Shown here: positions 1-64,000 of the stretch, piece by piece
Numbering within the stretch: the stretch's first letter is position 1
How the letters are laid out: the number at the start of each line of letters is the position of its first letter
Origin: Schmidtea polychroa
Lineage: Eukaryota
Assembly (NCBI GenBank): GCA_044892525.1
Contig: CM097885.1
Location: 6,450,001-6,514,000 of the forward strand
Reading direction: 5' to 3'
Length of the DNA stretch: 64,000 nt
The notes under the pieces: generated by a model
Told to the model about the DNA's origin: nothing
The model's input: only the letters and a program-made list of their open reading frames with translations
Databases searched by the model: none
Program-made: the position numbers and the translations under genes

Positions 1-882
1 ATTGTTGGGAATGTGATGGAGATTTCAAGGAACTCCTAAAGGTGTAAATTTGGTTGCCGCCTTGAGCCCAGCAACATGATAATGATAATGATAATTTGGC
101 TGGCCTTCAAGGGATTCTATCAAATGCATTTTCACCTTCAATTATAAGAAATGCTCAGTTGCAATATTATTATAATAAATTCAAATAAATGATCTGATAG
201 AAATCTAACATGGCTGCCATAATATCTGATCCGCATTGATATAATAGATCAGATAATGACAGCAATTGTGAGATCCCCTGATGATGTGTGTTGCATGCTC
301 ATAATGACAGCTGTTCAATAAATAATTCAATTTCATATCAATATAATGCTAATTTTCATTGATTTTCTCATTTATTGGTGGCGGCAATTCCGATATTATT
401 GATATTTGAGGGAAATTGGTTGAGAAATATAAAATAGCAATTGAAATCTCAATTTGTAAACAAAGCAGCGTAACAATTGAGGGGAAATTAAAATGCAAAA
501 ATTTCACTTATCGGAAAGAAAATAAAAATTAAAAATGTTTCCAAATAGAAAAAAAATATTTTGAATATAAAATGAAAAAGTAAAAATTTCAAAATATTTC
601 AATTCAAAATCACGAGCAACAATAAAATTTGATTCAAAACAACTCAATAAATGGATCTGCACAAAGCTCATTAAATGCTGATCCGATTTGATCCAATCAG
701 CATTAAATGCGGTTACAGCTGATCCACAGCATCAATAATGTTGCAATCAGTTTATAATTGGGCAAATGCATCAATAACTGATCCAGACAAATTGATCCAC
801 CAGCACAAGGCAAATAATAAATCAGATCAAAATCCAAAATAAATCAATTTTTATTGAAATGTTTTTTGTAATTTTCTCGTAA

Positions 883-2339
883 TTATTCAATTCTGCACCT
901 GAGCAGCAATTTATCACTTTTGGCTGCAAATTGATAGATTGATTGATAATCAAAATAATTCCAAATTGGATCATTTCTGTCATTTGACGGTTTCCACCAT
1001 GCGACATGATCAGAGTATTGATCACGGCAATATGACTTGCTCATATAAATGTTGCCATTTGCTGGATCGATCACATCGATTGTCACGGATGGATTGAACA
1101 GCCAATCCAATTGCTCATCATTTGCCCCACGCATCAAACAGAAACCAGTCATAACCCCATCATCCCCAATCATCACCGCCAAGCACATTTTGTAACCGAT
1201 TGGCCCGGAATAAAATGCCTGGCTGTAAATATTTTCATATCTCTTTTGTTGTGATAATTTATCGATTTGCCATTCAAAAAATCCATAATTTATATATTTT
1301 TCATTTGCTATTTTTCTTTTTTTCGACGGAATTTCATTGGCGCATTTTGCCATTTCAAGCTGCAACTGAATCTCAAATTCAAACATTTCAATAAATCAAT
1401 AAATCACCTTTTCATTATCCTTTTGCAGCCGCTGCTCGCATTTCTCTTTAATCTCATCAATTTGCTGCTGACAGTTTGATTCAATCACCTCAATTTGCTG
1501 TCTGACCTGCTTTGCATCAATAACAATTCAATAATAAATCAAATCAATAATCAAACTTGATTGATTGATCCAATATTTGTCTCCATCTCCATTCTCAATG
1601 AGCGATTCTCATTCTTCACTGCCACCATTTCCTCATTCAATTCTTCTATTTCTGCTCTGTTCTCCGCCTCTTTCCTTTCAATATTGCACAATTTCACCTA
1701 CAATCACAAATATCAATTAAATTAATTACAAATAAAATTTACATTGATATTATCAAATTGTTGTTTGAATTGCGTCATTTCTCCTTTCAATTCGATAATT
1801 TCATTACGCAATTTCATATTCTGATCTCTCATTGCTTGCATCTCATTGCATAAATTACTGATCTGATCAATCAATAATTTGCTGTGGCCTTCATTGTTTT
1901 CATTGAGATGGGCTTTCATTTCGTCTTTTACCACCTCATTTATTTCACATCCAATTCTATTGAATGGGCATCTGATTGGCTGCTTGTTGCATGTTCTCAT
2001 GTGGCTCTCCATCATGCACAACTCGGTTTTGAATTCACAATTTTGCATTGGACATTTTACAATAACTTCAGATATTTGTAAATTCACTGAATGATCCACA
2101 GAAACATCTTTAGTGAAAAGAATCGTTAGAACTTCACAATATTTTGCTGCTCCTGGACAGAATTTATCTTTTCCTTCCAAATAATGCTCAATGCAATCAG
2201 AACAAAAGTGACACCCGCAAGGAGCTTGGCAAGCTTTTATCATTAAACATTTGCATATTCTGCACATCAAATCATTGCTGATTTCATTATCAAATTCAAA
2301 TTTATTTCTCTTCATCATTTCCCATATGCTTGAAAACAT
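883..2339 (-). CDS. TRAF-family protein (RING, TRAF zinc finger, coiled coil, MATH domain), about 4 coding exons
   Basis: ORF 1722-2390 has RING (CRIC..CGCHFCSDC..CP) and TRAF-type Zn finger (CPMQNC..H..C..CPFNRIGC). ORF 883-1386 has MATH motifs (FEWQI, YSQAFYSGPIGYKMCL, LMRGANDEQLDW). Two short in-frame coiled-coil exons between 1410 and 1698 are bounded by ~36-47 nt GT-AG introns. Start codon uncertain. Confidence 0.88.
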
Positions 2340-4399
2340 TTTATCTAAAATTAACAAAATTTTCAACATTTTACAATTTTCACAAATCATACTTATTATA
2401 TTAATTATTTCTGATGTTTACAATTTCAATATTTATAATTTGTATTTTAATGTAGATAAACAAACAATTTATAAATATTGTATTTTAGCTTTGAGTGTAA
2501 TTCGAAATTTTATTAATGTTAATTTTCATTGTTTTTTTATTTTAAATCTTACAAAATTATTTAAATTAAAAGTTGATAACATAAAGTAAAATTTTGATGG
2601 AAATTTAAATAACAGAAAATCAAAATTAAAAATAGGTCAAAATATAAAAATTAATATTTTTCATAAAAAATTAAAATTAAAATATATTAATTTAAAGAAT
2701 TTTATCTAAAATTAGAATTTATTTGAACAGATTAGAAAGAAATTCAAAATCATCAGAGCAAAAATAGAAATTTAACAAAAAATCAATATTGTTAATTCAA
2801 ATACTTTTTAACAAAATAAAAAAAAATATTTCATTCAATTTTTAAAGAAAAAGATTTGAATAAAATTTTACTCTGTAACGCTAAGCAGGTTATTAGTGTA
2901 TTCAGGAATTATGGGGTTTTAGCCTTTGATCTAATGATCTCGTTATGGTTATAAATATTGGGAATGATCCACAATTGGGTAAGGATATTTCAATGATCCA
3001 AATATTAGAATAGAGTAAAATAAATAAATCAATAAACTTAATATGTGAAAATGTTAAAAATCGAAATATTTTGTCAGACTCGAATGTTTCAAATCAATAA
3101 TTGTGAAAAGAAATAAATTATTAAAATATTTCAAAGTTTTTCAACATTCATAAATCATAATTATAGATAATAATTATTTCCTCTTACTTTTGAAATTTCA
3201 ATATTTAAATATGTTTTTTATAGATAAACAAATATTTTATAAATATTGGTTTTTTAATGTTAATTTTTCAGTGTTTTTCGAATTTATTTGTAACTTAAAA
3301 TTAATATTTTTTAAAATCTAAGAAAATTATTTCAATCAATATTGTTATTGAAATTTAAATGTTATTGAAAATATTTTTTAATATGAAAATGCAAATTTTT
3401 AAAAAGATTTTGACTACAAAATGGCTACGTCTAGGAGCGGAAGGAAATGAAATGTGCCCAAATGTCATTTATAAGTTAAGTAAACAATCCAACAAACCAT
3501 AATTAATAACCACCAGAATCTAAGCGATCAATTGAAGAAAAACGAGGTTCATTCATGCGCATCCAACAGTAAGGTTATACTGTTATTTATGGATTTTATA
3601 TTTATGTTTGGTAAATCGATATGCAAAATTCTTTAATTTTTACATTTTACTTCTTTGAATTCATAAAATTAATAATTTTCACTTTAGCAGGTCACAGGCA
3701 TTGAGAGAAGTGAAACATTTAGGTTACGAAACGAACTCATATCATGACCAAAAATTCCGAATTTTGTTTTTTAATGATATAAAAATGAAACTAAAATTTA
3801 GTTTTGAATTTCAGAGTGAGTTGAGATAGAATCGTATGACACTATGAAACCCAGGAATTGTTCACTGAGACGCAGAAAATATATGCCAAGAAAGAGTTTA
3901 GACTAGAAGAGAGTGAGTTAGATATTGATCGTGAATATAGACGAATGATATTTTGAGGCAGCGGCGTTAACATCAATCAGGAATGAGTGGCGCAATGAGT
4001 TGCAGTCAGTCAGAAGAACGTGATGTGATGCGATAAATTTCTAGTTACGAAATTAACATTATTGACATTACAAACGAAATTCAATTGTTGTTTAGCTGTT
4101 CTTCATAATATATTATGAATATGTTTTTACTGTACATCCTGTTTTGTGCGTAACGTGAAGTCAATTGTTTATTTGGTAAATGACTGTTATACGGTGTTTT
4201 AAATTAATTAAATTAAAAACTCATTCAAATGTTAAAAAGTGCACGCTTCAAATTGATTTTATAAATGTTCAAGGATTAGTAAACAGTAATAAAACAAAAG
4301 CGCTGCAACCTGTTACTTTTTTCAACGTTGTATTTCCAAATGTATTTCTCTTTAGATTCCTCCTTTTTTCCTAATAAAATACTTCGAAAGTGACCTCAT

Positions 4400-5200
4400 C
4401 CCTCGATATTTGTTTTGTGCACTTTCATATTGTACTGTGAACCTTACTATTACTTTAACGACAAGCGGACTCGCTTTCAGTGATCAGAGAGAAAAGTTGG
4501 GAAATGTGGTTTCTGTGAATTGTGGAAATTTTGTATCAGTCATAGATCATTTGGCGGCATATGACCCAGTGTTGAAAGAACTTATTGAACAACCTGGTAG
4601 GACCAACCAAATATTTAAGCCCAACAGTGCAGAATGAAGTAATAGAGATAATTTTTATTGATTTTGGTTCTGAATGATGCAGTTTCTCAATTACACGAAC
4701 TATCACAATTCTTAAATGTTATTCAATGGATTTATACGTTATACGGATTTATTGGTTCCAGTTTCAAACGTTAGAACATTCTGTCATTGGTTACAACTAA
4801 ATCGAATATCAAACTCAAGGCACTGTGCCTAACAAGATGGTCATACCAGGAAGAGTGCATAGCAGATATATTGAGAGCATTGATAAATATAAATCTGATC
4901 GAGAAAAGAAAAGATATAATTGAATTTGTTTATCTTCTGGTTGTGCTCACAAAAATTTTTCAAAGTGTGAATATTATATCAAAAATTGCTCCAGGCTGAT
5001 AAAATTGACTTAATGAGTGTTTGAACTTTGCTTAAAATTATGTTTGAACTCATGTCAGCATTCAGGAACAAATCGAATGAATACTATATTGCCAAGGAAA
5101 TGGCAGTCTCTCTTGCCCAACAATGGTGTGTAGAGACAAATTTTGGCTTATCGGTTTAGAGGAATGCGGGTTGTGGTAAATAAATTTGACATACTGCCAT
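4400..5200 (+). pseudogene. Degraded hAT transposase (ZMYM1/DUF4371-like)
   Basis: Fragments GLAF..NCGNF..HLAAYDPVLKE and LKALCLTRWS are typical of this hAT group; many stops and frameshifts. Confidence 0.65.
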
Positions 5201-6970
5201 CACAGATGATCATCTATTCACAAAGGCGAAAAGGTTACAACAGTATAAAGGTTAGATCATATTACTGTACCTCAGAAGGAATTCATTCCGGCAACTACAG
5301 CGGCTATAGTGGAATAGAAAATGTTATAAAAACCAAGATTACCCGAACATCCAACAACATCAGAGCAACCACAGGCAAAGAGAAAATGGAAGTCACCAGA
5401 AGATCTACCACCACCTCCAACAATATCGATAGGTGAAGAAGATGAATACAAAACATGCGTGAGTGAAGCAGAAACAGCGAAATCAACCAAACAACCTAAC
5501 AGCGCTGCCTACCAGCCGACGGAAGGGAAAAAAGTTGCGACAGTCAAAGAAAACTAAGAACTAAAAAGATATTAAAACCAAAGTTAAAAAGATATTAAAG
5601 AAAATGTTACCGGCAAAAAGAGATAAATTCAAATTTAAATCTGAAGAGCCATTGAAAGCACCATCCAAAAAGGAGGAAGAAATTAAGATTAGACCAAAGG
5701 AAATATTTAACGAGCCAGACGACGAGATCATGGAAGTTGCCTTCTAAACTCCGGTCAAGGAACTGCAAGAAGTAATTCAGGTGAAGTCGGAACCCGTAGT
5801 CCGCAAAAAATGTTAAAAATCTCCAAGGAAAATATAATAAAGAAACCTGTGTCAGTTGACCTGGATGGATTCGAACCAATGAGGTAGACGATAGAGGTAG
5901 ACTTTGGAAACCCAGAGCCAAAGAGTACGACTGCCTACCTGTCACTACGATGGCTATAAATGGCTATCTAACGTCATATTAACAAGTACCTTAGACAATG
6001 ATAAAACTTAAGCAGTGAGTTTATAGCCAGAAGTTCTAAAGAAGCGGGAAAATAAACTAAAGCGACAATAGGAAATGGTTACAGCACAATGGAATTACGC
6101 CTATGCAAGGTTCTAGAACCAGATTCCAACTATCTGGATGTCTAATCAATGCAAGTTGCCCATCAAAATTGCCATCGGAACAAATATATACTTTATAAAA
6201 TTGATCGTTCTCGTTACGCCGATGTTATATAGTATGATTTAAATATATTTAACGAATTTATGGCATTTTAGTGGTGTAATTGCTATAAATATTGTTTATA
6301 GTAATTTATTTATCCTAGAATTATATGTAAATATTTGTAATATTATTAAAATCTTGTAAACATGATTTGGATTTTAGTATTTCTCGATATGTATAGGTTA
6401 TATAGTATCATTTAATGAATTTCTGAACCTTAGTAGTATAATTGATATATTTTACTTTTATATGGAATTTTTATCTAGGAGTAGGCAGGTGGAAGGGCAA
6501 CGAGTGGAGCGTAAAATCTTATTCATTGTTTTGGTTACAATTTTATATGTTTTCATCAAAAGTCGTAGATATTAATAATCAGCACATCAGCAATCATGAA
6601 TAAGGTGTATCATGGAGTTATAGAATAGGCAAGGCCCTAGTAGAAGCCGAGAATGATACTTAATTGTCAGATCGTCAAATCTTAATAACTACTGCAGACA
6701 TCTAAATACAATAGATAGGATGATCTTCCAAACTGTTCCTTTCCATTAAGCTTCAAAACAATAAGAAATCCTATTGGCAGAATTTATTAACACGTTAGCA
6801 CGACATTTAAAATTAGAAAATGGTTGAAGCTACCAATCCAGTTATCTACAATTTCCCCTTATCAATACTCTTATAATCATGAGGATATATAATGTATATA
6901 TAGTAGTACGAAAATTTTGACAACAAGCATAAGACAAGCGCAATAATAATAACGGTAGCTATGAACACAG

Positions 6971-7110
<140 letters not shown>

Positions 7111-8674
7111 ATTAGAAATTTAAAAATAATGAAAATAATAATTATGCAAGATGAATAACCACTATGAGGATAGTAATAAGTTAGTAAGGATCTTCCTAGT
7201 CACAATAAGTGACCATAAATTTAAGTTAACAACAACAATAATAATAATAAAGTAAAGATATTTTGGTACTAATAATAATGCCCCTTTTGGTAACGATAAA
7301 ATAGATATATTTTAGTAATGATGATAATGGTCAATTTGGTAATAACAACTCTCAGTTCTAGTGAGAACAAAATACATATTTTTGATAACCCATGCGCCAA
7401 CATTAATGTTGAGAGGGCATAAGATAAATCGAGCTTTAAAAATGTTATTGGAAATTGAAAAAAGTTTTACTGAAATATTTGAGCATCAAATACTCGCAAC
7501 AAAACATTTAATCAAAGTAAACCTTGGATTACTAATATGACTTTCAAAATAATAATCAATGTCGTCACCAACATTCAAAATCTAAATTATCAAAGGTAAA
7601 TTCTGCATCAGTCCCTCTAGCCAATGCAGTAGCTGTTGATTTTGATGCAGGCACAAACCTTCATTTGGAGGTTGCCTTTAATAACTTTATATCTTTTCTC
7701 GTTGTCATTTTTTATATCTGCGCGTTTTAATGTTAAAGATGGCAATGATTCCTCATCAATATCAACATTTAAAGCAATCATTATCACCATAGTTCTATTT
7801 CCTAAATGCATCAAGTATCTACACCTTTACAAGAGGTATTACAATTGTCAGTGCAATCTGATTGGATAATAATTCTTTAAAAGTCATCCGATTTCAAGAG
7901 TTCATTTCAATTCTACAGACGTGTCATAGGAACCTGAAAATCATCTCTATTGTTAAGAAGGAATCATTTATTATCTCTAATGATAAAATATAATAATCGC
8001 TTAGCTTTAGCTGTGTAAGTGTCGGCCTCTTCATAGTAATTAATTGTACAAAATTATTTATTCTACTTATTGTATCCTGAGAAATTATGTTTTTAATTTA
8101 TCAATTCTGACATTCAGCATCAGTTTTTCCTGACCACTGATTATAAAATATGAAGTTGTAGGAATTTTTCCAACTAGTTCAGAACACCAAATTTCAAAAT
8201 CATCGATTTTCAAAGAATTGCAAGTTTCCAGGTCAATGATTGAATGAGAAAGTAAAACATTGCGGAAATAGTTGACAACATAATTTTGTAAGTAATATTA
8301 GTAGAATATTTTACAGCACCTTTCAGGTTTAAATAGTATAGATGAGAAATTATTTCAACTGTGTTATTTGGCAAAGCTGGAAGGAATAAGAGCCGATCTA
8401 TTTCCTTATCATCCTGACTCATTTCATAAAGATCAAATAATCCCAGAGTTAACATAATATCTGAAGCGTTTTTTGAACTGGTTCTTCTTTATCAGATTTG
8501 CTATCAATAATAATTTAACCTTCAGTAAAAGTAATTTCTTTTCAAAATTCTGATTTAATTTTAAATAATGAATTAAATTAATCAAATTATATTTAATTTC
8601 AGGAAATTCAATGTAAAATATTTTTAATTTGAGATCTGGTTAAATTTACTGAATCAGCATTTATAACTTCACTT

Positions 8675-8835
8675 TCATAGCAATCAGAACAACCAGAACT
8701 ATCATAATTATCAGAACTATCAGAACAATTAGAAATATCAGACCTATTTGAACTATCAGAGCAATCAGAAATATCCTAACTACCAGAGCTACCAGAAATA
8801 TCAGAGCAATCAGAGCTATCAGAGCTACCAGAAAT
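8675..8835 (-). repeat. Degenerate 9-bp tandem repeat reading Ser-Asp-Ser-like on the minus strand, within a probable decayed ORF
   Basis: Repeated ATCAGAACT/ATCAGAGCT units; interrupted by a stop; no recognisable family. Confidence 0.55.
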
Positions 8836-9409
8836 TGTAAGATCCTCATCATAAAGTCTCCATTGACATTTATCTCCGATTTTACAATAAAGTCCGGTAA
8901 TTGTTTCTGCAGTTTAAGAACTTGAAGTTAATCAGAACAGTTAATGAGATGTCTACTTACCATAAATGCATATTGATCATTTATTTCCGACTTTGGTAGT
9001 CATGGACAGCTATTTTGGAAATGTGATTAGTCGGTGAAAGTCAAAGAACAGGCATCCAGACTGTCCCACCACATATTTTTACTGGAGACGCTGTCGGGCA
9101 TTAAAGATTTGTCTTCTACATCAAGTCAGAAAATAGTTACAAAGAACTAATAAATAATTAATAATAATAAAATCGCGACATTTATGATCCCATACATCAA
9201 GTCACAAAATAATTATAAAGAACTAATAAATAACCACTAATAATAAGTACACAACAGAAGGTAAGGTAGTGCAATCATTATGATCAGATGAGATGGAGGT
9301 GGAGTTGGATTCAGAATAGGTATTATTTCTAGAAGGTATGAATTGTTGAGCTACAACATCATTGAGTAAAGGATCCTCAGGTATTTCAGTAGTAGACAAT
9401 AGACTAGAT

Positions 9410-10637
9410 CAGCGTTTCCCAAAGTGTGTTCCACGGAACCCTGGGGTTCCGTGGACTGATAGCAGGGGTTCCGCGAACATTTTGTAAATAAATATATAAT
9501 TTATAAAAGAAAACATTTATCAATAAAGATAAATAAATAATTCTCGATTTTATTCGATCCAATTTAAAATTCTTTTTCAAATCTTTTTCAAAGGGAAACT
9601 ACAGTTTTTGTAATTATATTGTTTTAAAATACGCATTAAAAATACGAATTTAAAATTTGTTTTAAAAAAATTTAATAATAAAAAGGTAAGTTATTTTTTC
9701 ATTTTTTGAAAATATTCGTATGAGTAATTTTTTATCATCGATAAATTTTGTGAATAGTTAACCCAAATTTTTGTGATGATGGAACATTGTTTAAAACAAG
9801 AGACTTTAAAAAATAAAAACACCTACTGCTGACAACAATACTGCTGAAGATATTTCTGAAGAACCGAAGCCTAACACTTCTACAAAAAGTGATCATTCTC
9901 TATTAAAAATACCAACAAATGAGTCAATCTTGTGTATAAAAAACGAAAAAAGGGTTCGTCGTTTTGCTTGTTTTTGTACATTATAATTTTGGCAAGTCAA
10001 TAGAAGAAGATTTACTTTTATGCAATTTTTTAGAAACAACTTTAAACAGCATTCAAAATTTTATGAAAACACATGATAATAATTGGCTTAAGTGTATTGA
10101 TGTTTGTAGTGATGGTGCAAAATCAAGGGTTGGGAAAACTGCGGGCGTTATATCGAGAATTAAAAATATTGTACCAACTTGTAGCAGCAGTCATTGTGTC
10201 CTTATTACGCACGCTCTTGTATGTAAGAAAATTTCTATTGACTTGAAAACTGTTTTGAATGAATTGTTATTTTATTAAGGCGCCACTGCAGTCGAGGCTC
10301 TTCAAAATTATTTGTGAAGACATGGGAAATCAACACACCGCTCTTCTTTGACAATCAGAAGTAAGGTGGTTGTCGCGAGGCAAAGTTTTATTCCGAGTTT
10401 TTGAATTATGGCGAAAGCTTGCTATGTTTTTTATCCGGAGCGGGACATTTCAGTCCAACCGTTTCAATCCTGGTCAAATCAGTCCCATCTTAATCAGTCC
10501 CGTCTGCTTCAGTCTCAACCAATTTACCTCATATTATTATTCCCAATGTTAAAATTCTAAGATTTTTGTAAAAAGGGTTCCGTCAAAAATTTGAAATCTA
10601 AAAGGGTCCCGCGGTGAAAAAACTTTGGAAAACGATG
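9410..10637 (+). mobile_element. Internally deleted hAT element (Buster/Charlie type)
   Basis: TIRs CAGCGTTTCCCAAA / TTTGGAAAACGATG, perfect 8-bp TSD GACTAGAT (9402-9409 and 10638-10645), transposase remnant (CSDGAKS..G, SHCVLITHAL, EVRWLSRGKVL). Confidence 0.92.
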
Positions 10638-11307
10638 GACTAGATGAATTTATTATGCAGTTTTTAAATTTATAATTAGAAGATATAAGAAGACAATCGA
10701 AGCCACAAATATCAAAATCCCACTCAAGTGCTGCTGGTGTTGTCATAGAAACCAAGGCCATGTTTCCAACCAACAAATAAATCATTCTTGTTTTAATTTT
10801 GTTGTTTGATAATAAATTGATTTTTTTGTATTTCTGGCTTTAAATTCTAATCACCGTGGTAACTGGCATTTATTGGATAATTAACTATATACATTTATTA
10901 TTAAGCATTTACCTATAGTTACGGTGTTAACATGATTTGTGATCCCCTTTTGTGGTCATCTTTCGTCATGCCGTTCTCATTTGTGACGTTCTGTTTGATG
11001 TTGCACAACCTAATGTAATAAGTTACCTTGCTACACCCGTTTGCGAAATACAACATAGCCTATAATCTAAAAAAATCAATAAATATATACACCAACCGCC
11101 AATTGATTATCATTGATTATTACATATTTAATAATATAAATATTAACTTACTTATAATAAATGTATGTGTGTCATAGCCAGAAGGGACATTCAATTAGCT
11201 AGGTGACATTAAATTAGCTATTACACTATAGAAAGATAGAAAAAATCGCTGTTGGAAGAAAAATAAATACATACAAACACGGTTCTATAATAAAAAATAC
11301 ACGCTAT

Positions 11308-11990
11308 AGGACATTGATTTATCATGCGGACATTCAATTAGCTAAATATTTTCCATTTAAAATTAATTAATTATAAAATAATATACAAGAATATGTCAGA
11401 AACTTCATCAGAATCGACTATTTCATTTCAAGAAATTCATAGATGAATGCTCTTCAATAGATGGACGAACAAGAGCTTCGGTAGATCACGAGTAGACAAT
11501 AGAATTTATAACAATATACCAACAAATCGAGGTCTTAATTTTCAAAGATGAGCTAATCCATTTACAATAATATATCTTCATTGACTATTAAAATAGAAAA
11601 GTTGCCATATAATCCATTTTTGATCCCCATCGAAAGTGTTAAATTAAAAATGGGGTAAAGACTAAAGTTTCTTCAGTTGATGGATGTTCCGGACAGATTT
11701 ACCTTCAATGAATGATTTACTGCAATATCCCAAGCAGTTAACGAGGAACTTCGAAAACCAGATCATAATAATATCAAAAATCATATTAATAATCATATTA
11801 AAGATTCTTACCTGAATACTTGATATTTTAGGTAAACTATGAAAAATTTAATATATATTATAATAAATAAATAAATATCTTACTTCTTTATTCATTATTT
11901 TAAAAAAAATCTTATAATTAACTAAAATCCAAAACAAAGCTTGTTTGATATAGCTAAATGAATGTCTCATTTATGATAATCAAATGCACT
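11308..11990 (+). mobile_element. IS630/Tc1-mariner-like non-autonomous remnant
   Basis: Imperfect inverted ends around GACATTCAATTAGCTA / TAGCTAAATGAATGTC and an LPYNPFLIPIE motif near 11603, resembling LPPYSPxLNPIE. Confidence 0.5.
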
Positions 11991-12635
11991 TTGGTGTATT
12001 ATAGGAACACACAAACTTACCTGTGTGTAAAAATTTAATGCTGCGAAATTTAACATATTTATTATAGGAATCTAAAAAGTGAGAGAAAATAATTAAGCAT
12101 ACAAACACAGCACACATAATGAAAAATACATACAAAATTAAGTAAAGTGTTTTTTTCTGCGAAATTAACATTGATTAACATATAATTAATATTTTCAAAT
12201 TATTTAAAAAGTTATGCACAAAAACTTTTAAATCAGATTCTGACTGCTCTACCTTGAACTTTAGAGAAAAAGAAGAAAATACATCATAAGATTTAATTAT
12301 AAAATAATTTAGAATATAAAATTTCTTTAGATTTACAGATATTGAAGAATGTCCTTCGACATCTTTGAATTTGCAGGAAAAAAATCGCAAATCGTAAATT
12401 TTAATAAATTATTTTAACAAATTAATATTTTCATATAATTACAGAAAAAGACAAAATTCGAAAGAAGATTACAAAAACTTAAAAAACTATTTTATCCATT
12501 CTTTCATAAATGTCCTAAAAAATAAATGTTTGGTGATTACTTTATTTATTTATAATTATAAAAATATCTAATTTACATTTTTACGAAATAAATCCAAATA
12601 AAATATCATAAAATTCGTAAAAAATTTTTCATTAA

Positions 12636-12868
12636 CCCTTTCGCCCCTATTGGGACAATACGTCCCAGAAACTTTCATCATGATCCTACTGGGATATTTT
12701 CAAAGCAATTTGCGGTGTTAAAGTTTATTTATTATCCCAGGACTTTCTAGGATATTCAGAAGCGCCACGATTACAAAAATGAGAATATTTCATATTTAGG
12801 TCAATATTAACAAGTTCCAATATATAAATTTAGCATAGTGTCATTAGCGGAAAGTCGGTGCGAAAGGG
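12636..12868. mobile_element. piggyBac-type MITE
   Basis: TTAA|CCCTTTCGC ... GCGAAAGGG|TTAA, i.e. TIRs with a TTAA target duplication. Confidence 0.85.
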
Positions 12869-14334
12869 TTAAAAAAAGTTTTTTCATGAATTTTTTTCAT
12901 TATATATCTTTTCTCGAAATCCAGAATTTGTTTTCTTTTTTATATATTTTAAATTAATGTAATTTACGTCATCACGACGCTGAGATAGGTTCAAGAAAGA
13001 TGATTCAATAACTTCACTCAACCTTTGCCGATAGAGACGGTATATAATACGTGCATTTTGTTGCGAGAAAATCTAGCATAACCATGACTAATAACAAAAC
13101 GTCTCGCAAAGTAACGTCGAATATTGTTATTTGTAAATAATAAATGCTTATTTAGCTCGTGCCTGTAATTGGGTCAGCGCTGTAAAAATATCAAAGTTTT
13201 ATTATTAATTACACTGACCAATTACGGCATAAGTGGGGAAATTTCTCGACCCTTCATTCTCTGAGGCTTTTATCTGTCATTCCTTTGGTTAATGGGCTTG
13301 GAGCGCTCGCAATAAACATGGTTTCTTTGCTTCTCTCGACTTTCGCTCAGTGTCTCTGACTGTAGCTTGTTGTATAGTATTCATGCATTGTATAAATATG
13401 GTAATGCCTTGTTATACTACTAAATAAATATAAATATGTTCATAGATCCTTTGAGCCTGAGCTTTGTTGTCGGGCTTATGCTTAGTAAGTTCATTTACAG
13501 TTGTCTAAGTTTGATTAAAATTGATCAATAATAGATTCAGTATTAGTGTTTTGGAGGAAGTCCAGTAAGGATAAGGGGATTTTGATTGTAGTGGTAAGAT
13601 AGAAGTAGAGTTATGAAGTGATGTTAGGATGGTTTTAGTAAGGATGGTGGAGGAGATTGATTTCAGAGAATAGGTAGTATATAAAAACTAGAAGTTCAAA
13701 CAAGAGTAATGTGGGTTTAAGTGTACTATTGGTATTATACTGCTGATAGGCAATTTTGAAACATAAAAAACCTAGTAAAAAAAGACAAACAAAGCAGCAT
13801 AAAGTGCCCTAGAAGTAGTCTAATGTAAAAATGAGAAGGTCTCTTTCTCTCAAAATATTTTTGTCAAGTGGATGTGGCACAAACTCCGTTTGCACATCAA
13901 CTTCGGTAAAAGATAACGCTAGCATAATTAGCATGCACTAAAGAAAATCCCCAATGAACACATCGGTGTGCCACAATGACCAGTGTAGATAGGCACTCAC
14001 CTAAACTGGCTAGTATTTAAGTCAAAGCATTCTTCTCTTTCGCATTTGATAATAAATCGAAATGTCTGAACCAAGAAATTTACGAAATAACGAACTTGGC
14101 CTTTCGTCAGAAGATTTTGAAAGAGGTAAGAGATGTGGATATATTTGATGTTTAAATTAATTTTAACTTTAAATTTTTATGTACGAGAGTTAACAACAGT
14201 GGTATGATCGAAGCCAAAGGAAAACCAATGAGTGAGTTTTTTTCGATAAAATGTGATAAATTCATGTCATTGAAATTATTAGACCTGGAGTGGAGAACTT
14301 GTGGCCTTTAGGCCGCATGCGGCCTACGGAGCTT

Positions 14335-15005
14335 TATCGAAAAATTATTAATTAATAATAGTCCGGCTGAAATCGGCAAGTGTAGCTGAAAATATTTATC
14401 GCCCTTAGGCAAAACAGCCTCAAAATCAGCATATACAACAAACGGAGGAGTCACAATCTTAGACCAGTCTTTAAATATCAAGTTCTTATCGGAAGGTAAA
14501 CTATACAAAGTTGTATCTAGTTGGTTTTTCTCACCTAATGCCTGATGTTTCTTAAAAGCTTCAACCATTCTGAATCCATTCAAGCATCGTTCACACCAAA
14601 TACTCTGAATTCTAATATTTGAAACAGTATTACAATTTAATAGCCTGTCAAGATTAGTAACCGATATGTAATGAAAAGAGTCACTTTCTCCAACAATATT
14701 AAATTAATAGGAATTCTACCTACAACTTTAGACCTATGTATGACATCTACAAAAGGATGTTTCAATACTTCCTTATCATTAACCTTTATTAAGTCAAATT
14801 CATCATACGAAAGAACATTATTCGCATATCCAGGATTTTTAGCCTCAAATTTTGGGATATTGCACAATTTCATTGGCAAATCAGTAGAATCAAAGACAAG
14901 ACCTGATGGATTATAACTAGATGCAAAAATTGGCAAAATTACAAGAATTTGCTCTAGACGATACAGTGGTAGTTTAGTGTCTAAACATAAAACAAAACGC
15001 AACTA
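14335..15005 (-). pseudogene. pPolB fragment from a diverged relative of element A
   Basis: Translations (PMKLCNIPKFEAKNPGY; KHPFVDVIHRSK; TPPFVVYADFEAVLPK..HLPISAGLL) align by eye with the 35378-39286 protein; frameshifted and truncated. Confidence 0.9.
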
Positions 15006-15009
15006 GAAA

Positions 15010-16650
15010 TGCCACTGATCCGTATATACATATTATAAGAACTTTTTTTAATTTTCACTACCTCTACCAGTCGAATACCAAATCTCTCCATTGTATCTAC
15101 ATCCCCAATGAAATCTGGACGTATATCTTTGACAACTATAACATTAATAATTCTTTTTTTCCCATTCCAATCAGCTTCTATCGTCATTGCTCCTAACGGT
15201 CTTTCCATTCCCGTCGAAAATACTCCACAAAGAGAAATTGTGCTCTGCTTCAACCTCGGCTTCCCAATCTTTGTTCAACTTTTTTCACTCATAACTGATA
15301 CTGACGCTCCAGAGTCCCAAAGCATGTCAATTGCCGTCATGTTTATTACAATCTTACTCCACTTTCTTCTGTCTGTCGTCTCATACATCTTCTGCATCAT
15401 GTCTTCATTTCGCTTCTTTCTACTGATTATTGTGTCGACCCAACTGACGAAATGAAAGCAATGGGATCGTCATTGTTTTTTGGTTTATCCATTGATTTTT
15501 TTATCGTTTCTTCGTAATTACTGTATAAATCTTCTGTTAAATCACCATTATTTCTTTCGTGATCTTCTTCGGAAATATATGGCACTCTCTTCTGATATCC
15601 ATTTCTATTTTTAAGCAAAAAACAATCTCTGAATCCATGACCTTCTTTTCCACAGATTAGACATTTGTCTTTCATAGGACATTCAAAACGCCGGTGCCCT
15701 TTTTCTCCACAACAAAAACACTGACCTGGTGTCAGTTTCACTGGATGAGGCGAATCTCTTCCTTTGCTCTCATTAAATAACCTTCTTGCAATATCTTTAA
15801 GCGATACTGTAGGTATTCTTCTCTCTGGTTCTCCTGTCTCATATCGTCCTCTATACCGCTCATTTTCATTCTTGTCTTCATTTACAATTGGTACAAACCA
15901 ACCATTACCAGGTCTATTCCTCTCATGATTAATCTCTCGGTGTTCGTCGCGTTGATGTGCAATTGTCTTCACAATTGTTCTTTGGTCTCGTCTACCCTCG
16001 AATTTACCATTTTTCATCACTGATGCGTAAGAGTCTCTTCTTATGGCATCAATATTGAATTTATTGTCATTCGTCATCTCGATCTTCTCCTGAATTTTTG
16101 CCATATCCCTGGCATCTTCAAAACTTGTCACTTTCCCTGATAAGAATATTTCTTTTACTCTATCGTCTTTCGCTCGGTTTGAAATAATGTCTCGAACAAT
16201 CTGTTCATCAGACATTCCAGGGCTAAATACACTTTTAACTAAACTTCTTACTCGTATTTCGAAGACTTGGAATCTTTCATCTCTTTCTTGCTGAATTTGA
16301 GCTAGTTCCACAATCTTGTTAGTAATGGTTTTCCTTACTGCAAAAGTTTCTATAAACCACTCTTTTGCCATTTCATCGGTCATCTTCGCTATTTTCGACG
16401 CTTCCCATAACATCGATGCCGCATCTGTCAACAAAAGATCCAATGCGTCTACTAGACTTTGATCTTCTATTCTCAGCCATTCCATAATATCCTTTAGCCA
16501 AAGTTCGGCTTCAGATCCAACTTTTCCGTCAAACTTTCTTACATTAAAATTTAGCATCTCACGTGCTTGTTTTGACAAGGAATCTAACATATTCTTAGTT
16601 CCTTTCTTTTTCCAATCGCATTGATTTCCTTGGCGTGGTCGCCAGTTATG
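15010..16650 (-). mobile_element. Ty3/gypsy LTR retrotransposon 5' part: PBS, gag, disrupted aspartic protease
   Basis: PBS-like TGGCGACCACG on the minus strand near 16634-16644; gag ORF with zinc knuckles; downstream frame with LWDSGASVSVM protease motif and stops. Confidence 0.85.
15427..16590 (-). CDS. gag: Retrotransposon Gag (387 aa)
   Basis: VRKFDG..WL capsid-like start and two CX2CX4HX4C knuckles (CFCCGEKGHRRFEC, CLICGKEGHGFRDC). Confidence 0.88.
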   Translation of the reverse strand: MLDSLSKQAREMLNFNVRKFDGKVGSEAELWLKDIMEWLRIEDQSLVDALDLLLTDAASMLWEASKIAKMTDEMAKEWFIETFAVRKTITNKIVELAQIQQERDERFQVFEIRVRSLVKSVFSPGMSDEQIVRDIISNRAKDDRVKEIFLSGKVTSFEDARDMAKIQEKIEMTNDNKFNIDAIRRDSYASVMKNGKFEGRRDQRTIVKTIAHQRDEHREINHERNRPGNGWFVPIVNEDKNENERYRGRYETGEPERRIPTVSLKDIARRLFNESKGRDSPHPVKLTPGQCFCCGEKGHRRFECPMKDKCLICGKEGHGFRDCFLLKNRNGYQKRVPYISEEDHERNNGDLTEDLYSNYEETIKKSMDKPKNNDDPIAFISSVGSTQ

Positions 16651-17854
16651 ATGTCCTCAACTTCTAAATTCATAAAATCAATAAATCAATAATAAATGCA
16701 GTTAAAATATATTTTCCAAAAACACGCTAAAAACAATATTATTAAAACAAACAACTTTTCATAACTCACAATAATAATTAAAGTACAAAATTATTCCGAG
16801 GGAAACTGGTATAGGCGGATGCCAAACGATGAGACGAGTTCAAATATAATAAAATAAAATCTATGACGGTGTCGAAATAGGAAATAACTACCAAAATAAA
16901 AATGAACAATTTATTGGAAAACGCGAACAGTGTGAGAAACCAAAGTGATTAACAAAATTATTTAATTAAATCGCGTCAAATTGAGGGAATGAAGAAAGCC
17001 AAAGATAAAATTGAATCAGACAGTATTAAATAATTAGGCAAAATTACTATAAAAATAAATGAATTATCCGAAAGCCTGAAAACTTCAAATTGAAAACAAA
17101 TTAAGTTGGTGTAGGGAAGCATGGAGAGAAAGACACCAAAAAATGAAATATTAAATTTGATTGGTAAAAAATGTAATTACAGGGCTAGCATAAATTGAGA
17201 AGGCAAGTCAACAGATCTGTCAGGCGGTCGAAGAAACATTTAGCGAATTCAAATGGCAATTAGAAACAGTTTTGAACTGAGTGATAACCAAATTAATTTG
17301 AGTCTTTGTGTAATAGAAATGAGAGATCGTCATTGCAAATCTTATCCCAATGCCAGGATGCAAATTGTGTAGAAATAAAAGTGTCAATGAAATTGGAATT
17401 TTGGTATAAAATTGTGTAAACAAACAAGAATGTAACTGAGGTGATTTAGAATATAGATTATTAGGTTAGGTTTAAGTAAGGACATCGAGGAGTCAGATAT
17501 TGATACCGACTTATATAAATACCAAACATTTATAGGAATTCAATTACATATTCAACATTTCCAAAGTAGCCACGCCCATCAATGGCTACAAAGAAATAAA
17601 TAGGAATGAATTGAAATGACAATGAAGGATAAATATCGGATGCAATTAGATTTCGAGGTTGTTGTAGTGGAATTGAACAGGTAATTATAGAGAACCTACA
17701 CCTGGGCACATAGTTATGAATAAAAGACATAACAAATCACATAATAATAATTAAAGGGCCGAAATTATTTATCTAAACATTTATTTATATCATACAGCCG
17801 TCCTCAACAACGCTGACAGTTCTGTTCTGGATGTACCACAAATCCTTGCAAACA

Positions 17855-18309
17855 AAAGGTCATTTTATAGTGGAATGAAGAAAGAGAAAAGAAAAATGAT
17901 GACAAATGGTGCTGATGTAATAAAAATGAGAGCAAAGTATACTTAAACTTGAGAACGATTCCCATTCATCTTCAAAAGAGCAGGAAAACGTTTAAAGTGA
18001 ATGCTTTGCTCGAGGACTCAAGCTCAGTAATTTACATTAGTGGTCGAAATGTTGATGAACTGGGATTAGATAGAGAAGAAACAATTGTGCAGATGACCTT
18101 GCTGAGGAATGAATTTAGAGCACTTTCGGTAACGCACAAAGAGGTATAGGGTTACTTTATCTGCAACCCACCAGTTGATAAAAAGGATGCATATGGACTA
18201 TGAACTAGAACAGGAGTGAGCAAATACTTTTAAGCACGGGCCAAAATGAAATTTTCAAAATGTCTCCCGGGCCGGAGAACTATACCGCCTACGCTGTTCA
18301 CACGCGAAT
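17855..18309 (+). repeat. 455-bp near-identical direct duplication of 23399-23853 (BEL/Pao protease remnant plus hAT-like end)
   Basis: The two segments match base for base apart from a few substitutions; VNALLEDSSSVIYIS resembles the Pao aspartic protease motif. Confidence 0.9.
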
Positions 18310-19495
18310 GTTTTGGGTGGAGTTTTTTTCCTGCCCAAGAAATTGTCTAACTTGGGTGTACATGCGAACAATTTGTGCCAGTAAAATATGTGGATATTAA
18401 TTATATTAAATTAATGATCATTAAATAAAACAGTTAATGACAGATTTTATTTTGTTATTTATTTATATCTTAATGATACAAAATATTTAATATTGATACA
18501 TAGTTATTACATTTTTATGTTTATATTGCATTTTGTAAATAGAAAAGACAAACATCAAACGTTAAAATAGAATACTTATAGTTAATGCGAAACGTGATCT
18601 TAAAAGAAATGACGACGAGTATGTGACCAGTGCTAAATCAAAATAAACAGTACGCGTGCTGTGACCTGTCATCCCTTGAAGAGTACACGTTCAATTTTAT
18701 GTAGTCAGCCAACCACGCGCTTTGTGAATATGTTGCATACATTAAAATTTTTTCTGTTCAAAATTATATTACTGTCTATTATTTACATGTACACTACGCA
18801 CACTAAAACTGTTGATTTCAATAAAAACGTATGAAAGAGATTTAAAAAATTGCATGAGGGATTTTTCAACGGGCCGGATGAAATAAGCAAAAAGCCGGAT
18901 ACGCCTGCGGACTGGCTTATGCCCACCCCTGAACTAGAATATGTAAAGGAATACTCAGATCCATTTAAGTATTTCACTTCAGCTTGTTCATGTAAATAAT
19001 AATATTAAAATGATGAAAGGAAATGACGAGATCAAGAGCCCTTAGAGCTCGATGAACAACTCAATATTTCCCTATCCCTAGGCAGCACGTAATTCCCTGT
19101 ACCCAATCGCCTTCACCCTAAACTCTTAGATACAAATCCCACCACTTGATTTAGAAGTTACTGTTAAAAACAAAGGAATATGAAAAGATTGACATTTGTT
19201 TCAAAAAATTCCTCATTTGTCACAATCGAGGTATTTTTAGCAAATTTGTCTACTGATAAATTTATCAGTAGATAATATTTTCTGAAATGTTTATTATCCA
19301 TTTGTTAAAAACGTTCATATAGCTAATTCAACACGGCTCCAAAGAAGGATTTACACGTATAAATAACCCAGTTGATAACCAATAACCATTCAACTCATTC
19401 AATCAAAACAATGAATAAATAAATTTCAAATCGAAAGATCAGAAAACATCTCTAAAACTATTTTTACCAAAAAAACACGAATAAATCTCATTAAA

Positions 19496-19992
19496 TCATG
19501 AGGCTGGCTCCTGCAAAACTGATTTTAATCCGGCCTTTTTCAATTCTTCCACAATCGCACCAGATTTGTGCAACTCCAGCATGATGTCGCAACCACCTAT
19601 AAATTCACCATTGATAAAAACCTGAGGAATCGTTAGCCAATTTGAATATGCTTTAACTCCTGCTCAGATGTCTTCATTTTCAAGAACATTTATAGATCGA
19701 TATCGTTTAATCTCATGCATTTGAAGAATAACTGCATTACTAAATCCACATGCTGGCTCCTCGGGAGTACCTTTGATAAATATAACCAATGAGTCAGATT
19801 TGACCATATCATTGATATTATGGTGAATGTCTTCTTTGGAACAGAATTTTGCCGAAAAAACTAAATTAGATCCATTTTGAAAAATATTCTAAATGAAATT
19901 ATTATTAATAATCCTTTTACAAATGGAATGACAACTTTGCTGAGAGTGTTAAATGTTGGTGACTTGATTAAATTGAGAGCTCTACTAAGCAT
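19496..19992 (-). pseudogene. GLRX5: Mitochondrial monothiol glutaredoxin 5, probable pseudogene
   Basis: Manual translation gives [37 protein letters not shown] and an N-terminal targeting-like exon with a 32-nt intron. In-frame TGA at 19664-19666 replaces the conserved Arg; WPTIPQ is WLTIPQ. Confidence 0.88.
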
Positions 19993-20190
19993 TAAAATAA
20001 AAAAAAATCACGATATATTAAAATTTTAAAAATTTTAAACTTTAAAACAATTAGAAAAAGTTCATTTGTGTTTTCTATAATATTTAGGTTTTTTAAAATT
20101 TATGATAAATAAACAAATAACATAAAAATTAAGCTTTAAATTAAAATAAATTATTAAATTAAAATTTTGTTTATAAAATATTTACAAAAA

Positions 20191-20782
20191 ATGAGTGGTA
20201 TTCAAGGTTTTTAATATTTTATTTTAACTATTTAATTAATATTTCAATTTAGATTCAATCAATTCTATTCAAGTAAAAAGGTTTATTAAATTGTATTAAT
20301 TATAATTATTGTTTAAGAATTTTACAATGGAAACTATTCCTTGCGCAATAAAAGAGTTAGTTTCAACTGATTTAATCGGTGATTCGTTGGTTAGAAATAA
20401 TGTAGAATTAAATTCGGTCAGTTCAATTTAAGACATTCAAATTTCTTTATTCCTTCAATTGATTTAGGTTTCCATTGTTGGTATTATTATATCTAAAACC
20501 CCTTCAGAAGAATCTACAAAATTTACAGTTAGTGATGGTTGTGGGTCTAGTATTGTTGTCAATACACCTCATGTAGCTCAAGTATATTTTCTACATCGTA
20601 AATATTTACATAATTTAAATAAATATTTACATAGAATATTGATCAGTTCGGTTTAAATCAATATGCGAAATTTATTGGAAAAGTTAAAACAATCGATGAA
20701 ACTAAATGTCTAGATTCTACCGAAATATTACCGATGACTTTAAATGAAGTAACGCAGCACAACCAGAGCGTTATTAATGAAT
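20191..20782 (+). CDS. RPA2: RPA2/RPA32-like OB-fold gene, multi-exon, 3' end apparently lost
   Basis: Exons translate to TIPCAIKEL..NVELNS/VSIVGII..KFTVSDG..YAKFIGKVK..EILPMTLNEVTQH, following the RPA32 OB-fold pattern. A splice donor at 20783 is followed by unrelated pPolB sequence. Confidence 0.7.
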
Positions 20783-20799
20783 GTAAGATTTTATTAAAA

Positions 20800-21600
20800 A
20801 AAAAATAATAATACTTGTGCATGTCTATTTCCCATTATAAAACTTATTCATCCTCTAATATTATTTGTATCAAGAGGAGCGCGTTGACGTATATTAATAA
20901 TTCGAATTCAAATCCTGAAGTATACGATTCCGAATCCCAAAACATGCTTGGTAAAGGAATGCAATTATATGGGCTTAATTCAAATCCTTCTATAAAACTC
21001 TCAAAACAATCTGCATGAATATAAACATCCAATTATGAGTATTCATCGCTATATTCTCCTAGATTTTTACATGTGAAAAATTATTGAAAAGCGCTTTCAT
21101 ACTCTTCAGGTCTTTTATCCGACATGTTTAGTATTGAATGGAATAAATCTATTGATGGTAATTCCCTTTTTAATAGATATCCCATGAATCTACAAAGTCA
21201 TATGATAAATTCATTTTCGTAAACAAGTCTTGTAGTCTTGCTAATGAATTATATACTTGTTCCAAACATTATTCATTGTATTGACAAAGTCTTTTAATGT
21301 AAAGTTCTTGGATATTCCATCTAAACTTGATACAGTGAATCAATGAATTTTAAACATCCAAAGTCAAAACATTTATACTTTTCTTTTGTTTTATCTATAA
21401 CCTTGAAAATATTCTTGGCATTCTCTGATAACTTTTTTATGAAAAAATGTCCATCATGTCCAAATAGATTATGGAATATTATTGGAATGAATTTAAGCGA
21501 TTTACTATTAATATTACAAGTTGAATGAGCAGATTCTCTATACAGAAATGATCATGATTTATAACCCTGTCAGTGATGATATGTTTCACAAATTGTCATT
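20800..21600 (-). pseudogene. Degraded Polinton pPolB fragment related to element B
   Basis: SAHSTCNI..FIPIIFHNLFGHDGHFFIK..KFIDS and DVYIHADCFE match element B pPolB motifs; multiple stops. Confidence 0.85.
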
Positions 21601-21829
21601 CTCTAATGCAGTGGTTCTCAATTAATATAAAACCGCGGAACACCATTCATATGATTTTTTATGCGGAACACTGACAAAAAATACTTGCCTACAATCAGTG
21701 ACCAATCACATATTACTATAAATCTGTCATAAACGTAAACAATGCCTTCTGATAAGCAAAGAAAATACCACGCGCAACAATAACAAGCAATAAAAACACT
21801 TTTATATCTGTGTAACGGCTTTCTTATTG

Positions 21830-22275
21830 AATCATCTTATAAAATAATTAATTGAGGTTTTTGATGATTTGTATCTTAAATGCAAATTTAAAGATAAAAT
21901 GTAATTTATAATTACTGTTAGCATTATTAATGTAACGATGAATTTATTATCATTGAACCATGATTCCCTACTTTCTATTCCTATTGCCTCATGGAATGTC
22001 ATACCCAAGTGAATATTCATATTTTATGTACAACCTTTTCTAATATGGTTTGAGCCATATTCCCTCTCCTAGTTTGATAATTTCTACTACATTTTCTTGT
22101 CCTAATCATTTTAGGAAGCTATCATCTTTGGGTTGGGTTATTCCTCTTAAATATTTTGTAATAGATTTCAATTGATCTTTCTCTAAAAGTTTATTACCAT
22201 CTCCTTTTATTACATCTGGTTCTGCTTGAACTTTCTCTTTATCAAGCTTTTGGGCTTCCTTAATATTTTTAATGA
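21830..22275 (-). pseudogene. Polinton structural-gene remnant (pX-like C-terminus)
   Basis: KEAQKLDKEKVQAE..GEGIWLKPY resembles KESQKTDLEKEKLQTE..GKGLYLKP of 52625-53164. Confidence 0.5.
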
Positions 22276-22399
22276 TATGCGATTATAATTAATTTGTCTT
22301 TAAAATGATGACATGCATGCACAACATAAAAAATATTTAAAGGGAATCTACACCTTTATTCGGTTTCACCATTAAAAGATAAAATGCAAATATTTGTAA

Positions 22400-23755
22400 G
22401 AAAGAAAATTTCTTTGGAAATAAAATTGAGTGATGAAATTGAAAATGTGATGGCCAAAATCCAAGAAAAAGAAGTAATTCCTTAAGGGCTGCAAAGTTTC
22501 AATTTATGCTGACAGGCAATTAGAAGGACGAGGAGAATTATTGGATTACAATCTTTGCAATGAGTTGTCTATTCATTTGGATTGTGTTTAAAAGGAGGTG
22601 GTAATGGTAATGAGATGTACAAGAATTTATGGACTCGGTGGCGTTCCCAAAAATGGAGTGCAACTCGAGCGCGTAATTAATTGTTGGCAGAAATAGTTGC
22701 AAATATAATGAACACAATCGTAACCTATGAAAAAGAGTTTGAAGAGACATTGGACGAATGACGAAGACTCGTCGAGTTATGTGAAAAATTGAATAAGAAG
22801 GAAGAAATAGATTTTGTTGAAAAAGAGATTTGTGAGATCGAAATGAAGAACTACATAGATTAATGCAAAAAAGAACAGAACGAAGTCTTGTGAGCGAAAG
22901 TCAAAAACATCGGAATCTGAATCAACCATGGGGAAGAAAACTTTAAATAGATTGCAGAAGTTAGATATTCCAATTTTTGATGGAAAGGTACAGATTGACC
23001 AAGCAGATAGAAGACAAAATGATACATTTAAGACAGCATCTAGCAGGCGAACCACTTCATGTAATCGAAATAATATAAAATGACAAAAGAAAAATTGAAT
23101 CGGCGTTATGGTGGAGAAGAAAGAAGTTATTTAATAATGCTAACAGTAATTATAACGTTTAGACCAGTGCGAGAAGGAGAAATGAAAAATCTTGACGTTT
23201 TTGTTGGTTTATTGGAATTTTTTTTTCGTGCTATTAGTAGAGACAGTCTTCTACAGCAGTGATTGAAGAAGTAAAAGACAACAAAGGAACAACGAATTAT
23301 GAAATCAAAAAAGGAAATTTAACTATAAAGTTTCAGTTTGTAAAATGCAAAGGGCCACACTACCTGGATCAGTATGAAAATTTAAAAGTGGTGGATAGAA
23401 AGGTCATTTTATAGTGGAATGAAGAAAGAGAAAAGAAAAATGATGACAAATGGTGCTGATGTAATAAAAATGAGAGCAAAGTATACTTAAACTTGAGAAC
23501 GATTCCCATTCATCTTCAAAAGAGCAGGAAAACGTTTAAAGTGAATGCTTTGCTCGAGGACTCAAGCTCAGTAATTTACATTAGTGGTCGAAATGTTGAT
23601 GAACTGGGATTAGATAGAGAAGAAACAATTGTGCAGATGACCTTGCTGAGGAATGAATTTAGAGCACTTTCGGTAACGCACAAAGGGGTATAGGGTTACT
23701 TTATCTGCAACCCACCAGTTGATAAAAAGGATGCATATGGACTATGAACTAGAAC
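22400..23755 (+). mobile_element. Degraded BEL/Pao LTR retrotransposon gag-protease region
   Basis: LQKLDIPIFDG, LNRRYG and decayed Cys/His knuckle and protease motifs in broken frames. Confidence 0.6.
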
Positions 23756-23853
23756 AGGAGTGAGCAAATACTTTTAAGCACGGGCCAAAATGAAATTTCC
23801 AAAATGTCTCCCGGGCCGGAGAACTATACCGCCTACGCTGTTCACACACGAAT

Positions 23854-24907
23854 CCACCAGGATCTAGATGTTCTTTAACTCTTTGGTGCAAGGTCCTGAG
23901 GGTACTTCCAATGTAGATTTCATTGCATACATTGCACGTGATGCAATAGACGATGTTTTTTCTAAAGCACATATCTTTTGGTGTCTGGCAGTTTTTCATT
24001 GTGCAATTGTTTTCTCTATTTATGTTGCCTGCCAGAGCCCTTCTCAATGTCCAAGATTTATGTGCGTTCCGAATTGGAAGGCAGGTGCGTTTAAGTTCTT
24101 TCAGGATCTTGAAGTCGAGTATGTCAATGATGAATGGGATATTCAGATAGAAATATTTCTGATTCTTTTGTGTTAATTCCCTAGATCTTCTTGCGGTAGA
24201 ATTCATTCTTTCAATGTCCTCACCTTGGTATCCGTTTCTGTGTAGGATTTTATTGAAATTTGATTGCTCTTTAAAGTTTTCGTTTTTCTCCGTGCATCGA
24301 TTGGCTATTCTTCGTTTCTCGTTTCTTATGACATGTACTTTCTGTAAGTATGGAAGCGCTGATCTTTGGTGCATAAATATTTCTTTGCGAGCTGGTTTTC
24401 TGTAGAACCCGTATGTTGGAGTATTTCCTTCTATTTTGATTCTCAAATCTAATAAATTGAGGGATCCATCTTCTTCTGGATTTTCGATTTCGAACTTAAT
24501 ATCTTGATGAGCCGCATTGAATGTATGAAATATTTCCTCCGCTTCTTTTCTGTTTTTGGTCGTGATGAAGATATCATCTACATATCTTGCATAGAAACCA
24601 ATGGGTTGTATGGTCCTCAGTGTCTGTCGTTCGAGGTTATCCATAAAGATGATTGCTAGCAGTCCTGATATGCTAGAACCCATAGGCAGACCTTTAACTT
24701 GTTTATTTTGCTCAAAGGTAAAATAGGTGTTCTCGAGGATAACAGTAAGTAGTGATATTCTCGATATTCATTTCCTTTAACATTTCTTTTCTAAACATTG
24801 AATAGCATCTTTTGGATCGATAGATGTGTATAGTGATACGACATCAAGACTGAATGGGTATTTGAATTCTCTATGACAAGTCATGTTATTATTTAATCTT
24901 GTCATGA
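23854..24907 (-). mobile_element. Penelope-like retroelement (RT plus GIY-YIG endonuclease), truncated
   Basis: SLDVVSLYT, MGSSISG, RYVDDIF, LLDL, YRKP and IVYCITCNVCNEIYIGST..RVKEH motifs in and upstream of ORF 23742-24683. Confidence 0.92.
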
Positions 24908-25403
24908 GTTAGTTTCAGCTAATCTAATCGGTGATTCGTTGGTTAGTATAAATAAAGTCAAATTAAATTCGGTCAGTTCAATTTAGGACATTCAAATTTC
25001 TTTATTCCCTCAATTGATTTAGGTTTCCATTGTTGGTTTTATTACATCTAAAGAAGATAAAGGAAACTCTACAGTTTACAGTTAGTGATGGTTGTGGGTC
25101 TAGTATTATTGTTAATCAATTTAACGAACAAACAGTATATTTTCTACATCGTAAATATTTACATAATTTAAACTAATATATACATGGAACAATGATCATC
25201 CGTTCGTTGTAAATATACATGTGAAATTTATTGGACAAGTTAAAAGAAGAAATGAAACTAATTTTCTAGATTCTATCAAAATATTACCGATAAATTGTTT
25301 CAATGAAGTAACGCAGCACAACCATAGCGTTATTCATTCCCAGAAAACAATTACTCAATCGAATTTCATAGAGAACACAGACAACATTTTATTTTTAATT
25401 TAA
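24908..25403 (+). pseudogene. Second, diverged RPA2-like copy lacking its 5' exons
   Basis: Exon and intron sequence is clearly homologous to 20355-20775; 5' end abuts the Penelope-like element. Confidence 0.72.
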
Positions 25404-26129
25404 AATTTCATTTATTATATTTATTTCTATTTATATCATTTTTAATATTATTATTTTTTTAATGATATATTTTTATATTTTATTATTATAATTTTTTATT
25501 GTATTTATTTTATTTTTAATATTAAAATTATTTAATTAATATTACTTTTATTATTTTCATTGGTTATTATTATTCTTAATATTAATATTTATTTTATTAA
25601 TTTTATTAAAAATAATCCTTACCAAGAAATTGAAATTGATATTATTGAAATTATACTTTGAAATTTGTTGATTCGGTAGTTAATTAACATTCCCCCTCCC
25701 ATATCCATTGATAACATTTGAACTTTTTTTCGAGATAGAAAGAGACATAATGCAGAGCTATCCCGGGAAATCGAATTAAAATAAAAATAAACTAAATAAA
25801 ATGAATTCAACTTTTTCTCAACACAGACTTAACAACAAATTATTTATTAGCATTATGAAAATAATATCAAAATGAAATGGAAATATATTTGATAATTCAC
25901 GAAGACATATTTTGCCCTAGAAGTATACATATATTACAATATGAAAAGCTATTTCTGTTACCCACCGTAATTATTATTATGTAATTATTCAATGTGGTAA
26001 ATTTAAACTTTTACAATGACTTACAATTTTGATCGACATGACATTTTTATTTCAATGTTATCTGAAATCATATTTTGTTTATCGAACGATGTATAATTTA
26101 TATATTGAAATTATTTTGACAATTTTATT

Positions 26130-27930
26130 GTGTATAATAATTTCTTTTCTAAATATGCCAGAAATATTGAAGCCATTGTTGGTGCTAAGGGTGAACCCAT
26201 AGCAACTCCATCAATTTGTTCATACTATTCATTATTAAATAGAAAATTAACTTTGGAAGTTGCAAACTCTAAAAGCTTCCTAAATGCATTTCCATCACAC
26301 ATATTATGCGCAATAATATTTTCATTCCATAATTCTCAACATAATTCGATTGTTTCTTTCAACGGGACATTAGTAGATAAACTACATACATCAAACGAAA
26401 CCATATACTCATTAACATTATTTTTATTCAATTGTCCTATACATGATGCAAATTCGAAAATATCCTTACATTCAAACTCAAATTTTATTAAGGGTTTTAA
26501 TAATTCATCCAAATACTTTGCTATTTTATACTGAGCTGTTCCGACCATAGATAAAACAGGTCTCATAGGAACTCCGTCTTTATGCACTTTTGGAAGTCCG
26601 TATAATTTAGCTGGCTGTGAACATTTTGCATGAATTAATTTTGCTACCTCTTCATCAATATGATTATTCATAACCAAATCACACAACATAGTATTCAAAA
26701 TCACTTCATCCTTTAGAGGGGGTATTAATTAGATATCTTTATTTGAAAGACAATCACTAAGCTTCATTTTAAAAATGAAGCAAGGAATTATCCTTTCCTC
26801 GACACAAGTTTCAAGAAAACAAATATCCAATTCTTTCTAAGTGCACAATATGCCTTCATGAGTCTTTTGAATATTAGAACAGCCAAAGTATCATTTTTAA
26901 ATAAATACTCAAATAAGCTCGATAAAGATTTTATTAATAAAAATCGCCATGCGTACATGTTTTTCACTATATATATGCTTCTTTTCAATATGAAAAACCA
27001 AGTGTATATAAAAAGTATGTTGATGATATTTTTCAAATATTTAAAAATAAGGAACATGTGAAACCTTTTTTGAATTACATGAATGGATTGCAATAAAACA
27101 TTTAATTTACATGTGAAACTGAGAAGGATTCATCCATAGCATTTCTTGACTTGTTAATTAAACGCAAAGATGAACAATGAGACAGAAATTTACAGAAAAC
27201 CAACAGATACCGGCCTCTATACTACCCCAGAGTTTTTGTGAGTTTAAATATAAAAGAAACATGGCGAAAGGATTGGTTTATAGATCATGGTGCTTATCTT
27301 CCACTTTTAAAAATTCAGTAAAAAGTGTAGATAAATAAGTTGAATTACTGGTGAAGAATGGCTACTCAAAACGGTTTTTATTGTTAACGTTGAAAGAGAC
27401 TGCTGGTAAATGTATGAATAATGCTAAGGATCGTATTATGAATGAATGTAAATTGACTGATATCTCGAATGATGTAGTGAATATTAGTATTGATATTAAC
27501 AAACAAGATGAGCCAAAATATACGATGGTATTGCCGTATTCTGAAGGATATAAAGATTTCAAAAGTAAGATTGATAAACAGCTGGGTACATTGAATGATA
27601 GAATTGTTTCAAAATCGTACGAAGTACGTAGTATGTTAGTATATCTCAAACGCCGGTTGGATTGTGTTCGGATCTCGTTTATCAATTCACATGTAATGGG
27701 TGTAATGCCACATACATTGGAGAGACTTCCCGTCATCTTTGTACTCGAGTTCAAAAACACTGTCGACCGAAGGGAGTGTCCAACATTAAGGGTCACAATA
27801 AAGTCTGTATGAGAGCATTAGGAATGTCTGATTTTAAAATCTTATCAAAAAACTTTGATAATTGTTTTGAGCGTGTGATATGTGAAGCATTATTTATAAG
27901 AACTTGTTATTTAAACAAATATATTAGATA
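26130..27930. mobile_element. Penelope-like element with inverted 5' part (26130-26720 minus; about 26990-27930 plus)
   Basis: Minus: LYGLPKVHK..RPVLS, SFDVCSL, MGSPLAP. Plus: YVDDIF, FLDL, YRKPT, LVYQFTCNGCNATYIGETSRHL. Frameshifted. Confidence 0.88.
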
Positions 27931-28982
27931 CTTTTAATTATTATATTCAATTATTAAATTTGAATTCCGTAATATGAACAAATAGGTTTATAATTATAAA
28001 GTCACCGCAAAAACGGCGCGAACAATAAGAGCGCAAATAATAGAGGAAATATCTCCAGCTAATTCATACATCTTTTTTAAATCACGACATTCTTTTTTGG
28101 AATCTATTTATAAATACTTAATTCACGATTTAATATAAATTTTTCTGCGCCTTTATTGGTGGATACCTAAAAAGTATAATAAATCTCTTACCTACAGTAT
28201 AACTCCTAGCGATCAGAGTTTGGTTGATCAGAATCAAGAGAAATAGCTGTATTGTAGCCACATTCATGATCTATTGCAAATTACATCAATATGAAAGTGA
28301 TATAAAATATATAAAAGTAGAACATTAAATATATCAATTTTTAAAATATACCCTCATCCTATTTATACCGTTTGGAAATTACTTTTAAATATAGGAAAGC
28401 ACTTCTAGTTTAAAAATAAAATAGGATAAATATGAAAATATGTTTGTATAAATACAATATCAATTTAAAAGAAATCAGTAGTGAAAATTAAAAAAAGTTC
28501 TTATAATATGTATATACGGATCAGTGGCATTTCTAGTTGCGTTTTGTTTTATGTTTAGACACTAATTATGCCAAATAAAATCTAAAGTAATCGACATCTT
28601 TTCGTGATGAATTATAGGATTGAATTATGTCATGTTTCTGATTAAAATTACAAAATATTAGTCAAAGATTCAAATCAACATATTAATTTTCATTTAATAA
28701 ATTTTAATATTTAATATAGTATAACAGTATAAACAACAGCGCCGTAACAAGGGTGGTGCGAGCGGTGCCGTCGCACAGGGCGCAAAATTGAGAAGTAAAA
28801 TTTTTTTAATGTTACCAAAAAATAACAAAATATAAATAGAAAAAATTATCAAATGGCCTGCAAAATGACGCCCTAACTAGACTATCTTTAACATTGCTGA
28901 TTGGAGAAGTCCATTAGCGTGCCTTCCTAGGTATGTATTTTGTAAAATGTTAGTCCACAAAATGGCCTCCTGTCATTTTTTT

Positions 28983-29053
28983 CATAATTTATCCAATTTA
29001 ACCAAGTATTTTATTTATTAAATAAAATACTTGGTTAAATTGGATAAATTATG
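28983..29053. repeat. Perfect 35-bp-arm palindrome with 1-nt centre
   Basis: CATAATTTATCCAATTTAACCAAGTATTTTATTTA t TAAATAAAATACTTGGTTAAATTGGATAAATTATG. Confidence 0.95.
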
Positions 29054-29427
29054 CATCGTTCGATAAACAAAATATGATTGTAAAATTTTTAATTTACCAC
29101 ATTGAATAATTACATAATAATAATTACGGTTGGTAACAGAAATAGCGTTTCATATTGTAATATATGTATACTTCTAGGGCAAAATATGTCTTCGTGAATT
29201 ATCAAATATATTTCCATTTCATTCTGATATTATTTTCATAATGCTAATAAATAAATTGTTGTTAAGTCTGTGTTGAGAAAAAGTTGAATTCATTTTATTT
29301 AGTTTATTTTTGTTTTAATTCGATTTCCCGGGATAGCTCTGCATTATGTCTCTTTCTATCTCGAAAAAAAGTTCAAATGTTATCAATGGATATGGTGAGG
29401 AGGAATGTTAATTAACTACCGAATCAA
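29054..29427 (-). repeat. Inverted duplicate of about 25670-26091
   Basis: Reverse-complement match including GAGCTATCCCGGGAAATCG, with one internal deletion. Confidence 0.85.
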
Positions 29428-29474
29428 CATTGAAACACTCAAACAAATTTAATTACAAATTTAATTAATTATAG

Positions 29475-31675
29475 TGAAGATTGAAAACAAATTTCAAGAT
29501 TGCCTTGAGATGAACATTAAAGATAATGAGAAGGAAATCAAGGCATTTAAGGATAGAATAATAACTAAAGAAGGTGAAATTAATAATTTAGAGGCCATAA
29601 TCAATGGTAAACAAAAACTCTTTGAAAACGAGGAAAATGTAGTTAAAAATCACTTAATTAAGAAAGAAAGTATCAGGAAAGATGTAAGCATTTCATTATT
29701 ATTAAATAAAAGTCTTTTATTATATTTCTTTTTATTTTTTATTTTATTTTTAATATTACTATTTTTCTAATATTTTATTATATTTATTATTATAATTTTT
29801 TATTATTTTTAATATTACTCTTATTTTATTATTATAATTTTTCATTGTATTTATTTTATTTTTAATATTAAAATTATTTAAATAATATTAATTTTTTATT
29901 ATTTTCATTGGTTATTATTATTCTTAATATTAATATTTATTTTTCGATTATAAAAATAATCCTTACCAAGAAATTGAAATTATTGATATTATACTTTGTA
30001 TAATTATTTTGACAATTTTATTGTGTATAATATTTATAATAAATAATAACATTATTTTTTCACCATCCATACATCTTTTTCACTATATATTTCGATAGCA
30101 TCACTATCATCATCAGGTTACCTACATTCACGACGGATGAATAACTATACTATATTGATAATATATAAACAATTTATAAAATATATAAATTTTAAATTAT
30201 AAGTAAAAATTTTTAATAAAAATTCTTTTTAAAAACAATTTTCAATAATCAATTATATTTAAACTTTTAAAATTATTAAAAATATTATTTTAATTATTTT
30301 TTTTAATTATTTAACATAACTATTATTCAAAATACATCAACATACAAAAACTTAATTAAAAACATTCAACACACACGTATTCACTGCATTCTGCACATTG
30401 GTTTTAGGATTAAAAGTTCTTATCAATAATGCTTCACATATCACACGCTCAAAACAATTATCAAAATTTTTTGATAAGATTTTAAAATTCGACATTTTTA
30501 ATTCTCTCATACAGACTTTATTGTGATACTTAATATTGGACACTCCCTTCGGTCGACAATATTCTTACACTCGAGTACAGAGATGACAGACAGTCTCTGC
30601 AATGTATGTGGCATATGAATTGATAAACGAGATCCGAACACAATCCAACCGGCGTTTGAGATATACTAACAAACATACTACGTACTTTGCACGATTTTGA
30701 AATTATTCTATAATTCAATGTACCCAGCTGTTTATCAATCTTTCCTTTGAAATCTTTATATCTTTCAGAATACGGCAATACCATCGTATATTTTGGCTCA
30801 TCTTGTTTGTTAATATCAATACTAATATTCACTACATCATTCGAGATATCAGTCAATTTACATTCATTCATAATACGATCCTTAGCATTATTCATACATT
30901 TACCAGCAGTCTCTTTCAACGTTAACAATAAAAACCGTTTTGAGTAGCCATTCTTCACCAGTAATTCAACTTATTTATCTACACTTTTTACTGAATTTTT
31001 AAAAGTGGAAGATAACCACCATGATCTATAAACCAATCCTTTCACCATGTTTCTTTCACAAAAACTCTCTGGGGTAGTATAGAGGCCGGTTTTCTGTAAA
31101 TTTCTGTCTCAATATTTTTTATTGTTTTTTATTATTTTTTATCGTTTAGATCACGAAACTGGAAAATAGAAAAACAAAATTTGTAGAAGAGAAGGTACAA
31201 CTAGACCAAGACATAAAACTAATAGAAAATGAAAATGAAATGAATGAAATTTTAATTGATCGATTTAAGGTAAATTTATATACAAATTAAATTAAATAAA
31301 TGATTTTTTAATCACTAGATGGAGATCCAAAACATTCAGGAGGAATTAGAAAGAAGATTTGAAAAGAAATACATGGATGAAATCCGAAAAGACAAAATAA
31401 AATTCACAAAAGTAGTAAATGAGCTAGAGTTAGCAAATTCAAAAATTTCAGACATACAAATTGCTGTAAGTTATTTTGTTATTTTATTGTTTTTGCTTAT
31501 ATTTTATTTTTATTCAATTTTTTTTACAGCTATTAAAGTCGAAAAAAAAAGAAGAAAATATTCGATCGGAACTGACTAGAGAAATTTCTATAATGGAGGA
31601 ATTGAAATCAAACCTAATAAATGAAAATGAGCATTTAAAAAGCCAGTTAGCAACACAAACCAATCGCAGAACGAA
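29475..31675 (+). CDS. Exons of a host coiled-coil protein gene (partial; about 29475-29682, 31151-31269, 31319-31465, 31530-31675)
   Basis: Glu/Lys-rich heptad-like reading frames bounded by AG/GT sites; no family assigned; start and end not found. Confidence 0.55.
30345..31110 (-). mobile_element. 3' part of the same Penelope-like family, inverted relative to 27180-27903, inside an intron
   Basis: ORF 30530-30958 is near-identical to 27351-27812; C-terminal EALLIRTFNPKTNVQ of the GIY-YIG domain. Confidence 0.88.
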
Positions 31676-33157
31676 GTGAGTGAAATTTAGTTAAATTTAG
31701 TTAAAATTTAGTTAATAGGTTAAAAAATTAGATAAATAAGAGGTAGATAAAAAATAAAAAGATAAGAGATAGGTAGATAAATAAAATGTTTAAATAAATA
31801 TCAAAATAAATAAAATAATGAGGCTCGGTAAGTAGTATTTGCTATTCTAATTTTTTTTTGATAATTTGAATGAAAATGATTTGTAATTACGTAATGATCT
31901 TTATTTAGGGCGTTCACATCTATGAATATTAAGTATGTTCTATAATGCGGGTTTTTTTGTTTTCTCTGTTATAGCTTGCTTCTTGTTTTTGTTGTTATGG
32001 TCGATATTATTTACTATCAACATTTTAATTTACTTTTATTTATGCAGCTTTTCTGATTCATTCTTTTGATTCCATTATGATTTTCAAATTCTTAATTTTT
32101 TCAATTTTTTTAATTAGTACTATAAAGTCATTGGCCTATAATATCATAAGTTGTGTCTATTGCACTTTAGAAGATAAACTTTGAAATGGTAATGTAACTT
32201 GTTATAAAAGAGGAAGAGTTATAAGTCATTATTAACTCGGATTTCGAATAGTTTATATAAATCACTGATTTCTTTTCAATTGACATTGGAATTAGTAAAA
32301 AGCTTGACTATAAATCGATATATCGATGTTTTTTGATATATTTACCGGTCCATAGTCAAGCTTTTTAATATATATATATATCGATATTTTTGGTATTCAC
32401 GTATTTTCGGCAGTCTTTTTCATATATAGTTTAAAAGAATTAAAGAAATGACCTAAATATCTATTTGCGGTTACAAATTGATTTCCTCGAAATAAAGAAA
32501 ATAATCAAAAACATATTAGTAATGAATCTAGTGAAACACTGTTAGCTAATGTCAGTACTGATTTCCCTAACAAATGGGTGAAATTATGATGTAATGATCC
32601 CAATAATTATGGCAATTGTTATCAATGTGAAATGTCCACGGATATAGTAAACATGACATAACCCTAAATTTCTCACATTGGCTCTGAGTTCTTGATCTTG
32701 CGTTTTGAACAATAAACCCAATACTAATTGATCTGATCTTATGCACTAATTGCTAGCACCTGAATTTGACCACATCAATTAGAATGGATAATCAAATTAT
32801 TGGATATACAATTATTAATCTGATTGCCAATTTCCCCGGATATTATTCACTTGAATGTTTCACAAAATCCTATAATTGTTGCATTATTTCCCAAAATCTT
32901 ATGGTGGCTAATGGCACTTGAGTGTTTTCCAGTAATAAATTTATGACCTTCATCGATTTGGGTTGAGAGATCAATATCAGTTTGTGGGAGTACTTATTTA
33001 TCTCTACAGAATCATTGGGATTCTTTTCTGTGAGGAATATCGCTGGCAGCTAATTGAATTATGGAGGAATTAGAACCATCATTTTTGTTATATCAGAATT
33101 GGACGGCGTGAGATATATTGTCAATCTTCAGAATATTATTGTTAATATTATTGTTTA

Positions 33158-33202
<45 letters not shown>

Positions 33203-33203
33203 G

Positions 33204-33242
<39 letters not shown>

Positions 33243-33297
33243 TATTATCATTATTATTATTGTTTATTATTATTATTATTTATTATTATTATTATTA

Positions 33298-33356
<59 letters not shown>

Positions 33357-33673
33357 GTTTATTATTATTATTATTATTTATTATTATTATTATTAGTAAT
33401 ACTAATATAATAATAATAATAAGCCACTATCTACCTACTCTAAATGATAATAATTTATGAATCGATTTATTTATTAATATTGAATCAATTAGTGTATATA
33501 TTAGTGTAAATATTGATATCGTTAATATTTAATTTCAGATTGGGGAGAGGTCTCCCTTTGAAACCTGGCCAAAGACACCACCGAATATGAAGACAATTTG
33601 TCAGTAATTGATTCACTGTTGTTATCTTTGTTTCTGTCGATTTCATTGAATAATAGTATTATTATTATTGTTA

Positions 33674-33711
<38 letters not shown>

Positions 33712-33886
33712 GTTATTGTTTAATAATATAACTAATATCACCATTGTCATCGTCATTATTATTTCTGGTTGCTATATCAACAAATCATCTGATAATATAT
33801 TCTTTCTTATTGGAGCATATGGAAAGAACATCGACTTCTTCTTTATTGAATAAGGATAACCTAAATATACTTCTAAAAATATATGC

Positions 33887-34076
33887 AGTAGAGAGAAGTG
33901 TGCTCCATGACTCATCGTTTTTTGTCATTTTTTTGCACTACCCCCCCCGATGACTCAGCGCAAAACAAAGACATATGACTCATCGATGACTCACCCATAG
34001 CAACCGTGGTAACTGGATCAAGGTCACATGACTCACCCATAGCAACCGTGGTAACCATGGTAACTAGATCAAGGTC
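33887..34076 (+). repeat. Left TIR of element A
   Basis: Matches reverse complement of 40730-40904 with scattered substitutions and one ~15-bp indel. Confidence 0.92.
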
Positions 34077-34380
34077 GCATGACTCAAACGAATTTCTTCC
34101 ACTGGATAAAATTCCATATTTGAGAAATAATCAAGCCATAATCGTCAATACTCATACATCTAGTTTAGGAGGTGAACATTGGATTGCTGTATATGTGAAA
34201 CCAAACCGAGTATATGCATTCGATCCCTTTGGATATTATTACCCAAATTTATTAATTAGTAAATTGCAAACTATTGGTAAACCTATTGTATATAATCGAA
34301 CTCGGTATCAAAATCCATTTTCAATTACTTGTGGCCAACATTGCCTTGCATGGTTGTTATCAATGTATAATTTTGTTTAA
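34006..34380 (+). CDS. Adenain-like cysteine protease with TIR-derived N-terminus
   Basis: IIVNT..GEHW (His), AFDPFG (Asp), YQ..SITCGQHC (Gln, Cys). The first ~25 codons lie in the TIR; an ATG is available at 34057. Confidence 0.85.
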   Translation: MVTGSRSHDSPIATVVTMVTRSRSHDSNEFLPLDKIPYLRNNQAIIVNTHTSSLGGEHWIAVYVKPNRVYAFDPFGYYYPNLLISKLQTIGKPIVYNRTRYQNPFSITCGQHCLAWLLSMYNFV

Positions 34381-34402
34381 TAAATGTATTAAATGTCACA
34401 AG

Positions 34403-34468
<66 letters not shown>

Positions 34469-34702
34469 ATTATTAATTAATTTTATTATTCATATCAACA
34501 AATTTCATGCACTTGTATTGCATGTCTTTATGTGAGTAACAAAGACATTATTTGTTACTATGTGAGTCATCGATGACTCATTCTTTTTTAAACAAAGACA
34601 TGAATATGTGTGCGTTAATTTTTTCTATCCTATCTGCATTTTGATTGGATAAACGTTACATATATAATCTATGTTTTTGTAATTCTTTTTCATTTATTCA
34701 AA

Positions 34703-37700
34703 ATGCAAAATATTTCAAATGAAATCAAGGAAATGATTCGAAGAAATCGTATGGGTAATTTTTTTTTTTAATATGTTTTTATTTTTATTTATATTTTAGT
34801 CTACATTAATGAAAATAATGTTTCGGGAACTTATAATTTTTCAGCAAGTAATGGAATTGAAAATAATGTTTCCGGAAATTATGGTAAATTTAATTTTTAA
34901 ATTATTATTATTATTATGATTTTTTAGTAAATAATGCTGTACACAATCTCGCGTGCAAGAAACCTAAATGTAGGTTTTTTAAAATTTTAAAATTAATATG
35001 CTTTAAATTATTATGATTTTTAAATTAATTTACTTTAAATTATTATGATTTTTTAAATTAATATGAAGTCAATTTTGTTATAAAGAAAATGTATGAAGTC
35101 AATTTTGTTATGAAACAAATAATGAAATTAATTTTTATAAAGAAAATGAATATGTTTTTATTTAATTAAAATAAATTTAAATATAATACACTTATGAGCA
35201 AGGGAGGGACAGAATATTTTGTCGTATAAACTCAGATTATATAGTAATAATAAATAATAATAATTTTGATAATAATAATAATAATAATTTTGATAATAAT
35301 ACTATTTTACTTATTTTATAGGTTATAAATATCCAACCTTTTGTAACAGTGCTACACATCATGACTGTGACGATATTATGGAAAAATATTATGGTCATGA
35401 ATATAAAAGTGTAACATACTTGTTATGTCCTACATGCCAAACTCTTGAAACATCGACATATACCGAATTTTATGATAAACATCGTAATCATTTAACCCAA
35501 TATATGCCTTCTAAAAAATCAGTTTTCAAAATTGCGTATCAAAAATATATATCATCAACTAATAATAGGAACACCGAAAACTTACAAAATCGACAATTAA
35601 TGGAAACATCAACAAAAATCAATAATAGGACCACCAACAAAAGTATGATTAATGCCATGTTGATACAAAATCGACAATTAATGGAAACAGTCAATAGATT
35701 AATAGGAATAATAGGTAATAAAAGACATTTAGAAATTCCCACAGAAATTCCCACAAAAAAGATGAAAGAAATAATAGTCATTAGTGAAGACGACGATGAT
35801 GTTGTAAGTAATGAAGTTGTAAATAGTGAAGTTGTAAATAGTGAAGTTATAAATAGTGAAGTTATAAATAGTGAATTTGAAAATAGTGAATTTGAAAATA
35901 GTGAATTTGAAAATAGTGATGTTGTACCCCAAGTAGGTAGTGGTATAGTCGACGTAGTTTCCGACCTGAATAGTTCCCATGTAATAGTTAAGTTGGATAT
36001 ATCTTCCTTGAATTGTAAAATTCTTTCTGTTCCTGACGTTCTCATAGAAAAATTGTTAGAAATTGTAAATAAAATGAAATCAGTAAAAATTCAATTTTGT
36101 ATTAAAGTAGAGTTTGAGAAAAATGATGAATTTCAGTCTTTCATAATCTCAAACTCTGCTCGTGTATGGAGCGACACATTTATTGATGATGATATCTCTC
36201 TTTTAAATGAAAAAATTAGTAAAATAAATGAAAAGGGAAGTAATTGGACCATTAACAAAATAGAATACATTAGTTTTATTGTGACAAAATATTCAAAGAT
36301 TAGTAGGTTGAGTGGTCGTAAATATATTGAAACCCCGAAAACATTAATCAGGAAAAAATGTATAATAAATGTAAATAATGATGACGAATTTTGTTTCCTT
36401 TACTCGGTTTTGGCTCTTATAAAATATGATAGTACTCCTGATGAATTGCGTCATCTGCCTAGTTCTTATAACCTTTCAGATCTGATATATAACCCGGCAG
36501 ATATGCCAATGAAATTATCAAATATCTCAAAATTTGAACGACAAAACCCAGGTTATTCAATTAATGTTTTAAGTTATGACGAAACTGGGTTAATTTCGGG
36601 TCCCATCATGAAACATCCTTTTATAGATATAATTTATCGCAGTAAAATAGTAGGAGGTACTTGTCTAAATTTGTTATTATTACAGAATCGGAAAACCTAC
36701 CATTACGTCGCTATATCTGATTTAAACATCTTTCTTAATTGCCGAAATTCATCAATAAGTTCTGTTCGTATTTACTGTAAGTGGTGTCCTAGATGTCTGA
36801 ATGGATTCAGATTTGAAGATAGTTTTATTAAACATCAAGGTCTTTGTGAACGAAACCAATTAGGAACCACAATGTACACACTACCAAAAGATCCATTATT
36901 AGAATTCACAGACTATAGTAAAATGATTACTCCTCCTTTTGTTATTTATGCCGATTTTGAGGCAATCCTTCCTAAAGATTCTAAATATTATCAGAAACAT
37001 TTACCCATTTCGGCTGGACTTTTATGTATAAATAATAATACAGGCGCAAAATTTTATAAATCATTCATAGGCCTTTCTTGTATAGACGACTTTTTAAAAG
37101 AAATTAATGATATCGCTAAAAAGATTGTAACTCCCTATTATTATAAAAATAAAAATAAGAAAATGATATTCACAGAAAATGACCAAATTAATTTTAATAA
37201 CAGCACAAACTGTCATTTGTGTAAAAAATTATTAGTTAAACCAGTCAGGGATCATGATCACTTTACCGGTCAATTCCTTGGTGCTGCTTGCAACACTTGT
37301 AATCTTTCCAGGAAAATATACCACACACTACCTGTAGTCTTTCATAATTTGAGAGGATATGATCTCCATCATATCCTCAAATTTGGCTTGGCTAAATATA
37401 AGTCCTGGCATATTTCTTGTATACCGGTGACAAGTGAAAATTTTTTATCTCTTTTTGTGCATATTGATTCCCTGACTGTGAAATTTATAGATTCTTGTCA
37501 GTTTGTAAATTCGTCTTTGAAAAATGCTGTCTCAACCCTTAACACATTACCTTTGACAGAATCTGAGTTTAGAGGGTCTATTATTAAGAGTAAAGGGATT
37601 TTCCCTTATGATGTAGCAACTTCCCTTGATGTATTAATTTCTACATTAGAATTGCCCCCTAAATGGAGTGATGTATCCGATGATGAATACAATAAAGCAA

Positions 37701-39286
37701 AACTAATCTGGCAAGAGACATCATGTAATTCCCTTTTGGATTATATGATGGTCTATTTGAAATTAGATGTATTTCTGTTGGCTGACTTTTTTCAGCAATT
37801 CCGAGCTAAGAGTATTGCTCATAATAGGCTTGAGCCTTTGAATTTCCTAGGTATCCCCAGTCTTTCTTGGAGTTCTGCTTTGTTAAGTCTTGATAAACCG
37901 ATTGAGCTTCTCACCGACATGGAAATGTATAATTTCTTTGAAGGTGGGATTAGAGGTGGGATAACGTTTGTGAATAAACATTTTGTTAGTAGTGATGAAA
38001 ATACAGAGTTGTTGTATATTGACATCAACAACCTGTATGGATGGGCTTTATCACAAAAGCTTCCCGACGGTGGTTTTGAATGGGTGACTGATGACATTGC
38101 TTTAGAGAGATTATTAATTGAGTGCACAACGGAAGATTTAAATCAACTTGATTATGGCTATACTATAGAAGTAGATTTAAAAATACCGAAATCTATCCAT
38201 GACAAACTAGATGATTTTCCGGTAGCTCCTGGTAAGATGTGCCCACCTTTTTCTAAAGTGGAGAAGTTGCTACTTACACACGATCCGAAAACACACTATG
38301 TTTTACATTGGCGACTTCTCCAAATCTTTCTTCAGTTAGGTGTTGTTGTTACCAAGGTACATAGGGCTATTAGGTATACACAAAGCACTGTCTTCAAGAA
38401 ATACATAGATACCAACACACAACTACGAGCCGCATCCATAACACCGCTCGATAAAGACTATTACAAGTTGCTCAATAACAGTTTGTATGGAAAAACTGTT
38501 GAGAACTTGAAAAAACGTATTAACTTACGACTGTGCAATTCCGCACAAAAACTTATCACATATGCCTCAAAACCGGCATTTAAGAAATCTACTAGGATAG
38601 ACGATGATTTGATTTCGGTTTTGCTTATGAAAGAGTCTGTATGTTTAGATAGGCCCAGCTACATCGGGCAAACTGTACTTGATCTTTCTAAACTGAGAAT
38701 GTATCAGTTGCAGTATAATGAATTGCAAAAATATCGCGATGAGTTTAACTGTGAAATTAATATAGTAGCTAGTGATACAGACTCTTTCTTTTTGGAAATT
38801 AAAAATTGTAGTCTTGACATTCTCTTACCTGCCATGATTCGTGACTCCTTGCTTGACACATCTAATTATAACCCACAACATCCTTTATATAGTAGAGCAC
38901 TAGATTCCGTCATTGGAAAATTCAAAGACGAGAATAAAGGATTGAGATATAAGGAGTGGGTGTTTCTTCGTCCCAAGTGTTACAGCTTATTAGGTGATAA
39001 AGAAACTCTTAAAGCAAAATCTGTCACGTTGAAAGATACTGGCTTAGATCACAATTCCTATCGTGATTGTTATTTTAACAATAAGGTTTACACTGTGCCA
39101 CAATTCCGCATTGCATCCAAAAATCATCAATTGTACAGCATAAAAAACATTAAGAAGGCGCTGACAAATAGAGATGACAAGCGGTATTGGAAATCGAAAA
39201 ACAAGAGTTTGGCATATGGGCATTATCGGATAGGGGACACTTTTATATATGATGATGACGACAATTTTGACGGAGAAGATTACTGA
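34703..39286 (+). CDS. polB: Protein-primed family B DNA polymerase; predicted exons 34703-34754, 34800-34883, 34928-34969, 35322-39286 (1380 aa)
   Basis: Uninterrupted 1302-aa ORF with YADFE, FHNLRGYD, YLKLDV, YIDINNLYG, KLLNNSLYGK, SDTDS and an RDHDH..GAACNTCN endonuclease-VII-like insert. Three upstream GT-AG introns join in frame (splicing inferred). Confidence 0.9.
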
Positions 39287-39459
39287 TCATTTCGGTAATA
39301 ATAATAATTATTATTATAATTATTATTTTTTATTATTAATAGTTGTCAATGAAGCCAAGATTGTAAGAAACAATCAATGCAACAGACATTTGTAAAAATG
39401 ACAATGTAAAATTGTAAATTTGTAATTTAAATATATTTTGTTGATTACTATTTTTCTAA

Positions 39460-39646
<187 letters not shown>

Positions 39647-40000
39647 TTACATAAAGACATTTCATGCACTTGTATTGCATGTCTTTATGTGAGTAGAAAT
39701 TACTCAGTTAGTAACAATGACTCATCGATGAGTCATATTCAGAGAACAAAGCATCGATAATATCCAATTCTGATTGGTTAGATGTTATCGATACTTTGTA
39801 CATCTTTTTCAAATGAGGTAATTATTATTTTTTTATGATTTAAATTTTTTTATAATGAAATTTTTTTATGATTAATTTTTATTTTTTTTTTTATGAAACC
39901 AGTTTTTATGAAAACAAATTATATGATTTATGAAATAAATTTTATGAAAACAAACTTTTTTATGAAGAAATGGGTATGTTTTTATTATTATTATTATTAA

Positions 40001-40075
<75 letters not shown>

Positions 40076-40319
40076 TGTTATTATTATTATTATTCTGTAG
40101 CGACATACAATAAATTTTGGTTTACCAAAAAAGAAGTCTTCTAAAAATTAGAGTCGTGTGATGAGTCTTTCTTTTAAAAATAAATGATTGGTCTTTGTTC
40201 AAAAAAGTCATCGATGAGTCATACAAGGGGGGGGGGTATGCAAAAAAAAGAAACCCCCTATCTAAACTATGAGTCATCGATGAGTCTTTGTCTATATGTC
40301 TTTGTTTAAATGTACTTAA

Positions 40320-40745
40320 ATATTTGATTAAATGTCTTTGTTTAAATATTTGTTTAAATGTATTTATTTAAATATTTGTTTAAATGTATTTATTTAAATT
40401 TTTGTTTAAATGTATTTATTTAAATATTTGTTTAAATGTATTTATTTAAATATTTGTTTAAATGTATTTATTTAAATATTAAATATGTCTTTGTTTAAAA
40501 AATGATGAGTCATACATACTTTAATAATGAGTCAGTTGGCTTTGTTCCAAAAATGATGAGTCATATGACCTTGTTACTAAAAATAGAATGACCTTGACCT
40601 AGTTACTAAAAATAGAATGACCTTGACCTAGTTGCTAAAAATAGAATGACCTTGATGAGTCATCGATGACGTAACGTGACATTGTTACTAAAAATAGAAT
40701 GACCTTGACCTAGTTACTAAAAATAGAATGACCTTGACCTAGTTA
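40320..40745. repeat. Subterminal tandem repeats of element A (26-bp TGTTTAAATGTATTTATTTAAATATT units, then 29-bp AGTTACTAAAAATAGAATGACCTTGACCT units)
   Basis: Directly visible; five copies of CTAAAAATAG. Confidence 0.9.
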
Positions 40746-40904
40746 CCGTGGTTACCACGGTTGCTATGGATGAGTCATATAACCTTGACCCAGTTACCGC
40801 TGTTGCTATGGATGAGTCATCGATGAGTCATATGTCTTTGTTTTGCGCTGAGTCATGGGGGGGGTTCAAAAAACGATGAGTCATGGAGCACACTTCTCTC
40901 TACT
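40730..40904 (-). repeat. Right TIR of element A
   Basis: Ends ...GGAGCACACTTCTCTCTACT. Confidence 0.92.
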
Positions 40905-43044
40905 TGTTATACAGCATATGAGGATATTTTGCGATCGTTGGAAATACGTTCTCAACTATATTAGGAATATATTATATTATATTATATTATGATTATATTA
41001 TATTATGATTATATTATATATGATTATATTATATTATGATTGAAGATGATTTTTTCATCATTAGTTTCATTAAGACAATTGAGACAAGTTTTTGGTGACT
41101 CATATAAAATTATGGCATACTTGTGTTCATTCATAGCCAAATATCCAATCACTACGTAGCTCGACAAAGTAATCAAACGGATGAAAAATCGAAGAGATTC
41201 GGGTAAAATAATGATCAATAATGAGAAAGATGACGACCCAAACAGATCAGAAAATATTGAACAGCCACAAATAGTCAAAGAGAACAATTGAGAGAATTGG
41301 GAAATAATATTGAAATTATAATCCCATACGAAATGGTAATTGTCATTGTGCTCCAAAGATAATTTGTGGATGTTACGGATTAGGGCTTGACTATATATTA
41401 GAAGGGTTCAATGAAGCAAGGCCAAAACTGAAAATAGTGATAAATAATATAATAATAAATGCACTGAGCGATACAGGGAAGCAGCTTCTTTGATTCGTGT
41501 AGATCAGTTAACGGAAAATCAAAAGAAACAATTTTGAGTACGAGAGATAGAGTAATTTCATTATCATCACATTTTACACCATTAAAAGGCGACATAGAAT
41601 TAACAGTCCACTTCTCAGGTCGTGGAAGAACATGTTTTCAAGGTAGTAGCAGAATATAAATGTGTATATGTCAGCATTGAAGAACTAGCAAAATTTTAAC
41701 TATAAGGTTATCTAATTCTACTTTGTTTTAACTTATAAATCAATTGCACAACCTAATCACGAGAAGCAGCTTTTCGCGTGTCTTACTCGTAATATTTAAA
41801 TTCTAGAAGGGAACTATATTAGAAAACTTTAGATCGTCCTTTATGTAACCGATAGCGCAAACTTCAGGAAACCCCTCCATCTTTAACCTAACCAAATATT
41901 TAATGCAGCATTCGTTTCTTATTCTGAGGACGGTTTGTACAACCGATTTCTTTGCTTTATTAAATCAGCTGCATTTTTATGTGTAATACATATATTATTA
42001 CTGTTAAAACCAATATGAAAAACATACCAACGCTTCTATTACAATACGGTATATTTATGTAAAAAAAATTACAACGTTCTTGGAAAATAAGTATTTGTTT
42101 TTTCGCAAATTCTAGTTACAAAACGAAGAAATTTATTTTAAAAGACAATTAACTAAGTTCAGTTAAAAATGACCTAATTTCAATCTAACAGATAGTTTCA
42201 TTCAAAAAATATTTAACTTATACCTATATGTCCAAGGTGAAGGTAGTCAAGATTTTTTTTCTAGATTTCGACCAAAACCGAAAAATAACATATTATTTTT
42301 CTTATTGGAATTGTCAAAAAAATTAGAAAATGCCGCCGTTGCGTAAGCTTAAAACCGGGCCTGAATGGTTAGATGAAAGAAATTTTATAATTGCTACATA
42401 TAGAAGTTCTACATAATGGTTGCCAAAATCGAGAGTAAGATAAAATCAGCCGAAGGTAATCATTGCTGCATTCTCATAACCGAGCGCTCACAAATTCACA
42501 GTTCATGCAGGTCCACCCAAAAAGAAGCCGTAGAAATATTATAATTATTCATTTCCTTTATAGCCTTATATAAGATCTGAGTACATTGTTGAACTGCGCT
42601 TTCTATAAAGGTATCATAGAGATAAATATTAGAAATGAATAGAAATGATAGTGACAGTAACCTATTACTATATCAAATAAAAAAAGACTACTAAACCAAA
42701 AAAATAAAATCAAAATATTTTATCCGCGCTTGAATGAATATTTCATTGGAAATATGATTGAAATATCCCAGTTTATAGCAGATAACAATTACTCAACAAT
42801 GCCAATCTAGCTAATAATATAATTGAGCCAGATTGCCAAATGAATCCTTTACAGCTCCTAATCAACATTATTAGACTGCATCTTTTGTTTATCATAATTA
42901 AATGTTTAAAAATACAAATAAATATTTTTGCTTTACCTTTACAATCCATAAGTGATCAAATATAAAAATATTAAACTAAATAAAAAATTGGTAGTTAAAT
43001 AAGTTAGTTGGTAGTTAGCTGGTTATTAGTACTTGTATATATAT

Positions 43045-43230
43045 ACAGCTTGACTATGAGTCAGTAAATATATCGATATTTTTGATATTCACGAATTTTC
43101 GGCAGTCTTTTTCATATATAGTTTAAAAGAATTAAGAAAATGACCTAAATATCTATTTGCAGTTTAAAAATAAAGAAAATAATCAAAAACATATTAGTAA
43201 TGAATCTAGTGGAACACTGTTAGCTAATGA
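43045..43230 (+). repeat. Dispersed repeat, direct copy of about 32375-32550; probably a DNA transposon end (GCTTGACTAT motif also near 32302, 41385 and inverted at 61657)
   Basis: Shared TATATCGATATTTTT..ATTTTCGGCAGTCTTTTTCATATA..GAAACACTGTTAGCTAATG. Confidence 0.6.
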
Positions 43231-43451
43231 AGAATAGCATTATCAAATAGAGAAAAATAATAGTAAATTAAAACTTGATGTGAACAAGGATCTTGACATA
43301 GTATGAAATAAAGAAAAACTACCATTACCATCATCATTATTACTATCATCATCAGCGGTTGTTCTCTATCGCAGATGCCTCTATTGAGCCTCAAGTATAA
43401 AATGGGAACACCGGCTCACCCGACCCAAGTAAGTAGTTAGGTGCGTACGGC

Positions 43452-43697
43452 AGTAGTGAGGAATCTATGCACCCCAGCACCCCCACCCTAAAAAAAAACA
43501 GCGCTATTGACCCATATTTTCCACATTTATATGCTTTTTTACCCCATATTCTTCACTTTTTTTAACTTTTAAACTTTGTCCCCTATTGCCATTAACCCTT
43601 AATTTCTTCCCTTAAAAGTAAAAAAGTTCGGAATAGATGTATTTATAGATTAGTAATTCCGAGAAAAGGTAACGGGGTGCATAGATTCCTCACTACT
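43452..43697. repeat. Left terminal cassette (246 bp) with its own perfect 24-bp inverted repeats
   Basis: AGTAGTGAGGAATCTATGCACCCC (43452-43475) and GGGGTGCATAGATTCCTCACTACT (43674-43697). Confidence 0.95.
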
Positions 43698-43820
43698 TGG
43701 TCTTAAGGATTTAATGTTATAAGGATTTAATGTTATAAGAATATCAGATTACCTAATTCATAATGATCTAGGTCGCCTGATCACCTTAAGGTTTTGAAAG
43801 TTTTAAAAATAAAAAATTTT

Positions 43821-44474
43821 ATGAAAATAGTAAAACTGCTCTGAGGGGACAGTGGTATTTTTTTTTTTTTTTTTTCACTGTCCCCTCAACAGTTTTTTTT
43901 TGATCCGGATCATTTTTTTTTTATTTATCAACCTCTTTCGTTTATCAAATCTCTTCCAATATACAAGCTGGCCAGACTCATACATCAGAATCAATCCGAT
44001 AATAGCAGCACACCTTATTATTCGCTTCTCGCTCACGAAGTCGATTTCAACGGCGTTTTAAGCGTGCTGCTCGAAAGTACAAATGAATTCGAAAGCGAAT
44101 CCGAAAGAGGTCCGAAAACAACTGAGAAATAAATGTGCACATTACCGGGATCGATCCGGGGGTGTTCGAAAGACAGGTGGCGATAATTACCGGTTCGCCA
44201 CCATCACCCGTTTCAATATTTTTTTTTTCATATTTATGTTTAAAAAATAATTAATTTATAAAAAAATAAAATAAAATAAAATAAATAAAATAAAATATAC
44301 AAGTACTTTATAAATATAAGATACCCACACTATTTTCAATATTATTTTCAAATTTTTAATATTATTTTATGTTGAAAAAAACTAACCTCAGATGTGATTT
44401 GAACCGCTATCCATTTGAACCACGGTGCCGGTCTAGCCCACTGCGCTATCTAGGATTGGATTTTTGTCATTTTT
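43821..44474 (+). repeat. Left long subterminal inverted repeat of element B
   Basis: Reverse-complement match to about 57408-58023. Confidence 0.93.
44375..44457 (-). ncRNA. tRNA-like Pol III unit (inverted-repeat copy of 57427-57508)
   Basis: Minus strand: TAGCGCAGTGG (A box), GGTTCAAATCA (B-box variant), T7 terminator. Confidence 0.6.
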
Positions 44475-44554
44475 TATACTGTCACATTATGAAAATAAAT
44501 ATAAAAACATAAAAAATCAAAACAGGATATCCAATAAAAAATTTTTTTCTAAAA

Positions 44555-47500
44555 ATGAATTGTAATATTTGTAATAAAGTTTTTAAAAATAAAACTGGAT
44601 TAATTTCTCACTTAAAATCGAAAGCTCATTTATTAAAAGAAAACAATCTTAATGATACAAATTCAAAAGTTTGTCCTAAATGTAAAGGAAGATTTCTACA
44701 TTCTGGATATAATAAACATTTTGAAAATTGTATCGGGAAAAATAGAGAAATATTTACATGTTCTCACTGTAACTTTTCAACAAAAGTAAATTTCTATTAT
44801 TTAGAACATATAAAAGAATGTAAAAATAAAAAACAAAATTCTGACGATGAGGAATGTCATTCAGAAGGAGAACCTGATCATGTTGAAAGAGAAAAATATA
44901 ACTGGGATGATTTTAATCATGTAGATGAATTTCAATTAGAAATCAATGGACCTATAACTCCTTGAGAATATATAAATAAAAATAAAAAAAATATTAAAAA
45001 TTCTTTCACTGAAGCTTTAAAAAATTATAAACCGACAAGGTATAATGTTATAAAATATAAAATTATAATCAAAGCAAAATACTGGCGAGGAGCAGAAGAA
45101 AAGACAACACCTTTAGATGTTGAAATTGGAATACCCTTTAAATATTTATTTTCAAGGATTTGATAAAACCATCAAAGAAATAATTCAAGCAGTAGAAGCA
45201 AAACAAGAAGAGGTTGAAAATGAATTAGGAGATTCAAACTTAGTATTCAACTCTTTCCAAACTTTAGTGATTGATTATTGGAGAGGATTACCACCCAATC
45301 CTAAATCTTATATTCCTACACCCTTTAAATCTAAAAATGTTATAAACATACAGAATAATGATAACAAATGTTTCGTCTGGTCAATACTTGCACATTTACA
45401 TCCTCAAGAATCAAACCCTCAAAGAGTTTCAAAATACAAACAATATGAAAATGAATTAATATTTCCCAAAGGATTCAAACACCCAATGAAACTAGAAGAC
45501 ATTCCAGAATTTGAAAAATTAAATAATCTTAAACTTAATATTTATGAACATGTTATAGGGAAAGAAATTATTCCAATTTATATTTCAGATAGTGGAACCG
45601 ATAACACTAGGGAGATATATCTTTTAATCTTGGAACAACAAAATAATCAACATTATGTTTTAATAAAAAACTTTCAAGCTTTTACATCACCAGAGAATCC
45701 AACTAGTGGAGGAGGAACATGTAAAAGATGTATTCATTATTCAACAACTAAAAACTCTATGATTAAACATACAAGATTTTGTGAAAAAGAGGATCCAGCT
45801 TTAATTAAAATGCCTAATAATCCCAAGATGTATTTTAAAAACTTTTCAAATTTACTACAAACAGTAGGAGTGCTTTATGGGGACTTTGAATCTATAAATC
45901 GTAAACAAGATTTGGTTAAACAATATTTAAAAATAATAGAAAAAATAAACTCATGGATTCCTGGAACTCCTCAGGAGAGAAGATGAAACCAGAGAGGATG
46001 AAAGCCTTTCTAAGAAAAAGGAATAAACCTAATAGTGTTAAAAAAACTAAACAATTACCATCTGCTTATAAATTATTATTTAAAAGTAATTATCCTGAAC
46101 TCATAGAATCTAGAGAATATACATTTCGAGGAATTTCAGAAACAGAAGTCTTGAATCATTTTACTAAAAGTATAAATGATCTAGAACATGAAATATTTAA
46201 AGTATTAAAAACAAAGTATCCTCAAAATATTTCTAATCAACAACAACAAGAATATGAAAACACTTCCAACTGTTGGATGTGTAAACAACCATTTGAAGAG
46301 TCTCCGAATATAAAAGTCCTCGATCATGATAATTTAAAAAAGGAAAATAATTATCGAGAAGCAGCTCATAAAAATTGCAATCTTAATTGTCATACTCCTA
46401 AATTTGTACCTGTTATATTTCATAATCTTTTTGGTTATGACATACATCTATTTATTAAACATTTAGCAGCAAATGCTAAAAACTCTTTCAAAGTTATAGG
46501 ACTTACAAAGGAAAAATATAAATCAGTTGAATATGGAAAATTAAAATTTATAGACTCGTTAAACTTTCTTCAAATGTCTCTAGATGGAATAGCTAAAACA
46601 ATGAAACCAGAAGATTTTAAAATCACTCGAGAATTCTTGGAAAAAAATAATATTCCTCTAGAAGAATATCCTACATGTTTAGCAAAAGGAATATATCCTT
46701 ATGACTATGTTGACTCGTTTGAAAGATATAATGAAACAAGTCTTCCTAGCCAAGAAGATTTCTATTCACAACTTCAAAAAAATCATATTACAAATCAAGA
46801 ATATTCTCGAGCAAATAAAATGTGGGAATTATTCAAGTGTAAAACTTTAGGAGAATATACCAACATGTATTTATCCTTGGATGTTTATATTCTAGCAGAT
46901 TGCTTTGAAGAATTTACAAAGTCTTTTGTTCTTAGACCTTACAATTATATAACAGCACCCTCTTTAGCTTGGGATACTTTATTATATACCATTTGGACTT
47001 CAAATATAGAAGAATCTGATAAAATTATAGATCTTTTAACTAACCTCGATATGTTTAATCTAATTAAAACAAACATTAGAGGAGGAGTCTCTTCAGTAAT
47101 GGGGAATAGAGAAATAAAAGCTAGAAATGCAATAACTACTAGCCGAAGACTATCTAAACACCCTGATGATCCATATATGAAAATTAACAATGAGGAATTA
47201 AAAGAAATATTAGAAACAATGAAAAATCCTATATTTATACTTTATATAGATGCAACAGCTTTATATTCAGGAATTATGACTCAATATTTACCAATGGGTG
47301 ATTTCATTGAAATAGAATCATCAAAAGAACTTATAAAAGAAATACTTTCAACACCTAAAGATTCTCCAATAGGTTACTTTGTAGAATGTGACTTATTATA
47401 TCCAGATGATATAAAATCAGGAACAAGATATTTCCCATTAGCTCCTGTAAGAAGAAAGATTGATATCAACGAACTTTCTGAATGGCAAATCTCACAAGAT

Positions 47501-48835
47501 AAACCTCCAACAATGAAACTTCTTTGTGATCAAACAGATCGAACTTATTATCTTTGTCACTATAGACTCCTCCAATTTTATCTCTCATGAGGAATGATAT
47601 TAAAAAAAGTTCATAGTGTCATAAGATTTAAACAAGCTCCATTCATGAAAGCTTTTATCGAAGAGAACATTAGATGTCGAAACATTGCAAAAAGAGAAGG
47701 TAACCTTTTTAAAGATAATAATTATAAACTTTTAAACAATTCAGTCTTTGGGAAGACAATGGAAAATGTAGACAAATATACTCATATTGAACTCCTAACA
47801 AATACTACCAAAGACATTAAGCGTTATAATCGTATGCTAGGAAAGCCTACATTTAAAAACGCACAAGTATTTTCTGAAAGTCTTACTGCAATAGAACTAA
47901 AGAATTTTGAGAAAACATACAACAAACCAATATTTATAGGGTTTTCAATTTTAGAACTTTCAAAATTACAAATGTATGAAACATATTATAACATCTTACA
48001 ACCTATATATGGTTCTAATATATCAATGCATGCAATGGATACAGATTCAATGTTTTTAACAATAAGAACTCATGATTTACAAAGAGATATAACCGAAAAT
48101 CCTATACTTTCAAATTTAATAAATTCATCTGGAGAATTATTTTTGTTTAAAGATGAAAAACCTTTTACTCCTATAGAAAATGGAATATTTATTCGTGCTA
48201 AACAATATTCATACGAAACATTTAGAAACCCTGAATTTATAACTAGATCATTTATATTTAAAACTCCAGAAACAGAAGAAACCATTACACATAGATATCC
48301 TATATTTCCTAAAGGACCAGAGGGACAAGAAGAAAAACCTGTAAAGGATAACAGATGTAAAGGAATACAGAAATCAGCTGCAAAGAATCTTTCTCATCAA
48401 GATTATATAGATACATTGAATCCAAATCATAAAGATAAAATTGATGAAATACATCAGATTAAAAGTGAAAACCATGATATTCATGTGATAGAATCCCAAA
48501 AAGTATCATTATCAAATTATGATGATAAAAGATTCATCCTAAGTGATTTAAAGACAACTCTTCCTATAGGAAATAATTTAATCCCTATAATAAAAAATCT
48601 AGAAAAGTTGAATAAGTTATATGATACAAAGATTACTGATCTTGATATTTATAATGTTGAAATTATTTATCCCGAGAGAGAAATCGAGAAGCCTTTATAT
48701 TCTCAAGTTTTTAATCCTATATGTTTAGAACTTAAATATTTTAATACTGATTCTGAATATATAAAAGGTCTAAGTGATAAAGAATTTAAAGATCATAAAT
48801 TAATGATTCATAGGTTGGCTTTCAACCATAACTGA
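44555..48835 (+). pseudogene. polB: Polinton pPolB with N-terminal C2H2 zinc fingers, split into four ORFs
   Basis: YGDFE, FHNLFGYD, YIDATALYS, KLLNNSVFGK, MDTDS. In-frame TGA at 44963 and 47588 (frame stays open afterwards) and frameshifts near 45135 and 45980. Confidence 0.92.
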
Positions 48836-48929
48836 AACCAACGATATTTAATGTCGACAATTAATTTAAGCAACTATAGCAACCTGATCTACTTTTTTAA
48901 AAATACACCCATTTTATATATTTATAATT

Positions 48930-49520
48930 TTAAGAATTCTTTAACCATTTCTCTCGTTTAATTTTTTTATTAGTTATAACATTAGCATTTTTTAATCTTA
49001 TAACCTCATTTTTAATATCTTGTATTATTTGATTTGATTTCATTATTTCATCATCAGTTAAGATTCCATCTTCCAAAGCTTTTAATTGAAATAAAAATAA
49101 TTTAGAGATTCCTAATTCTATTGATAAACAAACTTCACGATATAAACTTTTCTTTTTAGAAGTATAAGATAATGAAACTATTTCAGTTAAGAAACCATCA
49201 GCTACAGAAATACTTCCAAGTATTACAGGTGCAAGAGTAACAACTGGTAAAGTTATGGGTAAAATAACTGTTAATATTGCAGATGCAAATCCTAAAGAAT
49301 AACCTATAACTTTTAAAACTGTATTCCCTTTATTCCATCTATTTTTAATTTTTTTATAATGCTTTAATAAATCTTGTAAATGTAAGGTTTCTGATTTAAA
49401 TTCTTTTACTCTCATAATTTCAAGTTCTGTGGGAGCCGAGGCCTTGGAACCTTTGTGACCTTCGGAATAATATCCTGATGACAATTCTGGGTAAATTTTT
49501 TCTTCTCTTACTTCTTCCAT
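48930..49520 (-). CDS. Polinton membrane protein (hydrophobic hairpin between helical regions)
   Basis: Hydrophobic stretch VLKVIGYSLGFASAILTVILPITLPVVTLAPVILGSISV; in tight co-oriented gene array. Confidence 0.7.
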   Translation of the reverse strand: MEEVREEKIYPELSSGYYSEGHKGSKASAPTELEIMRVKEFKSETLHLQDLLKHYKKIKNRWNKGNTVLKVIGYSLGFASAILTVILPITLPVVTLAPVILGSISVADGFLTEIVSLSYTSKKKSLYREVCLSIELGISKLFLFQLKALEDGILTDDEIMKSNQIIQDIKNEVIRLKNANVITNKKIKREKWLKNS

Positions 49521-49528
49521 TTTAATAA

Positions 49529-50137
49529 TTAAAAAAATAAGACTTTATTCTTCTGAGCACCATCTGGCACCAATACTCGGATATCAAAAGAAACTCTTGT
49601 TGAGAGAATATCTTTATACAATTCCATCAATGCTTTACGAACTTCATCAACATCAACCTTTTTTTCATAAAATATTAAATCTATATATTGTACAAGTGTG
49701 CTTTTAAAAATAATATTCTTACTTTTAACTTTATGTAGTCCATGTGAATGAGTATTAACATACCAATCTCCGTGTGGTAAATCATAAGCAGTAATTATAA
49801 CATCACCCTTTTCAAACTTACTATTATAATCACATTTCACAAACCATTTCATTCTTTCATTATCATCATCAAATAAAAAGAAATAAGGATCAATAATCTT
49901 TACAACCATAAAAACACTCCATTCTTTACTGTTTGTTGTTATTAAAGTTGGTTCTATAAAATGTTTATATGTATGGGGTAATAATGTTTTATTCTGTTCT
50001 AATTCAGCAGCTCTTTTTCTAATACTATGTGTGGTGTTAATATGTGTTGTATGAGACTCTAAATTTGAAAGTCTTTTATTAAATGATGTAATCATCTCAT
50101 TTATTATATTATATATTGCATTAAATTTAGTATTCAT
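49529..50137 (-). CDS. Hypothetical protein (short coiled coil, IRKR motif, beta-rich domain)
   Basis: 202-aa ORF spaced 8-13 bp from neighbours. Confidence 0.65.
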   Translation of the reverse strand: MNTKFNAIYNIINEMITSFNKRLSNLESHTTHINTTHSIRKRAAELEQNKTLLPHTYKHFIEPTLITTNSKEWSVFMVVKIIDPYFFLFDDDNERMKWFVKCDYNSKFEKGDVIITAYDLPHGDWYVNTHSHGLHKVKSKNIIFKSTLVQYIDLIFYEKKVDVDEVRKALMELYKDILSTRVSFDIRVLVPDGAQKNKVLFF

Positions 50138-50150
50138 AATTTGTTTATCT

Positions 50151-50531
50151 TTAGAGTTTAATATTTAACTTTACAACTTGTTCAGTTAACAGACTTTGTA
50201 ACTTGTCAAATTTATCATTAAATCGTTGTTCGTTATTATTAAGCTTTGATTCCATTGAATCAATTTTTGTTGTTAATGAACTTTCAATTCTTGTTGTTGT
50301 TAAATCAGTATAATTTTTAACACCATCTACATATTTTTTATTAGCAGCATCACCTTCATCAGTTGGTAAAGATAAATCTTTTATCTTGTGTCCATTTAAA
50401 TTTAAATCTCCTTTCATTGAATCACCTCTTTCATTAATATATTTATTTTCTGTTAAAGTTAATATTTCTTCTGTATTAAACCCTGTTTTTATTGTTCCAC
50501 CACCTCTATTACAAGGAATATAAGAACTCAT
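50151..50531 (-). CDS. Fibre-like protein
   Basis: GDSMKGDLNLNGHKIKDLSLPTDEGDAANKKYVD resembles phage tail-fibre/trimeric adhesin neck motifs, followed by coiled coil. Confidence 0.65.
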   Translation of the reverse strand: MSSYIPCNRGGGTIKTGFNTEEILTLTENKYINERGDSMKGDLNLNGHKIKDLSLPTDEGDAANKKYVDGVKNYTDLTTTRIESSLTTKIDSMESKLNNNEQRFNDKFDKLQSLLTEQVVKLNIKL

Positions 50532-50555
50532 TTATTAATAATTTAAAATGAATCT

Positions 50556-51317
50556 TCAAACCTGTTTCAAATGTAAATACATTGAAATCTCTTCTCCATT
50601 AAAATCAATCAATTCTCCTTCTTGATTAAGAATTTTAAAATTAATATCCATTATATATTTTCTACATAAAGACAAATAATTTGGAGGATTCATTCTTTCA
50701 ACTATTTTATATCCCATAGGAACTGTGTTTGAGGGAAAGGAATATAAAATATTACTTTGTTTACCATTATTATAAGAACCTGTTATACAATCGCAATGAA
50801 TATTTATTGTGTTTGTATTTATTATTTTTATAATATTTTCTGATGTTATATTCTCAACTATAGGTGTGGTATAATGGTTTTGTGTAAATCCTAAAATTGT
50901 TCTAAAGAAACTATTATTTTGAAAACGAATTCCTATATTCTCTAAAGTCATTATACATTTTGAAGTTGGTAAATCCATTTTAATTTTAATGGCTCCATTT
51001 GTTTTTTTAGAAAGTATATTATTTAAATCTTTTATCTCATAAGCTCCAGGTTTTATTATTACATCAACATTTCCTTTTCGACTAATAATGAATTTACTAT
51101 TATCTTTAGTTATATTAAAAATAGTATTATAAGCACAAAACCATAATAGACCTAATTCATAATTTAAATCTTGATCTAATTTTATTGAATCTTGAAAGTT
51201 TATAGTAAAGTCTGATTCTTTTGAATTTATAGATAAAGTTCTTGAATATTTATCTGACATTATGTTTACCATTTTTTTAAAATTATCTTCCGGAAGGTTG
51301 CGAAGCTCCATTTTCAT
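50556..51317 (-). CDS. Minor capsid protein (penton, single jelly roll)
   Basis: SDFTINF..IKL..YELGL, PGAYEI, INIHCDCI..SNILYSF, GELIDFNGE..LHLK pattern of Polinton minor capsid. Confidence 0.82.
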   Translation of the reverse strand: MKMELRNLPEDNFKKMVNIMSDKYSRTLSINSKESDFTINFQDSIKLDQDLNYELGLLWFCAYNTIFNITKDNSKFIISRKGNVDVIIKPGAYEIKDLNNILSKKTNGAIKIKMDLPTSKCIMTLENIGIRFQNNSFFRTILGFTQNHYTTPIVENITSENIIKIINTNTINIHCDCITGSYNNGKQSNILYSFPSNTVPMGYKIVERMNPPNYLSLCRKYIMDINFKILNQEGELIDFNGEEISMYLHLKQV

Positions 51318-51739
51318 AATAGAGATTTTAAATCATTATAAATTTCTTGGATTAAGGAAGTGAAACCTTCTCCTTTGGATTTATTCAATCTATACAAAAT
51401 ATATAAACTTATAATACCACATATTTTAGTATTATTAGGTTTAACTTGTAAAGAATTAAAAGTGTAGTCCGAGAGATAGTCTTCAACTTCTTTAGTGGGT
51501 TTAATCCCAAAAGAATCAAAGTATATAGATTTATTATATATACAAACCCAATGAGATCCTTTTTCATTTGAATTTTGATAATTGATTGTTATATTATTCT
51601 CTTTCAGACTCGACAATTCATCATTCATTAATATTTTTATTTTTAAATTTAAATAATTTGCATAATCTTTTAAATCAAAATTTGTTTTTGCATTTATTCC
51701 AAATGTTTTTAAAAAATCTAATATTGAAGGACAAGTCAT
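51314..51739 (-). CDS. Adenain-like cysteine protease
   Basis: GSHWVC, YFDSFG, ICG catalytic His/Asp/Cys; the usual oxyanion Gln position reads Lys (QVKP). Confidence 0.88.
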   Translation of the reverse strand: MTCPSILDFLKTFGINAKTNFDLKDYANYLNLKIKILMNDELSSLKENNITINYQNSNEKGSHWVCIYNKSIYFDSFGIKPTKEVEDYLSDYTFNSLQVKPNNTKICGIISLYILYRLNKSKGEGFTSLIQEIYNDLKSLL

Positions 51740-51747
51740 TTTGTATT

Positions 51748-52602
51748 TTATAACTTCGTATATTTATTAAATTTATCTTTTGAAATTATTCCTTGTTTTA
51801 ACAAATCTTTAGAAATCTTTAAAATATCAGAATCTAAATTATTATGTCCTGCTTTCCTTGCAGATAATAGTTTTCTTAATTCAATAAAAAGATTGATTGG
51901 GTTTGGTTCAACCAATCCATCACCCTCTGTAACAACATAACCCTTTTCATTTTTATTTAAATAATTCTTTAAATCTTGAATATATTTTGCTTTAGAACTA
52001 GCTCTTATTAATCTTATTAAATTTAAATATTTTTTAATTTCTTCAACATCATCTGAAGAATATCCACAAAGTAATCTATAAAAATCATCTGTAAATTCAA
52101 GGTCTAAATATTCATTATTATAAACATTTTGTGAATGAATACGTGATTTATTTTCTGAATTTGAATATAAAGTAAAGTTTTGTTTATTAATTGTTATTAT
52201 TTGATATCCTTCAGTATTAGTATTAAATGTGGGTCTAATTGAAGGAGGTAAATCATCTCTAATTTTAGGATCAACTTTAAGAGGTTTTGTTTTTAAAAAC
52301 ATTTCTTCTTCTTCCACATTAGAAATTCTTCTACGTTTTCTTTGATTTCTTTCAGTGAGCTCTGATGTTTCTTTATCTTTAAACCTTTCAGTGGATTCTT
52401 CCTTCCACTCCAATTCTTTTATTTTTTGTTTTTTATCTTCTAATTCTAATCCTTTTATAGCTTTAATTGTTGGCCCCTGTTGTTGTTGGATTACCTCATT
52501 TAATATTATAGATTCAGCATGTTGGGTTGTATCTTTTTTATTATATTTATCTTGTTCTGATTGTAATTTTTTTAAAAGTGCTAATCTTTCTTCATATACC
52601 AT
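51748..52602 (-). CDS. Conserved Polinton hypothetical (probable virion core) protein
   Basis: C-terminal GDGL..NPINLFIELRKLLSARKAGHNN..LLKQGII motif that I recognise from Polinton accessory ORFs. Confidence 0.7.
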   Translation of the reverse strand: MVYEERLALLKKLQSEQDKYNKKDTTQHAESIILNEVIQQQQGPTIKAIKGLELEDKKQKIKELEWKEESTERFKDKETSELTERNQRKRRRISNVEEEEMFLKTKPLKVDPKIRDDLPPSIRPTFNTNTEGYQIITINKQNFTLYSNSENKSRIHSQNVYNNEYLDLEFTDDFYRLLCGYSSDDVEEIKKYLNLIRLIRASSKAKYIQDLKNYLNKNEKGYVVTEGDGLVEPNPINLFIELRKLLSARKAGHNNLDSDILKISKDLLKQGIISKDKFNKYTKL

Positions 52603-52624
52603 TTTAATGGTATCAAAAATGGTA

Positions 52625-53164
52625 TCATTTTGGTTCGAAGGGCTTCAAGTATAAACCTTTACCATTTTTGGTTTTACAAAGGCATCCATTCTTTAAAGAT
52701 TTACATATATTTTTTAAATCATCTTTATCTTTTGAAGATAAAGATTCAGATGTAGAAATTTGATTTTTTAAAAAATCATTTAAACCTCTACATTTATAAG
52801 GATCAAGATAAAGGCTCTTTCCCTTGGAGAGACTCCCCTCATATGGATTAAGATAGAGACCTTTTCCCCTCTTCTTCATTGAATCGATTTCAGTTTGTAG
52901 TTTTTCTTTTTCTAAGTCTGTCTTTTGAGATTCTTTAGCTTTTTGAACTGTAGTTGCAATTCCTCCAGCTATTCCAGCAGCACCTGATAGTCCGGCAATG
53001 ATTGCAGGTATTAAAGCAGCTAATGGAAGAATGCCACCTTCTTTAATCTTCGCTCTAACTTGTTCTTTTACATGTTTTCCAATAAAATATTTTTTACCAT
53101 CAATTACTACTGATTTATTTTTATTTGAATTTATTAATTCTTGCAGAGATTCTTCAGTTGTCAT
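52625..53164 (-). CDS. Adenovirus protein X-like membrane-active core protein
   Basis: EGGILPLAALIPAIIAGLSGAAGIAGG amphipathic segment and repeated GKGLYL-P motifs (candidate protease sites). Confidence 0.75.
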   Translation of the reverse strand: MTTEESLQELINSNKNKSVVIDGKKYFIGKHVKEQVRAKIKEGGILPLAALIPAIIAGLSGAAGIAGGIATTVQKAKESQKTDLEKEKLQTEIDSMKKRGKGLYLNPYEGSLSKGKSLYLDPYKCRGLNDFLKNQISTSESLSSKDKDDLKNICKSLKNGCLCKTKNGKGLYLKPFEPK

Positions 53165-53179
53165 TTTTAAATAAATAAA

Positions 53180-53968
53180 ATGGATATTTGGAAACCAATT
53201 TTAAATAGACATAAATCTAAATTTAATAATAAAGTATTTCCTGATAATTTTAGATTATTAATTGTTGGTTCTTCTGGATGTGGAAAGAATGTACTTGTTT
53301 TGAAAATGTTGCTTGAAGATGGTTTTTTAGATTATAATAGTTTAATCTTTTACTCTACAACTATAAATCAACCAGAATTACAACTTTTGAAATGTGGATT
53401 TGAAAATAAATTAACTAAAAAAGCAATAATTGATATTTTTAAAAATCAACATAGATGTCCTGAAGAAGTTTTTCATCCTTGTGATATGGTTGATTGGTAT
53501 AAGGAAAAGATTTTAGAATCAGATATTAGTAATAAAAATGATTATATTTGTGAAGAGGGGCAGGAAATTCAAGTTTTATTCTCTAATAAATCTGAAGATG
53601 TTTTACATTGTGATTTACTTCCTAAAGATAAAAAGAATCTAGTTATATTTGATGATGTTGTTAATATGAAAAATCAAGAGATTCAAAAGAGTTACTTTAC
53701 AAGAGGAAGACATAATAATTGTAATGTTATTTATATATCTCAAACTTATTATGCTTTAGATAAAAATTCAATAAGAAATAATTCTAATTGTTTTATATTT
53801 TTTAAATTAGATCGCCGTGATAAGAATATGATTTATAATGATTTATTTTCAAATGTTGAACCTGATAAGAATATGTTTGATATGTTTGTTGATAATCATT
53901 GGAAAGAAAAATATAATTATATTTATTTGGATAGAGAAGAAGCTGAAATATGGAAAAGTTTGTTTTAA
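53180..53968 (+). CDS. A32/FtsK-like packaging ATPase
   Basis: Walker A GSSGCGKN (Thr/Ser replaced by Asn), Walker B LVIFDD, RGRHNN, YISQ, IRNN. Confidence 0.92.
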   Translation: MDIWKPILNRHKSKFNNKVFPDNFRLLIVGSSGCGKNVLVLKMLLEDGFLDYNSLIFYSTTINQPELQLLKCGFENKLTKKAIIDIFKNQHRCPEEVFHPCDMVDWYKEKILESDISNKNDYICEEGQEIQVLFSNKSEDVLHCDLLPKDKKNLVIFDDVVNMKNQEIQKSYFTRGRHNNCNVIYISQTYYALDKNSIRNNSNCFIFFKLDRRDKNMIYNDLFSNVEPDKNMFDMFVDNHWKEKYNYIYLDREEAEIWKSLF

Positions 53969-53983
53969 CTTGTTTTTTATAGT

Positions 53984-55339
53984 TCAGAAATCTGTTTTCT
54001 GTAACTCATTATTATAAAATCTACCTAATATTTTTTCATTATTTAAATCAAAGATGCTATATGTTATTGGAGTTGTATAATGTATTTTATTTATAATAAA
54101 AATTTCATTTGTCCATTTTGCTGTGAATCCTTTTTCAAATTTATATTTATATTTAAATATTCTTACTCGGTCACCAATTTTAAACTTTGGTTTTTCAATA
54201 ACATAATTTTCAACATTTACCACTTTAACGGTTTCAGGATTCAAGGAAGCATTTAAAGGTGTTGATTTTATAGAACTATGTACATCATTATTATATTCAT
54301 TTACAATCTTTTGTAACAATTCATTGTTCCATTTTTGTTTTCCAATAGCAGTAAAATATTTCCACATTTTATTTTTTAATGTTCTATTTAATCTTTCAAC
54401 CACAACTGCTTTTCCTTCGTTTTCTGTTGAATATAATTTAATATCATTTTCATTTAAAAACTTTGTAAAAACTTTGTTATAAAATTCTGTTCCTTTATCA
54501 CACCATAAATATTTTGGAATTCTTTGATGTTCTTCAAATATATTTTCAAATGCTTCTGTAATGGAATATCCTGTTTTATTTTCTAAACACCTTGCAAAGG
54601 CAAATCTTGTATATAAATCTATTACAGTTAAAATTATTTTATATTTTTCAGGGTCTGATGATTTGGTTGGCATAAAGACTAAATCTGCAGACCATGTTTG
54701 ATCTTTTTCATGTACTTGAACTTTTAAATATTTTTTATTTTTTCTAAATTCATGGTGTAATTCGTTGGCATATTTTATTTGTGATTCTGTTGGGGTTAAT
54801 AAACTAGTCTTGGATATATTCTCGAGGGATCTTTCAGCATCTGCTTGTTCAATAATCTTTTTATTAGCAACATTTTTTGCCATCCTCGGTAAACTAGCAC
54901 CTATGAAAATCATACCTTTCATTGCTAATTTAACTAGAGCTCTTTGAATCTTTTCTTGGGTTGATGGATTTTGGATACTATTTAAATCATGTATTAAATT
55001 AATATCTGCAACATGTCTATCTCTAAGATCTTCTGAATTGTAAGCAATATCATGTTTTAAAGCTGCTTGGTCGATTCTATTTATTGGTTCTTCTCCTTGT
55101 TTGGGATTATTATTTTCATCTAATCTAATATCTAATCTTGTTCCTGGTCCGGTATAGTTGTGTTTAAATAAATGTCTTTCACCTGGATATTTTTCTGTAG
55201 TAAAAGGTTTTAATATTGAAGATGTCACTTTTGAAGATTGTAGGTCGGCTCCTGTATGTTTTTTAGTTTTTAAATGACTTGCTTTATGATGTCTTGTAAC
55301 TTGACAATTACAACTTTCACATCTCCAATAGAGAGACAT
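53984..55339 (-). CDS. Zn finger + parvovirus-type phospholipase A2 domain + rve (DDE) integrase fusion
   Basis: CESC..H..HLKTKKH; NYTGPGT..IDQAALKHDIAY; WSADL, WCDKGTEFYN, VERLNRTLK; KFKIGDRVRI; ends without a chromodomain. Confidence 0.92.
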   Translation of the reverse strand: MSLYWRCESCNCQVTRHHKASHLKTKKHTGADLQSSKVTSSILKPFTTEKYPGERHLFKHNYTGPGTRLDIRLDENNNPKQGEEPINRIDQAALKHDIAYNSEDLRDRHVADINLIHDLNSIQNPSTQEKIQRALVKLAMKGMIFIGASLPRMAKNVANKKIIEQADAERSLENISKTSLLTPTESQIKYANELHHEFRKNKKYLKVQVHEKDQTWSADLVFMPTKSSDPEKYKIILTVIDLYTRFAFARCLENKTGYSITEAFENIFEEHQRIPKYLWCDKGTEFYNKVFTKFLNENDIKLYSTENEGKAVVVERLNRTLKNKMWKYFTAIGKQKWNNELLQKIVNEYNNDVHSSIKSTPLNASLNPETVKVVNVENYVIEKPKFKIGDRVRIFKYKYKFEKGFTAKWTNEIFIINKIHYTTPITYSIFDLNNEKILGRFYNNELQKTDF

Positions 55340-55356
55340 TTTAAAATGTTAAAATA

Positions 55357-56643
55357 TTAAGAATCTCCCCTAACATTTTCGATTATTGAAATCTTTCCAC
55401 CATATAATTTCATTTCTATTTTCTTTTCTTCTAATATTAATGTATATACTTTAGCTTTGAAATTAGAATCCTTTGTTACATGAAGTGTAACATCAACATT
55501 ATTTATGGCTAATCTATCATCTTGATCTGATACATTTATACAAAATATAGAATATAAATTTTTGAAATCTTCTAAACTTAATTGTGGTTCAACTTTGAAA
55601 TCATAACATGTTTCAATATAATTTAGATATGGGAATATGTTTTCATTATTTTCAATATTAAATTCCATTCTATTTATTGGATAATAAGAACTATTTAATT
55701 GAATTTGAATTGTTTTTAAATTATCATTTCCAATCTTTTGAATAAATAGATTGTTATTCTTTTGGAAAGATGAATCTACTTCTTTGAATCCAATCAAGAT
55801 ATATCTTGGTCGGTATGCTAAATTTGCTACCTTTATGGAATATGTTGAACCCTCTGTCATACTAAATTCACTACAGATTCTATTTAAATAATTTACATTT
55901 ATAGACTTGTTGGAATTTAATCTTTCAAGGAGTTTAATCTCGGAATGTGGGTTTAATGTCCATTCAGGTATATGTAATTCAAGTGTTGATAATTTTAATT
56001 TTGCTTTTGTATCTGCAGCTCCATAGAACAATCTTTTATCACCTTCTACTCTATTACAGATGAATTCTATAAAAACATTATGAAGTATACGATTATAGTT
56101 TTGAAGGAATCCAAACAAGTGTTTTAATTCAAAATAACCTTCAAATTTTTTAGATTTATAAAGTTCAGCTCTTTTATAGTAACCATAATTTATATCTAAA
56201 CCATCTTTATCTAAATCTCCTTTATTAACATCAGGAATCCAGCCTGTTAATTCACCATATTCATTTTTATAATCACAACCAGTCAAAATAAAATTTAACA
56301 TTGTAGAATATACTCCCGGATGTAAAACAGTTTCAATTTCTGATGATCCTAGTTTTATTCTCATGTTGGTAAATAAATTTGGAAAGAAATTATTTTCTAG
56401 GGTTATATCTTTGTTTGCTTCAATTTCTAATTCAATTTTATAATATAATTTAGCATTACAAATATCTATTGGGTTTGATGTTTGAAGAGATTGAAAAACT
56501 ATATCACCCCTACGATTTAAGTTTGCAATAGATCCTGAAGCTGGCGAGATTTTTAAAATATCATTTTTTTTTATTTCATGCATAAATTCTTGATTACAAT
56601 CAAGATTTAATTTATTTTTTTCTTGAATTTTTATATTATTCAT
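55357..56643 (-). CDS. Major capsid protein (double jelly roll)
   Basis: 428 aa; NFFPNLF..LGSSEIE, LKHLFGF, RPRYILIGF, IQLNSSYYP, YSIFCINVS pattern of Polinton MCP. Confidence 0.85.
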   Translation of the reverse strand: MNNIKIQEKNKLNLDCNQEFMHEIKKNDILKISPASGSIANLNRRGDIVFQSLQTSNPIDICNAKLYYKIELEIEANKDITLENNFFPNLFTNMRIKLGSSEIETVLHPGVYSTMLNFILTGCDYKNEYGELTGWIPDVNKGDLDKDGLDINYGYYKRAELYKSKKFEGYFELKHLFGFLQNYNRILHNVFIEFICNRVEGDKRLFYGAADTKAKLKLSTLELHIPEWTLNPHSEIKLLERLNSNKSINVNYLNRICSEFSMTEGSTYSIKVANLAYRPRYILIGFKEVDSSFQKNNNLFIQKIGNDNLKTIQIQLNSSYYPINRMEFNIENNENIFPYLNYIETCYDFKVEPQLSLEDFKNLYSIFCINVSDQDDRLAINNVDVTLHVTKDSNFKAKVYTLILEEKKIEMKLYGGKISIIENVRGDS

Positions 56644-56699
56644 TTTTATATATTAAAATTTACACACACAAAATAGGATTAATTAAATATATTATGTAA

Positions 56700-56781
56700 G
56701 CCATTATAGCGAAGTGGGAATAGGCTTCAATTTTATCACCGGGAGTACCGGGTTCAATTTTCGATTTTGGTCAATTTTTTT
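56700..56781 (+). ncRNA. tRNA-like Pol III unit 1 (more degenerate)
   Basis: TAGCGAAGTGG A box, GGTTCAATT B-box variant at tRNA spacing, T7 run; internal T4 runs may cause early termination. Confidence 0.5.
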
Positions 56782-56942
56782 CGATATTTTTTTTCAACGG
56801 AATCTGATTCAGCGTACTGATTTTAGTATATATTTATATTTTCAGATGGATCTGAGTGGTAGTTGTCGAGAAAATGAATAATTAATTATTAATTTCATCA
56901 ATAAATAGTCACACATTAACAACTTATTTTATATTGAGTATA

Positions 56943-57023
56943 GCTCTAATAGCTTAGTGGTAATAGCACTCGACTGCATTGCCAATACCAATGGGTTCAA
57001 ATCCCATTTCGGTCATTTTTTTT
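56943..57023 (+). ncRNA. tRNA-like Pol III unit 2 (tRNA-Cys-like 5' half)
   Basis: TAGCTTAGTGGTAATAGC D arm/A box, GACTGCA anticodon-like segment, perfect T arm ATGGG-TTCAAAT-CCCAT, T8 terminator; anticodon and acceptor stems imperfect. Confidence 0.7.
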
Positions 57024-57180
57024 CAAATTTTTTTTTAACGAAATATTGATCAGCATACTCGATTTAGTACTTGTACAAATTTTTAAGGTGATTGGTCAAC
57101 GGCAACTCTTGGAAATTTAAGATCAAAAACGTTTTAACTACCAAAAATTAATATATCCAATAAAAAAAATATTTATAAAA

Positions 57181-57432
57181 ATGGATGAGTTAAAAGAAAG
57201 AATGAGAAATGAATTGAATGAAGTTAAACATAAGAGAATGAAAAGAAGAGAAGAAGAACCATTAGAATACATCAAAGAGTTGATGGTAGATAATGAAAAG
57301 TATCGACATTTTTATATGAAGGCTGTAGATGTTGCTGATATAAGATTGAAGAAAATGAAACAATTACAGGAAAGAGTTAAAGAACTTGAATCGATTATTT
57401 ATAGTCTAAAAATGAGAAAAATCCAAACCTAG
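57181..57432 (+). CDS. Small coiled-coil protein (83 aa)
   Basis: AAAAATG start context; shares upstream ATATCCAATAAAAAA motif with the polB gene. Confidence 0.6.
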   Translation: MDELKERMRNELNEVKHKRMKRREEEPLEYIKELMVDNEKYRHFYMKAVDVADIRLKKMKQLQERVKELESIIYSLKMRKIQT

Positions 57433-58023
57433 ATAGCGCAGTGGGCTAGACTGGCACAGTGGTTCAAATGGATGGTGGTTCAAATCCTAACTGTGGTTAG
57501 TTTTTTTTCAACATAAAATAATATTAAAAATTTGAAAATAATATTGAAAATAGTGTGGGTATCTTAGATTTATAAAGTAGTTGTATATTTTATTTATTTT
57601 TATTTTATTTTATTTATTTTATTTTTTAAACATAAATATGAAAAAAAAATTATTGAAACGGGTGATGGTGGCGAACCGGTAATTATCGCCACCTGTCTTT
57701 CGAACACCCCCGGATCGATTCCATAATGTGCACATTTATTTCTCAGTTGTTTTCGGACCTCTTTCGAATTCACTTTCGAATTCATTTGTACTTTCGAGCA
57801 GCACGCTTAAAACGCCGATGAAATCGTATTCGAGCGAGAAGCGAATAATAAGGTGTGCTGCTATTATCGGATTGATTCTGATGTATGAGTCTGGCCAGCT
57901 TGTATATTAGAAGAGATTTGATAAACGAAAGAGGTTGAAATGATCCGGATCAAAAAAACTGTTGAGGGGACAGTGAAAAAAAAAATACCACTGTCCCCTC
58001 AGAGCAGTTTTACTATTTTTCAT
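57408..58023 (-). repeat. Right long subterminal inverted repeat of element B
   Basis: Reverse complement of about 43821-44474. Confidence 0.93.
57427..57508 (+). ncRNA. tRNA-like Pol III unit 3
   Basis: TAGCGCAGTGG A box, two GGTTCAAAT motifs (second GGTTCAAATCC), T8 terminator. Confidence 0.65.
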
Positions 58024-58096
58024 TTATTTTTTAATTTATATAATTTAAAATCAATAATCTGATAAAGATCAACTCCGGAGTTTGATTGCGATCAAA

Positions 58097-58347
58097 AGTA
58101 GTGTGTATATAGCCCTATCCCAAATAGCCCTCTAACTTTTTCATAATGCCATTTTCTTTTCTATTCTCTTTTTAGTTTGAAGCTTTTGAGTTTGAGGCTT
58201 TAAAGATTAAGGGTGGTTGTTGTTTAAAATATGGGGTTAAATACTATAAAAGTATAAGTTTTAGGTTGTTTTTCTAATGGTTTAAGCGTAATGGAGGTAT
58301 GTTTTTGTTGGGAGGGTTGTGTTGGTTGGGTATATATACACACTACT
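58097..58347. repeat. Right terminal cassette (251 bp) with its own 15-bp perfect inverted repeats
   Basis: AGTAGTGTGTATATA (58097-58111) and TATATACACACTACT (58333-58347). Confidence 0.93.
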
Positions 58348-58721
58348 TACGGCAGCAATAGGGGTGGGGTAAAAAATATTGCAACTTTTGATCACATAAT
58401 TGCTGATTTTTTTTCTGGGATTTTCAATACAAAAAGCCAAGGATAAGTCAGTATTATTTGGGTGGGTCTCCTTTCATTAGAGAAGGTGGTTTACATTAAA
58501 AAAAGTATAGTAAATTTTTAAATTAAAGCAAATTATGGGTTCAGATTTTTCAATTAAAATAAATTATGGTTCGAAAATTTAAATATAAAGTAAATGATGG
58601 GTCTAAAAATTAAATTAAAGTAATCAATGGAATCAAATAAGTAAATTATGGTCCAAAAAATTAAATTAAAGTAAATTAAGGTTCAGATTGTCATTTCTCA
58701 GGCGCTGTTTAGCAGGTAGTT

Positions 58722-58955
58722 AGTAGCCCGCTTGCAATTGCAAGTCGTTTTTTTTGTTGTTTTTTGATTCCGCAAATGTTGCAACTTGTTTTTTTTGTAT
58801 TGGAAATTCTAGAAAAAAAAATAAGCGTAGCTTACTCAACAACAAAAAAAACGAGTTCCAACAATTACGCAATCAAAAAAGCAAAAAAAAACGAGTTGCA
58901 ACAATTTTACCCCGTCCCCCTCCTCCCCGGGGGGTAATTGTCCCAGGGCGCTACT
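58722..58955. repeat. 234-bp foldback module with AGTAGC...GCTACT ends; right part repeated inverted at 61549-61643
   Basis: Short terminal IR plus imperfect internal IR; 58862-58957 is the reverse complement of 61549-61643. Confidence 0.75.
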
Positions 58956-60403
58956 AAGAATTTCATGTTGATTGATTAAAAATTTTAAGTTATATTGGTG
59001 ATTTTAATTGAATTTCTTGATAATTTGCTAAATTTTTTAAATTTTAAATAAAATTTAATTTTTAATGACTGTTAGGTTAATAATCAAGTAATAGGTTTAA
59101 CTTTAGATGACTTTGTAATGCATTAGACTAAATAATTTTTTTCAATAATTTTCTAAGAATATTTACACATATATATTTTGATCCTTATGGAATTAAACCA
59201 ACAAAAGAAGTCGAGGAATATTTAGGAGAAGAATACACTTGGAATACTCTACAAGTTCAACCTGACAACACTAAAATATTTGGAGTTTTGTGTTTATATG
59301 TTTTGTATAAATTAAATCAAGTTATTCCTCAAATTGAAGATGAATTTATAAATATAATTCAAGAAATCTATAATGATTTAGAAACTTGTCATTAAAAGGT
59401 TTTCCAAAACTTAATAGAATAAGTTTTTAAAATTTACAACTAGATCTAATCCGTCCTGGGATTCAAAAGAAGAAGTATCTAATTTAATTTCTTTTAAATT
59501 ATAAAAAGTAATCAATACTTACATTGTAAATTTTCATTTCGATTTATTGACACATTTATTCGTATTACCTAAATTATTAATTAATTAAATCAATAAATTA
59601 AAAATTTTGTTTACTTTTTCTTTTCAAATTTCCTTTAATCTTCGATTTTAAATTGTCTTCATTAATATTATCTAAATTAATTATTAAATTAATTAATAAA
59701 TAAATTAAAATTTACCAAATTCCTGAATTTTTTCTCAGACATTCATAACGTTTTCTATTAAAGAATTCATTTTTAAAGGTTAACGATTTGTTAAATGTGA
59801 CTAATGATAGATTATTGTTTATAGATTATCATTGTTTATAGATTATTATTGTTTATAGGAACAAATTCTAACCAATCAAGAGCAAGGAATGGTAGGAAAA
59901 AAAGTAAATATATTGCGTTGCGGTATTTTAAAATTAAAATTTATTTTAAAAACACATTTTGACGCTAAAGTCGACTTATGTAACAAAGACATAATAAACT
60001 TATTATTTCCTACAAATATTTCACCCACCAAATACCTAACTAGAGATGATATATATTGATTGTTCATAAAAGCAAACTTAATCACAAATTTCAGTATATC
60101 TTACAATAATTTTCAAGTAAATTTGAAGTCCTTGGTAAAGTTGACTGGTTTCTTAGCAAATGTTTTTTTAAAGTTCGTCAATGTGTAAATTGAGATATTC
60201 TTAGAAAATTATTGAAAAAAATTATTTAGTCAAATGCATTACAAAGTCATCTAAAATTAAACCTATTACTTGATTATTAACCTAACAGTCATTAAAAATT
60301 AATTTTTATTTAAAATTTAAAAAATTTAGCAAATTATCAAGAAATTCAATTAAAATCATCATTAAAACTTTAAATTTTTAATCAATCAAAATGAAATTCT
60401 TAG
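58955..60403. repeat. AT-rich inverted repeat pair (about 58955-59170 and 60181-60403) enclosing about 1 kb
   Basis: Direct reverse-complement comparison (GATGACTTTGTAATGCATT / AATGCATTACAAAGTCATC and flanks). Confidence 0.85.
59171..59395 (+). pseudogene. Fragment of a second element-B-type protease
   Basis: IYFDPYGIKPTKEVEEYL..LQVQPDNTKIFG..IQEIYNDL aligns with 51314-51739; His region missing, Cys replaced by Phe. Confidence 0.88.
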
Positions 60404-61832
60404 AAAATATATGAAAAAAATATTTAGTCAAATTCAATTACATTACAAAGTCATATCCTATCACTTGATTATTAACCTAACTGTCATTAAAAATAATTTT
60501 TTTTTAAATTAAAAAAACCAATCAATAAAAATGCATCCAATTATCAAGAAATTAATTAAATTTATCTTAGAACTAACTATAAATTTTTAAATTTTCATTT
60601 AATCCACATGAAATTAACAAAAATGTTAAATATTTCCTAAAACTATCAACTTAAAAAAAATTGCTATTGAATGTCTTAGACATCAAAATTTATCTAAATA
60701 ATCTTTCAAATTAATTCATTAAAATTGAAGAAAACACGCTCTATTTTGTCATTAAATTCAATTAAAATTAAATAAATCAAAATAAGAACTTTGATAAAAA
60801 ATAATATTCTAAAATGGTAAGAATTAACACTGTAGTGTTAAATGGAAAGGTAATTATTCTTTAAATCTAATTAACTTTGTCATAATTTCTTTAATTATTA
60901 CTACCAATTCTCATCATCTTTCAAAATTTATTACTTAATTTTAAATTGCATCATTTAATTTACTTCATTTAAAATTTTTGCATTTAATTTAGCAAATATA
61001 GCATTTAATTACTTTTTTTTTAAATATATCTCTTATTATTATTTCATAAAAAATCTATTTAAATTTATCATTGAAAATTATTTCAAAAAAATTTGCATCT
61101 CAAATTGTCAATTCTCATCGTTGATAGTTTTTCAAAATATCTGACAATAAATTATTACTGTAATTTTCAACTTTTTACTTAATTTAAAAGTATTACTATA
61201 ATTTAAAAATTTTAATTTTAATTTAATTCTATTTAATTTAATTTACTTAATTTTAAAAATTGGAACTTAAATTACTAATTTGAACCCTTAATTTACTTTA
61301 ATTTAAAATTTTAGACTTTATTTTAGAACTTAATTTAAAACTTTAGACCATAATTTACCTATTTATCAATAATTTACTTTAGTTCAATTTTAGATCCTTG
61401 ATTAATTCAATTTAAAAATATAGACCATAATTTACTTTAATTTAAAATTTAACCATCAATTTACTTAATTGAAAATTTTAGACCATAATTTTCATGTAAA
61501 ATTGTCATTGAAAAAATTTTCAATTCTCAGGCGCTGTTTAGTAGGTATTTAGTAGCGCCCTGGGACAATTACTCCCCGGGGAGGTGGGGGGGGGGGGTAA
61601 AATTGTTGCAACTCGTTTTTTTTGCTTTTTTGATTGCGTAATTGTTTTTACTGATTTATAGTCAAGATTTTAATAAATACAATGTCAATTGTAAAAAAAT
61701 CAGAGGTGAAATTGAAAGAAGTTTCTATTGTTTGCAGTAATTTATTAACATTTAAATTATTATTCGTTTTAAAATTATTAAATTTAAAGGTTAAAGGGAA
61801 TTTTTCAAATTTTGAAATGAGATACATTCATT

Positions 61833-62856
61833 TCATGTACCGCAAAGCGAATTCTTTTGGAAGGCATAATTATTTGACTCGTCCACTAGAAATCTTAAAA
61901 TTTCTTCACCGATAAAATAAGAAAAAAACTGAAAAGGAGTGTCTAAGTTCATAATTTCTTGTGAATACTCAGTGTTTCCAGCAAACTGGAAAGCATTTTG
62001 GACTATGTCCATATTCTGTACTCTCCACACTAAGTTTCTAGAGTTGAAAGGTTTAGTTTGCAGGTTGTTCTGGAAGCTAATTGTAGGAGTTGGGCTACGT
62101 TCGACAGTGTCTAAATTATGTTGCATGTCGGTATCTACGTTTGCTGCAGGCGGATCTGCATCCAAGTTTGGGTCAGTGGGAAAATTACCTACATCCTCTT
62201 CATCTTCTAGCTCCATCAGGCAATCTCTTTGGCTCGAATAATAGTCTATGTCATCTTCATTGTCGGTGGAATCGTCTTCCGAAATTTCACCATTTTCTAA
62301 CCGCTTCAATATTCTCTTCATCTATTCTGTTCGCATTTTTGATAAATTTCTATAATAAAATAAAAATAAAAGTAATTCCAACACCAAGCTATGCAGAAAA
62401 ATAATGAAACGGAAGTTCAAAAAGTTTTTATAGCTAAAGAATTAGTAGGTAGGTTTTATGTAGGGCGGAATGCCTGAAGTATCAAAATTGGTACTCACAA
62501 AAATAGAACTAGTTTCTTCAAGTAAAACATGCACTCGCAAAAAGTAATTATATCATAGGAAAAATAATATATTCACTTACCTCAAAAGTATTTATATTCT
62601 TCAGAAAAAGAAAATATATCAAATTTGTATTTAACAAAACTTTTAGTAAAATGTGTTTACTTGTTCACTTTGCCGCGCAAGTAATATGTCATAGATAAAA
62701 TAAAACAATAATGACATTTGTTTTTTTTAATTTCGTTGGAAAGAATATTATACAAAAGTAAAATACGAACAGCCAACCTATAAAAAAAACTAATAGTAAT
62801 GTGAACATTCGGTTTAAAAGATTGGTATCAAAATTGAAACTCTAGGTTATTAAGGG
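61833..62856 (-). mobile_element. piggyBac 5' end with truncated transposase N-terminus
   Basis: Terminus TTAA|CCCT on the minus strand at 62856; acidic N-terminus and TPFQFFSYF..LVDESNNYA motif. Confidence 0.8.
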
Positions 62857-63059
62857 TTAATAAGATAATTATATGAAGAAGCTTTGCAAAATCGCAGATA
62901 TAAAGAAGAAGAATATTTAACAAAGTCCATCAACACTTACGTGATACTGGGAAGTTTTAGCAAAATTTAATTGACTGTGAATGAATCCGAGGGAACCATT
63001 TTAAGAATGCTTGAAAGAAAATCCTCAAATACTTTGCCAACAGATCGTTGTGAATAGCA

Positions 63060-63870
63060 TAAATCAAGTTATTTCAACGTTTAGAAAATTTTGAATCAAA
63101 ACTGTTTGAAAGAAATTCAAACAATTCAGGGATCGATCCCAGGTGTGTTGGAAAGAGTTGTGGCGATGTCTCCAGTTTCGCCACCACACTCGGTTCAAAA
63201 AATTATTTTTTCATATTTATTTTGTAAGTTAATTAAAAGAAATACTAATACACACAAAATACACAAAATATTTATTTTATAATAGTAAAACAAATTATAA
63301 AATAGTTGTTATATTAAAACAGAAACATTGAAATTTGTTTATAAAAATAGTTTTACTTGGAATTTGAACCATGTTTATTATTGATGTTTGTTAAATAGAT
63401 TCCCACTGTGCTATCTAAGCTGTTGTTTTTTACACTTTAAATTTTTATTAATTTTAAAAATATTTTTTTTGAAAAGTAGTAGGGAAATTTACCAAGAAAG
63501 TCATCTCTGTTGATGAGGTCGTAGACCGAGCTAAACAATATTCTCTCAAATGTTTTTAAGGCGAAGAAAATAAAAATAAAGGAATAAAAAATGTGTAAAA
63601 CATAAAATAAAAAATAACTCATCAAAATTATTTAGATTGCTTCAAACCATTTTCTGAAAAAAGTATGGATATTATTTATAATTTAAATTCTAAAAATCTT
63701 GATATGTTATTACAAAAATCATAAAAATCTTCTTTGGAAAACTATGATAACAAAAAATGTATTTTGTCTGATTTAACAACAACATTTCCTCATTGAAATG
63801 ATTTGGTTGAAATTATACAAGAAAAGAATGATTTGGAAATGTATAATGATTATTATCTCACTTGTTGTAG
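63060..63870 (+). mobile_element. Decayed relative of element B (inverted-repeat homolog, Pol III unit, pPolB C-terminal remnant)
   Basis: 63128-63220 resembles 44146-44240; 63343-63421 carries minus-strand A and B boxes; 63670-63830 translates to SLENYDNKKCILSDLTTT versus SLSNYDDKRFILSDLKTT. Confidence 0.78.
63343..63421 (-). ncRNA. Diverged tRNA-like Pol III unit
   Basis: Minus strand TAGCACAGTGG ... GGTTCAAATTCC ... T5; spacer unrelated to the element B copies. Confidence 0.55.
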
Positions 63871-64000
63871 ATCCCACTACATTTTATTTTTTGAACCTTG
63901 GGTTCTTTCATGTTTCACTTAATGAGATTTTGAAATATATTTATTAAAAGGTTTGCAAAAATACATTTTTATAGCGATAATATTTGCGCAGGTGCCAAAT

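Follow-up and report, generated by a model that had tools for sequence, protein, structure and literature searches.

Adenoviruses and many other eukaryotic DNA viruses are believed to descend from Polintons, and we know of no account of how their integrated copies escape or manage host silencing. Among viral small RNAs, the VA RNAs of adenoviruses are about 160 nt long and tightly base-paired, and in the TMERs of MHV68 pre-miRNA hairpins lie between a cloverleaf-like tRNA part and the terminator. As described in the available excerpts of PMC8223928 and PMC4337559, TMERs are non-aminoacylatable tRNA-like units with internal A and B boxes, of which a genome has several, grouped near one of its ends. 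tRNA genes are also known in Polinton-like viruses, virophages and MELD viruses; in the accessible parts of PMC12220804 and PMC8502044 these genes are canonical tRNAs that ARAGORN or Rfam recognises, and the discussion treats them as codon supplements. In other organisms, tDNAs and TFIIIC (ETC) sites act as heterochromatin barriers (excerpts of PMC2040200, PMC3395662 and PMC6950938), and planarian Polintons have been reported as prime piRNA/PIWI targets (excerpt of PMC8532177). Our literature search found neither an account of animal Polintons with tRNA-like or Pol III units (tables S11 and S12 of PMC12220804 could list tRNA-like hits in elements of animal type) nor a mobile element carrying its own tDNA/ETC barrier, and the terms tRNA, noncoding and small RNA are absent from the nematode Polinton paper PMC10748475. 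The remark in the preliminary description that no account of such units in Polintons was known has to be qualified in view of the tRNA genes of Polinton-like viruses reported in the accessible parts of PMC12220804 and PMC8502044.

The window, that is, the whole stretch of 64,000 nucleotides that was analysed, contains an element with the attributes that define Polintons/Mavericks, namely a protein-primed PolB, an rve integrase, a double-jelly-roll capsid, a packaging ATPase and terminal inverted repeats (Table 1). Pfam matches were obtained for five of its 15 ORFs and cover pPolB (PF03175), an A32-type ATPase (PF04665), an rve integrase (PF00665) with a PLA2 domain (PF08398) and the capsid (PF21738), and the inverted repeats are about 650-700 bp long. 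This set bears out the adintovirus-like Polinton identity initially proposed. The capsid gene is transcribed away from units 1 and 2. This Polinton is a very abundant transposon in this animal genome.

Table 1. Coordinates of the Polinton, its genes and the tRNA-derived units in the window.
Feature	Position	Strand	Basis or details
Polinton/Maverick element, 14.3 kb	43780..58063	.	Inverted repeats, ORFs and Pfam
Polinton gene order: zf-C2H2, pPolB, virion module, A32 ATPase, rve+PLA2 integrase, DJR capsid			ORFs and Pfam
Left terminal inverted repeat	43780..44474	.	Inverted-repeat arms
Unit 4, left-repeat twin of unit 3	44375..44457	-	A box start 44448; B boxes 44421 and 44405; then T7
Major capsid protein gene (double jelly roll)	55357..56643	-	PF21738, E = 1.7e-26
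Accessory cassette, 483 bp, holding units 1 and 2	56661..57143	+	L079 aligned to the window; junction counts
Unit 1	56700..56794	+	A box 56707-56717; B box 56751-56761, degenerate at its 3' end; T7 56775-56781; T8 56787-56794
Unit 2, remodelled tRNA-Cys(GCA)	56943..57036	+	A box 56950-56960; B box 56994-57004; T8 57016-57023; T9 57028-57036
ORF83, small ORF	57181..57432	+	No Pfam family; stop codon overlaps the 5' end of unit 3
Right terminal inverted repeat	57408..58063	.	Inverted-repeat arms; inner edge ~57408
Unit 3, right-repeat inner edge	57427..57508	+	A box 57434-57444; B box duplicated, 57461-57469 and 57477-57487; T8 57501-57508
Homologous unit, fragment of old decayed Polinton-derived family B	63345..63424	-	A box start 63413; B box 63370; then T5

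The Polinton carries three different tRNA-derived units, one of which is duplicated in the inverted repeats, giving four copies. All four, including the one in the left repeat, lie where they had been reported. The preliminary description placed three of them between the capsid gene and the right repeat; this is correct for units 1 and 2, whereas unit 3 lies inside the repeat. A type-2 Pol III unit is recognised by an A box close to +8, a B box some 30-60 nt further on and an oligo-T terminator soon afterwards, and at the sequence level the units exhibit this layout. The spacing from A box to B box is 43-44 nt in all units, and the T7-T8 runs begin 1-3 nt past the acceptor-like end. The reported combination of an A box, a B box at tRNA-like spacing and a T7-T8 run is borne out. 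The pattern TAGCNNAGTGG-N20-45-GGTTCAA has five matches in the window against 0.00 expected (100 shuffles). The fifth match (63364-63413, minus strand), which the preliminary description did not contain, falls in the family B unit. Host tRNA-Lys and tRNA-Arg genes have a similar layout, with T7 or T6 runs beginning 4-6 nt downstream. Units 1 and 2 also have about 60 nt in common downstream of their T-runs, as previously noted. Judged from their sequence, the units are very probably tRNA-derived Pol III-type modules borne by the Polinton, and the presence of promoter and terminator suggests that the Polinton may recruit the small-RNA polymerase of the cell.

With regard to tRNA ancestry, unit 2 gives the only Rfam match over the gathering score (tRNA, RF00005, 32.4 bits vs 29). 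In a by-eye count against the host tRNA-Cys(GCA), it agrees in 24 of 29 columns of the 5' half, in 2 of 15 in the middle and in 11 of 11 in the B box. The GCA anticodon triplet is in register and the T arm is perfect, its stem being re-paired with a sequence unlike that of the host gene. The cmscan alignment shows non-standard pairs in the acceptor, D and anticodon stems and marks the anticodon stem as unpaired, so the earlier reading of unit 2 as a tRNA-Cys(GCA)-like 5' half devoid of a paired anticodon stem is correct. Among the units, only unit 2 passes the Rfam threshold, ARAGORN identifies no tRNA in the whole window, and units 1, 3 and 4 have no match to the Rfam tRNA model at E <= 10. 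A tRNA is defined here by a score over the family threshold together with a cloverleaf whose acceptor and anticodon stems are paired; none of the units qualifies, unit 2 having the score but also non-standard pairs in its stems. It has been proposed that Polinton-like viruses and phages use working genes to provide themselves with a scarce tRNA; such a role would fit the score and the in-register triplet of unit 2, but is hardly credible here given the ARAGORN result, the non-standard stem pairs of unit 2 and the lack of a match of the other units to the tRNA model at E <= 10. Moreover, the host already possesses a tandem array of tRNA-Cys genes with hundreds of members (982 pattern matches). 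The units also depart from the tRNA genes described in the available portions of the papers on Polinton-like viruses, virophages and MELD viruses, with which they have in common a Pol III-type, tRNA-related gene within a small dsDNA element that belongs to the Polinton/adintovirus realm: the units keep only promoter and terminator, and one of them is located in the inverted repeats and is thus present at both Polinton ends.

Capture of the cassette from the host tRNA-Cys array was also considered. It was rejected because the array spacer is unlike the cassette spacer, only tRNA-internal blocks being matched. When the genome was searched with the Rfam tRNA model, only arrays of tRNA-Lys and tRNA-Arg genes emerged.

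The RNAs predicted from the units are about 75-85 nt long. Their folding z-scores are -0.14 (unit 1), -2.53 (unit 2), 0.02 (unit 3), 0.37 (unit 4) and 0.00 (family B unit), so that for four of the five, shuffled sequences fold equally well, and unit 2 is weakly significant, 7 of 200 shuffles being as good. None of the hairpins downstream of the units is significant (z = 0.52 and -0.77), and no Rfam viral RNA family matches the units at E <= 10. The units resemble the genes of adenovirus VA RNA I/II in their internal A and B boxes, in their oligo-T terminator and in belonging to a DNA element related to adenoviruses by capsid and polymerase, but the predicted RNAs do not show the extensive pairing and length of about 160 nt of a VA RNA, and no Rfam VA match was obtained at E <= 10. 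Likewise, they recall the TMERs, as described in the available excerpts, by being several tRNA-like units with internal A and B boxes clustered near one end of a viral genome, but the T-run directly follows the unit, whereas a TMER combines the tRNA-like part and pre-miRNA stem-loops in one Pol III unit. Because no significant downstream hairpins were found and the folds, except weakly that of unit 2, are like those of shuffled sequences, the VA-RNA-like or MHV68-like RNA system envisaged in the preliminary description is not supported. More generally, the Polinton could encode Pol III small RNAs acting as RNAs, such as decoys or sponges, small-RNA precursors, or ligands of La or of innate sensors. 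The complete promoter and terminator layout, the weakly significant fold and intact T arm of unit 2, and the conserved sequence common to units 1 and 2 are in line with such a role, which is nevertheless unlikely, as the z-scores of the other units are close to zero and no RNA structure is conserved among units or families. RNA structure is not what is conserved.

Units 1 and 2 lie in a cassette that is flanked by 5-bp direct repeats (AAAAT) and interrupts the divergent intergenic region of the capsid gene and ORF83, which otherwise measures ~51 nt. The sister subfamily A', which is about 90% identical (84 junctions) and has an open capsid frame, lacks the cassette; the latter is accessory and dispensable. 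Junction counts, obtained with 31-mers at no more than one mismatch, gave 1,295 cassette-bearing against 84 cassette-less copies. The cassette start occurs 1,310 times in the genome and is accompanied by the Polinton flank in 100 of 100 cases among the matches listed. Similarly, the A-box/B-box/T6 pattern, searched genome-wide, corresponds to unit 1, 2 or 3/4 types in 100 of 100 cases among the matches listed. The region of units 1 and 2 is at least 99% identical in 40 of 40 scored genomic copies, in agreement with the earlier view of the units as belonging to the Polinton lineage, and seven of seven sister loci align from the capsid gene through unit 3. Among sister copies, the cassette diverges by 0-1.3% against 4.3% for the capsid gene, but because these copies were chosen by cassette identity, the per-segment differences are biased and were set aside.

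These counts also bear on whether host tRNA-derived SINE copies were inserted by chance into the Polinton. The tRNA-like head is a SINE attribute, as are tRNA descent and the keeping of A and B boxes while the cloverleaf decays, which are also found in tRNA pseudogenes, and the cassette is an insertion relative to A' with a direct repeat at its flanks. However, the units have an immediate terminator, no SINE body or tail and no independent dispersal, and the independent copies with varied flanks that characterise SINEs were not found among the cassette starts listed. The tRNA-like head is preceded by 39 nt of cassette sequence, and four T7-T9 terminators lie inside the cassette, so that full-length transcription by Pol III, as needed for retroposition, would be impossible. 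In DNA-run contigs, for which depth is a rough guide, units 1 and 2 are about as deep as the capsid gene. As all listed cassette starts have an identical Polinton flank, and as the numbers of cassette-bearing junctions and of starts are nearly the same, the possibility, raised in the preliminary description, of a dispersed host SINE absent from sister Polintons does not hold, and chance SINE insertion is very improbable. The units are neither working tRNAs nor free SINEs.

Outside this genome, the capsid protein alone and the capsid alignment gave no match in viral contigs, and the repeat-unit pattern has 0 matches in viral contigs and 0 in metagenome contigs. Six metagenome contigs encode capsids that are 45-52% identical, and no tRNA-like unit was detected in these partial contigs with Rfam (E <= 10), ARAGORN or the A/B regular expression. 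Three of them that include upstream sequence (L074, L075 and L076; capsids 45-52% identical) show no B box and another gene order, which indicates that the units are probably lineage-specific, the contigs being partial. Closer capsids are known (P0001-P0004, 56-96% identity), of which P0002-P0004 are 56-75% identical.

The unit borne by the repeats is present in the dominant subfamily, in A' and in family B, where it adjoins a stretch about 76% identical to repeat positions 57585-57722. From this distribution, the repeat-borne unit is older than the cassette with units 1 and 2. An intact unit is present in both of the A' copies that were chosen by their junction within the first 4.5 Mb. In one alignment of three related sequences (the two repeat copies and A'), the end columns of which contain gaps, 2 of 30 columns are variable in the A box, canonical B box and T-run against 24 of 61 in the rest (Fisher p = 0.0011). 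With family B added as a fourth sequence, the counts are 6 of 30 and 48 of 61 (p = 1.6e-7). Genome variants selected by the pattern were left out of this judgement owing to selection bias. Between subfamilies and families, only the A box, the B box and the T-run remain alike. Within family B, decay is even: the A box has fared no better than the sequence around it, and the pattern is still matched by only 4 of 20 copies. As the Polinton family is young (best copies 99% identical), identity within it is uninformative on selection.

The units may also be neutral relics, that is, fragments of tRNA genes or pseudogenes that were captured by recombination or aberrant repair and became abundant through recent amplification of their carrier. 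The failure of the units to qualify as tRNAs, their mostly random folds, the even decay in family B, the subfamily that does without the cassette, the partial metagenomic relatives devoid of units and copies too young for selection to show are all compatible with this explanation, which is possible but is not the one that we favour. Against it speaks an uneven decay, in which the tRNA-specific stems were lost while the A and B boxes, the distance between them and a strong terminator next to them were kept in three different units and across families. In addition, the T stem of unit 2 has been re-paired, and T runs of at least six, which occur only about twice per kb per strand, are too rare to have fallen by chance right after three separate units.

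Based on these observations, the best explanation appears to be that the units are selected TFIIIC/Pol III-binding modules inherited in the Polinton lineage, to which we give about an even chance; whether selection maintains them is, taken separately, just as finely balanced. That they are bound or transcribed in vivo is somewhat more probable. In this selected-module explanation, selection would retain the repeat-borne unit solely on account of its promoter boxes and terminator. If so, each integrated copy would bind TFIIIC, and probably also Pol III, in outward orientation at its two ends, and in the dominant subfamily further binding would take place between the divergent capsid and ORF83 genes. 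The products would be short, oligo-U-ended RNAs of about 75-85 nt, largely unstructured. The selected effect would lie at the level of DNA or chromatin, as a TFIIIC/Pol III-bound boundary or open-chromatin site countering provirus silencing; if the units are selected, such a function is somewhat more likely than one at the RNA level. The boxes common to units 1, 2 and 3 could also reflect separate tRNA captures, as all tRNAs have such boxes. The selected-module explanation has further to accommodate the dispensable cassette, the degenerate B box of unit 1, the even decay of family B and the restriction to one lineage.

The conservation pattern mildly favours the TFIIIC barrier that the preliminary description offered as one option. 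In the tDNA/ETC barriers, as presented in the available excerpts, the A and B boxes matter rather than the RNA, and the sites flank a domain; the candidate sites here occupy both element ends and the region between divergent genes. Those barriers are host loci, whereas the present units belong to a mobile element. A barrier is defined by TFIIIC binding and a block to the spread of heterochromatin; of what this demands, the units show the sequence part, intact A and B boxes. A more daring and rather unlikely scenario would be that tRNA-gene remnants were turned into the Polinton's own TFIIIC/Pol III-bound boundaries, outward in each repeat and later as a two-unit cassette between the capsid gene and ORF83, shielding the copies from small-RNA-guided heterochromatin, and that gain of the cassette helped its subfamily to about 15 times more copies than the cassette-less sister (1,295 vs 84 junctions). 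If TFIIIC/Pol III binding occurs, this would be a mobile element with its own Pol III-type boundary or small-RNA genes, a counterpart to the VA, EBER and TMER genes found in large DNA viruses, but built from promoter signals alone. The roughly 1,300 cassette-bearing and 84 cassette-less copies form a natural contrast within one genome, which makes the boundary idea directly testable.

No sequencing run recorded as RNA was found to contain the stretch. Contigs assembled from two sequencing runs, the RNA nature of which is a guess and which carry no weight for or against expression, have little depth over units 1 and 2, and some of them span unit 3 and its T-run.

The window contains a complete Polinton/Maverick element, in which Pfam named 5 of the 15 ORFs and left the other ten without a family. 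All four tRNA-derived units claimed in the preliminary description were confirmed in the window sequence, with unit 3, which had been placed between the capsid gene and the right repeat, found within that repeat, and unit 4 being its left-repeat twin. The two B boxes of unit 3 are a 16-nt duplication. For the combined A-box/B-box pattern, the window has five matches where 100 shuffles predict 0.00, and for the stricter B box GGTTCRANNCC it has three where 0.33 are expected. Within the units, the B box follows the A box at a spacing of 43-44 nt, the spacing seen in tRNA genes. Their terminators look like those of host tRNA genes: host tRNA-Lys and tRNA-Arg genes have terminal T7 or T6 runs that begin 4-6 nt past the gene. 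Runs of at least six T are infrequent in the window, at only ~2 per kb on each strand. A 34-nt motif (starting ATATCCAATAAAAAA), with two copies that are 85% identical, abuts the ATG of the zinc-finger ORF and that of ORF83, a small ORF, and is probably a common promoter or leader.

Features of the window and fold z-scores of the units
Feature	Position	Strand	Details	Fold z-score
Polinton/Maverick, complete	~43780-58063		terminal inverted repeats and Pfam-named ORFs	
Left terminal inverted repeat	43780-44474		repeat length ~650-700 bp	
Right terminal inverted repeat	57408-58063		repeat length ~650-700 bp	
C2H2 zinc-finger protein			Pfam-named ORF	
Protein-primed PolB (pPolB)	45117-48835		Pfam-named ORF; three consecutive ORF pieces	
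A32-type packaging ATPase			Pfam-named ORF	
rve integrase with PLA2-like domain			Pfam-named ORF	
Double-jelly-roll capsid protein	55357-56643	minus	Pfam-named ORF	
Cassette	56661-57143		483 bp, holds units 1 and 2	
ORF83	57181-57432	plus		
34-nt motif	44527-44560; 57153-57186			
Unit 1	56700-56794	plus	A box 56707, B box 56751, T7 then T8	-0.14
Unit 2	56943-57036	plus	A box 56950, B box 56994, T8 then T9	-2.53
Unit 3	57427-57508	plus	A box 57434, B boxes 57461 and 57477, T8	0.02
Unit 4	44375-44457	minus	A box 44448, B boxes 44421 and 44405, T7	0.37
Family B fragment with fifth unit	63345-63424	minus	adjoins stretch 76% identical to repeat 57585-57722	0.00
Hairpin, right repeat	57667-57697		~150 nt outside unit 3	
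Hairpin, family B	63175-63205	minus		
Second open pPolB ORF	35378-39286	plus	1,302 aa	
Fragments of other Polinton families	20919-21542; 59168-59386; 63563-63862	minus; plus; plus	polymerase and 51314-51739-type ORF	

The units belong to the Polinton element. The region of units 1 and 2 gave 1,096 first-look candidates in the 781 Mb genome, and each of the 40 scored matches shows 99% identity or more across 390-391 nt. A search of the same genome with the capsid protein of a relative (P0002) gave 3,322 candidates, 96 of the 97 scored being without a stop codon, and all seven sister loci compared can be aligned over the span from capsid gene to unit 3. The raw counts of the A-box/B-box/T6 pattern are inflated through overlapping matches; the 100 genome matches listed, which all come from the initial 4.5 Mb of contig 1, are without exception of the unit 1, unit 2 or unit 3/4 types. 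The start of the cassette occurs 1,310 times in the genome and its junction 31-mer 1,295 times, with the same 15-nt Polinton flank at 100 of 100 cassette starts among the matches listed. The cassette begins 39 nt upstream of the tRNA-like head, and four T7-T9 runs lie within it. The constant flank, the agreement of junctions with starts and this build rule out a freely dispersed SINE.

With regard to the origin of the cassette, the sister subfamily A' (L079), which is ~90% identical to the element, lacks exactly this segment. AAAAT stands at both boundaries of the 483 bp missing from A', where ~51 nt separate the start codons of the capsid gene and ORF83. As the region upstream of the capsid gene is also short in metagenomic relatives (106-124 nt), we infer that the cassette was inserted into a compact divergent promoter region. 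Junctions without the cassette number 84, against 1,295 with it; given these counts and its absence from A', the cassette is accessory. Its presence in the most successful subfamily is a correlation only. At least one element copy has three units spaced 243 bp. Contigs from DNA runs include low-depth deletion variants joining 56686-57091, 56701-56910, 57017-57501 and 56692-57510, with ends at or near units, a pattern expected of inter-unit recombination. Another low-depth variant joins 57135 to 57383 and has lost most of ORF83.

The repeat-borne unit is older than the cassette, since it is common to A' and to family B, an old and decayed Polinton-derived family. The family B search gave 790 candidates, whose non-identical copies are 78-88% alike; decay is even, and the pattern still fits 4 of 20 fetched copies. 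Many of the copies share an unusual arrangement, in which an opposite-strand polymerase C-terminal fragment (6 of the 20) lies just upstream of the unit and the hairpin stretch. Beyond these, 4 of the 20 have an N-terminal piece of an integrase at a similar distance, and 1 of the 20 has a capsid fragment instead. This layout suggests a rearranged non-autonomous derivative rather than random flanks. The hairpin GGTGGCGA...TCGCCACC of the right repeat is conserved in family B. Rfam found no SRP match in the window at E <= 10.

The units are of tRNA descent without being tRNAs. ARAGORN found no tRNA in the window, and unit 2 was the sole Rfam match above the gathering score (tRNA, 32.4 bits against 29), with non-standard pairs in the acceptor, D and anticodon stems according to cmscan; units 1, 3 and 4 did not match the tRNA model at E <= 10. 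The resemblance of unit 2 to tRNA-Cys(GCA), noted in the preliminary description, is right. By eye, identity with the host gene is 24 of 29 columns from the A box to the GCA triplet, 2 of 15 in the stretch that follows, and complete over the B box (11 of 11). The T stem pairs perfectly with a sequence unlike that of the host gene, and the spacer of the tRNA-Cys array bears no relation to the sequence that surrounds the units. Unit 2 is thus a heavily remodelled descendant of tRNA-Cys rather than a recent copy of the array, in which the host genes are repeated every 281 bp (982 pattern matches). Host tRNA genes lie in long tandem arrays (C1 at ~269.25 Mb, C4 at ~76.66 Mb, C140, C333 and C474 of the source genome, G000), with periods of 281 bp for tRNA-Cys(GCA), 424 bp for tRNA-Lys(UUU) and 278 bp for tRNA-Arg(UCG). 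None of the five units has a predicted cloverleaf, and the predicted folds of four are no better than those of shuffled sequence. Downstream of units 1 and 2, no hairpin is significant (z = 0.52 and -0.77).

Across units 1, 2 and 3, the T-run, a short word (GGTYA) and the promoter boxes with their spacing have persisted, while the features that would specify a tRNA, or any conserved RNA fold, are lost. An alignment of the A' copy with both repeat copies, a small sample of related sequences with gaps at the alignment ends, gives the same picture: of the 30 columns in the A box, the B box at canonical spacing and the T-run, 2 vary, against 24 of the other 61 (Fisher p = 0.0011). Adding the family B copy raises these counts to 6 of the 30 and 48 of the 61 (p = 1.6e-7). 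Selection seems to act on Pol III/TFIIIC signals rather than on RNA shape, which favours reading the units as functional TFIIIC/Pol III-binding modules; we consider the chances of this reading about even. The main rival, that the units are relics hitch-hiking within a young family, appears less likely. On this reading, the provirus would have an outward-facing TFIIIC/Pol III-binding module at each end, and copies of the dominant subfamily would have a further two in the space separating the divergently oriented capsid and ORF83 genes; short RNAs ending in oligo-U would be the predicted products. A chromatin-level role, for instance in forming a boundary or keeping a site open, seems somewhat more likely than an RNA-level role. 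In other organisms, tDNAs and TFIIIC sites are established barriers (PMC2040200, PMC3395662, PMC6950938).

Viral tRNA-like Pol III genes are present in MHV68, and A/B-box genes in adenovirus. Our literature search found no description of such units in animal Polintons, and six partial metagenome contigs of relatives contain none. Canonical tRNA genes occur in Polinton-like viruses and virophages, as stated in passages of PMC12220804 (558 tRNAs, 8,300 genomes scanned), and are drawn in MELD-virus maps in Figure 6 of PMC8502044. The units differ from the cases cited in retaining the promoter and terminator alone, in that one of them lies within the terminal repeats, and in residing in a host genome of animal type with thousands of copies. 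The second pPolB ORF of the window is ~27-29% identical to the element polymerase, and no A/B-box pair was found near it or near the fragments of other Polinton families in the window. In a related Polinton on a metagenome contig (L074), whose capsid is 50% identical to that of the element, a hairpin between the zinc-finger and protease genes (5436-5515, minus strand) scores 48.6 bits against the mir-754 precursor family (E = 3e-7), which is short of the gathering score (84).

In the outer right repeat, mirrored in the left, contig depth in the runs X1 and X2, guessed to be RNA, rises from 0-530 to 2,000-23,500 at 57650-57941. Several of these contigs end at 57939-57941 in long A runs that are absent from the window DNA there. 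The rise could reflect A-tailed DNA copies, or an abundant polyadenylated transcript that runs out of the repeat towards the flank.
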